A DNA stretch of 64,000 nucleotides from Candidatus Tepidifontimicrobium thermophilum (lineage in GTDB: Bacteria > Sysuimicrobiota > Sysuimicrobiia > Sysuimicrobiales > Sysuimicrobiaceae): assembly GCA_031459915.1 (NCBI GenBank), contig JAVKHO010000008.1:1-64000 (forward strand), read 5' to 3'. Position numbers and translations under genes: made by a program. Positions within the stretch are counted from its first letter, which is position 1; each line of letters begins with the position of its first letter. The notes below the pieces were generated by a model that ran no database searches, had not been told where the DNA came from, and saw only the letters and a program-made list of their open reading frames with translations. Of this stretch, positions 1 to 64,000 are shown piece after piece.

Positions 1-227
1 CGGCTGACCAGCTTGTAGGGCTGCAGGACCTTGACCACCCGCTCCACCCCGTCCATGGCCTCCAGCATGGTGCGCAGCTGCTCCTTGGTGCGGTCGTCGC
101 CGATGACGCCCACCACGGTGCGCATCACCCCCTGGGAGACGTGGGGAACGAGCCCCGCCTCCCGGATGCGCTGCAGCACCGCCTCCTGCTGCTCGGGAGT
201 GCAGTGGGGTTGCAGCACCACGATCAC
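1..227 (-). CDS. aroF: 3-deoxy-7-phosphoheptulonate (DAHP) synthase, type I-beta with N-terminal regulatory domain; 5' part only
   Basis: Manual translation from GTG at 227: MIVVLQPHCTPEQQEAVLQRIREAGLVPHVSQGVMRTVVGVIGDDRTKEQLRTMLEAMDGVERVVKVLQPYKLVS, a typical I-beta DAHPS N-terminus; GGAGGG RBS upstream; runs off the window. Confidence 0.88.
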   Translation of the reverse strand, partial: MIVVLQPHCTPEQQEAVLQRIREAGLVPHVSQGVMRTVVGVIGDDRTKEQLRTMLEAMDGVERVVKVLQPYKLVS

Positions 228-261
228 CGCTTTTCCCTCCTCCGGGCCCCGGAAGGGCCCC

Positions 262-555
262 AAAAAATTTGCCTCCCGTCCTCACGGGACGGGAGGCGGA
301 GAACACCTCGCGCGGTACCACCCGGCTTCCCCGCCGCACGGCGTGCGGCAGGGCCCTCTCGGAACGGGACTTGCGTCCGATTCCGCCGGCCTGGGCAACG
401 GGAGCCGGAACCCCGTCGGCGCCTACTGGGCCCTGCTGCCGTTCGGGCCGCCCCTCCCGGGTCCATTCCGCGGGCTGACGGCTACCGCGCTTCCACCGAC
501 CTCGCGGCTCTCTTAGAGCGTCCTTCCCGCGTACTCGTCCCGATCCTCGGGTTTG
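262..555 (-). ncRNA. T-box riboswitch, Trp (UGG) specifier, with intrinsic terminator
   Basis: Minus strand: Stem I AGTA...AGAGA...GGTGGAA...GAA-TGG-A (TGG at 465-463); T-box AAGCCGGGTGGTACCGCG (328-311); terminator stem 271-281/287-297 followed by a U tract. Confidence 0.9.
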
Positions 556-561
556 GCATGG

Positions 562-570
562 ATTTTAGCA
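562..570 (-). promoter_or_regulatory. Extended -10 promoter (TGcTAAAAT) for the T-box/aroF leader
   Basis: TG-n-TAAAAT immediately upstream of Stem I. Confidence 0.55.
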
Positions 571-734
571 CCGAGGGTCAACCCCGCGCCAGCGGTTTGA
601 CGGGGACGGCTCGGGCGGTTAGGCTGGGCTCGGGCTGTTGGCCTGTTCCCCGAGGAGCGCGTCCAAACGCGTGACGCGGGGACGCGGACCGGTGCTTGCG
701 AGGACGGTGCCGGTCCCGGCGGTGGACGAGCGTC

Positions 735-2930
735 GTGCAAACCCTCCTACTGGGGATCCCTTTGATTCCCCTGCTGGCCGCGCCGTGGGCCGCGGCCAGC
801 AGGCGTGGGAGCTGGCTGGTCGCCCTGGGCGCGTGCGGGGCGGTGCTGCTAGCGCTGGTACCGGTAGCCCGGTGGGCCGCCACGGGCCTGGTGGCATCCG
901 CGGAGCTGAGCTGGTTCTCTGCCCTCGGGGTCGGCTACCGCCTCCGCGCGGACGGCCTGAGTGCGCTGTTCGCCCTGCTCGTGGCCGGCGTGGGGGTGCT
1001 CATCGTCCTGTACGCGAGGGCCTACCTAGGGCACGAGCCCCGCGCGCCTGCCTTCTTCGCGTACCTGCTGCTGTTCGCCGGCTCCATGTTGGGGCTCGTG
1101 CTGGCGGATGACCTGCTGACCCTGTACGTGTTCTGGGAGGGCACCTCCCTCGCCTCCTTCTTTCTGATCGGGTTTCACGACGAGCGGTGGGAGGCCCGGC
1201 AGGCCTCCGTGCGGGCTCTGGTGGTCACCGTGGTGGGCGGCCTCGCCATGCTGGCGGGCTTCTTGCTGCTGGGACTGGAGGCGGGGACTTTCCGTGTGTC
1301 AGAGCTGGATCCGCGGACCGTACAGGGCTCTCCGCGCTACCCTTGGGTGCTGGGCTTGGTCCTGGCGGGGGCCTTCACCAAGTCCGCACAGATCCCCGTG
1401 CACTTCTGGCTCCCGGGCGCCATGGTGGCGCCCACGCCGGTAAGCGCGTACCTGCATTCCGCCACCATGGTGAAGGCGGGCGTCTTCCTCCTGCTGCGCC
1501 TGCTCCCGGTGCTGGGCGGGACGGAGCTCTGGCGCACCTGGATCCTGCCCGTGGGCCTAGGTACGTTCCTGTTCGGGGCGGTGGTGGCGGTCCTGCAGGA
1601 CGACCTGAAGGCCCTGCTGGCCTACGGGACCGTGAGCGCCCTGGGTCTGGCCACCGCGCTCGCGGGGACCGGCACGGCGGTGGGGCGGGACGCCGCGGTC
1701 CTGTATCTCATAAACCACGCGGCCTATAAGGGCACGCTGTTCCTGGTGGCGGGGGCCGTGGAGCACGAAACCGGTACCCGGCAAATCCGCCACCTGCGGG
1801 GCCTCGCGCGGGCGATGCCCGCCACCGCGACGCTGGCCGCGTTGAGCGTGTTCTCCCTGGCGGCTCTTCCTGCGAGCGGCGGGTTCGTGGCCAAGGACCT
1901 GGCTGCGAAGGCGCTGGGGCACGGGCTGGAGGGGTGGCTGTGGGTTGGGGCGGTGGTCACCGCGGCGTTCGGAGCGCGCTTCCTGCAGGTGTTCTTTGGC
2001 TCAGGAGAGGCTGAACATCGGCACGAGCCCGCGGGGTTGTGGTTGCCCGCCTTACCCCTGGCGGTGCTGTGCGTGCTGTTCGGCACCTGGCGGCAGCTCC
2101 CGGAGGCGGTGGTGGACTGGCTCGGAGCTCCCCACAACGTCTGGCCCAAGTTCAGCTGGGGCAAGGTGGCCCCCGCGCTGCTGGCCGCGGTAGGTGGAGC
2201 GGGGGTGGCCTGGTTCGGCGGGACGGTGTCCTCGCGGTGGCCGGAAGCCCGGTGGAACGGGGATCGGATCTTCGACGCGCTGCAGGCTGCCCTGCTGCGC
2301 TTCGCGGACGCCCTCACGCACCTCAGCCTGACCGGGCGGCTGCGGGACTACCTGGTGGTGATCCTGGGAGTCGCCGCAGTGGGGGCGGGGCTCCCCGTGC
2401 TGGCCCACGCGCGGTGGCCGGAGGTGGGGCGGCTTTCCTTCGAGGCCGCGTTCGTGGGTATCGGGGTCGCTGCCGTGCTCGTGACCGTGCTTAGCCGGAG
2501 TCTGGTGGCGGCCGTGGTTGCGCTGGGTGCGGTGGGCTACAGCGTGGTGTTCCTGTTCATGGGGCTGCGGGCGCCAGACCTCGCTCTCACCCAGATGCTG
2601 GTGGAGACGGTGAGCCTGGTGCTGTTCCTCGCGGTGGTGACGCGCCTGCTGAGCGCCGACGTCCCCGACCGTCATCCCCTGGCGGGGCTGGACCTGCTGG
2701 TGTCCGTGGCGGTCGGGGTGGTGGCCGGCGCGCTGGCGTTCCAGCTCAGCACAGGACCCCCGTCCCAGCGCCTTGCGGAGTTCTTCGCGCGCAACGCGAA
2801 GCTGGCGGGCGGGACCAACCTGGTGAACCTGGTCGTGGTGGACTTCCGGGGGCTGGACACGCTGGGGGAGATCACGGTGTTGGGTATCGCCGCGTTGGGG
2901 GTCCTGGCGCTGGCGAGGAGGCCTCGGTGA
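735..2930 (+). CDS. mrpA: Mrp Na+/H+ antiporter subunit A
   Basis: NuoL-like motifs FWEGTSLASFFLIGF, FTKSAQIPVHFWLPGAMVAPTPVSAYLHSATMVKAG, C-terminal VVDFRGLDTLGE; start taken at GTG 735 (ORF opens at 696). Confidence 0.92.
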   Translation: MQTLLLGIPLIPLLAAPWAAASRRGSWLVALGACGAVLLALVPVARWAATGLVASAELSWFSALGVGYRLRADGLSALFALLVAGVGVLIVLYARAYLGHEPRAPAFFAYLLLFAGSMLGLVLADDLLTLYVFWEGTSLASFFLIGFHDERWEARQASVRALVVTVVGGLAMLAGFLLLGLEAGTFRVSELDPRTVQGSPRYPWVLGLVLAGAFTKSAQIPVHFWLPGAMVAPTPVSAYLHSATMVKAGVFLLLRLLPVLGGTELWRTWILPVGLGTFLFGAVVAVLQDDLKALLAYGTVSALGLATALAGTGTAVGRDAAVLYLINHAAYKGTLFLVAGAVEHETGTRQIRHLRGLARAMPATATLAALSVFSLAALPASGGFVAKDLAAKALGHGLEGWLWVGAVVTAAFGARFLQVFFGSGEAEHRHEPAGLWLPALPLAVLCVLFGTWRQLPEAVVDWLGAPHNVWPKFSWGKVAPALLAAVGGAGVAWFGGTVSSRWPEARWNGDRIFDALQAALLRFADALTHLSLTGRLRDYLVVILGVAAVGAGLPVLAHARWPEVGRLSFEAAFVGIGVAAVLVTVLSRSLVAAVVALGAVGYSVVFLFMGLRAPDLALTQMLVETVSLVLFLAVVTRLLSADVPDRHPLAGLDLLVSVAVGVVAGALAFQLSTGPPSQRLAEFFARNAKLAGGTNLVNLVVVDFRGLDTLGEITVLGIAALGVLALARRPR

Positions 2931-3319
2931 ACAGCCTGGTGCTGAGGACGGTGGCACGGGTGGTGGCACCCGTGGTGGTGCTGTACGGCGTGCGGTTGCT
3001 CCTGGTAGGTCACAACTCGCCGGGCGGAGGCTTCGTGGGCGGCCTCGTCACGGCCCTGGCGGTGGTGTTGGGCTGGCTGGCTTTCGGCCCCCCTCCGCGG
3101 GCACGGCGGTGGGAGCGGGGCGTGGCGCTGGGGGTGGGGATTTCCGCGGTCACGGGCCTGGCTGCGGTGCTCCTGGGCCGGCCGTTCTTGACCCACGCCG
3201 TGCTGTACGCGGGGCCCGTGAAGCTGCCCACGTCCCTGTTCTTCGACGTGGGGGTATTCCTGGTGGTGGTGTCCGCGACGCTCGCGGCCGTCCGGACCCT
3301 GTGGGAGGCGGGCTCGTGA
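2927..3319 (+). CDS. mrpB: Mrp antiporter subunit B
   Basis: GHNSPGGGFVGG and FFDVGVFLVV; overlaps the mrpA stop. Confidence 0.9.
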   Translation: MNSLVLRTVARVVAPVVVLYGVRLLLVGHNSPGGGFVGGLVTALAVVLGWLAFGPPPRARRWERGVALGVGISAVTGLAAVLLGRPFLTHAVLYAGPVKLPTSLFFDVGVFLVVVSATLAAVRTLWEAGS

Positions 3320-3621
3320 ACCTGGTGCTGGCGGCCCTGGTGGGTCTGCTGTTCGCCGCAGGCACCTGGCTGCTGCTGGGACAGCGCATCCTCCGGCAGG
3401 TGATCGGCCTCGGGTTGATCGCGCACGGGGCGAACCTGACGGTGCTCCTAGCAGGCGGCCTGGTAGGCCGGCACGCGCCGCTGCTGGGGAACCCCGAGCC
3501 CCGGGCAGACCCGCTGCCGCAGGCGCTGATCCTGACCGCCATCGTGATCGGCTTCGGGATCACCGCATTCCTGCTGGCCCTGGGCTACCGCATGCACGCC
3601 CTTGAGGAGGACGAGGGGTGA
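3316..3621 (+). CDS. mrpC: Mrp antiporter subunit C
   Basis: DPLPQALILTAIVIGFG; GTG start overlapping the mrpB stop. Confidence 0.9.
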   Translation: MNLVLAALVGLLFAAGTWLLLGQRILRQVIGLGLIAHGANLTVLLAGGLVGRHAPLLGNPEPRADPLPQALILTAIVIGFGITAFLLALGYRMHALEEDEG

Positions 3622-5072
3622 ACGCCGCCGCAGCCCCCGTGCTGATCCCGCTGCTGACGGGGCTTCTGTGCGTGGCCCTTCCCTCCCGCCGCCTCCGTTG
3701 GGGGGTGAGCGTGACGGGAGGTACGGCCTGCGTTGTCGCCAGCGTCTGGTTGGTGGCCCTGGCCCGGGCGCACACGGTCGTGATCCTGCGCTTCGGCAAC
3801 TGGCCCGCGCCGTTCGGGATCGTGTTCGCCGCGGACCTCCTGGGAGCGCTCATGAGCGCCATCGGGAGCTGGGTCGCGCTGTGCACCCTCCTGGCCCTGC
3901 TGGCGCAGCCGCACCCTCGCCTGGACGGCTTCTTCCACGGCGGCTGGCACCTGATGCTCGCGGGAATGAACGGGGCGTTTTTGACCGGTGATCTGTTCAA
4001 CCTGTACGTGTTCTTTGAGGTGCTGCTGGTGGCCTCGTACTTCCTGCTCACCCTGGGCAGCACCCGGCGCCAGGCGCGCGAGGCCTTCACCTACGTGGCT
4101 AGCAACCTGGTCGCGTCCACCCTGTTCCTTGTGGGAGTGGCGTTGCTGTACGCGGCCGTGGGCAGCGTCAACATGGCGGACCTGTCCGTGCGGATGCCGG
4201 ACGCGTCCCCGGGTCTGGTGCGCCCCGCGGTGTTCCTGCTGGCGGTGGCGTTCGGGGTGAAGGCGGCGATTTTCCCCCTGTACGCGTGGCTGCCCCACGC
4301 CTACGTGCTCCCTCCAGGGCCGGTGGCAGCGTACTTCGGGGGTATGCTCACAAAGGTCGGCGTGTACGCCCTGTACCGCCTGTTCACCACCCTGAACCCC
4401 CTGCGGGGTCCGGAGCCCACCCTGGTGACGGTGGCAGTGCTGACCATGGTGTTCGGGGTGCTGGGAGCCCTGGCGCAAGAGGAGGTGCGGAGGATCCTGT
4501 CCTTCCACATCATCAGCCAGATCGGGTACATGGTGTTCGGGCTGGCGCTGGGCACGCCGCAGGCGTGGGCCGCGGGGCTGTTTTACGTCCTGCACCATAT
4601 CGGCGTGAAGACGGCGCTGCTGCTCGTGAGCGCCGCGGTGGAGGCCAGCTACGGCACAGGCGCCCTGCGGGCGCTGTCGGGCTTGGCCCACGCCCACCCG
4701 TTTTTGGGCCTGTCCTTTGCGATCCCTGCCCTGTCCCTGGCCGGGATCCCGCCCTTGAGCGGCTTCTGGGCGAAGGTGTTCGTGGTGGAGGCGGGGCTCC
4801 GGGCCGGTGAGGCCTTCGCAGTGGGTGCGAGTCTTGCGGTGAGCCTGCTGACCCTGCTGTCCATGAGCAAGATCTTCACCGGTGCCTTCTGGGGGCCCTC
4901 TCCGGAACGGGAGGCGATCCCAGCGCTTCACTACCTCGCCATCGCGGGCGTGGGGGTGCTCACACTGGTGTGGGGGCTGGGAGGCGGGTGGCTGTGGGAT
5001 CTGACCGCCACGGCGGCGGAGCGCCTGGCAGACCCCGGCGTCTACGCCCAAACGGTGCTGGGGGGTCGCTGA
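3618..5072 (+). CDS. mrpD: Mrp antiporter subunit D
   Basis: GAFLTGDLFNLYVFFEVLL, WLPHAY, LTKVGVYA, LAGIPPLSGFWAK. Confidence 0.92.
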   Translation: MNAAAAPVLIPLLTGLLCVALPSRRLRWGVSVTGGTACVVASVWLVALARAHTVVILRFGNWPAPFGIVFAADLLGALMSAIGSWVALCTLLALLAQPHPRLDGFFHGGWHLMLAGMNGAFLTGDLFNLYVFFEVLLVASYFLLTLGSTRRQAREAFTYVASNLVASTLFLVGVALLYAAVGSVNMADLSVRMPDASPGLVRPAVFLLAVAFGVKAAIFPLYAWLPHAYVLPPGPVAAYFGGMLTKVGVYALYRLFTTLNPLRGPEPTLVTVAVLTMVFGVLGALAQEEVRRILSFHIISQIGYMVFGLALGTPQAWAAGLFYVLHHIGVKTALLLVSAAVEASYGTGALRALSGLAHAHPFLGLSFAIPALSLAGIPPLSGFWAKVFVVEAGLRAGEAFAVGASLAVSLLTLLSMSKIFTGAFWGPSPEREAIPALHYLAIAGVGVLTLVWGLGGGWLWDLTATAAERLADPGVYAQTVLGGR

Positions 5073-5073
5073 G

Positions 5074-5400
5074 GTGAGGCGGCTGGCGGCAGCGTTGCGC
5101 CTGGTGGCGGTCGGGGTGTGGGAGATCTCCCGGGCGAACCTGCGCCTGGCGACCCTGGTGCTCAATCCCAGGCGGGCCAACCGACCCCGCTTCATCCGGG
5201 TACCCATCCGCCTGCGCGGAGACGCCGCCATCACGGCCCTGGCGAACCTGATCACCCTGACGCCGGGCACCCTCACGGTGGACGTGGCGCCCGACCGCTC
5301 GAGTCTCCTGGTGCACGTCTTCGACCTGGAGGAGGAAGGCGCCGCGGTGGCAGAAATCCAGAACCGGTTGGAACGCGCGGTGGCGGAGGTGTTCGAGTGA
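5074..5400 (+). CDS. mrpE: Mrp antiporter subunit E
   Basis: LANLITLTPGTLTVDV motif. Confidence 0.88.
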   Translation: MRRLAAALRLVAVGVWEISRANLRLATLVLNPRRANRPRFIRVPIRLRGDAAITALANLITLTPGTLTVDVAPDRSSLLVHVFDLEEEGAAVAEIQNRLERAVAEVFE

Positions 5401-5654
5401 CAGCGGTAGCTCTGGCGCTGCTGGCCTGCGCGGCGGCCTTGTGCGCGGTCCGGCTGGCCACCGGACCCGGGTTCGTGGACCGCGTGGTGGCCGCAGACGC
5501 CCTGGCTATGGTGCTGCTCAACGTGGTCCTCACCGCGGGCGTGCTGTGGGACACCCGCGACTACCTGGACGTAGCTGTCGTGCTGGCTGCCCTGGCGTTC
5601 GTGGGCACGGTGGCGGCGGCGCGTTTCGTGTCCGGAGGAGGTCCCCTTGCGTGA
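5397..5654 (+). CDS. mrpF: Mrp antiporter subunit F
   Basis: GPGFVDRVVAAD...LAFVGTVAAARF; GTG start at 5397. Confidence 0.85.
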   Translation: MTAVALALLACAAALCAVRLATGPGFVDRVVAADALAMVLLNVVLTAGVLWDTRDYLDVAVVLAALAFVGTVAAARFVSGGGPLA

Positions 5655-5946
5655 GTGGAGTGCGGTGTTCCTGTTGGTGGGCGCCGCCTTCTCCCTGGTG
5701 GCGGGCGTGGGGATGGTCAGGTACCGGGACACCCTGAGCCGGCTGCACGTGGCGGGGAAGGTCACCACCTTCGGCGCCGCCGGCGCCCTGGTCGGATCCT
5801 TTTTGCACCACGGGGGAGGCTGGCAGGAGGTGGCGATCCTGGCTTTCCTGCTGCTCACCACCCCCGCGGGGTCCCACGCTCTGGCCCGGGCTCTCGCAAG
5901 ACGCTTTCACGACCAATCGGGATGGCCGTCCTCCGAGGACTCCTGA
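5647..5946 (+). CDS. mrpG: Mrp antiporter subunit G
   Basis: RLHVAGKVTTFG and LLTTPAGSHALARA. Confidence 0.85.
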   Translation: MREWSAVFLLVGAAFSLVAGVGMVRYRDTLSRLHVAGKVTTFGAAGALVGSFLHHGGGWQEVAILAFLLLTTPAGSHALARALARRFHDQSGWPSSEDS

Positions 5947-6548
5947 TCCGCGGCCTGCTGGTGACCGTACCCCTCCTGGTCACCTTCGCCCTCCTGCGGT
6001 GGGTGTTCCGGGTGCTGGACAGCGTGCTGCAGCCCGTGTTCCGGTGGCTGTTCGGCAACAACGTGCCGGGCGCAGGGCTCGTGGGCGGGCTGGTGGTGAT
6101 CCTACTGGTGGGCCTGCTGGTCAGCACCTGGCCGGGGCGTGTGGCCCTGCACGCCCTGGAAGCCGTCCTGTTCCGGACCCCGCTTCTGCGGGTCATCTAC
6201 GGCGGCACCAAGCAGGTGGTGGAGGTGGTGTTGGGCGGCCGGCAGGCTCCGTTCCGGCGGGTGGTGCTGGTGGAGTGGCCACGGAGGGGGGCGTACGCGC
6301 TGGGATTTGTGACGGGCGAGGAAGTGGTCTCTGAGGGTCGGTCGGTCCTCAAAGTGTTCGTCATCAGCTCGCCGAACCCGACCACGGGCTTCCTCATGCT
6401 GGTGCCCGAGGAGCAGACAGTACCGCTCCGGATGACCGTGGACGAGGCCCTGACCCTGGTGGTGTCCGGGGGGCTGGCGGGTTCGGCGCAGGTGGTGGCG
6501 CAGGCCCTGGCGGAGGCCCAGGCGGACGCGGAGGGAGGTAGCGCGTGA
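5922..6548 (+). CDS. DUF502 family membrane protein
   Basis: GLLVTVPLLVT, VVLVEWPRRG, VFVISSPNPTTGF; ATG at 5922. Confidence 0.85.
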   Translation: MAVLRGLLIRGLLVTVPLLVTFALLRWVFRVLDSVLQPVFRWLFGNNVPGAGLVGGLVVILLVGLLVSTWPGRVALHALEAVLFRTPLLRVIYGGTKQVVEVVLGGRQAPFRRVVLVEWPRRGAYALGFVTGEEVVSEGRSVLKVFVISSPNPTTGFLMLVPEEQTVPLRMTVDEALTLVVSGGLAGSAQVVAQALAEAQADAEGGSA

Positions 6549-7147
6549 CCGGGAAGATGGACGAGGAGGTCCTGGTGGTGCCTCGGGCGGTACTGCTCGC
6601 GAGCGGGCCTTTCACCGGGATGCGCGGGCCGGACGAGGCGGTGCTGCGTGTGATCCGCGACCGCGGGGTCTACCGCCGCCGGGCTGACGTGGAGGAGGAT
6701 CCCTCGCTCAAGCAGGTGATCCCGTACGTGGTGGTCCGGCGGGGTACGGAGGTGTTCCTGTTCCGGCGGCTGGGACGGGGCAGCGAAGCACGGCTGCACG
6801 ACCGGTACTCCATCGGGGTCGGCGGCCACATCCGCCGGGCGGACGGAGACGAGGGGGACCCCGTGCAGGCGGGGATGGTACGGGAGCTGGAGGAGGAACT
6901 CGTGTTCAGCGCCCCGTGGACCGCACGGTGGGTCGGTGTGCTCAACGACGAACGTAACCCGGTGAGCGCGGTGCACTTCGGGCTGGTGTACGAGGCCCAG
7001 ACCACAGGGGAGGTCCGGGTCCGCGAGGAGGGAGTGCTGGCCGGCGGGTTCGTCCCCGTGCGGGAGGCGGTGCGGTACTACGACCGAATGGAGACCTGGT
7101 CGCAGCTGGTGATCGACGGGCTGGGCTGGTACCGTTCAGGGGACTGA
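6545..7147 (+). CDS. Nudix-fold predicted phosphoesterase
   Basis: EEDPSLKQVIPY, EARLHDRYSIGVGGHI, RELEEEL, VHFGLVY. Confidence 0.8.
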   Translation: MTGKMDEEVLVVPRAVLLASGPFTGMRGPDEAVLRVIRDRGVYRRRADVEEDPSLKQVIPYVVVRRGTEVFLFRRLGRGSEARLHDRYSIGVGGHIRRADGDEGDPVQAGMVRELEEELVFSAPWTARWVGVLNDERNPVSAVHFGLVYEAQTTGEVRVREEGVLAGGFVPVREAVRYYDRMETWSQLVIDGLGWYRSGD

Positions 7148-7148
7148 G

Positions 7149-7679
7149 ATGTCCGTGGGGGCCGCAGAGGCGAAGTACTGTCCGCGGTGTGGCGGGCCGC
7201 TAGCTCTCCGGCGGTTCCGCGGAGAGCGGGTGACCCATCCTGCCTGCCAGCGCTGTGGGTTCGTCCTCTGGCAGAACCCCAAGCCTGTGGTGGCGGCCCT
7301 CGTCACCCGACAGGACAGGGCCCAAGCCCAGGTACTGTTGGGACGGCGCGGGGTGGAACCTGGCCGTGGTCTGTGGCACGTGCCGGGCGGGTTCGTGGAC
7401 CCTGACGAGACACCGGAAGAAGCCCTGGCGCGGGAGTGCGCGGAGGAACTGGGGGTGCAGGTGGAACCTGAGGAGTTTGTGGGTGGGTTTCCTGACCGGT
7501 ACGGGGAGGAGCCCATCCTGGTCCTGGCGTATCGGTGCCGCCTGGTTGGGGGAGAACCGGAGGGCTCCACGGAGCTGGATCAGCCCACGTGGTTCCCGGT
7601 GAACCGGCCGCCGCAGCTGGCCTTCCGCAGCTGCCAGCTGGCCCTCCAGGTCCTGTGGAGGAAACTGCAGGGCGGCTAG
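7149..7679 (+). CDS. Nudix hydrolase with N-terminal zinc ribbon
   Basis: CPRCG...CQRCG, then Nudix box PGGFVDPDETPEEALARECAEELG. Confidence 0.88.
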   Translation: MSVGAAEAKYCPRCGGPLALRRFRGERVTHPACQRCGFVLWQNPKPVVAALVTRQDRAQAQVLLGRRGVEPGRGLWHVPGGFVDPDETPEEALARECAEELGVQVEPEEFVGGFPDRYGEEPILVLAYRCRLVGGEPEGSTELDQPTWFPVNRPPQLAFRSCQLALQVLWRKLQGG

Positions 7680-8387
7680 CTAGCGGGCCGTCCGGCCGTG
7701 GCCCGAGGGCAGGGCAGCCGGTTCGCCGGCGTCCCCTTCCAGCAGCCCGAGCCGCTGGGCGGCCACCACCACCTCCACCCGGTTGTGGGCATCCAGCTTG
7801 GACAGCAGGGACTGCACGTAGTTCCGGGCGGTGTAGTAGCTGATGGACAGGCGCTCCGCGATGGCCCGCGTGGGGAGCCCCCGGGCCAGCAGGTGCAGCA
7901 CCTGCTTTTCCCGCGTCGTCAGGGCTACGTTGTCTGCGTAGGCCGCAGCCTTGGCCAGCTGCAGCTCGTCCATCTCGTCCCTCAGGGCCTCTACCACCCG
8001 GCGCAGGAACCGGATGGAGATGACCTCCAGCGAAGCATCCCGGAGCCGGTGGAGCACGAGGGGACCGTTGGGGGTGGCCACGGGTTGGTGCAGCAGCGAC
8101 CAGGCGCCCAGGGTGTGTTCGCGCCGCAGCACGCACACGGACCGTTCCCCCCTGGCGGCGGCGCGCAGGGGGTTGCAGTTCCGCGAACACGGCAGCGGGT
8201 CCCGCAGCCGCAGGCGGCGGAGGACCTGGAAGCACGGCCGGCCCAGGGCCTGCTGGGTGGCCAACCCCAGGATCTCTTCCATGCCCGAGCTCCAGCCCAC
8301 GATGCGTTGGCGCCCGTCCACCAGGAAAAACCCCTCCGGGTGGCGGTCCCGGATGAGAGAGTCTGCAGCCAGGCCCAGTTTCCTCAG
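7680..8387 (-). CDS. PAS domain plus LuxR-type HTH transcriptional regulator
   Basis: C-terminal LTTREKQVLHLLARGLPTRAIAERLSISYYTARNYVQSLLSKL; N-terminal PAS (EGFFLVDGRQRIVGWSSGMEEILG); start inferred at CTG 8387 (first canonical start is GTG 8321). Confidence 0.8.
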   Translation of the reverse strand: MRKLGLAADSLIRDRHPEGFFLVDGRQRIVGWSSGMEEILGLATQQALGRPCFQVLRRLRLRDPLPCSRNCNPLRAAARGERSVCVLRREHTLGAWSLLHQPVATPNGPLVLHRLRDASLEVISIRFLRRVVEALRDEMDELQLAKAAAYADNVALTTREKQVLHLLARGLPTRAIAERLSISYYTARNYVQSLLSKLDAHNRVEVVVAAQRLGLLEGDAGEPAALPSGHGRTAR

Positions 8388-8461
8388 GATAGGTCCCCCC
8401 CAAACGCGACCCTACCCCTTCCGCGGGGTGCGGGTCAACCGCCCCACCCTGCGGGGTCGGG

Positions 8462-9265
8462 TTACGGCAACGCCTCCAGCAGATCCCGCACGGACGGCAG
8501 CACTAGGTCCGGTCTCTGCGCCTCCGGCAAACTGGGGACGTCCTCCTGGGTGGCGGTGCCCGTGAGGACGAGGACGGAGAAGGCACCCACCGCGCGGCCT
8601 GCCGCCACGTCCAGGGCGGGGTCGTCGCCCACGAAGGCACAGCGGTCCGGCGCAAAACCCGCGAGGCTCAGGCACACCTGGCTCGCCAGCGCACTGGGCT
8701 TGCCCAGCAGCAGAGGCTCTGTGTTGGCGGCGTACGCCAGAGCCGAGGTCAGGGCTCCCGTGCCAGGGACCGGCCCGTCCGGGGTGGGGATAGTGCGAGC
8801 CATGCTCGTCGTGACGAGTATCGCCCCTGCGCGCAGGGCCCGCAGCGCCGCGGTGAGCTGGGCGTAAGTGAACTCCGGAGTCCGGGCCACCAGCACCGCC
8901 TGGGCCTCCGTGGCCTCGCGAAGCTGCAGGACCTGCAGCCCGCGCCGCCGGATCTCCTCCGCCATGGCCTCGCTGCCCACCACCAGCACCCGCCCGCCTG
9001 GGAAGCGCCGTGCCAGCCAGTCCGCCGCCACCTCCCCTGCGGTGAGCACCCGCAGGTCCGGCCACCGGAAGCCCAGGTCCGCCACCTTGCGGGCCCACGC
9101 TGCGGGGGACAGCAAGCTGTCGTTGGTGAAGAGGATGAATCGGTAGCCGCGATCCCGCAGGGCTGCGAGGGTCTGTAGGGCGCCCGGGACCGGCGTGTTA
9201 CCGATGGCCAGGCAGCCGTCGACGTCAAACACCAGCTCGCGGACCGAAGCCGGGAGGGTGGCCAT
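8462..9265 (-). CDS. HAD-IIA (NagD-like) phosphatase
   Basis: FDVDGCL, FTND, GKPS, FVGDDPALDV; 3 nt downstream of the UbiD gene. Confidence 0.88.
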   Translation of the reverse strand: MATLPASVRELVFDVDGCLAIGNTPVPGALQTLAALRDRGYRFILFTNDSLLSPAAWARKVADLGFRWPDLRVLTAGEVAADWLARRFPGGRVLVVGSEAMAEEIRRRGLQVLQLREATEAQAVLVARTPEFTYAQLTAALRALRAGAILVTTSMARTIPTPDGPVPGTGALTSALAYAANTEPLLLGKPSALASQVCLSLAGFAPDRCAFVGDDPALDVAAGRAVGAFSVLVLTGTATQEDVPSLPEAQRPDLVLPSVRDLLEALP

Positions 9266-9268
9266 GGC

Positions 9269-10705
9269 CTACAGGGTGACGAACCGCGACAGGCCCAGCT
9301 CCGACCAGCGGGACCGGACCTGCTGCTCCACGGCCGGGTCGAGCTGGATCTGGACGGGCTTGTCCTTCCACTCGTACGGGACGGTGGCGTTGATGATCAT
9401 CTTGGACGTGATCTCCCGTGCGTGGATGGGCAGCCCTGGATCCAGGGGCGTGGACCGGCCCCGCTTGATCAGCTCGCAGCGGTCAGGCGAAGAGCGGATG
9501 GCGATGGCGTACCAGACCTGCGTGAGGTCGTCCGCAGGGATGTCCCCGTCCACCAGGATCACGTACTTCACCCCGTAGTGGCCCGTCGTGGTGCCCAGCA
9601 CCGCCATCCCCACCTGCTCCGCGTGCCCGGGGTACTTCTGGTCCACGGACACCACCGCGATGAACCGGCCCCCGCTCTCGGGCAGGCAGTACACGGACCG
9701 GATGCCCGCGATGCGCATGGCCTCCAGGTCGGACCACAGGGTGGCGGTCCGGTTGAGGGACTGGATCATATGGGTGTCGGTGATGGGCCGGCCCACCGTG
9801 GAGACCGGGAAGAGGGGGCCCTTGCGGAAGTGGAGGGCCTTGACGTCGATCCACACCTTGGGAGAAGGGGTCCCGGAGTAGTACCCTGTGTACTCCCCGA
9901 AGGGCCCTTCCAGGCGGAGCTCATCCTCCGCGATGACCAGGTCTCCCTCCACCACGTACTCCGCGTCCGCGGGGATCGGGAGACCCGTGTACGTGCCGGG
10001 GGTAACCTCCATGGGCTCGCCCCGCAGCGCCCCCACCATGTCGTACTCGCATACGCCCCGGCCGAAGAGGGTGCTGGCGGTGAGGAACAGGAGGGGGTCG
10101 CTCCCGAACACCAGGGCCACGGGCATCCGCCTCATCCCGCGCTTACGGGCGTTCTGGATGTGCAGGTCCGCGTCCTTCCCCTTGATGGGCTGCAGGCCCA
10201 GGGTCCGGCCGTCGAACACCTGGCTGCGGTAGGTCCCCACGTTCACCCAGCCGGTTTCGGGATCCTGGGTCACCACCGCCACGGCGGTGCCGATGAACCG
10301 GCCCCCATCCATGGGGTACAGCTTGGGCACTGGGACGAACCGCAACACGTCCGCCTCAGGGCCCGTTACCGAGTTCTCGTACACCGGCGCGCGCTCCGGC
10401 GGGACGGACACCGGGGGCACCGGGTGCTTGGTGCGGTCCACCCAGAAGCGCGCCAGCTGGCAGATGCTGTTGCGGTCAGGCGCGCCCAAGGCGATGGCCA
10501 TGCGCTTCACCGTGGTGAACAGGCTGGCCAACACCGGCCGTCCCTCGTATCCCTTGACCCGTTCGAACAGGAGCAGGGGACCGCCCCGCTCCTCGCTCAG
10601 TTTGGCCACGTGGCCCAGCTCCAGGTCCCAGTCCACTTCTGCCTGGATCCGGGCTAGGTCACCGACCTCCTCCACCTGCCGCACGAACCACCGCAGGTCC
10701 GGCAT
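9269..10705 (-). CDS. ppcB: UbiD-family (de)carboxylase, phenylphosphate carboxylase beta subunit-like
   Basis: EVDWDLELGHVAKLSEE, GTYRSQ, EGPFGEYTGYY, RTATLWSDLE, ELIKRGRSTPLDP, PYEWK resemble PpcB as recalled; divergent from Pps-like genes. Confidence 0.8.
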   Translation of the reverse strand: MPDLRWFVRQVEEVGDLARIQAEVDWDLELGHVAKLSEERGGPLLLFERVKGYEGRPVLASLFTTVKRMAIALGAPDRNSICQLARFWVDRTKHPVPPVSVPPERAPVYENSVTGPEADVLRFVPVPKLYPMDGGRFIGTAVAVVTQDPETGWVNVGTYRSQVFDGRTLGLQPIKGKDADLHIQNARKRGMRRMPVALVFGSDPLLFLTASTLFGRGVCEYDMVGALRGEPMEVTPGTYTGLPIPADAEYVVEGDLVIAEDELRLEGPFGEYTGYYSGTPSPKVWIDVKALHFRKGPLFPVSTVGRPITDTHMIQSLNRTATLWSDLEAMRIAGIRSVYCLPESGGRFIAVVSVDQKYPGHAEQVGMAVLGTTTGHYGVKYVILVDGDIPADDLTQVWYAIAIRSSPDRCELIKRGRSTPLDPGLPIHAREITSKMIINATVPYEWKDKPVQIQLDPAVEQQVRSRWSELGLSRFVTL

Positions 10706-10908
10706 CCCTCTTCCTCCTTCCCCTCGACCGGTTCACCCCCAGTAAGGCCGGGCCTTCGCCGGGCCGGCAAGGCGCGGGCGTACTGGTGCAATCGTACCGG
10801 GCGGTGCGTTCGAACCGGTGCGCTTGCCTCTTGCCGGCCGGGAGGGGAACGGGAACCGTAAGCATTAGACTCAGGGTCTTGTCAAGCCTTTTGGGGGGGT
10901 GAACAGCC

Positions 10909-12753
10909 ATGGCAGCCCAGACGGTGGTGCACCGTTTCCCCAGCCCCTTCGAGGTCCCCACGCCGCCCGGTGCGGAGGGCTGGCAGCGCATGTACCCGTA
11001 CTACCTCCTGTTCTCCGAGGAGAACCGGGCCTGGGAAGACGCCATGCTGTGGTACCAGGACGGGATCCACCACCCGGAGGTGTTGTTCCCCTTCGACACC
11101 ATCTCCCACGAGGCCTGGCGGATCGCGTTGGGTCAGAACAACAGCCGGATCTTCGCCATCCCGCCCGCGTACGGGATCGAGCAGCGCATCCTCAACGGCT
11201 ACCTGTACATCACCCCCGTCCCGGTCACGGACCCGAAGTGGGTAGAGGAGCGCGTGGCGGTGTTCATGAAACGGGCGGGCCACTACTACCAGAGCTGGAA
11301 CCTGCTGTTCGACCGGTGGAAGGAGAAGATGACCCGGCTCATTGAGGAACTGGAGGCGCTCCCCGTCCCTCGCCTCGCCCGGCTGGACGACGAGGCAGTG
11401 GTCACGGAGGCCCGGGGCATGTCCACCGGGTGGAAGCTCCTGGAGGCGTACGGGCGGCTGATCGACAACTTCTTCGTAGCGTGGCAGCACCACTTCGAGA
11501 TGTTGAACCTGGGCTACGCCGCGTACCTGAACCTGTACCAGTTCTGCAAGCAGGCCTTCCCCGGCATCGGGGACCAGACCATCGCGCAGATGGTGGCGGG
11601 CTCGGAGTTGCTGTTCTTCCGGCCCGACGACGAGCTGAAGAAGCTGGCACGTCTGGCGCTGGACCTCGGCATCGCGGACCGCATCCGCCAACCGAAGAAG
11701 CCCGAGGACGTCGTAGCGGAGTTGCGCCAGGACCCCCGGGCGCGGCCGTGGGTGCAGGCCCTGGACGAGGCCTGGCGGCCGTGGTTTTACTTCTCCAACG
11801 GCGCGGGCTTCTACCACCACCACCGGAGCTGGGTGGACGACCTGACGGTGCCGTGGGCGGCTATGAAGGGGTACATGGAGCGCATGGAGCGCGGCGAGAA
11901 CATCGAGCGACCCAAGGAGGAGATCCTGGAGCGCCGGGAGCGGTTGGCCCGGGAGTACCGGGAGCTGCTGAGCAGTGACCAGGACCGGGCCACCTTCGAC
12001 CAGAACCTGGCCCTGGCCCGGACCGTGGCCACGTACATCGAGGACCACAACTTCTACGTGGAGCACTGGCACCACACCATCTTCTGGAACAAGATGCGGG
12101 AGGTCGGGGACCGCTTCGTGGAGGGCGGGTTCTTGGACGACCGGGAGGACGTGTTCTACCTGAACCGACACGAGGTGGCGCAGGCCCTGGCGGACCTAGT
12201 GGCCACGTGGGCCACGGGCGGCAGGAGCCGCGGTGCGGTGTACTGGAAGCGGGAGGTGGCGGACCGGAAGCGCATCCTGGGCGTTCTACGTAACTGGTCG
12301 CCGCTGCCGGCCCTGGGTCCGGTGCCCGCGGAGATCACGGAGCCGTTCACCGTGATGCTGTGGGGGGTCACCACGGAACGCGTGCGGGAGTGGCTGGGAG
12401 CGGCTGGAGCCCGCGCGGAGGACGAGATCCGGGGCTACGCGGGATCGCCCGGGGTTGCAGAGGGCGTCGCGCGGGTGATCCTGTCCGCCTCGCAGCTCTC
12501 GGAGGTCCAGCCGGGCGAGATCCTGGTGTGCCCCATCACCGCGCCCAGCTGGGGTCCGGTGTTCAACCGGATCGCGGCGGCGGTGTCGGACATCGGCGGC
12601 ATCATGTCCCACGCGGCCATCGTGTCCCGGGAGTACGGCCTGCCGGCGGTGGTGGGGACCGGGGACGCCACCAAGCGCATCCGCACGGGCGACCGCATCC
12701 GGGTGGACGGGAACACGGGCGTGGTGAAGATCCTGAAGCGCGCGGCGAGCTGA
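10909..12753 (+). CDS. Phenylphosphate synthase subunit A-like (phospho-His PEP-utiliser mobile domain)
   Basis: N-terminal PGAEGWQRMYPYY and C-terminal GGIMSHAAIVSREYGLPAVVGTG (His568); 614 aa with no ATP-grasp or pyruvate-binding barrel. Confidence 0.82.
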   Translation: MAAQTVVHRFPSPFEVPTPPGAEGWQRMYPYYLLFSEENRAWEDAMLWYQDGIHHPEVLFPFDTISHEAWRIALGQNNSRIFAIPPAYGIEQRILNGYLYITPVPVTDPKWVEERVAVFMKRAGHYYQSWNLLFDRWKEKMTRLIEELEALPVPRLARLDDEAVVTEARGMSTGWKLLEAYGRLIDNFFVAWQHHFEMLNLGYAAYLNLYQFCKQAFPGIGDQTIAQMVAGSELLFFRPDDELKKLARLALDLGIADRIRQPKKPEDVVAELRQDPRARPWVQALDEAWRPWFYFSNGAGFYHHHRSWVDDLTVPWAAMKGYMERMERGENIERPKEEILERRERLAREYRELLSSDQDRATFDQNLALARTVATYIEDHNFYVEHWHHTIFWNKMREVGDRFVEGGFLDDREDVFYLNRHEVAQALADLVATWATGGRSRGAVYWKREVADRKRILGVLRNWSPLPALGPVPAEITEPFTVMLWGVTTERVREWLGAAGARAEDEIRGYAGSPGVAEGVARVILSASQLSEVQPGEILVCPITAPSWGPVFNRIAAAVSDIGGIMSHAAIVSREYGLPAVVGTGDATKRIRTGDRIRVDGNTGVVKILKRAAS

Positions 12754-12757
12754 GGCC

Positions 12758-13798
12758 ATGGACTACGTCCTGCCCCTGGAGCACTGCGGGCGCTCGGTCC
12801 TGGACCGGGTGGGCGGGAAGGCGGTGGGGCTGTGGGAGCTGCTGCGCCGCGGACTCCCAGTACCTGCGGGCTTTGCTGTCACCACCCACGCGTACCGGGA
12901 GTTCGTCCGCTCCGAGCGGTTGGACCGGGAGATCCGCTGGTGGGTGGAGCGGGCACGGGAGTCGGTGGACGCGCAGCTGGAGGCCTCGCGGAGGATCGGG
13001 CAGCTGTTTACGGAGCGCCGTCCCCCCGCTTTCCTGACGGAGGAAGTGGCACGGGCGTACGGACAGCTGGGGGAGCCTCCCGTGGCGGTCCGCTCCTCCG
13101 CGGTGGGGGAGGACGCCCGGACGGCGTCGTTTGCCGGGGAGCACGAGAGCTACCTGTGGGTGTGCGGCTACGAGGAGGTGGCCGCCTCCGTGCTGCGGTG
13201 CTGGGCCAGCCTGTTCAGCCCGCAGGCCCTGAGCTACTTCGCGCACCTGGGGGCCGACCCCGCGGAGGCCGCCATGGGCGTCGTGGTCCAGCACATGGTG
13301 GACGCGCAGGTAGCGGGCGTGATGATCACCCTGGACCCCGTCACGGGGGATCCGTCCCAGGTCACGGTGGAGGCCAGCTACGGCCTGGGCCTCGCGGTGG
13401 TGGGGGGCGAAGTCACCCCGGACCGGTTCGCGGTGGACAAGGTCACCCTGGAGGCGCGTTCTAGCCGCGTGGGCCACAAGACCGTGGCGTACCGCTACGA
13501 CCCTAGCCAGGGCCGCGTGGCGGCCTTTCCCGTACCGGAGGAAATGGCCGGCCAGCCGTGCCTGCGGCTGGAGCAGGTGCAGCAGCTGGCGCAGATGGGC
13601 AGGCAGCTGGAGCGGGAGCTCGGGAGGGCCCAGGACGTGGAGTGGGCTCTGGACGGCGACGGCCGGTTGTACCTGGTCCAGACCCGGCCCGAAACGGTCT
13701 GGAGCAACCGACCCCGAGCGCCTCTGTCGAACCCGGAGGAACCCATGCTGAGCCGCATCCTGCGCAGCATGCGGATCCCCATGCGGATCGCGGATTGA
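12758..13798 (+). CDS. Phenylphosphate synthase subunit B-like (PPDK/PEPS ATP-binding domain)
   Basis: VGGKA, VAVRSSAVGED..ASFAG, QDVEWALD, LVQTRPETVW; stand-alone nucleotide-binding domain. Confidence 0.82.
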   Translation: MDYVLPLEHCGRSVLDRVGGKAVGLWELLRRGLPVPAGFAVTTHAYREFVRSERLDREIRWWVERARESVDAQLEASRRIGQLFTERRPPAFLTEEVARAYGQLGEPPVAVRSSAVGEDARTASFAGEHESYLWVCGYEEVAASVLRCWASLFSPQALSYFAHLGADPAEAAMGVVVQHMVDAQVAGVMITLDPVTGDPSQVTVEASYGLGLAVVGGEVTPDRFAVDKVTLEARSSRVGHKTVAYRYDPSQGRVAAFPVPEEMAGQPCLRLEQVQQLAQMGRQLERELGRAQDVEWALDGDGRLYLVQTRPETVWSNRPRAPLSNPEEPMLSRILRSMRIPMRIAD

Positions 13799-13805
13799 TC
13801 CGTCT

Positions 13806-14447
13806 GTGGCCGGCGGCTGGCGGGTCTGGCTGTTCGACCTGGACAAGACCCTGGTCAACGTGGAGGACGGCGTGGACTACTGCGCGGCCCTCCACGCTTT
13901 GCGGGAGCGGTTCCCCCAGGCCCGCAGGAGAGAGGGACTACCACCTGTGGAGTTCACGCGGTGCGCGGTGGAGGTGCTGTCCGTCCTGGACGGCCTGTTC
14001 GGAGACCCCCCGCGGTGGCAGCTGGCCTCCGACACCGTGGAAGCGTACGAGCTGGCGGGTGTTGCGCGCTCCAGGCCCATGCCGGGCCTGGAGTCGTTGC
14101 GGAGCCTACGGGGCACGCGGCCGTGGGCGGTAGTGACGCTGCTGGGGCCCCGAGCGGCGCAGGAGGTGCTGCACCGCCACGGGCTGCAGCCGGACTGCCT
14201 GGTAGCCAGGCAGCCAGACGTCCGAATGAAGCCTGCTCCGGACCCGGTACTCCGTGCCCTCCAGCTGCTGGGAGCCCGACCCGAGGAGGCCGTGCTGGTG
14301 GGGGACAGTAGCTGGGACGAGCGCTCCGCGCGCGCGGCAGGCGTGGCGTTTGTAGGTCTCACGTGGGGCCGTGAACAGCCCTTCGGCCCCGGTGCCCGGG
14401 TGGCCCACGACCTGGAGGAGGTTACGCGTCTGCTCCTTCACTGGTGA
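13806..14447 (+). CDS. HAD-IA family hydrolase
   Basis: FDLDKTL, MKPAPDP, LVGDSSWD. Confidence 0.82.
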   Translation: MAGGWRVWLFDLDKTLVNVEDGVDYCAALHALRERFPQARRREGLPPVEFTRCAVEVLSVLDGLFGDPPRWQLASDTVEAYELAGVARSRPMPGLESLRSLRGTRPWAVVTLLGPRAAQEVLHRHGLQPDCLVARQPDVRMKPAPDPVLRALQLLGARPEEAVLVGDSSWDERSARAAGVAFVGLTWGREQPFGPGARVAHDLEEVTRLLLHW

Positions 14448-15463
14448 CACGCTCCCCCCGCCAGGGAAGCAGCCTTCTCCGCCGAACCTTCACCGACGTG
14501 ACACGCTTTGCGGTAGGAACGCCCGAACACCGGGGCTCGGGCGCAGACCCCCGAGCCCCTGCAGCCTTCGTCCTGCGGATCCCCGGGTTGCACTTGGCCC
14601 GCACCCTCGGATGCGGCCAGGCTTTCCGGTGGAGCTGGCGCGGCGGGGTCGCAGAAGGTGTCGTCGGGCGCTCGGTGTGGCGGCTGCGGCCCACAGCCGG
14701 CGGTGTCCGTGGGGTGGCCGCTGGGGAGGCGGTGCGTCCGGACCGGTTGCGGGGCTACCTGCTGGGCTGGGGGCCGATAGGTCCGCTGGAGGCCGCTCTG
14801 GCCACGGATCCGGTGCTGGCACGGGCGCTGCGGCAGACCCGCGGGATCTCCATCCTGGCGCAGGACGCGTGGGAGGTGCTGGCCACGTTCCTCGTCTCTC
14901 AGAACAACAACATCCCGAAGATCGTCCGCAGCGTGCAGCACCTCTGCCGGGCCCTGGGTGAGCCCATCGGACAGCCGCCCCTGGCGTGGACGTTCCCGTC
15001 CCCGGCCGCGGTAGCGGAAGCACCGGACCGGATGCTAAGGGAGGCGCTGCTGGGCTACCGGGCAGCGTACCTGCGGGAGGTGGCGCGGCGCGTGGCCTGG
15101 GGCGACCTGGACCTGGATCGCCTGCGGACCATTCCCACGGAGGAGGCGCGAAGGGCGCTGTTGGACCTGCCCGGGGTTGGGGAGAAGGTGGCGGACTGTG
15201 TGTTGCTCTTCGGCCTGGGGCACCGGGCGACCTTCCCTGTGGACGTGTGGGTGAGGCGTGCGGTGGAGGAGCTATACTTCGGCGGGCGATCCAGGTCCGT
15301 ACGGGACATCCGGGCGTGGGCCCTAGACCGCTTCGGGCAGCTGGCAGGCCTTGCGCAGCAGCACCTGTACCACTACGCCAGGACGTGCGGGATTGCTGGG
15401 TCGCGTCAGGACGACGGCGGCAGGGGCGGCACGGCAGGGCGCAGGACCTCCGCCTGCGGGTGA
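14444..15463 (+). CDS. 8-oxoguanine DNA glycosylase (OGG1-like, HhH-GPD); start uncertain
   Basis: TLGCGQAFRW, FLVSQNNNIPKI, LPGVGEKVADCVLLF, FPVDVWV, AQQHLY. Confidence 0.85.
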   Translation: MTRSPRQGSSLLRRTFTDVTRFAVGTPEHRGSGADPRAPAAFVLRIPGLHLARTLGCGQAFRWSWRGGVAEGVVGRSVWRLRPTAGGVRGVAAGEAVRPDRLRGYLLGWGPIGPLEAALATDPVLARALRQTRGISILAQDAWEVLATFLVSQNNNIPKIVRSVQHLCRALGEPIGQPPLAWTFPSPAAVAEAPDRMLREALLGYRAAYLREVARRVAWGDLDLDRLRTIPTEEARRALLDLPGVGEKVADCVLLFGLGHRATFPVDVWVRRAVEELYFGGRSRSVRDIRAWALDRFGQLAGLAQQHLYHYARTCGIAGSRQDDGGRGGTAGRRTSACG

Positions 15464-17397
15464 CGTGCCTGCCGCCAGTTCCGGACTGCCAGCAGGGCCG
15501 CGCAGACCAGCCCGGCGACCTCCAGGGGCCACGAGAAAGCTGCCACCTGGCCGGTCTCGGGGGTGAGCACCGCGACCGCGCTGGCCGCCAACAACACGCG
15601 TTCCGGCAAGGAAAGGCGGGTAAACCAGTGGCCGACCAAGGAGGCCGCCAGCAACCACGTCCCCAGCACCGCCGTACCGGTGGCCAGCAGGATGGTGGCC
15701 ATGCTTCCACGGCCGATGAGGGCCGGCTCGAGGGCGAACAGGAAGGGCACCAGGTAGGCCACGGCTGCCAGACGCATGCTGGCCCAGCCGGCGCGCCAGA
15801 AGTCGCACCCTCCGATGGCCGCGGCGGTGAAAGTGGCCAGGCACACCGGCGGGGTGATCATGGACAGCATCCCAAAGTAGAAGACAAACAGGTGCGCCGC
15901 GAGCGCCGGTACCCCCAGCTGGACCAACGCGGGAGCCACGAGGGTCGCCATGAGCACGTAGACCGCGACTGTGGGCATGCCCATGCCCAGCAGCATCGCC
16001 ACAACGGCGGTCAGCAGCAGGAGCAGCGGGAGGTCCCCTCCAGCCAGCTGGGTGAGCAGCAGGGCCAAGCGGAAGCCCAGTCCGGTGTACTGCAGGACCC
16101 CGATGACCAGGCCCGCCACGCCGGTCACCGCCACCAGACCCAGCAGGGCGCGCCCGGTCTGCTCCAGGACACCCAGCACGCTCCAGCCCCGCACCCGCAG
16201 GACCAGCGCCACCAGCGCTGCCAGGGCCGCGGCCACCACACCCACGTGGTCCGCCTGCCACCGGAGGCCGTAGAGCCCGAGAATCACGGAGCCCAGGGCG
16301 ACCGCGAACACGCTGCCGCGCGGGAGGACCCGCCGCAGCTGCGGGAGCTGGTCCGCGGGCAGGCCCCGCAGGCCGGCCCTGGCGGCCTCGAGGTCCACCT
16401 GGAAGAACAGGCAGACGTAGTAGAGGATCGCCGGGATCAGGGCCGCCGCCGCCACCTCCGCGTACCGGATGCCCAGGAACTCCGCCATGAGGAACGCGGC
16501 AGCGCCCATCACCGGCGGCATGATCTGCCCTCCCGTGGAGGCGGTGGCCTCCACCGCGGCGGCCACGTGGGCCGGGTAGCCTGCCCGTTTCATCATGGGG
16601 ATGGTGATGGGGCCGTCCACGGCCACGTTGGCCACCGCGCTTCCCGAGATGTTGCCGAACAGAGACGACGCCACCACGGCCATCTTTGCCGGTCCGCCCC
16701 GAAAGCGGCCCACCAGGGCCAGGGCCAGGTCGCCCAGGAAGTCCGCACCGCCCGTGGCGAACAAAACCTGTCCCATGAGGACGAACCCGAGCACCACCGT
16801 GGAGGCGACCGCGAGGGGCGTGCCCAGGATCCCGTTGAGGTCCAGGTACAGGTAGGTAAACAGGCGCTCCCACCGCGCGGGCGTGCCAGCCAGCGGCCCG
16901 GGCAGCAGGTCGGCAAAGCGGCCGTACAGGAGGAACACCACCGCCACCCACAGGACCGCGGCTCCCGCGGTGCGCCGGACGGCCTCCAGCAGGAGCACCA
17001 CCGCGGCGAGGCCGAGCAGCCACTTGTCGGGCGTGAGGATGGCCAAGCGGTCGGCCACAGAGGGGTAGTAGACAGCCACGTAGCCGCCCACCGCGACACC
17101 CGCACAGGCCAGGACCCAGTCGTGCCAAGGGATCCGGGCCCTCTCCCTTCCGCGGGCGGGGATCGACAGGAACACAGCCGGCAGCGCCAGGGCCAGCAGC
17201 ACGCCCAGGTACTGTTCGCGGAACACCGGCACTCCCACCCGGGAGGGCACCTGGAGGATGAACAGCATCCCGGCTGCGGGGATGGCTACCAGTATCACCC
17301 GCAGCACAGCTCCGGCAGCTCCACCCGGGCGCGCAGCCGGCAGGTTCTCTGGGTCACGGGCCGTGGTGGGCTCGCTGGGCCGCACCGGGCGCGGCAT
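15406..17397 (-). CDS. TRAP transporter fused (4TM/12TM) permease
   Basis: SGSAVANV, EATASTGGQIMPPVMGAAAF, GMGMPT, ITPPVCLA. Confidence 0.92.
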   Translation of the reverse strand: MPRPVRPSEPTTARDPENLPAARPGGAAGAVLRVILVAIPAAGMLFILQVPSRVGVPVFREQYLGVLLALALPAVFLSIPARGRERARIPWHDWVLACAGVAVGGYVAVYYPSVADRLAILTPDKWLLGLAAVVLLLEAVRRTAGAAVLWVAVVFLLYGRFADLLPGPLAGTPARWERLFTYLYLDLNGILGTPLAVASTVVLGFVLMGQVLFATGGADFLGDLALALVGRFRGGPAKMAVVASSLFGNISGSAVANVAVDGPITIPMMKRAGYPAHVAAAVEATASTGGQIMPPVMGAAAFLMAEFLGIRYAEVAAAALIPAILYYVCLFFQVDLEAARAGLRGLPADQLPQLRRVLPRGSVFAVALGSVILGLYGLRWQADHVGVVAAALAALVALVLRVRGWSVLGVLEQTGRALLGLVAVTGVAGLVIGVLQYTGLGFRLALLLTQLAGGDLPLLLLLTAVVAMLLGMGMPTVAVYVLMATLVAPALVQLGVPALAAHLFVFYFGMLSMITPPVCLATFTAAAIGGCDFWRAGWASMRLAAVAYLVPFLFALEPALIGRGSMATILLATGTAVLGTWLLAASLVGHWFTRLSLPERVLLAASAVAVLTPETGQVAAFSWPLEVAGLVCAALLAVRNWRQARHPQAEVLRPAVPPLPPSS

Positions 17398-18432
17398 CTA
17401 CCGGGCAGCCTCCTGGAGCAGACGTCCCTGGGCCTGATCCATGGCCTGCGTCCACGCGCCCTTCTCCCGGTACAGCCGGATGGCTCCGGGGTGGTAGGGG
17501 ACGGTCACGCCGGGATCCGCGTAGCGCCGCGTGGCCCACTCCTCGAAGGCGGAGTGCAGGGGCCACAGCCTCCGGTTGTGCTCCCACAGGGTCCGGGTGA
17601 CGCGGTACACCACGTCCTCAGGGAGGTCCTTGTGGGTCAGTAGGTAGATGTCGTAGGCTTCCACCCAGACGTCCTCCACCACCCCTGCGGAACGGCCTGC
17701 CTTCAGGCGCACCGCGTAGTAGCCGGGCACCGCCTCCCGCAGCCGCCGCTGGCCCTGTTCGTCCCCGCAGATGGACAGAGCGCGCAACCCGATGGTGGCG
17801 TCCGCCTCCTGCACGTCCGCGGCGCCGAGGGCGTAGGCAGCGGAGTCTGCGCGGCCGGTCACGAGCGCCCGCATTCCCTCTCCCACGGTGGACACCGGCA
17901 CCACCTGGACGTCGTTCCAGGAGAGCCCGCAGGAGGCCAGGTTGCCGTAGGTGTTGAACCAGACGGCCAAGTGGGCCGAGTACACGCCCGTCACCCGTCG
18001 GCCCCGCAGGTCCGCCACGGTGCGGAACGGGCTGTCCCGCCGGGCCCACTGCACCGCGTAGAGCGGGCCCCCGCGCACCACCAGGCGGATGTGGGGCGCG
18101 GGCTGGAACGGGTTCCTCCCGCCCACCTTCAGCCGGTCGGGACCCCGGTACGCCATCGCCACGTCCACCGCGTTGACCACGCCGAGCTGCAGCTCGCCCG
18201 CGTTGAGCAGCGGCAGGAAGGTGCTACTGCCGCTGTACGGCTGGACCACGGCCCGCAGGCCTGCGTAGTCCGTGAGGACACGGGCGACGCCGCTCCCAAG
18301 CGCGTAGAAGAGGGTGCCGGGTGGGTTGGTGCCGATGGTGAGGGTGCCCGGGGCCGGGCCCGCGGAGACACCCGCGCAGGCCACCAGCAACGCCAGAAAC
18401 ACCGCCATGCCGGGAACGCCGATCCGGACCAT
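17398..18432 (-). CDS. TAXI family TRAP solute-binding protein
   Basis: Signal peptide, IGTNPPGTLFY, C-terminal VPYHPGAIRLYRE; ATG at 18432. Confidence 0.88.
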   Translation of the reverse strand: MVRIGVPGMAVFLALLVACAGVSAGPAPGTLTIGTNPPGTLFYALGSGVARVLTDYAGLRAVVQPYSGSSTFLPLLNAGELQLGVVNAVDVAMAYRGPDRLKVGGRNPFQPAPHIRLVVRGGPLYAVQWARRDSPFRTVADLRGRRVTGVYSAHLAVWFNTYGNLASCGLSWNDVQVVPVSTVGEGMRALVTGRADSAAYALGAADVQEADATIGLRALSICGDEQGQRRLREAVPGYYAVRLKAGRSAGVVEDVWVEAYDIYLLTHKDLPEDVVYRVTRTLWEHNRRLWPLHSAFEEWATRRYADPGVTVPYHPGAIRLYREKGAWTQAMDQAQGRLLQEAAR

Positions 18433-18500
18433 GCGAGCCCCCCCTTTCGCACGCTTTGCCTCCCTAACAGGTTGCCAGAGAGGGGTGGAGGAATCAAAGG

Positions 18501-19475
18501 TCAGGCGAGCGCCAGCAGGTCCCGGGCGTTCCGCCACAGGACCGCCTCCAGCCCCTCCGGATTCAGACCGGCCTCCTGCAAAGCCCGCACGCCGTCCTCG
18601 AGGTGGCCGATCACGTGCGGGAAGTCGGAGCCAAAGACCACCTTCTCAGGGCCCACGGTGTCCAGGAGGCACCGCAGAGCAGGCGGGTAGGTGTTCACGG
18701 TGTCGTAGTACACGCGCCGCAGAACCTCGCTGGGCGGGCGGGCGGCAGCGCACTCCGCGTACGCCCGGTAGCCGGTGTCCAAACGACCCAGCAGGTAGGG
18801 CACGGCGCCGCCCGCGTGGGGCGCCACCAGCTTCACGCGCGGGTATCGGTCGAAGAAGCCCGAGTACGCCATCCGCGCCAGCGCCACGGTGGTCTCCGCG
18901 GGGAAGCCGACCAGGGGAACGAGGCTGAAGTCCTGCAGGTGGGGCGAAGTGAGGCCCCCCATGGGGTGGAGGAGGACCACCAGGCCCAGCTCGTCCGCCC
19001 GCCTCCAGAAGGGCTGGAAGGCGGGGTCGTCCAGCGGCTTTTCGCCCACCGTGGTCCCCACCACCACGCCGTCCAGGCCCAGGAAGCGGACGGCGTAGTC
19101 CAGTTCCTCCACCTCCGCCCCCGTCCCCAGGGGTACGCTGGCCAAGCACCGGAACCGGTCCGGGTGGCGCCCCTTGACTTCGGCGTACACCCGGTTGACC
19201 AGACGCGCAGCCTGCACCGCCACGGGTTCAGGGAACGCGTACACGTTGGGGCTCGTGAGCGACAGCACCTGGACGGAGGCGCCCAGGTGGTCCATGATCC
19301 GCAAGCGCTCTTCGAGATCCACCATGGGCCGCGTGAGGGTGGCTAGACGGGCGCCGTGCTGCTCCAGGTAGCGACGGCCCTGGGCGTCCGTCCGGATCCG
19401 CACGCCGTGCGCTTGGTGCTCCAGGAGGGCCAGGTACGCCTCGGGGTAGAAGTGGGTGTGGAGGTCTACGAGCAT
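18501..19475 (-). CDS. Amidohydrolase-2 family protein (ACMSD/aromatic acid decarboxylase-like)
   Basis: DLHTH, LLHP, PHAGGAVPY, YYDT, FGSDFPH. Confidence 0.85.
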   Translation of the reverse strand: MLVDLHTHFYPEAYLALLEHQAHGVRIRTDAQGRRYLEQHGARLATLTRPMVDLEERLRIMDHLGASVQVLSLTSPNVYAFPEPVAVQAARLVNRVYAEVKGRHPDRFRCLASVPLGTGAEVEELDYAVRFLGLDGVVVGTTVGEKPLDDPAFQPFWRRADELGLVVLLHPMGGLTSPHLQDFSLVPLVGFPAETTVALARMAYSGFFDRYPRVKLVAPHAGGAVPYLLGRLDTGYRAYAECAAARPPSEVLRRVYYDTVNTYPPALRCLLDTVGPEKVVFGSDFPHVIGHLEDGVRALQEAGLNPEGLEAVLWRNARDLLALA

Positions 19476-19476
19476 C

Positions 19477-19890
19477 CTAGACGTCCAGGTACACCACCGC
19501 GGTCCAGCCGCCTGCGGAGGGTTCGACCCGGGCCTGGTGGTAGGTGGCGGACTTCACCTCGATCCCCCGGGGGTGACGGCCCGGGTCGAACCGTTCTCCC
19601 CACACCGTGGCGCGCAGCCGCCCTCCACCGACCTCGTGCACCGTGCAGCGTCGGGCCAACATCCCGTCCCGGGCGTGCAGGAACAGCAGCTCGTTCAGCC
19701 ACTCCACCGCCAGGGCGGTGAGGTCGTCGGCCTGCACCTCCACCTGCCAGGCTTCGCGCTCCTGTACCGTCTGAGGGTCCGTGATCAGGCTGAACAGGCC
19801 CGCAGCCAGGTCCTCCAACAGACTCTCCAGAGCGCCCGCGCGGGCCCGCAGGCCGACCTCCGCGGTGTGCTCCAGGACCTCTACCGGCAC
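19477..19890 (-). CDS. Archease
   Basis: EHTAEVG, WLNELLF, EVKSATYH, C-terminal VYLDV. Confidence 0.9.
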   Translation of the reverse strand: MPVEVLEHTAEVGLRARAGALESLLEDLAAGLFSLITDPQTVQEREAWQVEVQADDLTALAVEWLNELLFLHARDGMLARRCTVHEVGGGRLRATVWGERFDPGRHPRGIEVKSATYHQARVEPSAGGWTAVVYLDV

Positions 19891-19926
19891 GGCTCTGTCC
19901 CGGTGGCGTGCTCCGCAGACCCGGTC

Positions 19927-20847
19927 CTAACCGGCACCCACGTCCTCCGCGGCGACCCGGGCGAACTGCGGGTCACCCATCAGCTCCAGCAGCGCCCGCA
20001 TGACGATGCTGACCCGCTTCTCCCGGTGGCGGACGCCCCACAGGGTCCGGGTGGGCCGGAAGTCCACGGCGTCCACCACCACCAGGTGCCCCTGCCGCAA
20101 GGCATCCTCCGCGGCCAGCCGGGAAATCACCCCTACGCCGAGCCCTGCGGCTACTGCCCGTACCACCGCCTCGTTCCCCTGCAGCTCCATCGCGGGGGTG
20201 GGTACGAGCCCGAGGCTGCGGAACGCCCGCTCCGCCGCCTCCCGGGTCCCGCTCCCCCGCTCCCGCATCACGAGCCGCTGCCGAACCAGCTCCGCCGCGG
20301 TCACGTCCCTGCGCTGCGCCAGGGGGTGGTCTGGGGACGCGATGACCACCAACTGGTCGGTGTAGTAGGGGAAGTGGACGATGGACTCGTGCCGCATGCC
20401 GTCCCCCACCACCCCCACGTCCAGCTCGTTGCGCAGCAGCTTCTCGTAAACCCGCCGGGTGGGCAGGATCTCCAGGGTGATCTCCGCCTCGGGCGCCTGC
20501 TCCCGCACCCGCGCCAGCAGGGGCGGGAGGAGGTACGTGCCCGCCGTGTTGTTGGCTCCCACGCGGAGGGAGCCGGCCGCCGCCCCCCGAAGGTCCCGGA
20601 CGGCCTGCTCCGCCTCTTCCAGCAGGGAGAGGATCCGCACCGCGTACCCGTCCAGCACGCGCCCAGCTTCGGTGAGGAAGATGCGCTTGCCGATCTGCTC
20701 GAACAGCTCCACGCCGAGGGCCCGCTCCAGCTCCCGCACCTGGATGCTCACCGAGGGCTGGGTGATGCGCAGCTCCTCCGCGGCGCGAGAGAACGAACCT
20801 GCCCGCACCACGGTCCGGAAGATCTTGAGCTGGTGGACGTTCAGCAT
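19927..20847 (-). CDS. LysR family transcriptional regulator
   Basis: FSRAAEELRITQPSVSIQVRELERALGVELF, RERGSGTR; TATAGT -10 at 20872-20867. Confidence 0.92.
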   Translation of the reverse strand: MLNVHQLKIFRTVVRAGSFSRAAEELRITQPSVSIQVRELERALGVELFEQIGKRIFLTEAGRVLDGYAVRILSLLEEAEQAVRDLRGAAAGSLRVGANNTAGTYLLPPLLARVREQAPEAEITLEILPTRRVYEKLLRNELDVGVVGDGMRHESIVHFPYYTDQLVVIASPDHPLAQRRDVTAAELVRQRLVMRERGSGTREAAERAFRSLGLVPTPAMELQGNEAVVRAVAAGLGVGVISRLAAEDALRQGHLVVVDAVDFRPTRTLWGVRHREKRVSIVMRALLELMGDPQFARVAAEDVGAG

Positions 20848-20959
20848 CCCTTCACTTCCCATTTCCACTATACCTCCCCGCCGGCCGGCGGCCCACGGGT
20901 GGCGTGTGAGTCCCAGCCCCTAGACAGGCCGGCACGCTGGTCCTATCGTTTGTAAACGA

Positions 20960-21180
20960 GACCGGCGAGGACGGAGGCAGCACCCCGTCTGCACCCTCAG
21001 CGAGCCGGCGGGCCGGTGGGAGCCGGCGGGCGGACGCGGTGGGCTCCACCTCCGGAGCCGCGGCGACAACGCCGCCGGGGAGCCCGATAGAGCCGGAGAG
21101 GTGCCGGCCCCTGAGGCCGGAATCAGAGTGGCACCGCGGGAAGCGGAAACCTCCCGTCTCTGAGACGCGGAGGTTTTTTG
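20960..21180 (+). ncRNA. T-box riboswitch, Ser (UCC) specifier, with terminator
   Basis: Stem I CAGCGAG...GGTGGGA...TCC (21045-21047); T-box AATCAGAGTGGCACCGCG (21121-21138); terminator AAACCTCCCGTCTC/GAGACGCGGAGGTTT plus U tract; serA and serS downstream. Confidence 0.88.
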
Positions 21181-21194
21181 TTGGAGGTGTGAGG

Positions 21195-22352
21195 ATGGAC
21201 GAGCTGCTGCTGATCCCGGGACCGACCCCGGTCCCCTTGCCCGTGCGGGAGGCCGGGAGCCGGCCCATGACCAACCACCGCAGCGAGGCGTTCGCGCGGG
21301 TCCTGCGGACTGTGCTGGACGGGGTGCGGGAGCTGTACCGCACGCGCCAGCCAGTGATCCCGTACGCCAGCTCCGGGACCGGGGTGCTGGAGGCCGCGGT
21401 GGTGAACACCCTCTCGCCGGGAGACCGGGTGCTGGCGCTGTCGTGCGGCGCCTTTGGGAACCGGTTCAGCCGCATCGCTCGAGCTTACGGAGCGGAGGTC
21501 ACCCACGTGGAGGTGGAGTGGGGCACGGGGGTCCCACCCGAGCTGTTGGAGGAACACCTGAAGAAGGCGGACTACCGCGCGGTGCTGGTCACCCACAACG
21601 AGACCTCCACGGGCGTGCAGAATGACTTGAGCGCCCTGGCCGGTGCGCGGGGAGACCGCCCGGCGCTGCTGTTGGTAGACGCGGTGAGCTCCCTGGGGGC
21701 CGTCCCCCTGGACATGGACGGGTGGGGGCTGGACGTGGTGGTCACCGCGTCCCAGAAGGCGCTGGGCTGCCCGCCCGGGGTGAGCTTCCTGGCCGCCAGC
21801 CAGCGCGCGTGGGAGGCGCACCGCGCGGCTCGGATGCCCCGCTACTACTGGGACATGGGCATGGTTCAAGACGCCCTGCGGCAGCCCCTGACGCAGACGC
21901 CCTTCACCCCGGCGGTTTCGGTGTTCTACAGCCTGGAGGTCTCCCTGGAGCTAATCCGGCAGGAGGGCTACGAGGCCGTATGCCAACGGCACCGGCTCCT
22001 CAGTGAGGCCGTCCGGGCAGGCGTCCGGGCCCTGGGCCTGCGACCCGTGGCGGACGAGCGTTGGGCTTCCTGGACGGTGACGGCGGTGTGGCTGCCGGAG
22101 GGCTTGTCCGCGGAGGCCCTGGTGGGCCGCGTGCGGGAGCGGTACGGGGTGATCCTGGCAGGGGGTCAGGGCAAGCTGGAAGGCAGGGTGTTCCGGATCG
22201 GTCACCTGGGCTACGTGTGGCCCCAGGACGTCCTGCGGTGCATGGAAGCGTTGGGGGCGGTGCTGCGGGAGCTGGGCGTGGCGGTGGACCCACAGGCGGG
22301 GGTGGAGGCGGCCCGGCGCGTGTTCGAGGGCCGGGCTGCACAGGCGGTGTAG
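21195..22352 (+). CDS. Class V PLP aminotransferase (serine-pyruvate/alanine-glyoxylate type; probable phosphoserine aminotransferase role)
   Basis: LLIPGPTP, THNETSTG, VDAVSS, TASQKALGCPPG, FRIGHLG. Confidence 0.88.
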   Translation: MDELLLIPGPTPVPLPVREAGSRPMTNHRSEAFARVLRTVLDGVRELYRTRQPVIPYASSGTGVLEAAVVNTLSPGDRVLALSCGAFGNRFSRIARAYGAEVTHVEVEWGTGVPPELLEEHLKKADYRAVLVTHNETSTGVQNDLSALAGARGDRPALLLVDAVSSLGAVPLDMDGWGLDVVVTASQKALGCPPGVSFLAASQRAWEAHRAARMPRYYWDMGMVQDALRQPLTQTPFTPAVSVFYSLEVSLELIRQEGYEAVCQRHRLLSEAVRAGVRALGLRPVADERWASWTVTAVWLPEGLSAEALVGRVRERYGVILAGGQGKLEGRVFRIGHLGYVWPQDVLRCMEALGAVLRELGVAVDPQAGVEAARRVFEGRAAQAV

Positions 22353-22357
22353 GCGGC

Positions 22358-23980
22358 ATGGCACTGGCCACGGACCGGCAGAAGGTTGAGGAGGTGGGCG
22401 TCCGGTACCGGGTGCTGGTGGCGGACGGCTTGGGCGAAGCGGGCCTGCGCCGGCTTCGGGAGTCCTGTGAGGTGCAGGTGTTTCGCGGGCTCTCCGAGGA
22501 GGAGCTGTGCGCCCGGCTGGAGGGCGTGCACGCCCTGATCGTGCGGAGCCGTACCAGGGTCACCCGGCGCGCCTTGGAAGCGGGCCGGGACCTGCGGGTG
22601 GTGGCGCGGGCGGGCGTCGGGGTCGACAACATCGACCTGGAGGCCGCCACCCGGGCAGGGGTGCTGGTGATCAACACGCCGGACAGCAGCGTCCGGGCCA
22701 CCGCGGAACACACCCTAGCGATGCTGTTGGCCTGCTGCCGGAACCTGCCACAGGCCTACCAGTCCCTGCAGCGCGGGGAGTGGAACCGAGAGGCTTTCGT
22801 GGGCACCGAGGTGTACGGGAAGACCCTGGGGGTGGTGGGGCTGGGTCGCATCGGCAGCGAGGTAGCGCGTCTGGCCCGGGGTGTGGGGATGCGGGTGGTG
22901 GCCTACGACCCCTACGTGAGCGGGGAGCGCGCCGCGCACCTGGGCGCCGAGTTGGTGCCGTTCGAACGCCTGCTGGAGGAGGCAGACTTCATCACCCTCC
23001 ACGTGCCCCTGTCGCCCCAGACCAGGGGCATGATCGGCCGGGCGGAGTTGCGTCGGATGAAGCGGGGGGTGCGGCTGGTCAACTGCGCCCGCGGGGGGCT
23101 GGTGGACGAGGAGGCGCTGCTGGAGTCCCTGGAAGAGGGGCACGTGGCGGCAGCGGCGCTGGACGTGTTCGCGGAGGAGCCCCCCCGGGACCTCCGGCTC
23201 GTCCGGCATCCCCGGGTGGTGGCGACCCCGCACCTGGGAGCGTCCACCCGGGAGGCGCAGGAGGCTATCGGCGTGGACGTGGCGGAGCAGGTGCTGCAGG
23301 CGCTGGCAGGCCGCCTGCCCCGCGGCGCGGTGAACGTGGCGGCCTTCCGCGGCGACGCCTGGGAGCGGCTCAGCCCCCACCTGGAACTGGGCCGCGTCCT
23401 GGGAGCCCTGCTGCGGCAGCTGAGCCCGGGCCCCATCCACGCGGTGGAGGTGCGGCTGGAAGGCGAGCTGAGCCACGTGGAGGCCTCGCCCCTGGTGGCC
23501 TCCGTGCTGGTGGGCGTGCTGAGCGGGGTGACCGACCAGGTGGTGAACGTGGTGAACGCCCACCTGCTGGCTGTCGAGCGGGGCATCCGGGTGGTGGAGT
23601 CCCGGCAGGAGACCAGCGAGGACTTTGCGAGCCTGATGGTGGTGACCGCGCGCACGCCCGGCGGCGACTTTCAGCTGGGCGGGACGCTGTTTGGCCGCAG
23701 CGAGCCGCGGATCGTGCGCATCGGACAGTACCGGATCGACCTGGACCCGGCTCCCTACATGCTGTTCGCGTGGAACACCGACCGGCCCGGGATGATCGGG
23801 CGAGTGGGGACCATCCTGGGCCGCCACAGCGTCAACATCGCGGGCATGCACCTGGGCCGCGAGAGCCCAGGAGGGGTGGCGGTGATGGTGTTGACCCTCG
23901 ACGACCCGGTTCCTCCGGAGGCGGTGGCGGAGATCCGGTCCCTGGACGGGATCTACGACGTGAAGGTCGCGCAGTTGTGA
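22358..23980 (+). CDS. serA: D-3-phosphoglycerate dehydrogenase (ASB and ACT domains)
   Basis: RAGVGVDNID, GLGRIG, NCARGG, TPHLGAST, C-terminal DRPGMIGRVG ACT domain. Confidence 0.93.
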   Translation: MALATDRQKVEEVGVRYRVLVADGLGEAGLRRLRESCEVQVFRGLSEEELCARLEGVHALIVRSRTRVTRRALEAGRDLRVVARAGVGVDNIDLEAATRAGVLVINTPDSSVRATAEHTLAMLLACCRNLPQAYQSLQRGEWNREAFVGTEVYGKTLGVVGLGRIGSEVARLARGVGMRVVAYDPYVSGERAAHLGAELVPFERLLEEADFITLHVPLSPQTRGMIGRAELRRMKRGVRLVNCARGGLVDEEALLESLEEGHVAAAALDVFAEEPPRDLRLVRHPRVVATPHLGASTREAQEAIGVDVAEQVLQALAGRLPRGAVNVAAFRGDAWERLSPHLELGRVLGALLRQLSPGPIHAVEVRLEGELSHVEASPLVASVLVGVLSGVTDQVVNVVNAHLLAVERGIRVVESRQETSEDFASLMVVTARTPGGDFQLGGTLFGRSEPRIVRIGQYRIDLDPAPYMLFAWNTDRPGMIGRVGTILGRHSVNIAGMHLGRESPGGVAVMVLTLDDPVPPEAVAEIRSLDGIYDVKVAQL

Positions 23981-24043
23981 CGCGGGCTCCGATCCGCGCC
24001 TGGGGAGCAGGGAGGTAAACACGCCGGCCTTTGGGGGACAGCG

Positions 24044-25312
24044 GTGGTGGACCTGAGATCCCTCCGCGAGGACCCGCAGACGTTCCGGCAGGCGTTGCGG
24101 CGTCGGGGCCGGGATCCGTCCCTGGTGGACCAGGCCCTGGAGCTGGACCGCTCGTGGCGGGAGGCGCTGCAGGAGGTGGAGCGACTGCGGGCGCAGCAGA
24201 ACCGCGCCAGCGAAGAGGTGGCGCGGCTGGCGCCGGAGGCGCGGGGGCAGAAGATCGCGGAGGTCCGGGAGCTGGCGGCGCGCCTGAGGGAACTGGAGCC
24301 CGAGGTGCGCCGCCGGCGGGAGGAGCTCGAGCGGGTCCTGCTCCTGTTCCCCAACACCCCGCACCCCACGGTCCCGGACGGCGTGGGGGAGCAGGACAAC
24401 GTGGTGGTCCGGACATGGGGGACGCCGCCCCGGTTCGACTTCGAACCCAAGGACCACGTGGAGCTCGGCCTGCGACTGGGCATCCTGGACTTCGAACGGG
24501 CTGCCAAGGTCTCCGGCTCCCGTTTCTACTACCTCCTGGGCAAGGGCGCCCTGCTGGAGATGGCCCTCGTCCGGTACGCCCTGGACCGTCTGCTGGCCCA
24601 CGGATTCGTGCCGGTGATCCCGCCGGTGCTGGTGCGGCCGGAGATCATCACGGGCGCGTGGGGCGGGGCCACCTTCGACCCGCAGCAGACGTACCGCGTG
24701 GCGGAGGACGACCTGGCCCTGATCGGGACATCGGAGCAGAGCCTGGCCGGTTTCTACCGAGACGAGGTCCTGGACGCGCAGCGTCTGCCGGTGCGGTTCG
24801 CGGGGATCTCCTGGTGCTTCCGCCGGGAGGCTGGCGCCCACGGCCGCGAGACCCGAGGCCTGTACCGGGTGCACCAGTTCGACAAGGTGGAGATGTTCTC
24901 GTTCGCGCACCCCGAGCGGTCGTGGGAGGAGCACGAGTTCCTGGTGAGCGTGGAGGAGGAGATCCTGCAGGGGCTCGGGATCCCGTACCGGGTGGTGCTT
25001 CTGTGCGCGGGGGACCTGGGCACCGCGTCCGCCAAGACCTACGACCTGGAGGCTTGGATGCCGGGCCGGGGGGCCTACGGGGAGGTGACCTCCTGCAGCA
25101 ACACCACGGACTTCCAGGCGCGGCGGCTCAACGTGCGCTTCCGGGAGCGGGGCAGGACGGAGTTCGTCCACACCCTGAACGGGACCGCCCTGGCCACGTC
25201 GCGCGTGCTCATCGCCCTGCTGGAGAACTACCAGCAGCCGGACGGCAGCGTCCGAATCCCTGAAGCCCTCGTGCCCTACACGGGCTTCGACCGGGTGGAG
25301 CCTGCGGCGTGA
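24044..25312 (+). CDS. serS: Serine--tRNA ligase
   Basis: GTSEQ, FRREAG, RGLYRVHQFDKVE, EVTSCSNTTDFQARR, HTLNGT. Confidence 0.96.
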   Translation: MVDLRSLREDPQTFRQALRRRGRDPSLVDQALELDRSWREALQEVERLRAQQNRASEEVARLAPEARGQKIAEVRELAARLRELEPEVRRRREELERVLLLFPNTPHPTVPDGVGEQDNVVVRTWGTPPRFDFEPKDHVELGLRLGILDFERAAKVSGSRFYYLLGKGALLEMALVRYALDRLLAHGFVPVIPPVLVRPEIITGAWGGATFDPQQTYRVAEDDLALIGTSEQSLAGFYRDEVLDAQRLPVRFAGISWCFRREAGAHGRETRGLYRVHQFDKVEMFSFAHPERSWEEHEFLVSVEEEILQGLGIPYRVVLLCAGDLGTASAKTYDLEAWMPGRGAYGEVTSCSNTTDFQARRLNVRFRERGRTEFVHTLNGTALATSRVLIALLENYQQPDGSVRIPEALVPYTGFDRVEPAA

Positions 25313-25322
25313 CGGGGCCGCC

Positions 25323-25814
25323 GTGGAGTCCTTCGAGGAACTCGTGAGGCGAGGCGAGGAGGCCCTCGCGCAGGGCGCGTGGCACCGCGCGGAGGAGTGC
25401 TTCCGGGAAGCCGTGGCGCTGCGCCCGACGTCCGCCCACGCCCACAGCAGGCTCGGGGTGGCCCTAGCCCGCCAGGGGCGGTACGAGGAGGCGCTGGCCA
25501 GCTTCCGGGAGGCCCTGCAGTTAGACCCCCTTTACGCACCCGCCTACTGCAACATCGGCACCGTCCACGGCGAGCGGGGCGACCTGGAGGAAGCGGTCCG
25601 GGCGTACCGGAAGGCCCTGGAGCTGGATCCCGACTACGCGGTGGCGCACCAGAACCTGGCCGCGGTGTACAAGCGGCTGGGCCGGTACGAGGAGTTCGTA
25701 CGCCACATGAAGCGGGCCACGCGGCTGGCCGCACGGGGGCCCAGGGTCGCGGGCCGGCCGGGATGCCTGGTCACCCTCCTGGCAGTGGGAGCGGTCCTGT
25801 GGTGGGGTCGGTGA
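25323..25814 (+). CDS. TPR repeat protein with C-terminal membrane anchor
   Basis: Repeated A..LG...G.YEEA...F..AL.LDP units; hydrophobic C-terminus. Confidence 0.82.
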   Translation: MESFEELVRRGEEALAQGAWHRAEECFREAVALRPTSAHAHSRLGVALARQGRYEEALASFREALQLDPLYAPAYCNIGTVHGERGDLEEAVRAYRKALELDPDYAVAHQNLAAVYKRLGRYEEFVRHMKRATRLAARGPRVAGRPGCLVTLLAVGAVLWWGR

Positions 25815-26496
25815 ACGCCCCGGGAGGCCTACGCCCGCCAGTCACGGCCTGGGGGGCGGCAGCCTGCGTCGCGAAGGAGGGGTAGGGGAACGCGACTCCG
25901 CAGCGGCGCTGCAGTCGAAGGCGGACTGTGGGCCACTCGCTGTGCAGGAGGCGGTAGACGAGGGTGTCGTGCACGCGGCCGTCCCGCGCCACGTCCGCGG
26001 CGGCCTGGAACGCCTCCACAGAAGCCCCCAGCTTGTGGAGGGCGGCCCGAGCGGCCAGGTTGGCCACAGACGTCCTCCACCGTACGCGGGGCAGGCGGAG
26101 GTCGTCAAAGGCCAGACCCAGCAGCAGCAGCATCGTCTCGGGAAATACAACCCCTCCGCGGTAGGGGGGCAGCAGCAGGGTGCAGCACACCTCCCCGCAC
26201 CGTTGCACGGGCCTCAGGTCCACGAGGCCCGTAATGCCGGCCGGTGCGAGGTTGCTCCTGAGCCGGATCACGTACGCCCGGATGCCCGGTCGGCGCAGCA
26301 ACCGCCGTAGATACGCACGGGTCCCCTCCACCGTGCGGTCGTCCGGCCAGTCCAGCATGTTGCGGAACAGGGCAGGGCTCCACACGGAGGCGAGCTCCGC
26401 GGCGTCCGCGCTGGACAGGTTCTGCAACACCACCCACCGCCCCACCAACGGGAAAAGCAGGTCAGCCGGCAGGCGGCGGGCGGCGTGGGGTCCCAC
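25771..26496 (-). CDS. GNAT (RimJ/RimL-like) N-acetyltransferase
   Basis: LGLAFDDLRLPRV, NLAARAALHKLG, DTLVYRLLHSEW; start uncertain. Confidence 0.7.
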   Translation of the reverse strand: MGPHAARRLPADLLFPLVGRWVVLQNLSSADAAELASVWSPALFRNMLDWPDDRTVEGTRAYLRRLLRRPGIRAYVIRLRSNLAPAGITGLVDLRPVQRCGEVCCTLLLPPYRGGVVFPETMLLLLGLAFDDLRLPRVRWRTSVANLAARAALHKLGASVEAFQAAADVARDGRVHDTLVYRLLHSEWPTVRLRLQRRCGVAFPYPSFATQAAAPQAVTGGRRPPGAFTDPTTGPLPLPGG

Positions 26497-26501
26497 GGCC
26501 C

Positions 26502-27614
26502 TCAGTCGCGCAGCTCGGACCGCAGCCGGATCAGGTGCAACAGGTCGCTACGGGTGAGGATCCCCACCAGCTCGCCGCCTGCGTCCAGCACCAGGAGGCG
26601 GCCCACCCCCGCCTGCACCATCCGGGCGAGGGCGTCGTACGCGGGCGCCTCCGGCCGCACCGTTTGGGCCCGGTCGATGGGGGTCATGGCCTCGCGCACG
26701 CGGGTGGTGGACCACCTCTCCCGGGGCACCTGCTTCAGGTCGTGCAGGGTGAGGATGCCCAGCAGCCGATCCCCGTAGACGACCGGGTAGCCGCCGTGCT
26801 TGCGGGGCAGGAAGTAGCCGGCCACCGCTTCCTCCAGGGTAAGGTCGGCTTCCAGGGTGACGGGGTCAGGAGTCATGATGTCCCGTACCCGCACGCCCCG
26901 CAGGGCGTGTTGCAGGAGCATCTGCTGGTAAGAGGTCCCCGCGCCCTGGTCCAGGAACCAACCGATGAGGACGAGCCACAGGCCGTCGATGGGGCGGCCG
27001 GTGAAGATGGCCAGCACCCCCAGGGCGATGAAGGCCGCTGCGGTGGCGTGGCCGAGGGAGGTGCTGACGCGGGTGGCGCGCTCGAGGCCGAGGAAGGACC
27101 ACAGGATCGCCCGCAGCACCCGCCCGCCGTCCAGGGGAAAGGCGGGCAGGAGGTTGAAGGCGGCCAGCAGGAGGTTCACGGAGGACAGGTACCCCATCAG
27201 GGCCGTGGCGGGCACCGGGTCTCCAGAAGGGGTGAGGAGCCGGAAGAGGCCGGCCAGCAACAGCGACGTGGCCGGACCTGCCAGAGCCACCCACAGCTCG
27301 TGCGCGGGCCGCTCGGGCTCCCGCGCGATCTGCGCCACCCCGCCGAAAAGGAACAAAGTAATGCTGCGGGTGGGGATGCGGAAGTGCCTGGCCACCAGGG
27401 CGTGGCCCAGCTCGTGGACCAGCACGGACGCGAAGAGCAGCAGCGCGCCAGCAAACCCCATGGTCCAGTAGGTCTCCACGGGCAGGCCGGGGATACGCTG
27501 CGGGAAAATCCCCCGGGCCAGGGACCAAGCGATGGCCCACACCGCCAGGAACCACGTGGCGTGCACCTGCACGGTGATCCCCAGTAGGCGGCCGACGCGA
27601 ATCGAACCCGTCAT
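26502..27614 (-). CDS. Site-2 (M50) zinc metalloprotease with CBS pair
   Basis: HELGH, FNLLPAFPLDGGR, two CBS domains. Confidence 0.92.
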   Translation of the reverse strand: MTGSIRVGRLLGITVQVHATWFLAVWAIAWSLARGIFPQRIPGLPVETYWTMGFAGALLLFASVLVHELGHALVARHFRIPTRSITLFLFGGVAQIAREPERPAHELWVALAGPATSLLLAGLFRLLTPSGDPVPATALMGYLSSVNLLLAAFNLLPAFPLDGGRVLRAILWSFLGLERATRVSTSLGHATAAAFIALGVLAIFTGRPIDGLWLVLIGWFLDQGAGTSYQQMLLQHALRGVRVRDIMTPDPVTLEADLTLEEAVAGYFLPRKHGGYPVVYGDRLLGILTLHDLKQVPRERWSTTRVREAMTPIDRAQTVRPEAPAYDALARMVQAGVGRLLVLDAGGELVGILTRSDLLHLIRLRSELRD

Positions 27615-27770
27615 CCCACGACCTCCGGAGCCGGGTGTTCAGCGGGGATTTCACCACGGGGGCCGGCGCTCCCTGCGGTTGTGCTAGCATCCTGGCGGGA
27701 ATAGCGGGCCAGACGACACCGTTCCCATGACGCGAGGCCCGAAACCTGAAGCGGAGGAGGTTCAGCGACG

Positions 27771-28106
27771 ATGGGCAAGCCCGTAGAGGTCACCGACGAG
27801 AGCTTCGAGCGCGAGGTGCTGGAGGCGCAGCTGCCCACGGTGGTGGACTTCTGGGCGGCGTGGTGCGGCCCCTGTCGCATGATCGCTCCCATCGTGGAGG
27901 AGCTAGCGCGGGAGTACGAGGGCCGGGTGAAGTTTGCCAAGCTGGACGTGGACCGCAACCCGTCCACCGCGGTGCGCTACAACATCCTGTCCATCCCCAC
28001 CCTGGGCGTGTTCAAGGGCGGACAGCTGGTCGAGCGCATCATCGGGTACATGCCCAAGGCCGAGCTCAAGCGCCGGATCGAGGCCGCGGTGGGCGCTACC
28101 GTGTAG
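27771..28106 (+). CDS. trxA: Thioredoxin
   Basis: WCGPC active site; GGAGGAGG RBS. Confidence 0.96.
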   Translation: MGKPVEVTDESFEREVLEAQLPTVVDFWAAWCGPCRMIAPIVEELAREYEGRVKFAKLDVDRNPSTAVRYNILSIPTLGVFKGGQLVERIIGYMPKAELKRRIEAAVGATV

Positions 28107-28410
28107 TGTCCGCGGCCCGGCGCGCCAGCTCCGAGACGGCCTCGTGGATCCGGAAGACCACCACCAGCGCCTCGAGGGCCAGCCGGAGGAGGGCACACCC
28201 CAGGAGGAACCCCAGGGGTGCCGTCACGAGGCCCAGCAGGGCGGGCGGGCCGCCCCGCACCAGGGCGGCCAGGAGGAAGGCCAGGGACCAGAAGGCCAGC
28301 AGGGCCACTCCGGCGGCGTAGACCCAGCGGGCCACCCGCAGGGTGACCATCCGTTCGAAGGAGAGGTCGAACAGGGACGCAAGGAAGGAGACTCCTTCCG
28401 GATCGCGCAC
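28096..28410 (-). CDS. DUF4282-like membrane protein
   Basis: LFDLSFERMVT...RLALEALVVVFRIHE. Confidence 0.7.
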   Translation of the reverse strand: MRDPEGVSFLASLFDLSFERMVTLRVARWVYAAGVALLAFWSLAFLLAALVRGGPPALLGLVTAPLGFLLGCALLRLALEALVVVFRIHEAVSELARRAADTTR

Positions 28411-28462
28411 AGCGGCCTCCGTTTTCGCGAAGGGTTCGGCGCGTGTGCGGGCACGTCCTCCG

Positions 28463-29383
28463 TCAGTCCTGCTGCGCCAGCCAGCGCTCCGCCTCGATGG
28501 CCGCCTGACACCCGTACCCCGCCGCGGTCACCGCCTGCCGGTAGGTGTGATCGTGCACGTCGCCTGCGGCGAATACCCCCTCCACGCTGGTCATCGTCCC
28601 CCGTTTGAGGACCACGTAGCCGGCGGCGTCCAGCTCCAGCTGGCCTCGGAACAGGTCGGTGTTGGGAATGTGACCGATGGCCACGAACACCCCGTCCGTG
28701 GCCAGCTCCCAGGTCTGCCCCGTCTGAGTGTGGCGCAGGCGCACCCCGGTCACGCGGGAGTCTTCCCCCAGGATCTCTTCCACCACGTGGTTCCACACGA
28801 ACTCGATCTTGGGGTTGCGGAAGGCGCGGTCCTGCAGGATCCGGCTGGCGCGGAGCTGATCCCGTCGGTGCACGACCCGCACGGACTCCGCCAGGTTGGC
28901 CAGGTACAACGCTTCCTCCATGGCGGTGTCCCCGCCTCCTATCACCACCACCCGCTTGCCGCGGAAGAAGAACCCGTCGCAGGTGGCGCAGGTGCTCACG
29001 CCCCGGCCGAGGTACCGGGTCTCCGACGGCAGGCCCAGCATGCGGGCCCGCGCGCCCGTGGCCACGATGACGGCCCGGGCCTCGTACACTTCGCCGTTCC
29101 CCGCCTGGATCCGGAAGGGGCGGGTGCGGAAGTCCACCGCCACCGCGTCCTCCGGAACGAACTCCGCCCCCACCCGCTGGGCCTGGCGGCGCATCTGCTG
29201 CATGAGCTCCGGCCCCAGGATGGGCTCCGCAAATCCGGGGTAGTTCTCCACCTCGGTAGTGAGCATGAGCTGGCCCCCGGGCTGGGAGCCCTCCAGGACC
29301 AGGGGGTGCAGGTTCGCCCGGGCCGCGTAGATGGCCGCGGTCAGGCCCGCGGGCCCGGAACCCAGGATCACGAGATCACGCAT
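28463..29383 (-). CDS. trxB: Thioredoxin-disulfide reductase
   Basis: [27 protein letters not shown]. Confidence 0.95.
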
Positions 29384-29497
29384 CGCTGTGCCCTCCGCGT
29401 CGCCGGGTTAGCCGGACCGCACGGTGCAACGCTCCGGGGGTCCGGAGGATTCCCGAACTGGGGTATAAACCTAAGCAGGAACGGCCCGGGGGTCGGG

Positions 29498-30292
29498 ATG
29501 TCGAACGCGCGCTTCCGCACCGACGTCGATTACTACGAGGTCCTACAGGTACACCCCAGCGCCCATCCTGCCGTCATCCGCAAAGTCTACCACGTGCTCA
29601 TGCTGGAGCTGAAGCACCACCCGGACCTGGGCGGGGACGTGGAGCGGGCGCAGTTGATCAACGAGGCGTTCGCGGTGCTGTCGGACCCGCAGCGGCGGCA
29701 GGAGTACGATCGGTTCCGGGCGGAAGTGGGGCTGCGCACGGAATCGCCCGGGGCAGCCCGCACCGCCCCGGAGCAGGGAGCAGACCCGGACGTCCACGCG
29801 GCACTCCTGGAGCAGATCCAGGAGGCCATGACGGCTCTGTCCGCGTGGCCGCCCCGCAAGACGCCGCCGCCCTTCTGCCGCGGCCGCGCGGCAGGGGTCG
29901 AGGTGGGGCCGCTGTCCCGGGTGCATGGGTTCCGATACACGGGGTCCATCCGAAGCGCGCAGGAGAAGCTGGGCGAGGAGCTGGAGTTCCGCACGTACGC
30001 GCGGCCGTCGGGGGACCTGCGCATGGTGGTGGTCGCGGCCCGCGGGACGCTGGTGGCGGGCATGCTGTGCGGCGCACCGGAGCAGCTGGCCCCCGACGTG
30101 GTCCGGGCGTTCGCCGCGGAGGTCACTGGCGGCGAGGTGGATGTGGAGGCGGTGGCGCGCCTGCTGCACGCGGTGGAGTACCTGGACTCCGGAGACCGGC
30201 GACGGCGGACGCGGGCGCTGGACCTGTGGCTGGCCTGCGCGACCCGGGAGCCGCACCAGAGCTGCCTCGTGCTGAGCGCGTACCCGCTCTAG
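29498..30292 (+). CDS. J-domain protein with uncharacterised C-terminal domain
   Basis: DYYEVLQV...HHPD...INEAFAVLSDPQRRQEYD; ATG at 29498. Confidence 0.8.
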   Translation: MSNARFRTDVDYYEVLQVHPSAHPAVIRKVYHVLMLELKHHPDLGGDVERAQLINEAFAVLSDPQRRQEYDRFRAEVGLRTESPGAARTAPEQGADPDVHAALLEQIQEAMTALSAWPPRKTPPPFCRGRAAGVEVGPLSRVHGFRYTGSIRSAQEKLGEELEFRTYARPSGDLRMVVVAARGTLVAGMLCGAPEQLAPDVVRAFAAEVTGGEVDVEAVARLLHAVEYLDSGDRRRRTRALDLWLACATREPHQSCLVLSAYPL

Positions 30293-30301
30293 AGCGCCGG
30301 C

Positions 30302-31450
30302 GTGGCGGCCCGTCCCTCCGAAGGCTCTCAGGGGACCCTGCGGGAGGTCGCCCTGCTGTTCCTCAAGCTCGGCCTGGTCGGCTTCGGCGGGCCCGCGGCG
30401 CACATCGCTCTCATGCACGAAGACGTGGTCCGCCGGCGGCGGTGGGTCTCCGAGGCCGAGTTCCTGGACCTCGTGGGTGCGACGAACCTGATCCCCGGCC
30501 CCAACTCCACCGAGCTCGCCATCCACCTGGGGTACCGCCGGGCGGGCTGGCCAGGGTTGGTGGCCGCGGGCGGCTGCTTCATCCTGCCCGCTTTTCTGGC
30601 CGCGCTGGGCTGCGCCTGGGCGTACGTGCGGTACGGCAGCCTGCCGCAGGTGGCCTCCGCCCTGTACGGCGCGAAGCCGGCCATCGTGGCGGTGGTGGCC
30701 GTGGCTCTGTGGGGGCTGGGGCGGGCGGCTTTGAAGGACGGGCTCACTTTGGGGCTGGCGGGTGCGGTACTGGTGTTGTGGCTGCGGGGAGCTCACGAGC
30801 TGGCGCTCCTGTTCGGTGCGGGGATCGTCGCCATGGCCGCACGAGGGCGGACCGGGGGTGTGGTGGCGTTGCTGCCGCTGGCGGCGCCGGCGGCGACCGC
30901 CGCCCCCGCCGCGGTGCCCTTCCAGTTGGGCACCCTGTTCTTCACCTTCCTGAAGATCGGATCGGTCCTGTTCGGCAGCGGGTACGTGCTGCTGGCCTTT
31001 CTGCACGCGGACTTCGTGGTCCGGCTGGGCTGGCTTTCCGACGGGCAGCTGTTGGACGCGGTGGCGGTGGGGCAGGTGACGCCGGGCCCGGTGTTTACCA
31101 CCGCCACGTTCGTGGGTTACCTGCTGGGAGGGCTTCCCGGCGCTGCGGTGGCCACGGCCGGGATCTTCCTGCCGGCCTTTGTGTTCGTGGCTGCTACGCA
31201 CCCCCTGGTCCCCCGCATGCGACGCTTCAAATTCGCCTCCGGGTTCCTGGACGGCGCGAACGCGGCCTCGTGGGCGCTGATGGCGGGCGTGAGCCTGCGC
31301 CTGGCCCAGGCCTCGCTGACCGACGGGGTGACCGTGGTCCTGGCGGTCGGGGCCTTGCTGCTGCTGTGGCGGCGGGTAAACTCCGCGTGGGTGGTGCTGG
31401 GCTGCGGGGCCGTGGGAGTTCTCACGCGGGAGCTCGTGACACGGCTGTGA
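30302..31450 (+). CDS. chrA: Chromate efflux transporter (long-chain CHR)
   Basis: FGGPAAHI, NLIPGPNSTE, FGSGYVL, QVTPGP. Confidence 0.92.
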   Translation: MAARPSEGSQGTLREVALLFLKLGLVGFGGPAAHIALMHEDVVRRRRWVSEAEFLDLVGATNLIPGPNSTELAIHLGYRRAGWPGLVAAGGCFILPAFLAALGCAWAYVRYGSLPQVASALYGAKPAIVAVVAVALWGLGRAALKDGLTLGLAGAVLVLWLRGAHELALLFGAGIVAMAARGRTGGVVALLPLAAPAATAAPAAVPFQLGTLFFTFLKIGSVLFGSGYVLLAFLHADFVVRLGWLSDGQLLDAVAVGQVTPGPVFTTATFVGYLLGGLPGAAVATAGIFLPAFVFVAATHPLVPRMRRFKFASGFLDGANAASWALMAGVSLRLAQASLTDGVTVVLAVGALLLLWRRVNSAWVVLGCGAVGVLTRELVTRL

Positions 31451-31498
31451 AACCGTCCCCGCATCCTGGGGGGTAGGCCGGGTGGAGGAGGTGAGGGC

Positions 31499-31957
31499 AT
31501 GCGCAGGCTTTCCGCGGTGGTGGGTCTGGGGGTTTTCCTGACGCTGGCCTCCGCAGCGCTCGCGCAGTCCTACAAGGCCGGGGAGTACCAGGTAGGCGCG
31601 CCCGCGTCAGAGCCGAAGTGGAGGGTCCAGGCGCGGACGGGGGCCACCCACGCGGGATTTGCCGCCGCGGCGGCTGCTGCCTCGTCGGTGGACCAACACC
31701 TGGGCCACGCCTTGAACTGCATCGAGGGCTCCAGGGGCAAGAACTTCAACGCCAGCTGGGGACACGTCTGCCAGGGCCAGGGCGACGGCCTGCTGGTGGA
31801 CCTGCGGGCAGACCGTGCGGGCGCGGCGTGGCTGCTGGTGGCGGAGGCCGCAGACCAGCTGGCCGTGGCCGGGATCCGGGCCCGCGACCTGGCACAGAAA
31901 AAGAACGCAAGCCGGGGCGTGGCGGAGCTGTTGCGCCTGATCGCGGAGAGCCGCTAG
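31499..31957 (+). CDS. Secreted hypothetical protein (His/Cys motif)
   Basis: GGAGGAGG RBS, signal peptide ending ALA-Q, HLGHALNCIEG...WGHVCQGQGDG. Confidence 0.65.
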   Translation: MRRLSAVVGLGVFLTLASAALAQSYKAGEYQVGAPASEPKWRVQARTGATHAGFAAAAAAASSVDQHLGHALNCIEGSRGKNFNASWGHVCQGQGDGLLVDLRADRAGAAWLLVAEAADQLAVAGIRARDLAQKKNASRGVAELLRLIAESR

Positions 31958-31974
31958 GCCGGGCGAAGGTATTG

Positions 31975-32003
31975 TTGAGAGCTCCCCGGAACCAGGCTAC
32001 TGT
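31975..32003 (+). promoter_or_regulatory. Sigma70-type promoter for the ccm operon
   Basis: TTGAGA-17 nt-TACTGT. Confidence 0.6.
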
Positions 32004-32027
32004 AGTAGCGCGGTCCCGAGGGAGATC

Positions 32028-32123
32028 ATGGAGCTACGCGTCCTCGCCCCGCGGCGGGCTCACCCGCCCGCGGGCCCCGCAAACCCCCAACGACTGCCCC
32101 GCGCCGCGGAGGGGGTGCAGTGA
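32028..32123 (+). CDS. Candidate 31-aa small ORF coupled to ccmF
   Basis: GAGGGAG RBS, ATG 32028, MELRVLAPRRAHPPAGPANPQRLPRAAEGVQ; TGA overlaps the ccmF GTG. Confidence 0.35.
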   Translation: MELRVLAPRRAHPPAGPANPQRLPRAAEGVQ

Positions 32124-34168
32124 GCGAGCTCGGTGGGTCCGCCGCTGCCCTCGCGCTCGCGCTCTGTGCGTATGCGGCAGGGGCTAGCTTCCACGGCGCC
32201 CGCACGGGCAGCACACGCTGGGCGGACAGCGGGGCACGGGCTCTGTGGGCGGCGGGCGCTGCCCTGACCGTGTGCGTGGCGACGCTGCTGTACGCCCTGG
32301 TGACGTGGGACTTCCGGCTGAGCTACGTGGTCCGCAACACCAGCCTCGCGACACCCCTGCTGTACCGGGTGACCGCCCTGTGGGGCGCGCAGGCGGGATC
32401 CCTGCTGTTCTGGAGCTGGCTGCTGGCCCTGGTGGCCTCCGCCGCCGTGGCCGGGCAGCGCCGCCAGCACCCTCAGCTGTCCGCGTGGGCCTGCGCGGTG
32501 CTGAGCGCGGTGCTGGGGTTTTTCCTGTTCCTGGTGGTCCTGGAGCGTCCGTTCCGGACCCTGCCGTTCGCGCCCGCAGACGGGCGCGGGCTGAACCCCC
32601 TGCTGGAAGACCCCGGCATGGTGGCCCACCCGCCTTTGCTGTACCTGGGGTTCGTGGGGCTTGCCGTGCCCTACGCCTTCGCCATGGCCGCTTTAGTGAC
32701 CCGGAGGCTGGACGCGGGCTGGGTCGCGGCCACCCGCCGCTGGACCGTGGCCAGCTGGCTCAGCCTGGGAGCCGGGCTGGTGGTGGGGGGGTGGTGGGCG
32801 TACCGGACCCTGGGCTGGGGCGGGTACTGGGGCTGGGACCCGGTGGAGAACGCGGCTTTGGTCCCCTGGCTGGTCGCCACCGCGTACCTTCACTCCGCGG
32901 TGGTGCAGGAGCGGCGCGGAGCCTTCGCCGCGTGGAACCTGACGCTGGTGGTGCTGGCGTTCGGCACCGCGGTCTTGGGCACCTTCCTCACGCGCACGGG
33001 GCTGGTGGTCTCCGTCCACAGCTTCGCGCGATCCGAGATCGGGCCGTACTTCCTCGGCTTCGTGGCGCTGCTGCTGGCGGCGTCCTTCGCCCTGGTGGCG
33101 TGGCGCTGGGACGACCTGCGGGGCAGCCCCCCGGTGGACGACCTGCGGTCGCGGGAGGGTGCTTTCCTGTTCAACAACGTGCTGTTTTTGAGCTTCGCGG
33201 GCGCGGTGCTGGTGGGCACCCTGTATCCGCTGGCGATCCAGGCGGCGGGAGGCCCGCAGGTGTTCGTGGGACCCCCGTACTTCCACGCGGTGGCCGCGCC
33301 CGTGGGCGTGGCGCTCCTCGTGCTGATGGGTGTCGCGGTGGGGCTGCCCTGGCGGCGCGCGGGTCCAGGTGTGGTGGCGCGTTTCCGCTACCCACTGTTC
33401 GCGGCGCTGATGGTGGCGATGGGATCCGGGGTGGTGCTGCGCCGTCCCGGCGTGGTGGCGGCCGCTGCGGCCCTGAGCTTCGCATTGTCCGCGACCCTGC
33501 AGGCGTTCCACGACGCGGGCCGGGCGGGCGCGCGGATCGGCCGGGGCTACCTCCAGGGCCTTCTGGAAGCGTTCCGGACGCAGCCCCGGCGCTACGGCGG
33601 CTACGTGGTGCACCTCGGGGTCCTGGTGATGGTGGTGGGCATCGTGGGGAGCCACGGGTACGTGCGGGAGCGCGAGGTGACGGTCCGCCCCGGTCAGACC
33701 TTCACCGTGGGCCCGTACGTTCTACGTTACCGGAGTTTGGAAGCGGGGGCCACGGCCCTGGCGGACGCACGCCGCGCCACGGTGGAGCTGAGGGAAGATG
33801 GACGCTCCCTGCTCCTGCAGCCGGTCCGGCTGTTCTACCCCAGGTGGGGGCAGGTGGTCAGCCGACCTGCGATCCGGTCCACCTGGCGGGAGGACGTGTA
33901 TGTGGTGCTGTGGGCCTTCCAGCCGGACGGCTCCGCCACGTTCCGCGCCTGGGTGAACCCCTTGGTGCGCTGGGTGTGGTTGGGCGCCCTCCTGGCGGCG
34001 GTGGGCACGGTGGTGACCCTGGGGCCGCGGGGAGGCAGCAGGCGAGCGGTCTTCGCCTTGGGCCCCTGGCCGTTGCGGCAGCAGCCTGCGCGGGACGGGC
34101 ACGGGGGGCGAGCGGTTCGGGAGGTGCTGCGGGCCCTGCGCGGCCCGAGGGCGGGCGGGGGACCGTGA
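32120..34168 (+). CDS. ccmF: Cytochrome c heme lyase CcmF
   Basis: HPPLLYLG, WWD domain LGWGGYWGWDPVENA, SVHSFA, YGGYVVHLG. Confidence 0.95.
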   Translation: MSELGGSAAALALALCAYAAGASFHGARTGSTRWADSGARALWAAGAALTVCVATLLYALVTWDFRLSYVVRNTSLATPLLYRVTALWGAQAGSLLFWSWLLALVASAAVAGQRRQHPQLSAWACAVLSAVLGFFLFLVVLERPFRTLPFAPADGRGLNPLLEDPGMVAHPPLLYLGFVGLAVPYAFAMAALVTRRLDAGWVAATRRWTVASWLSLGAGLVVGGWWAYRTLGWGGYWGWDPVENAALVPWLVATAYLHSAVVQERRGAFAAWNLTLVVLAFGTAVLGTFLTRTGLVVSVHSFARSEIGPYFLGFVALLLAASFALVAWRWDDLRGSPPVDDLRSREGAFLFNNVLFLSFAGAVLVGTLYPLAIQAAGGPQVFVGPPYFHAVAAPVGVALLVLMGVAVGLPWRRAGPGVVARFRYPLFAALMVAMGSGVVLRRPGVVAAAAALSFALSATLQAFHDAGRAGARIGRGYLQGLLEAFRTQPRRYGGYVVHLGVLVMVVGIVGSHGYVREREVTVRPGQTFTVGPYVLRYRSLEAGATALADARRATVELREDGRSLLLQPVRLFYPRWGQVVSRPAIRSTWREDVYVVLWAFQPDGSATFRAWVNPLVRWVWLGALLAAVGTVVTLGPRGGSRRAVFALGPWPLRQQPARDGHGGRAVREVLRALRGPRAGGGP

Positions 34169-34569
34169 GGTGGGCCGGCCTGTTGGCCGCAGTCCTGACG
34201 GCGCTGTGGTGCGCGGGGGCCTGGGCCTCCGGGGATCTGGACGAGCGGGTTCGCGCGGTCGCTTCGCGGCTGATGTGCCCTGTGTGCGAGGGCCGCACGG
34301 TGGCGGACTCCACCTCAGAGCTGGCGGCGCAGATGCGGGCGGTGATCCGGGAAAAGCTGGCCCAGGGCGAGACCGAGGACGCAGTGCTGGCGTACTTCGT
34401 GGAGCGGTACGGGCCGTCGGTGCTGGCGACCCCTCCCGCCGCCGGGTCCGGTTGGGTGCTGTGGCTCGCGCCCGCGGCGCTGGCGGCCGGCGGGGCCGGC
34501 TACGTGGTGTACCGGTTCGGACGCCGCAGCCCGTGGACGTGGGCGGATGACGGCGAGGGAGAGGGCTGA
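34165..34569 (+). CDS. ccmH: Cytochrome c biogenesis protein CcmH
   Basis: LMCPVCEG.TVADS, YFVERYG, WLAP; GTG at 34165. Confidence 0.9.
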   Translation: MRWAGLLAAVLTALWCAGAWASGDLDERVRAVASRLMCPVCEGRTVADSTSELAAQMRAVIREKLAQGETEDAVLAYFVERYGPSVLATPPAAGSGWVLWLAPAALAAGGAGYVVYRFGRRSPWTWADDGEGEG

Positions 34570-35512
34570 GGGGCAAGGCGGGCGGGGCCCTACCGGCCGG
34601 GTGGCCGTCCTGTTGGCTTGCGCCACGGCGCTGCTGACCACGGCCTCCGCGGCGGCGAGCCCGGTGGAGGGTGTGGTGGTGCACGGCGAAACGGGCCGAC
34701 CCGTGGCCGGCGTGGAGGTGCGGGTGGTGGGGATGGAACCCGGGGAGCCACCCGTGGAGGTGGTCTCCCGCACGGACCGAGGGGGCCGCTTCCAGGCACG
34801 GCTGCAGCCGGTGCGGCGCACGTACGTGGTGCAGGCCACGTTTGACGGGGTGACCTACACGAGCGGACCGTACCCGGCCTCTGGGGCCCTGTCGGCGGTG
34901 ACGCTCCGGGTGTTCGACGCCACCCGGGAACCTCCGGCGCTCCGGATCTCCCGGCGCGCACTGTTGCTGGATCGCGAGGGCCCGTGGTTTGTGGTGCGGG
35001 AGGTGACGGTCGTGCACAACCCGTCCCTACGCACCTACGTGGGAGCGGCGTCCAGCGCGGGGACGTGGCGGGTGCCGCTGCTGCGCGGCGCGCAGGACGT
35101 CCGGGTGGTCAGGGGGATGGTCCCCGCGGGCGTGGACCCGGATGGCGCCCTGGTGGACACCCTGCCGGTGCAGCCCGGCGAGCGGGCCGCGGTGGTGATG
35201 TACCGGGTGCGGGCGCGTGGGCCCTCCCTTCTGGAGCTGCCCACCGGGCTCGCCACCGAGTCCCTGGACGTGTTCGTAGCCGAACCCCTGCGGGTGGGGT
35301 CGGAGGTCCTGCGATTGCGGGAGGTCCGGCAGGTGGAGGGGATGCGGGTGGCGTGGCTGCAGGCGCGGGGTCTTCCGCCGGACGCAGTGGTCCCGCTGAG
35401 GGTGGAAGGCGTGCCCGAGGAGCCCCGTGGGGCGTCGCTCCTCCTGGCCGCGCTGCTGGCGGTGGGCTCCGCTACCTTCGTGGCCTGGCCCTGGTTGGCC
35501 CGGCGCGGTTGA
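34547..35512 (+). CDS. Exported beta-rich protein (carboxypeptidase regulatory-like domain) with C-terminal TM, ccm-associated
   Basis: Signal peptide, GVVVHGETGRPVAGVEV...TDRGGRF, C-terminal hydrophobic helix. Confidence 0.65.
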   Translation: MTARERAEGQGGRGPTGRVAVLLACATALLTTASAAASPVEGVVVHGETGRPVAGVEVRVVGMEPGEPPVEVVSRTDRGGRFQARLQPVRRTYVVQATFDGVTYTSGPYPASGALSAVTLRVFDATREPPALRISRRALLLDREGPWFVVREVTVVHNPSLRTYVGAASSAGTWRVPLLRGAQDVRVVRGMVPAGVDPDGALVDTLPVQPGERAAVVMYRVRARGPSLLELPTGLATESLDVFVAEPLRVGSEVLRLREVRQVEGMRVAWLQARGLPPDAVVPLRVEGVPEEPRGASLLLAALLAVGSATFVAWPWLARRG

Positions 35513-35547
35513 TGCAGTCCGCGGCACTGGTCTACACTAGGGCCAGC

Positions 35548-35655
35548 ATGGGATGGCTGCACGCGCTGTACCTCCCGTTCGCGCCGCGGCAGTGCATCTG
35601 TCCTCCGCGGGGGCGGCGGGGTAGCTCCCGCCACGCCGACCCCCGCGTCGCCTGA
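35548..35655 (+). CDS. Candidate Cys-containing leader peptide (35 aa)
   Basis: MGWLHALYLPFAPRQCICPPRGRRGSSRHADPRVA; ATG 9 nt after TACACT (35533-35538); lies upstream of an SsuA/TauA-type ABC operon. Confidence 0.45.
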   Translation: MGWLHALYLPFAPRQCICPPRGRRGSSRHADPRVA

Positions 35656-35805
35656 CCGCGCGCGGCCGCATCCTCACAGTTCCCGAGCAGTCCTAGACGT
35701 GTGCGGCCCGCGACCCCGGCCCGCCGCTGCGGGCAAGGTGGGTCCGTGGAGGGCCTGCCGGTGCGGCCGGGGTGGCTGAAGGACCCGGACGCAGGAGGTG
35801 ACGGG

Positions 35806-36873
35806 ATGCCGAGCAGGCACTTGGACCCGACGGAGCACTGCTGCCAGGAGCTGGCCGGGGACACAGCGCGGCTACCCCGGAGGCGGTTTTTGGCCTGGCT
35901 GGTGGCCGCGGGGCTGTCGGGGTGGCAGGCGCTGGCGCGCACCGGCTCTGCGCAGACCCGCCGCCGGGTGAGGTTGGGGTTCTGCGGGCAGCTGCTGTGC
36001 GTGGTCCCCTACGAGGTGGCCCGGCACCACGGCTACTTCGCGGAGCAGGGGCTGGACGTGGAACTGGTGTACTTCCGCGGCGGCGCGGCAGCCATGCAGG
36101 CCCTGGTGGCCGGCGCGGTGGACTACGCCGCCACGTCGTTCGACGTGGCGCTCGGGGCGCACGCGCGGGGCGCGCGCATCGTCCGCTTCTTCACCACCGG
36201 GAGGCTGCCGCTGTTCGCTCTGGTGACCGCGCCGGGCCAGGCGGATCGTATCCGGCGACTGGAGGACCTGGCGGGCCGGACGGTGGGGGTCTCAGGGCTC
36301 GGGAACGCTGACCACGTCCTGGCGCTGTACCTGGTTCGCCGGGCGGGGGTGGATCCCCAGCGGGTCCGGTTCGCGGTCTTGGGGCCTAACCTGTTCGACG
36401 CGCTGCGGGTGGGCCACGTGGACGCGGGGATGGTGCAGGAGCCCGCGCTGAGTCTTCTCAGCCGGAGCGGCGCGCGGGTGCTGGCGAACCTCATGGACTT
36501 GAAGCAGGCTGACCGCTTCCTGGGTGGTCCCTACGAGTTCATGGGGGTGGCGGTGCGCAGGGACGAGTGGCAGGCCCGCGAGGCGGAGATGCGGGCGCTG
36601 GCGCGGGCGCTCACGCGGGCCCTGCGCCTGATCCACTACGGGACCCCCCGGCTGGTGGTGCAGGCCCTCCCGCCGGAGCTGGTGGCGGGTGGAGATCGGG
36701 AACTGTTTGAGGCTGTGCTGGCGCGCCACCGTCGGTCCCTGTACCCGCAGTCAGGGCGCATCGACCTGACCGCCGCCCGTCGCGTCGCCGACCTGCAGGC
36801 CCAGGCGGGCGTACTGAGCCGGCCGGTGGATCCTGCGGAGCTGGTCAGCAACGCCATCGTGGAGGGGCTGTGA
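35806..36873 (+). CDS. ABC transporter substrate-binding protein (NitT/TauT/SsuA type), Tat signal
   Basis: AGGAGG RBS, PRRRFL twin-Arg, GYFAEQGLDVEL, DLAGRTVGV. Confidence 0.88.
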   Translation: MPSRHLDPTEHCCQELAGDTARLPRRRFLAWLVAAGLSGWQALARTGSAQTRRRVRLGFCGQLLCVVPYEVARHHGYFAEQGLDVELVYFRGGAAAMQALVAGAVDYAATSFDVALGAHARGARIVRFFTTGRLPLFALVTAPGQADRIRRLEDLAGRTVGVSGLGNADHVLALYLVRRAGVDPQRVRFAVLGPNLFDALRVGHVDAGMVQEPALSLLSRSGARVLANLMDLKQADRFLGGPYEFMGVAVRRDEWQAREAEMRALARALTRALRLIHYGTPRLVVQALPPELVAGGDRELFEAVLARHRRSLYPQSGRIDLTAARRVADLQAQAGVLSRPVDPAELVSNAIVEGL

Positions 36874-37649
36874 GCGCGCTGCGGATCCGCGGTCTGGAAG
36901 TCCGGTACGGATCTCACCGGGTCCTGGGCGGTGTGGACCTGGAGCTGGGCGAGGGCGAGTTTCTGGGTCTGGTGGGCCCCTCAGGTTGCGGGAAGAGCAC
37001 CCTGCTGCGGTGCGTGGCCGGGCTGGTGCAGCCCGAGGCCGGGCACGTGGAGGTATTCGGGAATCCCGTGCGGGGTCCCAGCCCCGAGGTCGGGATCCTG
37101 TTCCAGGACGACGCGCTGCTCCCCTGGCGGACGGCGCGGGAGAACGTGGCGCTACCCCTGCGTTTCCGCGGCGCCTCCCCGCGGGAGGCGCAAGAGCAGG
37201 CGGACCGGTGGCTTCGCCGGGTCGGGCTGGAGGGGTTCGGCGACCACTACCCCTCGGAGCTGTCCGGCGGGATGCGCAAGCGGGTGGCGCTGGCGCAGGT
37301 GCTGGCCGTGCGGCCCCGGCTGCTCCTGATGGACGAGCCCTTCGCCAGTGTGGACGCCATCGTACGCCACGTGCTGGAAGTGGACTTCTGCCGCCTGGTG
37401 GCTGAGGCGGGGACGGCGGTGTTGCTCGTGACTCACGACCTGGAGGAGGCTATCAGCCTCTGCGACCGGGTAGCGGTGATGTCCGCGGGACCCGCCGCGC
37501 GCATCGTGGCCGTGTACCAGATCCCCTTCGGACGGCCTCGGAATCCCGTGACCGTTCGCGCGGAGAACGAGTTCGGGCCGCTGGTGCGCGCGGTGTGGGA
37601 GACCTTGCAGGTGGAGGTGGCACGCATGGGCTGGGAGCTGTCGGCATGA
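36870..37649 (+). CDS. ABC transporter ATP-binding protein (TauB/SsuB type)
   Basis: GPSGCGKST, LSGGMRKRV, LLMDEPF, VTHDLEEA. Confidence 0.92.
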   Translation: MSALRIRGLEVRYGSHRVLGGVDLELGEGEFLGLVGPSGCGKSTLLRCVAGLVQPEAGHVEVFGNPVRGPSPEVGILFQDDALLPWRTARENVALPLRFRGASPREAQEQADRWLRRVGLEGFGDHYPSELSGGMRKRVALAQVLAVRPRLLLMDEPFASVDAIVRHVLEVDFCRLVAEAGTAVLLVTHDLEEAISLCDRVAVMSAGPAARIVAVYQIPFGRPRNPVTVRAENEFGPLVRAVWETLQVEVARMGWELSA

Positions 37650-38446
37650 GCCGCGTGTTGGGCCTGACGCTGTTTCTGGGTGGCTGGGAGCTAGCCAGCC
37701 GTGCCCGCTGGCTGGATCCCTTCCTGTTCCCTCCCCCAAGCGGGGTAGGGTGGGTGATCTACGAGCTAGTCCGGTCAGGCCAGGTATGGCCCCACTTCCG
37801 GGTGACGGTCACGGAGGCGCTGGCAGGCCTCGTCCTGGGCACGGGCACTGGGGCGGCGTTGGGCCTGGTGTGCGCGGGCTTCCGCCCCCTGGCGGAGGTG
37901 GTGGAGCCTGCCATGGCGCTGCTGAACGCGATTCCGCGGGTGATCCTAGCCCCGCTCTTCGTGATCTGGTTGGGGATCGGGATGGCCTCCAAGGTGGCCC
38001 TCAGCTTCCTGCTCGTGATGGTGGTCATGTTCTTCGCCACCTACACCGGCATCCGGGAGGTGGACGGACGGCTGGTGGAGCGCGTCCGGACCCTGGGCGG
38101 GGGACGGCGCGAGGTGGTGCGGGAAGTGTACGTTCCGTCCGTGACCGCGTGGGTGGCCAGTGGCCTGAAGGTGGCGGTGGGCTTTGCCTTCACCGGCGCG
38201 GTGGTGGGTGAGTTCGTGGCTTCCAGCCAGGGCCTGGGGTACCTGCTGTCCTTTGCCCAGAGCACGTACAACGCGTCGCTAACGCTGGCGCTCATCGCGC
38301 TGGTGGTCGGGGTCATCCTGCTGCTCTTCTGGGGGTTCGGTTCGCTGGAGCGATGGTGGCTGCGGTGGAAGCCGGAGTACCGAAGCCGCCGGGCCTACCC
38401 GAAGGCCCTCCCGCGGACCGTCCGACCGGCCGAGCAAGTCCCCTGA
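37646..38446 (+). CDS. ABC transporter permease (TauC/SsuC type)
   Basis: PRVILAPLFVIWLGIG, GAVVGEFVASSQGLG. Confidence 0.9.
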   Translation: MSRVLGLTLFLGGWELASRARWLDPFLFPPPSGVGWVIYELVRSGQVWPHFRVTVTEALAGLVLGTGTGAALGLVCAGFRPLAEVVEPAMALLNAIPRVILAPLFVIWLGIGMASKVALSFLLVMVVMFFATYTGIREVDGRLVERVRTLGGGRREVVREVYVPSVTAWVASGLKVAVGFAFTGAVVGEFVASSQGLGYLLSFAQSTYNASLTLALIALVVGVILLLFWGFGSLERWWLRWKPEYRSRRAYPKALPRTVRPAEQVP

Positions 38447-38476
38447 CGCCGGAGCGCCCGGCGGCTTCGGAGAGGC

Positions 38477-38989
38477 TCAGGACGTGGGAGCTGGCTGCCG
38501 GCTGGCCTTAACTCCGAGCCCGCTCCCCAGCAGCACGGCCAGCACCACGCCCGACAGCACGGCGGGCTCCGCGGGCACCGACAGGCCCAGGTGGGGGTCC
38601 AGCGCGTAGGCGCCGGGCCCGGTCAGGCCGACACCTACGGCGACCGCGGCGTTGACCAGCGGGTACTCAAAGCCGCCGTTCTCGGCCCAGAGCCCGTGGC
38701 GGGCATGCACCAGGACGGTGGCCGCCGCCATCACCGGGACCAACAGGACCGGGGCCAGGGGCGTGAGCAAGCCCAGGGCCAGCAACGCACCGCCCACCAG
38801 CTCTGCTAGCCCTGCGGCCAGCGCCCACACCCAGCCCGGCCGGAGGCCCAGCGACTCCATCCAGGCTCCCGTCTGGGCCAGGCCCGCCCCGGAGGGCCAG
38901 CCGAACAGCTTCTGAGCCCCGTGCCCGACGAACAGGAGCCCGACCACCGACCGCACGATCAGCAAGCCCAGGTCCAGCATCGGACTCAC
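38477..38989 (-). CDS. DoxX family membrane protein
   Basis: HGAQKLFGW, ELVGG, GGFEYP, GPGAYALD; AAAGGAGG RBS. Confidence 0.9.
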   Translation of the reverse strand: MSPMLDLGLLIVRSVVGLLFVGHGAQKLFGWPSGAGLAQTGAWMESLGLRPGWVWALAAGLAELVGGALLALGLLTPLAPVLLVPVMAAATVLVHARHGLWAENGGFEYPLVNAAVAVGVGLTGPGAYALDPHLGLSVPAEPAVLSGVVLAVLLGSGLGVKASRQPAPTS

Positions 38990-39100
38990 CTCCTTTCGCC
39001 GTCACGGGTTGGCCTCACGGGACGATCTGTACGGAGCCCTCGCGGGCAGCGAGCTTTACTACGCTGTCCACTTCTGGGTAACGGACCCCCACCTCGCGAG

Positions 39101-39961
39101 CTATTCCCGGGGCCGGCCGGGGCCCCGACCCGGGACGGGCCGCGGCGTGGGTGGCGCGTACGGGATCGGCACGTACTCCACCGACGGCCGACGGGGCCCT
39201 GCTTGTGGGTACAGGGCCATGAGCCGGTGGACCTCCGGGGGCATGTCTGTGGACACACGCAGCCCCAGCTCCCGGGCCTCCTCCACGGTGATGGGGTAGT
39301 CGTGGGTCCACCTTCCGCAGCTCAGGGCGTCCGCCACGGCGTCCGCACGTTCAGGGGGCATTTTGTCCGCCAGCAGCTCCCGGACCGCCGTCCGGACCTG
39401 GCGCAGGGCCTTCTCCGCCACGTCGGCCAGGATCACCGTCTGGTCGTCCACCTCGTTGATGTTCTTGCGCTCCAGCACCTTGAGGACGGAGGCCGCGGGG
39501 TACTGGCCCAGCTGGGGATCCACGGGGCCCAGGACCGCGTGTGGGTCCATGACGATCTCGTCCGCGGCCAGGGCGATGAGGGTGCCGCCGGACATGGCGT
39601 AGTGGGGGACGAACACCGTGACCTTCCCCCGGTGGGCCTGGAGGGCCCGCGCGATCTGCTCCGCGGCCAGCACGAGACCTCCCGGGGTGTGCAGGATGAG
39701 GTCAATGGGCATCTCCGGAGGGGTGAAGCGCACCGCGCGCAGGACCGCCTCGGAGTCGTCGATGTCGATGTAGCGGACCAGGGGGAAACCCAGCAGGCTC
39801 ATGGTCTCCTGCCGGTGGATCATGGCGATCACCCTCGAGCCGCGCGCGCGTTCCAGCTCATGGATCAGGCGCAGCCGCGCGGCCTCCAGCCAGCGCCGCT
39901 GCAGGACGGGCTGCAGGGCCGAAGCGATGAAGAAGAACCACAGGATGTCCAGAGCGGTCAC
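39101..39961 (-). CDS. SDH family Clp-fold serine protease
   Basis: HRQET, ILHTPGG, PHYAMSGGTLIALAAD, WTHDYPI; GTG 39961 after an AGGAGG RBS. Confidence 0.9.
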   Translation of the reverse strand: MTALDILWFFFIASALQPVLQRRWLEAARLRLIHELERARGSRVIAMIHRQETMSLLGFPLVRYIDIDDSEAVLRAVRFTPPEMPIDLILHTPGGLVLAAEQIARALQAHRGKVTVFVPHYAMSGGTLIALAADEIVMDPHAVLGPVDPQLGQYPAASVLKVLERKNINEVDDQTVILADVAEKALRQVRTAVRELLADKMPPERADAVADALSCGRWTHDYPITVEEARELGLRVSTDMPPEVHRLMALYPQAGPRRPSVEYVPIPYAPPTPRPVPGRGPGRPRE

Positions 39962-40132
39962 GGTCCCTCCTCCTGTCAAGCAGTTCCTTTGATGGCCCCT
40001 GCGCCGACGTCGCCCGGGGGCGGGTGGGACGAGTATAGCGCGGATGGAGGAACGGGCAGCCCCGCGCCGGAGCTCCGAGGGGCTGGCGGGGGCCCTCCGC
40101 GGGCCGCGCGGGGACGCGCTACAATACGCCCG

Positions 40133-41071
40133 ATGGGGTTCACGGTGACCGACCTGGCCGACCTGTTGCGGCTGCTGGAGGAGCGGCCGGAGTGGAAGAA
40201 TGCCCTACGCACGGTCCTGCTGGGAGAAGAGTTCCTGCAGCTCCCGGAGCTCGTCCGGCGTCTTGCCGTGGGGCAGGAGCGGATCCAGCAGGAACTGGCG
40301 GCTCTCGCTGCGGAGGTGCGCGGTCTAGCGGAGGCGCAGCGGCGGACGGAGGAGCGGGTGGGGCGGCTGGAGCAGGCGCTGGCGGAGCTAGCGGAGGCGC
40401 AGCGACGGACGGAGGAGCGGGTAGGGCGGCTGGAGCAGGCGCTGGCGGAGCTAGCGGAGGCGCAGCGGCGGACGGAGGAGCGGGTGGGGCGGCTGGAGCA
40501 GGCGCTGGCGGAGCTAGCGGAGGCGCAGCGGCGGACGGAGGAGCGGGTGGGGCGGCTGGAGCAGGCGCTGGCGGAGCTAGCGGAGGCGCAGCGGCGGACG
40601 CAGCAGCAGCTTTCCGGGGTCGTGGGGGCGCTCCGCGTGGTGGAGGCGCGCCTGGGCCGCCTGGAAGACGCGCTCGGGTTGACCGTGGAGGAGCACGCGG
40701 AAGACATCCTGCTGATGGTTCTGGAGGACAAGGGCCTCCGCGTCCTGGAGGGGCCGCACCCGATCCCGGTGGACGGTGAGGGGCAGGTGGACCTGGCAGC
40801 GGTTTGCGAGGACGCTTCGGGCAACCGTCTGACCGTGGTGGTGGAGTCCAAGGCCCGGCTATCCGTGTCTGCGTTGCGCCGGTGGGCTGATCGGGTGGGG
40901 TCTAGCGCGTTTCGGGACAAGCTGCGGCAGGCCGGGCTGCCCGGCCCGTTCCTCGCGTACGCGTTCGGTATCCGGGTGGACCGGGCAGTGGAGCAGGCGG
41001 CTCGCGAGCGGGGTCTGGGTTTGCTGTCCGGCCGCGGTGAGCTTGTCGCCCCGGCCGGCCCTCTGGACTGA
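40133..41071 (+). CDS. Coiled-coil repeat protein with C-terminal PD-(D/E)XK nuclease-like domain
   Basis: [13 protein letters not shown]-terminus; [21 protein letters not shown] repeats; QVDLAA...VVESK motif; TACAAT 7 nt before the ATG. Confidence 0.75.
40325..40600 (+). repeat. 63-bp intragenic tandem repeat, 4 full copies plus a partial copy
   Basis: Unit CTAGCGGAGGCGCAGCGGCGGACGGAGGAGCGGGTGGGGCGGCTGGAGCAGGCGCTGGCGGAG starts at 40325, 40388, 40451, 40514 and 40577 (partial); copy 2 has two synonymous changes. Confidence 0.97.
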
Positions 41072-41120
41072 GATCCTCCCCGTAATCCTCCGACCCTCCG
41101 GCTCACCCAGTGCGGGCGGC

Positions 41121-41144
41121 TTGTCAAGGTGGGCACCTTGACAA
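41121..41144. promoter_or_regulatory. Perfect 11-bp inverted repeat, candidate operator
   Basis: TTGTCAAGGTG-GG-CACCTTGACAA; contains TTGACA on both strands. Confidence 0.55.
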
Positions 41145-41206
41145 CCCGCCCCCGCACGCCGCACACTGGGAGGACGACGGAAGCAGAGGTGGAGGGGGCC
41201 TGCGGG

Positions 41207-42646
41207 ATGAACAGGACGGAGCGTTCGGCGCGGTTGGAGATCCGCCCCGGAGCCACCGTGCACGCCTCCGACGGCGTGGCCGGGGAGCTGGCGCAAGTGG
41301 TGGTGAGCCCCCGGGAGCGGCGCGTGGTCGCCGTGGTGGTCCGGCTGGGTTCGGGACGGGAAGTGGTACTCCCCGCGGAGGCGGTGGAGGACGCCACGGA
41401 GGAAGCCGTCTGGGTTCGCGGGTCGCTGGCGGAACTGGAACAGCTACCCAACTGGGAGGCGGAGGCCCACGCCCCGGCGTCCCTTTCGTGGCCCGGCTGG
41501 CGTCGGTTGCGGGAGGGCGGCGCCTGGCTCGCGCTGCCGGGTTCCCTGCGGCGGATGGAAGGGCTGCAGCGCCGGATGTCAGGGCCGGCGGAACCCCGCC
41601 CGGACGAGCGGTTGGTCACCATCCGCCGCGGGCAGCGGGTGCTGGCCAGCGACGGCCCCATCGGCCGGGTGGACCAGGTGCTGGTGGACGCAGCCACGGG
41701 GCGCGTGAAGCACTTGGTGATCCGCCAGGGGCTTCTGTTTTCCCGTGACGTCGCGATCCCTGCGGACTGGGTGGGTACGGTGGAGGACGGCGTGGTGGTC
41801 CTAGAAGCTTCCCGGGAGGCGGTCGGGCGCCTGCCCGGCTACCGGCCGGACGACGAGCTGGAGCGGGACGTAGAGGAGGCGCTCCAGCGAGAGGAGCTGC
41901 TCCGGACCCTGGCCATCCCCGTACGCGCCGAGGTGACCGACGGAGTGGTCCGGCTGCGGGGTCACGTCCACAACCGGGCCCTGGCCGGACGGGCGGAGGA
42001 GGTGGCGCGGTCGGTCCCCGGTGTGGTGGACGTACGCAACGAACTGGTGGTGGACCATGAACTCCTGCAGGAGGTCGTGGCGTCCGTGCAGGCGGACGAG
42101 GCCACGCGTCACCTCGTGGGCTACTACCTGCGGGTGCGGGACGGCGTGGTGGAACTCACGGGCACGCTCCCGTCCCTGGAGGCGGCGCGGGCGCTGGAAC
42201 GGGCTATCGCTCGGGTGCCCGGAGTGCGGGGAGTTGCGAACCACCTGACGGGTCTGGACATCCCCCCCAACTGGCGTCAGGTGGTGCAGCCGGAAGTTGG
42301 GCAGGCCGTGTACGCCACGGATCAGGAGGTGGGCCGGGTGGCGTCGGTGGTGGTGGATCCCGACAGCCGGCGGGTGCAGGCGGTGGTGGTGGCCGGCGAC
42401 TTTCCGGACCCGGGGTCCCCACCGTTCTCCGCGGGTCCGCTCTGGGAGCGGCGGGTGGTCGTACCCCTGGAGGACGTGGAGCGGGTGACCCCGTCTGGCG
42501 TGTTCCTGCGGGTGCACGCGGGGGAGGCCGCGGAGCGGCCGGACCTGCGGGAGGAAGACTACCCGCGCCCGCCGGCAGGGTGGACGCCGCCGTTCCCGTA
42601 CGAGGTCCACCAGGTCCGCTGGCCCCGCAAGGCCGAGGCGTCTTAG
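41207..42646 (+). CDS. PRC-barrel and BON multidomain protein
   Basis: Three PRC-like units (V.ASDG..G.V..V.VDP) flanking two BON units (V.DGVV.L.G...A..VPGV..V.N.L). Confidence 0.78.
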
Positions 42647-42677
42647 TGTCAAAAGACTTGACAATGACGTTGTCACC
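42646..42677 (+). promoter_or_regulatory. Heat-shock operon promoter/operator, HAIR-like CTTGACA-N7-TGTCAcc
   Basis: CTTGACA (42657-42663)-ATGACGT-TGTCACC overlapping a TTGACA -35, plus an upstream TGTCAA arm; directly before hspR. Confidence 0.55.
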
Positions 42678-42718
42678 CTGCTACTGGTGGACGTGGAAAC
42701 TGTCGGCGAGGTCGGGCT

Positions 42719-43039
42719 GTGGCGGAGCGCACCGTCCGGCGGGAGGAGTTGCCCGTGTACGTGATCAGCGTGGCCGCGGAGCTGGCGGGGGTGCACCCGC
42801 GGACCTTGCGGATCTACGAAGCGAAGGGCCTGATCCGTCCGGCCCGACGCAAGCACATCCGGCTGTTCAGTGAGCGGGATGTGCAGCGGGTGAGGTTGAT
42901 CCAGTACCTGACGCAGGAGGTGGGGCTGAACCTGGCCGGGGTCCGGCTGTTCCTGGAGATCCAGGAACGGCACGAGGAGGTGGCCCGGTGGTTGCTGGAG
43001 CTGTGCGACACCCAAACCGAAAGGAGGGGAAGGCGATGA
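42719..43039 (+). CDS. hspR: MerR-family heat shock repressor HspR
   Basis: VYVISVAAELAGVHPRTLRIYE.KGLI.P.R, GLNLAGV. Confidence 0.85.
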   Translation: MAERTVRREELPVYVISVAAELAGVHPRTLRIYEAKGLIRPARRKHIRLFSERDVQRVRLIQYLTQEVGLNLAGVRLFLEIQERHEEVARWLLELCDTQTERRGRR

Positions 43040-43488
43040 GCATTCTGCGGTGGGATCCCTTCGAGGAGCTGCGGGAGATGCAGCGGTCGCTGGACCGGCT
43101 GTTCGACGAGCTGACCGGCCGGCGGCCCGTGCGGCGTCGGGAGCCGCGGGAGCCGGTGGTGTGGGAGCCCGCGGTGGAGGTGTTCGAGACGGACCAGGAC
43201 GTGGTGGTCCGCGCAGAGCTGCCGGGCGTGGACCCCAAGAACGTGAACGTGACGGTCCAGGACAACACCGTCACCATCGAGGCGGAGGCGAAGGAGGAGC
43301 AGGAGGAGCGCGGCCGCAACTACCTGCGGCGGGAGCTGCGCTACGGACAGTTCTGCCGGACCCTGGCGCTGCCTACGGAGGTGAAGGCAGAGGAGGCCAA
43401 GGCCACCTACCGCAACGGCCTGCTGGAGCTGCGAGTGCCCAAGAGCGAACGGGCCAAGCCCAAGCAGGTGAAGGTGGAGGTCCGGTGA
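43036..43488 (+). CDS. Hsp20/alpha-crystallin small heat shock protein
   Basis: WDPFEEL, ELPGVD, RELRYGQF.R.L.LP, YRNGLLELRVPK. Confidence 0.93.
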   Translation: MSILRWDPFEELREMQRSLDRLFDELTGRRPVRRREPREPVVWEPAVEVFETDQDVVVRAELPGVDPKNVNVTVQDNTVTIEAEAKEEQEERGRNYLRRELRYGQFCRTLALPTEVKAEEAKATYRNGLLELRVPKSERAKPKQVKVEVR

Positions 43489-43505
43489 GCTGAGGTCGTC
43501 GACAG

Positions 43506-43536
43506 CTGGGGGCGGCCCCCGAGGGGCCGCCCCCAG
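43506..43536 (+). other. 14-bp perfect GC hairpin abutting the dnaK RBS
   Basis: CTGGGGGCGGCCCC-CGA-GGGGCCGCCCCCAG with no U tract; the stem end overlaps the start of AGGAGGAGG. Confidence 0.7.
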
Positions 43537-43550
43537 GAGGAGGGAGAGAC

Positions 43551-45434
43551 ATGGGCAGGGTCGTCGGCATCGATCTGGGAACCACCAACTCGGTCATCGC
43601 GGCCATGGTGGGCGGGGAGCCGGTGGTGATCCCGAACCGGGAGGGCAGCCGTCTTACGCCTTCCGTGGTGGCCTTCACGAAGACGGGGGAGCGGCTGGTG
43701 GGCCAGATGGCCAAGCGTCAGGCCATCCTGAACCCCGAGAACACCATCTACTCCATCAAACGCTTCATGGGGCGCCGCTTCCACGAGGTGGAAGTGGAGC
43801 GGAAGATGGTGCCCTACAAGGTGGTGGAGGGCCAGCACGGGATGGCGGTGGTGGAGATCCCCGCGGCAGGCCGCACCTTCACCCCGGAGGAGATCTCCGC
43901 CATGATCCTGCAGAAGCTGAAGGAGGACGCGGAGGCCTACCTGGGGGAGAAGGTGGAGGCCGCGGTGATCACCGTACCCGCGTACTTCAACGACGCCCAG
44001 CGGACCGCCACGAAGAACGCCGGGGAGATCGCGGGGTTGAAGGTCCTGCGGATCATCAACGAGCCCACCGCCGCCTGCCTGGCGTACGGGCTGGACAAGA
44101 AGGGTTCGGAGACGGTGTTGGTGTGGGACCTGGGTGGGGGGACCTTTGACGTCTCCGTCCTGGAGATCGGTGAGGGCGTGTTCCAGGTGCGGGCCACCGC
44201 CGGGGACACCCACCTCGGCGGGGATGACTGGGACGAGCGGATCGTGAACTGGCTGGCCGACGAGTTCCGCAAGCAGCACGGCATCGACCTGCGGCAGGAC
44301 CGGCAGGCCCTGCAGCGGCTCCGGGAGGCGGCGGAGCGGGCCAAGATCGAACTCAGCACGATGGTGCAGACCACCATCAACCTCCCGTTCATCACCGCCG
44401 ACGCCACGGGGCCCAAGCACCTGGACATGGTGCTGACCCGGGCCAAGTTCGAGGAGCTCACCGCGGACCTCGTGGAACGGTGCATCGGCCCCTTCCGGCA
44501 GGCCCTGCAGGACGCCAAGCTCAGCGAGCGGGACCTGCACGAGGTCATCCTGGTGGGCGGCAGCACCCGCATGCCCATGATCCAGGAGCTGGTGCGCCGG
44601 CTCACGGGGAAGGAGCCCAACAAGGAGGTGCACCCGGACGAGGTGGTGGCCATCGGAGCCGCCATCCAGGCGGGCGTGCTGGCGGGCGAGGTGCGGGACG
44701 TGGTACTCCTGGACGTGACCCCGCTGTCCCTGGGCATCGAGACCCTGGGCGGGGTGATGACCGTCCTGATCCCCCGCAACACCACCATCCCCACCCGCAA
44801 GAGCGAGACCTTCACCACCGCGGAGGACGGCCAGACGCAGGTGGAGATCCACGTGCTTCAGGGGGAGCGGCCCATGGCCCGCGACAACCGCACCCTGGGC
44901 CGGTTCATCCTGGACGGGATCCCGCCTGCGCCGCGGGGCGTGCCCAAGATCGAGGTGACCTTTGACATCGACGCCAACGGGATCCTGGCGGTGTCCGCCA
45001 AGGACCTGGCCACGGGCCGCGAGCAGTCCATCAAGATCACCGGCACCTCCACCCTGACCCGGGAGGAGGTGGAGCGGATGATCCGGGAGGCGGAGGCCCA
45101 CGCGGAGGAGGACCGCCGGAAGCGGGAGGAGGCGGAGATCCTGAACCGCGGGGACAGCCTCGCCTACCAGACGGAGCGGCTGCTCCGGGACCAGGCCAAG
45201 GTAGTGTCCGAAGCGGACCGGCGGGAGTTGGAACAGAAGGTGGCGGAGCTTCGCCAGGCGGTGCAGGCCCGGGACGTGGCCCGGGTCCGGCAGCTGTCGG
45301 ACGAGGTGCAGCGGCTCACCTACAGGTTGAGCGAGCTGTTGTACCGGGGTGCCGCCACGGGCGCCAGCACCGGGGGCAAGGAGACCCGGGGCGACGGCGA
45401 GGTGATCGACGCGGACTACAAGCCCAGCGACTAG
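43551..45434 (+). CDS. dnaK: Chaperone DnaK
   Basis: [36 protein letters not shown]. Confidence 0.98.
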
Positions 45435-45517
45435 GCGTGGGGCGACGAGACGCGTGACGGGTACCCAAGGCCCCGTGGACGGGTTCTGGGGCCCGGCAGG
45501 CGCGGAGGGTTCGGAGG

Positions 45518-46135
45518 ATGTCGGAGGAGCTTCGGGAGCCGGAGGGCGTGGAGCCGCAGGGGGACGACGTGGAGCCGCCGCAGGCAGGGGCAGAAAAGAC
45601 CGGCGGGGTGGCCGAGGAGCCGGCCCCGGAAGCCGCCGGGGCGGTGAGGCCTGAGGAGGTGGCGGCCCTGCGGGAGGAGCTGGAGCGCTACCGCCAGGAG
45701 GCGGAGCGGAACTGGCAGCAGTTCCTCCACGCGGCTGCGGACCTGGAGAACTACAAGAAGGCCGCAGCCCGGATGCAGCGGGACGCGGTGGAGCGCACCC
45801 GCCGGCAGATGCTGCTGGTGGTGCTTTCCGCCGTGGACGATCTGGAACGGGCCATCGGGTACGCGGAGCGCGGCGCGGACCACGAGCTGGTGGCGGGGAT
45901 CCTGGAGGGGCTGCGGATGACCCACCGGTCCCTGCTGGAGCACCTGCGCAGCTTGGGGGTGGAGCGCATGGAGGCCGTGGGCGAGCCCTTCGACCCCGGA
46001 AGGCACGAGGCGGTGGAGGTGGCCTCCGCAGAGGAGGCGGGAGTGGAACCCGGGACCGTGCTGGGAGTGATCCAGCCCGGGTACGTGCTGGACGGTCGGG
46101 TCCTGCGGCCCGCGCGGGTACGGGTGGCCCAGTAG
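45518..46135 (+). CDS. grpE: Nucleotide exchange factor GrpE
   Basis: ADLENYKK, FDPGRHEAV, GY.LDGRVLRPARV.V. Confidence 0.95.
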   Translation: MSEELREPEGVEPQGDDVEPPQAGAEKTGGVAEEPAPEAAGAVRPEEVAALREELERYRQEAERNWQQFLHAAADLENYKKAAARMQRDAVERTRRQMLLVVLSAVDDLERAIGYAERGADHELVAGILEGLRMTHRSLLEHLRSLGVERMEAVGEPFDPGRHEAVEVASAEEAGVEPGTVLGVIQPGYVLDGRVLRPARVRVAQ

Positions 46136-46156
46136 GGGGCCGCGGACTTGAACGCC

Positions 46157-47068
46157 ATGGAGTTCAAGGACTACTACCGGATCCTGGGCGTAGACCGGAA
46201 GGCCGACAGCAGGGCCATCGGGGAGGCCTTCCGGCGGCTGGCGCGGCAGTACCACCCCGACGTGAACAAGGACCCCCAGGCTGCAGAGAAGTTCAAGGAG
46301 ATCAACGAAGCCTACCAGGTGCTGAGCGACCCCGAGAAGCGCGCCCGCTACGACCAGATGCTGGAGCTCCGGGAGCGGGGGATGCCCTGGGAGCAGGTCT
46401 TCACTCGCCCCGGCGGGGGGCCTCGTCCGGAGGAGTGGACCGTCCTGTTCGAGCAGCCCCAGGACCTGTTCGGAGGGTTCTCCGAGTTCTTCCGCAGGTT
46501 CTTCGCAGACCTGGGTGGGGAGCCCTTCGAGGCGAGCCGGCTCTGGCCGAGGCCGCCGGTGGCCGCCACCGCGGAGATCAGCCTGGAGGAGGCCTTCCGG
46601 GGTACGGAGCGCGAGCTGGTGGTGCGCAACGGCTTCCCGCGGCGGGTCACGGTGCGCATCCCGCCCGGGGTCCGGACCGGGCAGAAGGTCCGGGTGCGGG
46701 GCGCTGCGGACGGAGACGTCTACGTGGAGGTCCGGGTGCAACCCCACCCCGTGTTCACCCGGGAGGGCGATGACCTGATCTGCGAGATCCCCGTCTCGTT
46801 GACGGAGGCACTCCTAGGAGCGGAGATCGAAGTGCCCACCCTGGAGGGGAAGGTCAAGGTACGGGTACCCCCGGAGACGCAGCAGGGTCAGGTGCTGCGG
46901 CTCCGGGGTCTGGGGATGCCCCGGCTGCGGGGCGGGGGACGCGGCGACCTGCTGGTGCGGGTGAAGGTGCTGCTGCCGCGCGGGCTGTCCGCGGAGGAGC
47001 GGAGGCTGGTGGAGCAGCTGGCGAAGCTGCGGCGAGACAACCCCCGGGCCGGAATGGGGCTCAAGTAG
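46157..47068 (+). CDS. dnaJ: DnaJ-class co-chaperone without zinc finger (class B/CbpA-like)
   Basis: KDYY, YHPDVN, INEAYQVLSDPEKR, C-terminal domain; no CxxCxGxG repeats. Confidence 0.88.
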   Translation: MEFKDYYRILGVDRKADSRAIGEAFRRLARQYHPDVNKDPQAAEKFKEINEAYQVLSDPEKRARYDQMLELRERGMPWEQVFTRPGGGPRPEEWTVLFEQPQDLFGGFSEFFRRFFADLGGEPFEASRLWPRPPVAATAEISLEEAFRGTERELVVRNGFPRRVTVRIPPGVRTGQKVRVRGAADGDVYVEVRVQPHPVFTREGDDLICEIPVSLTEALLGAEIEVPTLEGKVKVRVPPETQQGQVLRLRGLGMPRLRGGGRGDLLVRVKVLLPRGLSAEERRLVEQLAKLRRDNPRAGMGLK

Positions 47069-47092
47069 GGGTCGGAGACGAGGTGGAGGCCG

Positions 47093-49699
47093 ATGCGGTG
47101 GGAGAAGCTGACGGAGAAGTCCCAGGAGGCCATGCTCCGGGCCCAGGAGCTGGCCCGGGAGCGCCACCACCCCCAGGTGGACACGGAGCACCTGCTGGTG
47201 GCGCTGCTGGACCAGGCGGACGGCGTGGTGCCGCAGGTGCTGCAGCGGGCCGGGGCTTCCGTGCCGCGGATCCGGCAACAGACAGAGCAGGCGCTGGCGG
47301 TCCTGCCGCAGGTGCACGGCACCGCGGAGCTGTACGTGGCGCCCGGGCTGCGACGGGTGTGGGAAGCGGCGGAGCGCGAGGCGCAGCGCATGGGCGACGA
47401 GTACACCAGCACGGAGCACTTCCTCCTCGCCCTCGCGGACGCTCCCCAGACGGGAGCCGGTCGGGTGCTCCAGCAGAACGGGGTCACCAAGGAGGTGGTG
47501 CTGCGGGCCCTGTCGGAGGTCCGGGGACGTGTGCGGGTCACCGACCCCCGGCCGGAGGCCAAGTACCAGGTGCTGGAGCGTTACGGCCGTGACCTAACCG
47601 AGCTGGCGCGGCAGGGCAAGCTGGACCCCGTGATCGGGCGGGACGAGGAGATCCGCCGGGTGATCCACGTGCTGAGCCGCCGGACGAAGAACAACCCGGT
47701 GCTCATCGGGGAGCCGGGGGTCGGGAAGACGGCGATCGTGGAGGGCCTGGCCCAGCGCATGGTCCGGGGGGACGTTCCGGAGCAGCTCAAGCACAAGCGG
47801 ATCTTCCAGCTGGACATGGGCGCCCTCGTGGCCGGGACCAAGTACCGGGGGGAGTTCGAGGAGCGGCTCAAGGCGGTGCTGAAGGAGATCGCGGACAGCC
47901 AGGGCGAGATCATCCTGTTCATCGACGAGATCCACACGGTAGTGGGGGCGGGCGCCGCGGAGGGCGCCGCCATGGACGCGGCGAACATCCTCAAGCCCAT
48001 GCTGGCCCGCGGCGAGCTGCACTGCATCGGCGCTACCACCCTGGACGAGTACCGGAAGCACATCGAGAAGGACCCCGCCCTGGAACGCCGTTTCCAGCCG
48101 GTGTACGTGGGCGAGCCGTCCGTGGAGGACACCATCTCCATCCTCCGGGGCCTCAAGGAGAAGTACGAGGTCCACCACGGGGTCCGGATCACAGACGCGG
48201 CCGTGATCGCCGCGGCCACCCTGTCGACCCGGTACATCAGCGACCGGTTCCTGCCCGACAAGGCCATCGACCTGGTCGACGAGGCGGCGGCGAAGCTCCG
48301 GATGGAGATCGACAGCAAGCCCGCGGAGCTGGACGAGATCGACCGTCGGATCATGCAGCTGGAGATCGAGCGGGAGGCGCTGCGGAAGGAGACGGACCCC
48401 GCGGCACAGGAACGCCTGGCGAAGCTGGAGCAGGAACTGGGCCGGCTGCGGCAGGACAGCGAGGCGCTGCGGCGGCGCTGGGAGCAGGAGAAGCAGATCG
48501 TCCAGCGCATCCGGCAGGTGAAAGCGGAGATCGACCGCACGAAGGTGGAACTGGAGCAATCGGAGCGGGTGGCAGACCTGGAACGGGCCGCCCGGCTGCG
48601 CTACGGCACGCTGCCGGAGCTGCAGAAGCAGCTGGCCGCGGCGGAGGCGGAGCTGCGGTCCTTGGGCCCGCAGCGGCTGCTGAAGGAGGAGGTGGACGCG
48701 GAGGACATCGCGGAGGTGGTGAGCAAGTGGACGGGCATCCCCGTGACTCGGCTTTTGGAGGGCGAGATGCACAAGCTCCTCCACCTAGAGGACCGGCTGC
48801 ACCAGCGGGTGGTGGGGCAGGAGGAGGCGGTGCAGGCGGTGGCGGACGCCATCCGGCGGGCCCGGGCTGGGCTGAAGGATCCCAAGCGCCCCATCGGCGC
48901 GTTCCTGTTCCTCGGGCCCACGGGGGTCGGGAAGACGGAGCTGGCCCGGGCGCTGGCGGAGGTGTTGTTCGACTCTGAGGACGCCATGGTGCGCCTGGAC
49001 ATGTCGGAGTACCAGGAGAAGCACACGGTGTCCCGACTGGTGGGTGCTCCGCCCGGCTACGTGGGCTACGAGGAGGGCGGACAGCTCACCGAGGCGGTAC
49101 GCCGTCGGCCCTACCGGGTGGTGCTGTTCGACGAGGTGGAGAAGGCGCACCCGGACGTGCTCAACGTGCTGCTGCAGGTGATGGAGGACGGCCGGCTCAC
49201 GGACGCCCAGGGACGGACCGTGGACTTCAAGAACACGGTGTTGATCCTCACCAGCAACGTCGGCAGCCACCACCTGCAGCACCTGGACCCTGAAGACCCC
49301 GCCGCCTTCGAGCTGGCCAAGGTGTACGTGATGGACGAGCTGCGCCGGACCTTCCGGCCCGAGTTCCTGAACCGGCTGGACGAGGTGATCGTTTTCCGGC
49401 CGCTCTCTAAGGCGCAGCTGGAGCAGATCGTGGACCTGCAGCTGGCCCAGCTGGAGCGCCGGCTGGCGGACCTGAAGATCCGGGTGGAGGTCACCCCGGA
49501 GGCGCGGGCGTGGCTGGCGCAGGAGGGCTACAGCCCCGAGTACGGTGCCCGTCCCCTGCGGCGGCTGATCCAGCGGACGGTGGAGAACACCCTGAGCCGC
49601 ATGGTCCTGCGGGGGGACCTGAAGGAGGGCGACGTGGCGGTGGTCACGGTTCGGGGTGGGGCGATCGCCATCGAGCGCAAAGAGCCGGTGCCGGCCTAA
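47093..49699 (+). CDS. clpB: Disaggregase ClpB
   Basis: Two AAA+ modules ([16 protein letters not shown]) and a long coiled-coil M domain. Confidence 0.97.
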
Positions 49700-49741
49700 C
49701 GGAAGCCCCCGAAGGCCGACCGCGTGTCGGATCCCGGGAAC

Positions 49742-50113
49742 TCACCCGTACCCCAGTTCCTCCAGGCGGTCCTCGTCCAGGCCGAAGTAGTGGCCGAGCT
49801 CGTGGAGGACCGTCCGGCGGATTTCCTCCCGCAGCTCGTCTTCGTTGTCGCACGCCTCTTCCAGGGGGCCCTGGAACAGGGTGATGCGGTCCGGCAACAG
49901 CGGGGGTTCGATGCCGCGCTCTGGCAGCGGGGTGCCCTCGTACAGCCCGAACAGCACACCGTCTTCGGGCAGGCCCACCGAGGCCAGCTGCTCGGCCGTG
50001 GGCCAGTCCTCCACCACCACGTGCACGTTGTCCAGGGCCTGGCGGAAGGCTTCGGGGACCCCTGCCAGGGCTTCCTCCACCAGCTGCTGGAAGCGGCGGC
50101 GGCTCAACCGCAT
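49742..50113 (-). CDS. Zinicin-like metallopeptidase
   Basis: GLYEG, PDRITLF, HELGHYFG. Confidence 0.88.
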   Translation of the reverse strand: MRLSRRRFQQLVEEALAGVPEAFRQALDNVHVVVEDWPTAEQLASVGLPEDGVLFGLYEGTPLPERGIEPPLLPDRITLFQGPLEEACDNEDELREEIRRTVLHELGHYFGLDEDRLEELGYG

Positions 50114-50119
50114 GGCTTC

Positions 50120-51298
50120 TCAACGCCGGAACAGGCCGGCCGCTGCGCGGGCCGGCAAGGGCACCCCGCAGCGCCGCAGCTGGTCTAGCCGCTCTGCCAC
50201 CTGCTCCGGATGGTCCGCGCACACCGTCACGTGGCCTACCTTCCGTCCTGGCCGCACCGCCTTGCCGTACCAGTGGAAGGACGTCCCGGGGACCCGGAGC
50301 ACGGCCGCGGGGTCCGGCCGGTGGCCGATGAGGTTCACCATGGCGCACCATCCGCGAGGCCGGGGCGATCCCAGGGGCAAGCCCGCCACCGCCCGCACGT
50401 GGTTGGCGAACTGACTGGTAGACGCGCCCTCGATGGTCCAGTGGCCGGAGTTGTGCACCCGCGGGGCCATCTCGTTGGCCAGGAGCCGGCCGTCCACCTC
50501 GAACAGCTCCACGCACAGGACGCCCACGTAGTCCAGCGCTTCCAGGGCGCGGCGGGCGTAAGCGTGTGCCAGCTCCTCCAAGGCGGGGTCCAGGTCCGGG
50601 GCGGGGCCGAGGGACAGCCGCAGGATGCCGCCCTCGTGGTGGTTCTCCACCACCGGGTAGCAGACCACCTCCCCCCAGCTGTCCCGCGCGGCCAGCACCG
50701 ATAGCTCCCTCCGGAACGGGACCAGGGCTTCCGCCAGCAGACCTCCTGACAACCCGTCCACGCGCGGCGTGGGGAGGGGGGAACTTCCGGTCCGAGGGCC
50801 GGTCAGCGCCTCCCACGCCGCCTGGAGGTCCTCCGGTGCCATGAGGATCCGCTGCCCTTTTCCGTCGTAGCCCATCCGGCGGGTCTTGAGCACCGCGGGC
50901 AGTCCCAAGTGGGCCACTGCGGCTTCCAGGTCCTCCAGGGAGTCCACCGCCGCGAACTCCGCCGTGGGGATCCCCAGGGAGCGGAAGAACTCCTTCTCCC
51001 TGAGCCGGTCTTGGGCCACCTCGAGGGCTGGGGGCGGAGGATACACCGGTACGGAGCGCACAAGCTCCGCGGCGGCCTGAAACGGCACGTTCTCGAACTC
51101 GTACGTGGCGCGCTCGCAGGTGCGGGCGAGTTCGTGGAGGGCGTCTGGGTCGGTATAGGCCGCTCGCAGGTGCCGGCCCACCGCCGCGGCACACGCTTCC
51201 TCCGAAGGGTCGAGGAAGGTGAACTGCACCCCGAGGGGCAGGCCGGCCAAGCCCAGCATCCGCCCCAGCTGCCCACCGCCGAGGACCCCGATCCTCAC
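50120..51298 (-). CDS. purK: N5-CAIR synthase
   Basis: [39 protein letters not shown]. Confidence 0.96.
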
Positions 51299-51789
51299 GG
51301 TGCCGTACGGGGGTCTGGTTGCTCCAGGACCGCCTGGGTTTGCGCGGTGCGGTAACGGCGCAGGGCTTCCCGCACGTGTGGGTGTTTGTTCCCGAGGATG
51401 CTGGCCGCGAGGATGGCGGCGTTCACCGCGCCCGCCCGCCCGATGGCCAAAGTCCCCACCGGCACGCCCGCGGGCATCTGCACGATGGACAGCAGGGAGT
51501 CCAGACCTCCGAGGGCCTGGGTCTCCACCGGCACCCCCAACACGGGCAGGACGGTGTTGGCCGCGGTCATCCCAGGGAGGTGGGCGGCGCCCCCTGCCCC
51601 CGCGATGATCACCTCCAGGCCGCGCTCCTCCGCGCTCTTCGCGTACTCGTACAGCAGGTCGGGCGTGCGGTGGGCCGACACCACGCGGACCTCGTACGGA
51701 ACCCCCAGCTGGTCCAGGGTGTCCGCAGCGTGGCGCAGGGTCTCCCAGTCAGACCGGGAGCCCATGATCAGGCCGACCAGGGGCTGCAT
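51295..51789 (-). CDS. purE: N5-CAIR mutase
   Basis: [33 protein letters not shown]. Confidence 0.97.
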
Positions 51790-51810
51790 CAAGGCGATTG
51801 TACCAGCGGT

Positions 51811-52524
51811 CTAACCAAGGGGCTTGCGGGCCCGGAGGGTGACCGACCGCAGGGACACCCTCCAAGGATCGCCGCAGTCGGCCCGCGACTCCTCCAGGAC
51901 TTCCGCGGCCTGGAAGCCCGCCTCCGCCAAGAGCCGGAAGTACTCCCGCAAGCTCACCGCGCCGGCCACGCAAGCGCTCCAGGCCCGTGGGTCCTCCCGG
52001 AGTTCCGGGGAGAGGGGGCGGTCTGCTACCACGTCGGAGACCACGAGGCGTCCACCGGGCCGCAGCACCCGGTGGGCTTCCCGGAACGCCTGCGCCTTGT
52101 CCGGGACCAGGTTCACCACGCAGTTGCTGAGGACCACGTCCGCGAAGCCCTCGGGCAGCGGCAGCGACTCGAGTTCAGCCACCACGAAGCGGGCGTTGGC
52201 GACACCCAGGGCCGCGGCGTTCCGCCGGGCCAGGACGACCATCTCCGCCGTCATGTCCACGCCCACCGCCTGCCCGTAGGGTCCGACCGCCTGAGCGGCA
52301 CGGAGCACCTCCAGACCTGCGCCGCTTCCGAGGTCCACCACGACTTCTCCTGGGGCCAGGTCTGCGTGGGAGACTGGGCTTCCGCAACCCAACGACAACG
52401 GCACCACACCGGAGTTCTGTGAAGCCGGTGGGGGCGCACAGCCACACCCACAGCCAGCGCTACCCTCCCGGGCGAGCGCGGCGTAATGCGACCGCACTGC
52501 GTGCTTCACCGCCCCGGCGGACAT
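51811..52524 (-). CDS. arsM: Arsenite S-adenosylmethyltransferase-like
   Basis: N-terminal CGCGC, LGCG, DLGSGAG, SNCVVNL, WSACVAGA (ArsM Cys pattern); downstream of arsR. Confidence 0.8.
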   Translation of the reverse strand: MSAGAVKHAVRSHYAALAREGSAGCGCGCAPPPASQNSGVVPLSLGCGSPVSHADLAPGEVVVDLGSGAGLEVLRAAQAVGPYGQAVGVDMTAEMVVLARRNAAALGVANARFVVAELESLPLPEGFADVVLSNCVVNLVPDKAQAFREAHRVLRPGGRLVVSDVVADRPLSPELREDPRAWSACVAGAVSLREYFRLLAEAGFQAAEVLEESRADCGDPWRVSLRSVTLRARKPLG

Positions 52525-52540
52525 GGCCCCCCGAACATCT

Positions 52541-52993
52541 TTAATCGATATCGATCAATTCTTCGACCGCCAGGGCCATGAGCCGGGCGGTCTGGGGACA
52601 CGTCCCGGCGAGTTCCTGGGAGGCCTGAAGCCGCGGGTCCGCTTCCGCCCGCGGGACTTCCTGGAACTTGAACTGACGCGCGAAGTAGTCGGCCGCGGTC
52701 TCCGTGAGGAGGTAGACCCGGCGCACGCCCATCCGGGCGGCCTCCGCGAGGGCTTCCCGGCACAGCTGGTGTGCGATCCCCCGGTTCCGGCACGACGGGT
52801 CGGTGGCCACGGACCGCAGCAAGGCTACCTCCCCGTACACCTCCAGCCCCGCGGTCGCTATGACTCCCTCCGGTTCCTCCGCAAGCCAGAAGGTCTGCAG
52901 GTGGTCCCGCACGCCCGCGCTGGGTAACCCACAGCGGGCCAGCAGCGCCAGCACGGAGGGCTCGTCGTGCGGGGTGGCGCGCCGGACGTTCAC
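52541..52993 (-). CDS. arsN: Arsenic-resistance GNAT acetyltransferase (ArsN2-like)
   Basis: LLARCGLP, ALLRSVA, YLLTETAADYF, C-terminal CPQTA; GTG 52993 after AGGAGG. Confidence 0.8.
   Translation of the reverse strand: MNVRRATPHDEPSVLALLARCGLPSAGVRDHLQTFWLAEEPEGVIATAGLEVYGEVALLRSVATDPSCRNRGIAHQLCREALAEAARMGVRRVYLLTETAADYFARQFKFQEVPRAEADPRLQASQELAGTCPQTARLMALAVEELIDID
52544..52559. promoter_or_regulatory. Second candidate ArsR operator ATCGA-N6-TCAAT within the arsN 3' end
   Basis: ATCGA-TATCGA-TCAAT, arms identical to the arsR promoter site; 19 nt upstream of the arsM ATG. Confidence 0.6.
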
Positions 52994-53046
52994 GTCCGCA
53001 CCTCCTGGAAGGGGTCCGCACATACCTCGGCCGCGGTCTGCGCCGG

Positions 53047-53400
53047 CTACAGGAGATCCAGCAGCTCCCCCGCCAAGCGCTTGAGCGCGTCCTTCCGGAT
53101 CCGGTAGTAGGCCCACGGCCCGCGCCGTTCCACCTCCACCAGCCCCGCCTCCCTGAGCACCTTCAGGTGGTGGGACACGGTGGGCTGGCTCAGGAGCAAG
53201 GCCCCCTGCAGCTGGCACACGCAGAGGGTCCCGCGCCGCGCCAGGAGCCGGAGCGCGAGCAGCCTGGCGGGCTCGCCCAGGGCTGCAAACCCGGCCGCTA
53301 GCGCAACCGAGCGCTGTCGGGCCTCTTCCGGCACCTCAGGGACCCCAGATCGCGTCTGGGACAGCTCGAGGGGAACTGCCGTCACCTGCACCGGATCCAT
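53047..53400 (-). CDS. arsR: ArsR/SmtB family repressor
   Basis: FAALGEPARL, LCVCQL, SQPTVSHHLKVLREAGLV. Confidence 0.9.
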   Translation of the reverse strand: MDPVQVTAVPLELSQTRSGVPEVPEEARQRSVALAAGFAALGEPARLLALRLLARRGTLCVCQLQGALLLSQPTVSHHLKVLREAGLVEVERRGPWAYYRIRKDALKRLAGELLDLL

Positions 53401-53406
53401 GGCCCC

Positions 53407-53436
53407 AGGCTAGTCGCTGCATCGAAAAATGTCAAT
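53407..53436 (-). promoter_or_regulatory. Leaderless sigma70 promoter of arsR with overlapping operator
   Basis: TTGACA (53435-53430)-17 nt-TAGCCT (53412-53407)-6 nt-ATG; ATCGA-N6-TCAAT at 53421-53436. Confidence 0.75.
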
Positions 53437-53437
53437 A

Positions 53438-54685
53438 CTACAGCGCCCGGGTAGCCCCCCGGCCCAGGACCACCAGCCCCGAGGGGTCCGTGTGGTACCG
53501 GCGCGCGTCCTCCTCCGGGTCGAAGCCGATCACGGTGCCCGGCTCCAGGGTGTTGAACCGATCCACGATGACCCGGCGCAGCCGCACCCCCGGCCGCAGG
53601 ACGCAGTAGTCCATCACCACCGACTCCTCCACCTCCACGTCCTCCTCCACGCGCACCTCGCGGCCCAGCACCGACCGCACGACCCGGCCGCCGTGGATCA
53701 CGCAACCTTCTCCTACCAGGGAATCCCGTACCTCCCCGAACACGATGCGGGCAGAGGGGCCCGCGTACGGTGCGCCCTTGATGGGCCACAGGTGGTTGGA
53801 GAGGTCGAACCGGGGTTCCGGCCCCAGCAGGTCCATGTGCGCGCGCCAGTACGCTTCGAGAGTCCCCACATCGCGCCAGTAGCCGGGCTCTTCGTACGGC
53901 TTGGTGCCAGGGATGCGGTTGGTGTGGAAGTCGTACGCGAACACGCGGTGGTGGGAAACCAGGGCCGGCAGGATGCTCCGACCGAAGTCGTGCTCCGTGT
54001 CCCTGGAGGCGTCCTCTGTCACCGCCTCCACCAGAAGGCGGGCGTCGAACAGATAGTTGCCCATGGAGGCCAGGGCGAACCCGGGCCGACCCGGCATGGG
54101 GCGGGGCTGGACGGGCTTCTCCTCGAAGCCTCGCACCCGCCCGTCGGCGTCGGTCTCCAGCACCCCCATGCGAGGGGCCTCCTGGAGGGGCACGGGCAGG
54201 GCGGCCACCGTCACCTCAGCGTCGCGCTCAAGGTGGAAGTCCACCATCTGCGAGACGTCCATCCGGTAGATGTGGTCGGCCCCAAACACGGCTACCAGGG
54301 CGGGCCCGAAGTCGCGGATGAGGTTCAGGTTCTGGTACACGGCGTCTGCGGTGCCCCGGTACCAGGAGTCGCCCCACCGCATCTGGGGCGGCACCACCAG
54401 GACGAAGTGGTCCTCGTGCAGCCCGCTGGCCCGCCAGGCGTGCCGGAGGTGGTCGATCAGGGACTGAGACTTGTACTGTACCAGGATGTACAGGGAGAAG
54501 ACGTTGGAGTTGATCAGGTTGCTGAGCACGAAGTCCACGATCCGGTACTTGCCCCCGAATGGGACCGCAGGCTTGCTGCGGTCTCGGGTCAGAGGGTGCA
54601 GCCGTTCACCGCGCCCGCCCGCCAGTACCAAGCCGAGGATACGTCGGCGGCCACCGGGAGAGGGCCGGTCGGAAATCCCGGTCAC
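53438..54685 (-). CDS. glgC: Glucose-1-phosphate adenylyltransferase
   Basis: LAGGRGERL, KPAVPFGGKYR, GTADAVYQN, FEEKP, SMGNY, YWRDVGT. Confidence 0.95.
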   Translation of the reverse strand: MTGISDRPSPGGRRRILGLVLAGGRGERLHPLTRDRSKPAVPFGGKYRIVDFVLSNLINSNVFSLYILVQYKSQSLIDHLRHAWRASGLHEDHFVLVVPPQMRWGDSWYRGTADAVYQNLNLIRDFGPALVAVFGADHIYRMDVSQMVDFHLERDAEVTVAALPVPLQEAPRMGVLETDADGRVRGFEEKPVQPRPMPGRPGFALASMGNYLFDARLLVEAVTEDASRDTEHDFGRSILPALVSHHRVFAYDFHTNRIPGTKPYEEPGYWRDVGTLEAYWRAHMDLLGPEPRFDLSNHLWPIKGAPYAGPSARIVFGEVRDSLVGEGCVIHGGRVVRSVLGREVRVEEDVEVEESVVMDYCVLRPGVRLRRVIVDRFNTLEPGTVIGFDPEEDARRYHTDPSGLVVLGRGATRAL

Positions 54686-54704
54686 GGATCCCCCACGTCC
54701 CCCA

Positions 54705-55553
54705 TCATATCGGCCACGGGCTTGCCGACAGCGCCTGAACCGCAATCCCGGCGTCCCGGAACGCCTCCCGAAGCTGCCAGCGCAGCTGGCGCTCCGCCTC
54801 CGCCCGGTACGGGGGGAGGACCGGGATGGCCACGCGGAGGATGACACCCGCCGGCGACAGCTCCACCAGGGGGTCCACCTCCACGGGACCGGTGACCCAG
54901 TCCGGGTGCGCCGCAGCCCAGGTCCCCACCACCCGCTGCGCCACCGCTGCCGCGGCCTCCAGGTCCGCGTCCGCGGGCAGGGTCGCGAGCACCACCGCGC
55001 GCAGGTAGCCGCGGCTGAGGTTCGCGAAGCGGGTGATCTCGCCGTTGGGGATGGTCACCAGCTCCCCCGTGTACCGGCGGATCTGGGTGTTCCGCAGGGT
55101 GATCTGCTCTACCTGGCCCACTTCCCCCCCCACGGACACCACGTCGCCCACCTGCAGGCCGCCGTCCAGCAGCAGGAAGAACCCGGACAGGCTGTCCCGC
55201 ACCAGGGTCTGGGCGCCCAGCCCCACTGCCAGCCCCGCGATCCCGGCGCTGGCGAGGACCGCGGTGGCGTCCACGTGGACCTGCCGTAGGATCATCACCA
55301 GCGCCACGAAGTACACGGTGTAGCGCACCACGCTGTGGGCCAGGGACGCCAGGGTCCGGGCGCGGGCCAGCCGTGCCTCGTAGTCCCGGACTCCCGGCGA
55401 GGGTTGAAGCAGGCGGTCCAGCGCGCGCCGCGACAGGGACACCACGCCTGCCGCTGCGGCTACGATGACCGCTACGGCCACCAGGGTCCGCGCTGCGGCT
55501 GCAAGCTGGACCGGAGACGCCAGCTCGCGAAGGACTTCCCGCGCAAACTCCAC
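54705..55553 (-). CDS. Small-conductance mechanosensitive channel (MscS family)
   Basis: AGIAGLAVGLGAQ.LVRD..SG, VGD.V, G.VE.I.LR.T.IR, IPNGEI. Confidence 0.9.
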   Translation of the reverse strand: MEFAREVLRELASPVQLAAAARTLVAVAVIVAAAAGVVSLSRRALDRLLQPSPGVRDYEARLARARTLASLAHSVVRYTVYFVALVMILRQVHVDATAVLASAGIAGLAVGLGAQTLVRDSLSGFFLLLDGGLQVGDVVSVGGEVGQVEQITLRNTQIRRYTGELVTIPNGEITRFANLSRGYLRAVVLATLPADADLEAAAAVAQRVVGTWAAAHPDWVTGPVEVDPLVELSPAGVILRVAIPVLPPYRAEAERQLRWQLREAFRDAGIAVQALSASPWPI

Positions 55554-55554
55554 G

Positions 55555-57327
55555 TTAGATCTCCCCCTGGGCGCGGCGCACGGCGAGGTCGATGAACAGC
55601 GCCGCGGACCACCCGAAGGCCGGAGCCGCCTTGGTGCCCGGTTGGCCCGTCTCGGGGTGGTAGTACTCGCGTATGTCCGGGAAGGCCGCCACCATGTCCA
55701 GGGTGCGGTCGCACAGCTCACGGGCGCGGTCTGGGTAGCCGCAGCGCAGCAGCGCGTCGATCAGCAGGTAGTTGACGTTGACCCACACGGGGCCCCGCCA
55801 CATCCGGTCCGGGTCGTAGGTGGGGTCCGAGCGGGCCACGGTGGGTACCGGGTAGGGGGTCCAGAAGCTCTCCGGGTCCTCCAGGCGGTCCACCAAAGAA
55901 GCGCGGACGTCTTCCGGCATCCGGCCGGTGAGCAGGGGGAACAGGGAGACCGCGGCGAGGACGGGTACTCGCTCGTGGCCCTGCTCTGTCATCCGCTGGG
56001 CCCAGAAGACCCTGGCCTTCGGGTCGTAGAGGTGCTGCAAAAGTGATGCGGCCAGCTGGTCCGCCTGGGCCCGCCACAGCGCGGCCTCCTCTGGAAGGCT
56101 CAGGGCCGCCGCCATCTGGCCCAAGGACTCCGCCTGCAGGCACAGGTAACTGTTGAGGTCCGGTGACTCCACCGGCATCCCGCGATCCCACAGGGGGCTG
56201 TCGTCCAGGCCTGACGAGAAAGGGTGGTCGTACTGGCAGACGCCGTCGCCGTCCCGGTCGCACCGCTCCAGCCACCACCGCTGCCACCGGGTCAGGGGCT
56301 CGTACATCTCGTCCAGGAAGTCCGTGTCCCCCGTGGCTTCGTACACGCGCCACAGGCACCACCCCGCCACCGGCGGCTTGGTCACGGACGCGTCCACGGG
56401 GTACCCCATACGCTCCACCAGCCCCTCGTCAAACACGCAGTCCGGGACCATGCCGTCGGGCCGCTGGTGGTCGAACAGCACCCGGAACTGGTCGTGGGCC
56501 AGCTGGGCGTCCACGTGCCGGTAGGCCAGGGCGTGGAAGAAGGCGTCCCACTGCCACAGCCCCACGTAGTGGACCTTGGAGGGGACCATGGCTTCCCGGG
56601 TGACGTAGAACCGGCTGCTGATGAGCCCGGCCCGCATCAGGTACCAGGCGTACAGGTAGGCGGCGCGCAGGTTAGGCGGGCACGGGGGGACGCGGTCGAA
56701 CCACTGCCGCCACCGCCGCTCCGCGTCCTCGAACAGGCCCAGGGGCTGGATCCGGCGGTCGAACCCGAGCCGAGGGGTGATGTTGAGGGTGAAAAGCGGC
56801 TGTGGGTGGTCGTCCACCTCCACCGTCACCCGCCACTGACCGGCCTCCGTAGCCACCGCCTGGTTCCGCAGGATCCGGGCGTTGGTGGTGTACGCGACGT
56901 TGCGGACCCCTCTCGCCCGGCCGCCCCGGCGGTCCGGGGTGAAGTGGTCCGCGCGCACTACAAACCGGATACCCCAACGGCCGCGGGGCGGGCGCAGAGC
57001 CAGCAGCTCCGGCGTGGCGAAGCACAGCTCGAACCGTCCCGCGGGCGTGTGAAACACCAGCACGTGCGGGTAGGCGGCCAGGTCCCACGCCAGGGGCTGT
57101 CCGTCCCCGTCCAGCAGCTCCACCTCCTTCAGCAGGGGCGGCCGGACCCGATACGTCCCTTCCGCGTACTCCAGCTTCGGCCACCGCTCGCACACCCTCA
57201 CATACAGCCGGTGCCGGTGGGGCTCCCGGAACACCAGGATGCGGCTGCCCCGGTCAGTGAAGGGGACGGTGGTCGGGTCCAGGCGCGACCGGACGGTCTC
57301 CAGTGGGTCCAGGGGGCGATCAGCCAT
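55555..57327 (-). CDS. GH63/MGH1-like glycoside hydrolase (probable glucosyl/mannosylglycerate hydrolase)
   Basis: LWQWDAFF, TKPP, SGLDDSP.WD, WRGPVWVNVN, EYYHPETG, FGWSAA. Confidence 0.8.
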   Translation of the reverse strand: MADRPLDPLETVRSRLDPTTVPFTDRGSRILVFREPHRHRLYVRVCERWPKLEYAEGTYRVRPPLLKEVELLDGDGQPLAWDLAAYPHVLVFHTPAGRFELCFATPELLALRPPRGRWGIRFVVRADHFTPDRRGGRARGVRNVAYTTNARILRNQAVATEAGQWRVTVEVDDHPQPLFTLNITPRLGFDRRIQPLGLFEDAERRWRQWFDRVPPCPPNLRAAYLYAWYLMRAGLISSRFYVTREAMVPSKVHYVGLWQWDAFFHALAYRHVDAQLAHDQFRVLFDHQRPDGMVPDCVFDEGLVERMGYPVDASVTKPPVAGWCLWRVYEATGDTDFLDEMYEPLTRWQRWWLERCDRDGDGVCQYDHPFSSGLDDSPLWDRGMPVESPDLNSYLCLQAESLGQMAAALSLPEEAALWRAQADQLAASLLQHLYDPKARVFWAQRMTEQGHERVPVLAAVSLFPLLTGRMPEDVRASLVDRLEDPESFWTPYPVPTVARSDPTYDPDRMWRGPVWVNVNYLLIDALLRCGYPDRARELCDRTLDMVAAFPDIREYYHPETGQPGTKAAPAFGWSAALFIDLAVRRAQGEI

Positions 57328-59140
57328 CGCCACGTGATCCCGCAGCCAGGGCCTGGCGACGGGCCCGGTACTCGGGGACGGTGACCATGGGCGGTCGCTC
57401 CGCCTCCACCACCTCCCGCTCCTCCAAAGACAGCCGCCCTTCCTCGTAGCGCACCAGCTTCAGCGTCCGGGCCGCGGCGTCCAACAGGGGTGTGCCCAGC
57501 CGGTCCTCCAGCCGCCGCGCGATCACCTGCACGATCTGGAACGCCATCAGGGACAGGCTCTGCAGCGACTGGTTCCGGTGGACCCGCTGCTCCAGGTCCA
57601 CCTGCCCGATGGCCTCCAGCCCGAACCGGTTCAGCAGGTCGATCAGCATCCCCGTCTCCACTCCGTAGCCGGTGAAGAAGGGGATCTGCTCCAGCGCGTC
57701 CCTCCGCCCCGCGTACTCGCCCGCCAGGGGCTGGATGAGGCCCGACAGCTGCGGGAAGAAAAGGTTCAGCAGGGGACGCGCTACCAACTCCGTCACCCGG
57801 CCCCCGCCGGTCTCGTACAGCCGGTCGCCGATCTGGACGGGACGGCGGTAGTACCCCTTCACGAACAGGATGCGGTCCTCCCGCAGGAGCGGCCCCACCA
57901 GGCCATAGACGAACTTCGGGTGCATGTTGCGGATGTCCGTGTCCACCCAAACCACCACGTCGCCCCGAAGCACGTACAGGCTCTTCCACAAGGCCTCCCC
58001 CTTGCCCCGGTACGAGCCGAGGTGGGGGAGGACCTCCCGGTGGCGGTAGACGGGGATCCCCTCCTCCTCTGCGATCTCCCGCGTCCGGTCGGTGGAGTCG
58101 CTGTCGATGAGCACAATCTCGTCCAGCAGCGGGACGTCGCGCATCAGGCGGTCCCGCAGCACCCGGATGATGGCCCCCACGGTTTCCTCCTCGTTGAGGG
58201 CCGGCAGTCCCAGGCTGATGGTCCAGGCGCGCCGGCGCTTGAGCTCCACCAGCCGGTCCAGGTCCTGGAACTCCCGGGCGTGGAAGGTGTTCTCCGCGAA
58301 CCACTTCTCGACTTCTGGCCTGGACCAGCGGGCCGGCGCGGTGGCGTGCTCTGCCAGCCACGTCTGCACAGACTGCCCGCTGCGCACCACCACCAGGGGC
58401 TCCACCGCCCGGAGGACAGGCTGGACCGCAGGGCGGCTGGGATCCGCGGTGGCGCCTACGACCACCGCGGTGTACGCGGGCGCCTCGCGGGCGATCACGT
58501 GGGCGGCGCTGCCGGCCGCGATGCGCTTGCGCACCGATCGCTCGGCCCGCTGCATCACCACCAGGTAAGGGCGCTCCTCCCGCCAGCGGTCCCGCTCGGA
58601 GATGTCCTCCCGGAACACGTGCAGGGCGGTGACCTCCCCGCCCGAGGCCTCCGCCAGTGCCTGAGCCACGCGCAGCGCCAGTTCCGCGTTGGGCCCGCCG
58701 CGCACGCCCACCAGCAGTCGGCACAGTGCCTCCGCAGGCAGGACGGGCGCGAGGACCGTGTCGCAGGGCGCACTGCGCAGCAGCTCGTCCGCGGAGTGCC
58801 CGAACAGGGGTTCGTCCAGACCCTTGGGCCGGAGGAGCACTAGGAGTTCCGCACCCTCCTCCTTGCATGCGGCAGTGATTTCCCTCCACGGCTCGTAGCC
58901 GGCCCGCACCAGGGTCCGCACGGGGGGGTCTGCCCCCAGCTCCCGCACCGCGGCTTCCAGCAGCTCCCGGCAGCGTTGCGCCGCGGTGGCCGCGCTGCTG
59001 AGCGGTTCCCGCTGCGGCACTGCCACGGGCTGGCACAGGACGGGCTCTACACTCCAGGCGCGGCTGAGGGGCAAAAGTAGGGTCAGGGCGGCCCGGGCGT
59101 CCTCTGGGCGCGCTAGGGCGGCCAGCACGCAGCGACCCAT
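57320..59140 (-). CDS. gpgS: Universal stress protein domain(s) fused to glucosyl-3-phosphoglycerate synthase (GT81)
   Basis: N-terminal USP (FGHSADELLRSAPCD); C-terminal LPALNEEETVG, GKGEALW, DTD, GGRVTELVARP, QPLAGEYA, GYGVETG, RVHRNQ. Confidence 0.85.
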   Translation of the reverse strand: MGRCVLAALARPEDARAALTLLLPLSRAWSVEPVLCQPVAVPQREPLSSAATAAQRCRELLEAAVRELGADPPVRTLVRAGYEPWREITAACKEEGAELLVLLRPKGLDEPLFGHSADELLRSAPCDTVLAPVLPAEALCRLLVGVRGGPNAELALRVAQALAEASGGEVTALHVFREDISERDRWREERPYLVVMQRAERSVRKRIAAGSAAHVIAREAPAYTAVVVGATADPSRPAVQPVLRAVEPLVVVRSGQSVQTWLAEHATAPARWSRPEVEKWFAENTFHAREFQDLDRLVELKRRRAWTISLGLPALNEEETVGAIIRVLRDRLMRDVPLLDEIVLIDSDSTDRTREIAEEEGIPVYRHREVLPHLGSYRGKGEALWKSLYVLRGDVVVWVDTDIRNMHPKFVYGLVGPLLREDRILFVKGYYRRPVQIGDRLYETGGGRVTELVARPLLNLFFPQLSGLIQPLAGEYAGRRDALEQIPFFTGYGVETGMLIDLLNRFGLEAIGQVDLEQRVHRNQSLQSLSLMAFQIVQVIARRLEDRLGTPLLDAAARTLKLVRYEEGRLSLEEREVVEAERPPMVTVPEYRARRQALAAGSRGDG

Positions 59141-59218
59141 GGCAAGGGCAGTTTACCGCCTGACGGGGGGCTGCCGCACCGCCTCAGGAGAGGGGTGCCA
59201 GGGCTGGATCCCGAAGAG

Positions 59219-60283
59219 ATGACCATCGTGAGCTACGTGTTGGACGACGCGGGACGCCGTTCCGCCCTGGACCCCCAGGACATGGTGGGGTTGGTCGTGC
59301 GCACCCCCGAGTTCCTGCGGGAGGGGTGGGAGCTGGGGTTGCACCTCGGGTCCCCCCCACCATCTCCCCGACACCTGCTGGTCCTGGGCATGGGCGGATC
59401 CGGGATCGGCGGAGACCTCCTACGCGGCCTCCTGTACGACCGGGTCGGCTTCCCCGTCACGGTGGTGAAGGACTACAGCCTGCCCGCGTGGGTGGGCCCC
59501 CAGGACGTGGTGTTCGCCTGCTCGTACTCCGGGAACACGGAGGAGACCCTGAGCGCGTACGGGGCAGCGGGCAGGGCGGGCGCGCGGCGCGTGGCGGTGA
59601 CCTCGGGCGGCCAGCTGGCAGACCGGGCCCAGGCGGAGGGAATCCCGTGGGTGCGGATTCCTCCGGGCCTACCTCCCCGGGCGGCTCTGGGCTACCTGCT
59701 GGGCCCGATGCTGGGAGCCCTGCACCGCTGGGGGTGGACGGAGGGGCTGGAGGAGGAGGTGGGCGAGGCGGTGGCAGTCTTGCGGGAGCTGTCCGCTCGG
59801 TGGGGCCCGGAAGTACCCACCGTGGACAACCCCGCCAAGCAGCTGGCGAGGGCCCTGGTGGGCCGCCTCCCCGTGGTCTACGCCACCTCCCGCCTGTCGG
59901 AGGCGGCCGCGCTGCGTTGGAAGACGCAGCTCAACGAGAACAGTAAGGTGTACGCCACGTGGAACGTCTTCCCGGAGCTGAACCACAACGAGACGGTGGG
60001 CTGGGCGCTGGCCGGACAGCCGGAGGGGCTGCTGGAGGTAGTGATCCTTCGGGACCCAGAGGATCCGCCGAGGCTCGTGCGCCGCCTGGAGGTCACCCGG
60101 GAGGTGGCGCTGGGCGCGGCGGGCTTCCACGAGGTGTGGGCCCACGGCCACGGGCGCCTCAGCCGGGTGCTGTCCCTCGTCTTGTTCGGGGATCTCGTGA
60201 GCGTGTATCTTGCTTATCTGAACGAGGTGGATCCGACCCCCGTGGCGGCCATCGACGAGCTCAAGCGGCGCCTGGAATCCTAG
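59219..60283 (+). CDS. Bifunctional phosphoglucose/phosphomannose isomerase
   Basis: GMGGSGIGG, SYSGNTEET, RWKTQLNENSK, PELNHNE. Confidence 0.92.
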   Translation: MTIVSYVLDDAGRRSALDPQDMVGLVVRTPEFLREGWELGLHLGSPPPSPRHLLVLGMGGSGIGGDLLRGLLYDRVGFPVTVVKDYSLPAWVGPQDVVFACSYSGNTEETLSAYGAAGRAGARRVAVTSGGQLADRAQAEGIPWVRIPPGLPPRAALGYLLGPMLGALHRWGWTEGLEEEVGEAVAVLRELSARWGPEVPTVDNPAKQLARALVGRLPVVYATSRLSEAAALRWKTQLNENSKVYATWNVFPELNHNETVGWALAGQPEGLLEVVILRDPEDPPRLVRRLEVTREVALGAAGFHEVWAHGHGRLSRVLSLVLFGDLVSVYLAYLNEVDPTPVAAIDELKRRLES

Positions 60284-60315
60284 TCGGGGACAGACCGAAG
60301 GAGGCGAAATCCGGC

Positions 60316-61422
60316 ATGGCCCGGGTGTTCCTGGAGAACGTAACGAAGCGGTTCGGGAACGTGGTGGCGGTGAACCGGGTGACGTTGGAGATCCCGGACC
60401 GGCAGTTCACGGTTCTGGTGGGGCCCTCCGGGTGCGGGAAGACCACCTGCCTGCGCCTGATCGCGGGGCTGGAGGAGGCCACGGAGGGGAACATCTACAT
60501 CGGAGACCGGTTGGTGAACGACGTCCCGCCCAAGGACCGGGACATCGCCATGGTGTTCCAGAACTACGCCCTGTACCCGCACATGACCGTGTACGACAAC
60601 ATGGCCTTCGGGCTGCGGTTGCGGAAGTACCCGAAGGCGGAGATCGACCGGCGGGTCCGGGAGGCGGCCGCCATGCTGGGCATCGAGAACCTGCTGGACC
60701 GGAAGCCGCGGCAGCTGTCGGGCGGGCAGCGGCAGCGGGTGGCGGTGGGCCGGGCCATCGTGCGGGAGCCGCAGGTGTTCCTCATGGACGAGCCCCTCAG
60801 CAACCTGGATGCGGCCCTGCGGGTCCAGACCCGCGCGGAGCTCAAGAAGCTGCACGCGAGGCTGCAGACCACCACCGTGTACGTGACCCACGACCAGGTG
60901 GAGGCCATGACCATGGGGGACCGCATCGTGGTGATGCGGGACGGGGTGGTGCAGCAGGTGGACAGCCCCATGAACCTGTACGAGAAGCCCGCCAACCTGT
61001 TCGTGGCGGGCTTCATCGGCAGCCCCTCCATGAACTTCGTGCCGGGCGAGGTCCGTCAGCGGAACGGGACCCTGGTGTTCGACGCGGGGGCCTGGCAGGT
61101 CCCCATCCCCCCCGACCTGCACGAGTACGTGCGGCCGTGGGAGGGACAGCGGGTGATCTTCGGGATCCGGCCAGAGCACATGGAGGACGTGGCCCTGCGC
61201 GACGGACAGCTGCCCCCCTCCTTCGTCACCCTGCGCGCGAAGGTGGAGGTCCACGAGCCCCTGGGTTCCGACGTGATCCTGTACCTGGACGCGGGCGGGC
61301 ACTCCCTGGTAGCCCGGGTGGACGCCCACAGCCAGGCGAAGATGGGGGACGAGGTCACGGTGGCCATGGACCTGCGGAAGATGCACCTCTTCAACGCGCA
61401 GACCCACGAGGCCATCGTGTAG
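60316..61422 (+). CDS. Sugar ABC transporter ATP-binding protein (MsmK/UgpC type)
   Basis: GPSGCGKTT, VFQNYALYPHM, LSGGQRQR, GFIGSPSMN. Confidence 0.93.
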   Translation: MARVFLENVTKRFGNVVAVNRVTLEIPDRQFTVLVGPSGCGKTTCLRLIAGLEEATEGNIYIGDRLVNDVPPKDRDIAMVFQNYALYPHMTVYDNMAFGLRLRKYPKAEIDRRVREAAAMLGIENLLDRKPRQLSGGQRQRVAVGRAIVREPQVFLMDEPLSNLDAALRVQTRAELKKLHARLQTTTVYVTHDQVEAMTMGDRIVVMRDGVVQQVDSPMNLYEKPANLFVAGFIGSPSMNFVPGEVRQRNGTLVFDAGAWQVPIPPDLHEYVRPWEGQRVIFGIRPEHMEDVALRDGQLPPSFVTLRAKVEVHEPLGSDVILYLDAGGHSLVARVDAHSQAKMGDEVTVAMDLRKMHLFNAQTHEAIV

Positions 61423-61426
61423 CCGG

Positions 61427-62296
61427 CTACCCGGACGGCCCCTTGTCCTCCACGGCCTTCTGAGCCAGGTCGCCCAGGGGTGCCAGCAGCCGCGTGAACT
61501 CCATGGGGAACACGAACTTGGTGGCGGGGCTCTCGCCCAGGGCCTTCAGAGCCTCCAGGTACTGCAGCGTCATGGTCTTGCTGTCCACGTTGCGGGCCAC
61601 GCTGAAGATCTTGTCCAGGGCCAGGGCGAACCCCTCCGCCCGCAGGATGGCCGCCTGGCGGTCTCCCTCCGCCTTCAGGATGGCTGCCTGCTTTTCGCCC
61701 TCCGCCACCTTGATGGCCGCCTCGCGTTTGCCGTCTGCCTCGGTCACCACCGCCCGGCGGTTGCGCTCCGCGGACATCTGACGGGTCATGGCCTCCTGGA
61801 CCTCCCGCGGCGGGAGGATCTCCCGGATCTCCACCGCGGTCACCTTTACACCCCACCGCTCGGTCACCTCGTCCAGCTTGGCCCGCAGCACGTGGTTGAT
61901 CTGCTCCCGCCGGGCCAGGACGTCGTCCAGGACGATGTCCCCGATCACAGCGCGGAGCGTGGTGGTGGCGATGCCCCGGGCCGCGCCCGCGAAGTCCGCC
62001 ACCTGGATCACGGAGGCCTCGGGCTCCACCACCTTCCAGTAGATCAGAAAGTCGATGTTGATGGGCGCATTGTCCTTGGTGATGCACGTCTGGGAGGGGA
62101 TCTCCAGGAAAGCCTCCCGCAGGTCCACCCACACGGCGCGGTCCACGAAGGGGATGAGGAAGACGATGCCGGGACCCCGCTGGCCCACGGACCGCCCGAA
62201 CCGGAACACCACCAGCCGCTGGTACTCCCGCACGATCTTCACCGCGGAGTACAGCAGCCACAGGCCGAGGACGGCGGCCGCTACCAGGTACGTCAT
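61427..62296 (-). CDS. SPFH/Band 7 (stomatin-like) protein
   Basis: VREYQRLVVFRFG, ITKDNA, WGVKVTAVEI, AERNRRA. Confidence 0.92.
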   Translation of the reverse strand: MTYLVAAAVLGLWLLYSAVKIVREYQRLVVFRFGRSVGQRGPGIVFLIPFVDRAVWVDLREAFLEIPSQTCITKDNAPINIDFLIYWKVVEPEASVIQVADFAGAARGIATTTLRAVIGDIVLDDVLARREQINHVLRAKLDEVTERWGVKVTAVEIREILPPREVQEAMTRQMSAERNRRAVVTEADGKREAAIKVAEGEKQAAILKAEGDRQAAILRAEGFALALDKIFSVARNVDSKTMTLQYLEALKALGESPATKFVFPMEFTRLLAPLGDLAQKAVEDKGPSG

Positions 62297-62384
62297 CGTT
62301 CACCTCCCGCGGTACGCCCGTGGGTTCGTAGCGTATCTTTGAGCTCGAAGGGCCGGGTTCCTGCAGGGAGTCGGGAGGTGTGCG

Positions 62385-63326
62385 GTGGCGCAGGCCGCGG
62401 TGGCCGTGGACCTGGGCGGGACCTGGATCCGGGCAGGGCGGGTGAGCCCGGCGGGGGCGGTGATGGAGGCGGTGCGGGTGCCCACACCGCAGACGGGGCC
62501 CGAGGCGGTGGCGGACGCCATCGGGGAGCTGGTCCGACGCCTGGGGCCTCTGCCGCCGGGCAGGGTGGGCGTGGCGGTGCCGGGCCCCCTGAGCGTGCGG
62601 GAGGGCGTGGTGTTCGAGCCCCCCAACCTGAAGGGCTGGAGGGACGTTCCCCTGCGCGGGATGCTGGAGGAACGGCTGGGCCGGCCCGTGGTGCTGGAGA
62701 ACGACGCCAACGCTGCTGCGGTGGGCGAGTGGTGGTGCGGGGCGGGACGCGGCAGCCGGCACCTGGTGTACGTGACGGTCAGCACGGGGGTAGGAGGCGG
62801 CTTGGTGCTGGACGGGCGGCTTTACCGGGGGGCCACCGACACCGCGGGGGAGATCGGACACGTGCTGGTGGACCCGGAAGGACCGGTGTGCTCGTGCGGC
62901 CGGCGTGGCCACCTTGAGGGCATCGCCTCAGGCCCTGCCATCGCCCGCTGGGTGCAGGAGCGCATCCGGGAGGGCCGGCCCAGCGTTCTGGCGACGGGGC
63001 GGCCATTTTCCGCGCGGGAGGTGGCCGAGGCCGCGGAGGCCGGCGACGCCCTGGCCCGGGAAGCCTTTGAGAGGGCCGGAAGGTACCTGGGCTGGACGGT
63101 GGCGGGTTTGCTGAACCTGCTCAACCCGGAGGTGGTGGTGATCGGCGGGGGGGTGGCGCGGGCGGGGCGTTGGCTGTTCGACCCCCTGCGGGAGGCTGCC
63201 CGGGAGGCCAGCTTCGAGCGTCCGTGGCAGGCGGCGCGCATCGTGCCCGCAGCGCTGGGAGACCGGGCGGGTTTAGTGGGAGCCGCGTACGTGGCGATGG
63301 AGGAAGGAGGGATCTCTGGTGGCTAG
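62385..63326 (+). CDS. ROK family sugar kinase (glucokinase-like)
   Basis: [27 protein letters not shown]. Confidence 0.9.
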
Positions 63327-63882
63327 AGTCTCGGTCCGCGTAGGGGGAGGAGTGCTAGAGCTGGTGCAGGGCGACATCACGCGGCAGGCCACCGAAGCCA
63401 TCGTGAACGCGGCCAACCCGAGCCTGATGGGCGGAGGGGGCGTGGACGGTGCCATCCACAGGGCCGGGGGACCGGCCATCCTGGAGGAGTGCAAGCAGAT
63501 CGTGAAGACCCTCCCGGGACGGCGGCTTCCGCCAGGCCAGGCGGTGATCACCACCGGTGGGAACCTGCCGGCCCGCTACGTGATCCACACCGTGGGGCCC
63601 GTGTGGCGGGGCGGCCAGGAGGGAGAGGACGAGGTCCTGGCCAGCGCTTACCGGTCCAGCCTGTTTCTGGCCAAGGAGAGAGGGCTGCGGTCGGTGGCGT
63701 TCCCCTCCATCAGCACCGGGGCGTACGGCTTCCCCGTGGAGCGCGCGGCACGCATCGCGCTGCGCACCCTGCTGGAGTTCCTGCGGCAACACCCCGGGAG
63801 CTTCGACGTGGTGCGCATGGTCCTGTGGAGCCCCCAGGACTTCGAGACGTACCGGCGGGCTCTGGAAGAGCTGGCGGGCTAG
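63319..63882 (+). CDS. Macro domain O-acetyl-ADP-ribose deacetylase
   Basis: [34 protein letters not shown]. Confidence 0.93.
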
Positions 63883-63913
63883 GGGGGCCCGGGGACCCGC
63901 CGGCCCCACGCGG

Positions 63914-64000
63914 TCACAGAAGCAGCCGCACGGGGTTCTCCAGCAGGCGCTTCACGTTCACCAGGAACTGGGCGGCCCCCACCCCGTCGGTCACCCGGTG
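63914..64000 (-). CDS. 2-oxoacid dehydrogenase E2 (dihydrolipoamide acyltransferase), C-terminal end only
   Basis: Manual translation HRVTDGVGAAQFLVNVKRLLENPVRLLL*, matching the (D)HR..DG catalytic motif. Confidence 0.85.
   Translation of the reverse strand, partial: HRVTDGVGAAQFLVNVKRLLENPVRLLL

Follow-up and report, generated by a model that had tools for sequence, protein, structure and literature searches.

The 64,000-nucleotide stretch of DNA from Candidatus Tepidifontimicrobium thermophilum analyzed here, referred to below as the window, carries a 7.4 kb block of seven genes that may convert phenol to 4-hydroxybenzoate without oxygen, with a HAD-IIA phosphatase in place of PpcD. This reading is favored with slightly less than even confidence. 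By analogy with PpsAB and HpeHI, the ATP-grasp subunit of the kinase would move the β-phosphate of ATP to His 568, and from there to phenol, to give phenylphosphate, AMP, and Pi; the residues for this mechanism are seen here, and phenol is the presumed substrate. The HAD-IIA phosphatase, predicted to bind at the carboxylase, would strip the phosphate there and hand phenolate to the UbiD protein. The latter, presumably a homo-oligomer using prFMN derived from the ubiX product of a second contig of the host genome (C2), would carboxylate the ring in the para position. Formation of the CoA ester, dehydroxylation by an HcrCAB-like enzyme, and entry into a class I benzoyl-CoA reductase would follow; the genes for the latter two enzymes were observed on C2, and flux through them is presumed.

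The reading frames of the block are intact, and the scores of its proteins against NF006153, PPDK_N, TIGR02724, and TIGR01460 are far beyond chance. The six open reading frames described in an earlier, sequence-only reading were each found in place, with families in agreement with the profile scores. That reading had missed the first gene of the block, which encodes a zinc-ribbon Nudix hydrolase (7149..7679, plus strand; Pfam). The encoded protein is 34% identical to the Nudix hydrolase of the Azoarcus pps-ppc cluster, is the only match of that query in the host genome, and possibly supplies DMAP for prFMN.

Two adjacent genes on the plus strand encode the kinase, divergent from the genes for the UbiD protein and the NagD-like phosphatase on the minus strand, precisely as the sequence-only reading had described. 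The first (10909..12753) specifies the 614-residue subunit with the substrate and swivel domains (PpsA/CreH/HpeH family; 877 bits for NF006153), and the second (12758..13798) the 346-residue ATP-grasp subunit (PpsB/CreI/HpeI family; 315 bits for PF01326, PPDK_N). The anticipated phosphohistidine, His 568, was confirmed within the stretch SHAAIVSRE; it lies in the motif S-x-x-G-G-x-M-S-H and aligns with His 569 of the Azoarcus protein, which supports the main reading. The motif T/S-x-x-G-G-x-M-x-H defines the substrate/swivel subunit of the aryl dikinases (PMC12167813). Both features of a two-component aryl dikinase, a subunit with the motif and a separate ATP-grasp subunit, are thus present. 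The anchors for comparison were those from plasmids of Azoarcus sp. KH32C (L124; Pps) and Rhodococcus oxybenzonivorans (L122; Cre), together with hpe-type and Thermomicrobium proteins. The phosphohistidine subunit is 46-51% identical to these four over 600 residues, above the family yardstick of ∼45% full-length identity, and the ATP-grasp subunit is 37-43% identical. An identity as RPH or PEP synthase was ruled out by family comparison.

In the kinase tree, the window clade and the core Pps clade (Azoarcus and strict-anaerobe PpsAs) are separate, each with 100/100 support. The diagnostic columns agree at only 3 of 15 positions for Pps and 3 of 10 for Hpe, and point to no particular substrate. 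When the window clade and Pps were forced together without the Anaerolineae kinases, the p-AU was 0.04; a union that took in the Anaerolineae kinases as well was not rejected (60/35). The ATP-grasp subunit leans toward HpeI (94/89). The earlier description of the pair as PpsA/PpsB-like holds for the aryl dikinase family but not for the core Pps clade, and these placements weaken the main reading.

The carboxylase/decarboxylase gene (9269..10705, minus strand) encodes a prFMN-type UbiD protein that is 48% identical to Azoarcus PpcB and 29% identical to PpcA. The UbiD tree places it, with 99/96 support, alongside Azoarcus PpcB and the PpcBs of strict anaerobes, and within this PpcB group it occupies a long branch of its own; PpcA and the UbiD proteins of C2 fall elsewhere. 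The phylogeny upholds the PpcB-like assignment, and a housekeeping UbiD or MqnL identity was ruled out. The residues Arg 160, Glu 266, Glu 271, and Leu 421 correspond to the catalytic residues of VdcC and Fdc1, such that the Glu-Arg-Glu triad and the active site leucine are present, and a UbiX is encoded in the host genome. Directly preceding Leu 421 is an Arg-Gly-Arg-Ser-Thr stretch typical of PpcBs. The grouping and the intact catalytic residues support the main reading. It is weakened by the profile scores, with TIGR02724 giving 455.7 bits against a cut-off of 468.95 and all Hcr and Bcr models in the host genome also falling below their cut-offs.

The HAD-IIA gene (8462..9265, minus strand; 118 bits for TIGR01460) starts 3 bases behind ubiD. 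With its DxD, TN, K, and GDD motifs all intact, the NagD/HpeD-like product is likely an aryl-phosphate phosphatase. When synteny in relatives was surveyed, a HAD-IIA gene accompanied ubiD at all 14 loci belonging to the window UbiD branch versus 0 of 59 other ppcB loci. It lies immediately 3′ of ubiD in 13 of these, and the 14th locus ends at a contig edge within the HAD start. The pairing is kept even though the kinase genes are divergent in the window and on another contig in genome G231. This tie, together with the lack of PpcD and PpcG matches in the host genome, supports the main reading. The HAD-IIA branch is sister to the HpeD-like enzymes with moderate support (85/89), and the GDD motif is common to both. 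The last gene of the block encodes a HAD-IA phosphatase (13806..14447, plus strand; family match) that occurs in the genus only with the block (3 of 31 genomes) and is possibly a second phosphatase or a relief for excess aryl phosphate. Unrelated phosphohydrolases are found in the other single-ppcB loci, namely HD proteins in 9 of 59 and distant HAD-IA proteins in 6 of 59.

The regulator gene (7680..8387, minus strand) probably starts at a CTG codon at 8387, 22 codons upstream of the first common start at 8321; at the equivalent position G002 has CTG and G006 has GTG. A LuxR-type regulator is encoded in either case, but the PAS domain claimed previously scores (PF00989, 26.0 bits; cut-off 22.6) only with the CTG start. 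Orthologues, 67% identical in G097 and 53% in G095, are encoded behind a PaaK-like ligase gene. The divergent promoter contains a conserved box (10785..10828, plus strand) with two 14-bp units at 10785 and 10803 and a best 24-mer at 10805-10828. Among the genomes tested, the box is confined to those with a PAS-LuxR orthologue, and it is the candidate operator to which the regulator would bind. In the actinomycete G095 it lies upstream of two operons, ubiD-HAD-ppsAB and one for a PaaK-like ligase that adjoins hcrCAB; in the host it occurs once, with none upstream of the hcr/bcr genes. A metagenome scan with the box pattern returned 11 loci, 8 of them unrelated. The other 3 carried the block (UbiD 92-98%) and added no independent lineage, since all are close relatives. 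Regulation does appear to differ from that in Thauera, as had been proposed, with a PAS-LuxR protein rather than a sigma54-type activator as the candidate.

The sequence-only reading reported no ubiX, second UbiD, gamma subunit, CBS subunit, or sigma54 activator. For the window this stands: neither ubiX nor a second UbiD is present, the block gave no PpcG, PpcD, or PpsC match, and the sole XylR-like match across the window, a weak one, is to a ClpB-sized gene (47093-49699). A search of the genome for ubiX and hcr/bcr, however, revealed on C2 a ubiX gene (270 bits), four further UbiD genes, and hcr-like and bcr-like genes, and the system is not self-contained. In the host genome the best TIGR02723 (PpcA) score among the UbiD proteins was 212 against 564.6, with none grouping with PpcA in trees; PpcD reached 27 bits against 282; the Azoarcus PpcG query gave no BLAST match; and HpeA was not matched. 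The PpcG model TIGR02725 hit 0 of 5 genomes, with no positive control matched. PpsC occurs in 0 of 14 branch loci, the best host match being unlinked and 29% identical over 142 residues. The ubiX, CoA ligase, and UPF0261 copies of the host are not linked to the block; none of the three was found in the 14 branch loci, several of which are short, and UPF0261 occurs in 38 of the 59 comparison loci. RNA-library contigs, which carry no level or strand information, cover pieces of the block and its flanks alike.

In a survey of 94 genomes of the phylum, all four carriers of the block possess a BcrC-like gene, which is found in 25 of the 94, and HcrA-like genes (814-829 bits) occur in the host, G002, and G006. 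Both observations support the main reading, as does G002 (83% complete), in which the four UbiD genes of C2 are gone whereas hcr, bcr, and the block remain. Additional support is provided by the G095 box and by the single cluster of ubiD-HAD-IIA, ubiX, ligase, and bcr genes in G231, which join block genes to ligase, hcr, or bcr, and by the NarG/Nxr-like and NirK-like genes of the host. Weakening it are the host HcrA, only 42-45% identical to those adjoining other ppcB clusters; the lack in the host of an Oah/BamA ring hydrolase, of an orthologue for the ligase linked to the box (40% at best), and of an hcr/bcr box; and the aerobic aromatic routes also encoded there. Among five actinomycete carriers, all incomplete genomes, two gave no BcrC-like match and two no strong HcrA match, and no full-length kinase was seen in the incomplete G097; these too count against it. 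Within the genus, the same genomic site is empty of the block, the Nudix gene included, in three congeners (G004, G005, G007). The GC content of the block is 69.7% versus 70.6-71.2%, and no direct repeats of at least 8 bp were found at its ends; these features favor neither gain nor loss of the block in the genus.

The sequence-only reading viewed the block as a stripped-down Thauera system. The aryl kinase, the PpcB-like enzyme, and the lack of alpha, gamma, delta, and CBS subunits agree with this, but such a lack is not unusual. In the accounts available, ppcB is the only carboxylase subunit gene in the Geobacter metallireducens and Desulfatiglans anilini clusters, and the mechanism of a lone PpcB without alpha, gamma, and delta was called different and unknown (PMC6114531). 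Most of the 59 comparison loci also have one ppcB, with LysR, PucR/GAF, IclR, or XylR regulators, and the lack of a XylR-type activator is likewise no peculiarity of the block. Absence of PpsC is equally unexceptional because the gamma subunit of phenylphosphate synthase is described as merely stimulatory and CreHI and HpeHI are two-subunit kinases. As far as they are described, the Geobacter (Gmet_2100-2102) and Desulfatiglans (phe) clusters resemble the block in placing ppsA, ppsB, and one ppcB together and in lacking ppcA, ppcG, ppcD, and ppsC. They include ubiX and a CoA ligase gene, neither of which is in the block, whereas the block has the HAD-IIA gene, another kinase clade, and a host with a haem-copper oxidase.

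The PpsABC/PpcABGD system of Azoarcus sp. KH32C shares with the block the phosphohistidine position and a HAD phosphatase behind ppcB (identities: PpsA 46%, PpsB 37%, PpcB 48%, Nudix 34%). The alpha, gamma, delta, and CBS subunits and XylR-type activator of Thauera and Azoarcus are all absent from the block, its HAD-IIA is akin to PpcD only at the superfamily level, and its divergent operons are apparently under PAS-LuxR. The Hpe/Acv systems (Rhodococcus rhodochrous GD02 HpeHI-CBA-D; Sphingobium SYK-6 AcvAB-CDE-F) likewise combine a two-subunit kinase, a carboxylase, and a NagD-like phosphatase, and the hpe-type anchors are 47%, 41%, and 33% identical for the kinase subunits and phosphatase. 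Their carboxylase, however, requires biotin and ATP and targets an acetyl side chain, whereas the block has a UbiD and no biotin-dependent HpeCBA. The CreHI 4-cresol pathway of Corynebacterium glutamicum has a two-subunit kinase (48% and 40% to the R. oxybenzonivorans anchor) but employs P450 oxidation and an HD-domain phosphatase, neither found in the block.

It is unlikely, though conceivable, that the order of steps is the reverse, with the UbiD protein carboxylating phenylphosphate and a free HAD-IIA then hydrolyzing 4-carboxyphenyl phosphate as HpeD does, thereby pulling carboxylation forward. HpeD, the nearest assayed relative, acts after carboxylation, prefers the carboxylated product, and gives the carboxylase no speed-up, which weakens the main reading; the sister grouping with its common GDD motif, the leaning of the ATP-grasp subunit to HpeI, and the unrelated phosphohydrolases of other single-ppcB loci favor the reversed order. 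The Arg-Gly-Arg-Ser-Thr stretch could hold a phosphate, but it is also found in the PpcB of Azoarcus, which has PpcD, and the search pattern missed it in several PpcB sequences. An aryl phosphate is, moreover, a weaker nucleophile than phenolate. The Thauera carboxylase, in the account available, needs delta to form phenolate ahead of carboxylation, and the SYK-6 authors argue for a delta-like order for AcvF, with the phosphatase preceding carboxylation. A substituted phenol (catechol, cresol, guaiacol, or similar) as substrate, giving a substituted hydroxybenzoate for divergent Hcr- and Bcr-like enzymes, is possible but doubtful. The kinase is equidistant from its anchors in a clade of its own, with few diagnostic columns matched, and within this family each class of substrate has its own clade; the UbiD branch is long, the downstream enzymes score below cut-offs, and Oah is missing. 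The earlier suggestion of another phenolic substrate gains support from the kinase and UbiD placements. Against it, PpcB-group enzymes studied to date act in phenol or aniline metabolism, the wider union with Pps was not rejected, and aryl dikinases are promiscuous, with HpeHI turning over phenol.

Quite improbable is a heteromer in which a C2 UbiD serves as an alpha-like partner. The four C2 genes adjoin ubiX and hcr in both the host and G006, and G094, G096, and G098 encode many UbiDs. In D. anilini, which draws its subunits from separate clusters and whose proteins were insoluble, work with aniline in vitro called for two UbiD proteins, and this requirement also weakens the main reading. 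No C2 UbiD groups with PpcA, however, and G002, despite its losses, retains the block; G002 and G231 each have one UbiD match genome-wide. The chance is very slight that the block serves to trap phenolics or render them harmless, or works in the decarboxylating direction, uncoupled from the anaerobic benzoyl-CoA route. Trapping was proposed for phosphorylation by HpeHI, two phosphatases lie beside the kinase here, and the aerobic routes and the box-free hcr/bcr cluster of the host would be compatible with it; the linkage of an ATP-to-AMP kinase to PpcB in most related loci, the co-occurrence with bcr, and the gene associations in G095 and G231 argue otherwise.

Carboxylases with this one-subunit layout have been described before; judged by sequence, the phosphatase, kinase lineage, and regulator appear unlike those of the described systems found. 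The block may tentatively be regarded as a third aryl-phosphate carboxylase architecture: a PpcB-type UbiD joined, on at least two occasions, by a NagD/HpeD-type phosphatase, an uncharacterized kinase clade, and a PAS-LuxR regulator with its own operator. Such a mosaic of Hpe scaffold and Pps-Ppc carboxylase, needing no more than four catalytic proteins from a hot-spring organism, would extend anaerobic phenolic activation to a candidate phylum and to Actinomycetota. The host is, as the sequence-only reading held, unexpected among phenol degraders; the words aromatic, phenol, and benzoate are absent from the main text of two genome surveys of the phylum. The label "CO2-fixing" is less apt, as the block would be a catabolic entry route rather than a means of CO2 fixation for growth. 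Two papers disagree on the timing of NagD-like phosphatases, which are placed ahead of carboxylation for AcvF and after it for HpeD. The block, in which a hot-spring host combines such an enzyme with a single PpcB, bears on both that order and the lone-PpcB mechanism. If active, it would be a compact biological Kolbe-Schmitt system, and its presence suggests anaerobic aromatic catabolism in the phylum.

The positions of the six genes proposed in the sequence-only reading were confirmed, and all scored strongly in family libraries. The regulator (a LuxR helix-turn-helix), the PPDK ATP-binding protein, and the HAD-IA protein each matched library families, the HAD-IIA protein scored above the TIGR01460 cut-off, and the substrate subunit of the kinase, 614 residues long and carrying His 568, belongs to the PRK08296 family. 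The top model for the UbiD protein was TIGR02724 (PpcB), with a score of 455.7 bits that falls slightly below the cut-off of 468.95. As to the proposed PAS-LuxR architecture, the LuxR portion held, and the PAS domain exceeds the Pfam cut-off only if translation starts at a CTG at 8387; the corresponding codon is CTG in the congener G002 and GTG in G006. The kinase motif residues, the HAD motifs, and the UbiD catalytic residues are all present, the last being R160, E266, E271, and L421 as mapped via VdcC R168/L425 and Fdc1 E277/E282 (PMC8379154). The intergenic gaps are 3 bases between ubiD and the HAD-IIA gene, 4 between the kinase genes, and 7 between ppsB and the HAD-IA gene, thus indicating two divergent operons. 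The block is real and intact.

Among the eight genomes of the genus compared, the block is present in the host genome (2.6 Mb, 96% complete, 71% GC), G002, and G006. In G004, G005, and G007 the flanks, at window position 7129 and about 14566-14582, are directly joined and the block is absent; the left flank alone was recovered from G003, and neither from G001. Given the junction at 7129 in the block-less congeners, the Nudix gene at 7149-7679 belongs to the block. It is the sole host match to the Nudix gene of the Azoarcus pps-ppc cluster. The flanking genes at 14444-19475 (OGG glycosylase, fused TRAP permease, TAXI binding protein, and amidohydrolase) lie outside the module, since the TRAP permease also occurs at the empty sites and G002 lacks most of the unit. 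An Mrp-type Na+/H+ antiporter operon occupies 735-5946, and the genes at 43036-49699 we take, from their sequence starts, to encode Hsp20, DnaK, GrpE, DnaJ, and a ClpB-like protein. The ubiD-ppsA junction occurs twice, in slightly different form, in the G006 bin (contigs C42 and C57), reflecting either duplication or strain mixture. In P0012, a 525-residue protein from a close relative, the first ∼275 UbiD residues are joined to PAS-LuxR; the junction reflects either misassembly or a deletion that removed the UbiD end together with HAD-IIA. Sequencing runs containing at least half of the words searched, five possible source runs excluded, came from four studies of hot springs, one each of sludge and sediment, and a single organism record.

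The anchors for comparison were a plasmid-borne Azoarcus pps-ppc cluster, one cre-type cluster, and two hpe-type clusters, with types assigned by gene content. In the UbiD tree (36 rows, LG+G4), the block protein and its actinomycete relatives form a 100/100 branch within the PpcB group (99/96) and separate from PpcA, in keeping with the PpcB-like assignment made earlier. A tblastn census, in which related loci are non-independent and several loci are short, compared the branch's 14 loci, from 13 genomes, with the next 59. HAD-IIA was found in 13 of the 14, the remaining locus ending inside the HAD start, whereas UPF0261, CBS, ubiX, PpcD, and PpcG were found in none. The next 59 loci had no HAD-IIA, but contained UPF0261 in 38, CBS in 21, ubiX in 40, PpcD in two, and PpcG in one. 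Unrelated phosphohydrolases recur in these single-ppcB clusters (L054-L112), namely a CreD-like HD phosphohydrolase in nine and HAD-IA in six. Seven more distant loci, placed in neither group, all lack HAD-IIA. A deeper PpcB-like branch (G029 and G231) likewise carries ubiD-HAD-IIA; the G029 locus on contig C26 (L031) reads IclR-ubiD-HAD-IIA-ppsA, followed by a 930-residue molybdopterin oxidoreductase, ppsB, and Nudix. The G231 HAD clusters with housekeeping NagD (97/94) but that of the window with HpeD-like enzymes (85/89, not starred), which suggests from the trees that HAD-IIA was recruited twice beside a PpcB-like ubiD.

The kinase was expected to be PpsA/PpsB-like. Its family likeness is upheld, with 46-51% identity to the Pps, Cre, Hpe, and Thermomicrobium anchors, but it does not group within the Pps clade proper: in a 34-row tree its separate clade (100/100) stands apart from core Pps (100/100). 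Forcing it together with core Pps alone gave a p-AU of 0.04; with Anaerolineae added, the grouping was not rejected. The ATP subunit leans toward HpeI (94/89). Five PpsA-family paralogues occur in each of G008, G010, and G011 (L032-L036) without a PpcB-like UbiD; in G010 several have no adjoining ATP-grasp gene, and one lies with a carboxyltransferase and HAD-IIA in an hpe-like arrangement. A single ATP subunit may thus be shared by several substrate subunits in such genomes. A 384-residue protein with no Pfam match lies beside the kinase genes at L048, L050, L052, and Anaerolineae loci L094, L096, and L099.

A DNA box in the divergent intergenic region is kept in all three block-bearing genomes of the genus and recurs upstream of ubiD in the actinomycetes G095 and G097; in G095 it also precedes a single operon of PaaK-like ligase and PAS-LuxR genes adjoining hcrCAB. 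With a matrix built from three actinomycete sites, window position 10805 ranked first of 5.19 million host positions (21.3 bits; the runner-up, inside a gene, had 17.0), although the test was not fully blind, the sites having been chosen with the core already seen in the window. The host has the box only at this divergent promoter. Genome-wide, the pattern was found in G006, G095, and G097 and was absent from G029 and G094 (reversed control, 0); in a metagenome scan with it, the block lay at three of 11 loci. Close PAS-LuxR orthologues occur in G097 (67%) and G095 (53%) and in none of the carriers G094, G096, and G098; the G094 and G098 loci carry GntR, and the remaining one is incomplete.

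The absence of ubiX and a second UbiD, noted earlier, applies to the window and not to the host. On host contig C2 lie ubiX and four UbiD genes, along with genes for two CoA transferases, a CoA ligase, a paralogous PAS-LuxR, and a BadH-like dehydrogenase, as well as hcrCAB-like and bcrCBAD-like genes. The last two groups match the Hcr and Bcr models best, yet their scores fall below the model cut-offs. The HcrB-like protein contains a Cys-rich insert, presumably the additional iron-sulfur site of HcrB. In G002 the four UbiD genes are lost from an otherwise collinear cluster that keeps hcr and bcr; ubiX was not found in that genome, which is 83% complete and whose contig begins just past the expected place. 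Of five genomes searched, G002 and G231 gave one UbiD match each, a pattern that speaks against any second UbiD subunit. Searches found neither PpcD nor PpcG in the host, and no Oah/BamA there or in G002, G006, or G029. Within C2:36282-61968 (L028, L029), an amidohydrolase-2 and the BadH-like dehydrogenase follow ubiX, the four different UbiD genes, and the hcrCAB-like and class I bcr-like genes; this amidohydrolase is a possible ring-opening hydrolase of non-crotonase type. A small pyridoxamine-oxidase-like protein, possibly a prFMN helper, lies beside ubiX/ubiD at C2:43324-43836 and at 18 other loci, and is present in the Azoarcus cluster too. Besides a haem-copper oxidase, a NarG/Nxr-like enzyme, and a NirK-like protein, the host has genes for aerobic aromatic routes.

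The nearest named protein (97%) carries the label Armatimonadota bacterium, and a phylum set of 94 genomes in a single order is consistent with CSP1-3/Sysuimicrobiota in the description of PMC11604079, the probable assignment. In this set the UbiD occurs in four genomes, each of which belongs to the 25 that have a BcrC-like gene. Such genes are this frequent, yet aromatics go unmentioned in the main text of two surveys of the probable phylum, one of them (PMC11962464) examined by term counts alone. A sample of 401 genomes from the G095 phylum yielded the UbiD in two, one of them G095 itself. Three of the five actinomycete carriers have BcrC-like and three strong HcrA-like genes; no full-length kinase was seen in G097.

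The sequence-only reading described a stripped-down system. A single ppcB with a two-subunit kinase is indeed present, but that layout is published for Geobacter and Desulfatiglans: ppcB is the sole ppc homologue in the G. metallireducens cluster, the D. anilini cluster comprises ppsA, ppsB, and ppcB, and the kinase gamma subunit is only stimulatory (PMC6114531). The Geobacter operon has three genes (PMC1924859), and the kinases CreHI and HpeHI each consist of two subunits (PMC12167813). Most of the 80 loci retrieved with the UbiD likewise have ppsA, ppsB, and one ppcB, with varied regulators. Among the matches listed in our searches of open literature, which covered phenylphosphate in connection with HAD, UbiD, and regulatory proteins, anaerobic phenol use in Actinobacteria, and benzoyl-CoA reductase in Acidimicrobiia and hot springs, none describes the present combination. 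Its novelty could be affected by kinase trees in the supplement of PMC9618137 and by the PMC11604079 gene tables.

In the pathway we propose, the two-subunit kinase would convert phenol to phenylphosphate, a prFMN-loaded PpcB homo-oligomer would carboxylate at the para position, and HAD-IIA would remove the phosphate; CoA activation, Hcr, and Bcr would follow. By analogy with E. coli, where Nudix enzymes produce DMAP for prFMN (PMC12359138), the block Nudix protein possibly supplies DMAP. The kinase diagnostic columns agree with Pps at three of 15 and with Hpe at three of 10, and its substrate cannot be read from sequence; a substituted phenol is a minority prospect. The literature is split on when NagD-like phosphatases act: HpeD works after carboxylation (PMC9618137), whereas AcvF is argued to work before it (bioRxiv 2022.04.28.489975). 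The HpeD-like order, with phosphate removal last, strikes us as rather unlikely. In Thauera the delta subunit generates phenolate for the core enzyme (PMC7500099), and a delta-like role predicted for HAD-IIA is tentatively favoured, at somewhat short of even chances.

The block is likely an anaerobic phenolic entry route. It is not a member of the Thauera four-subunit carboxylase family, and its layout is close to the known single-PpcB type, from which it differs in what is new here: the phosphatase, the kinase clade, the regulator, and the hosts.
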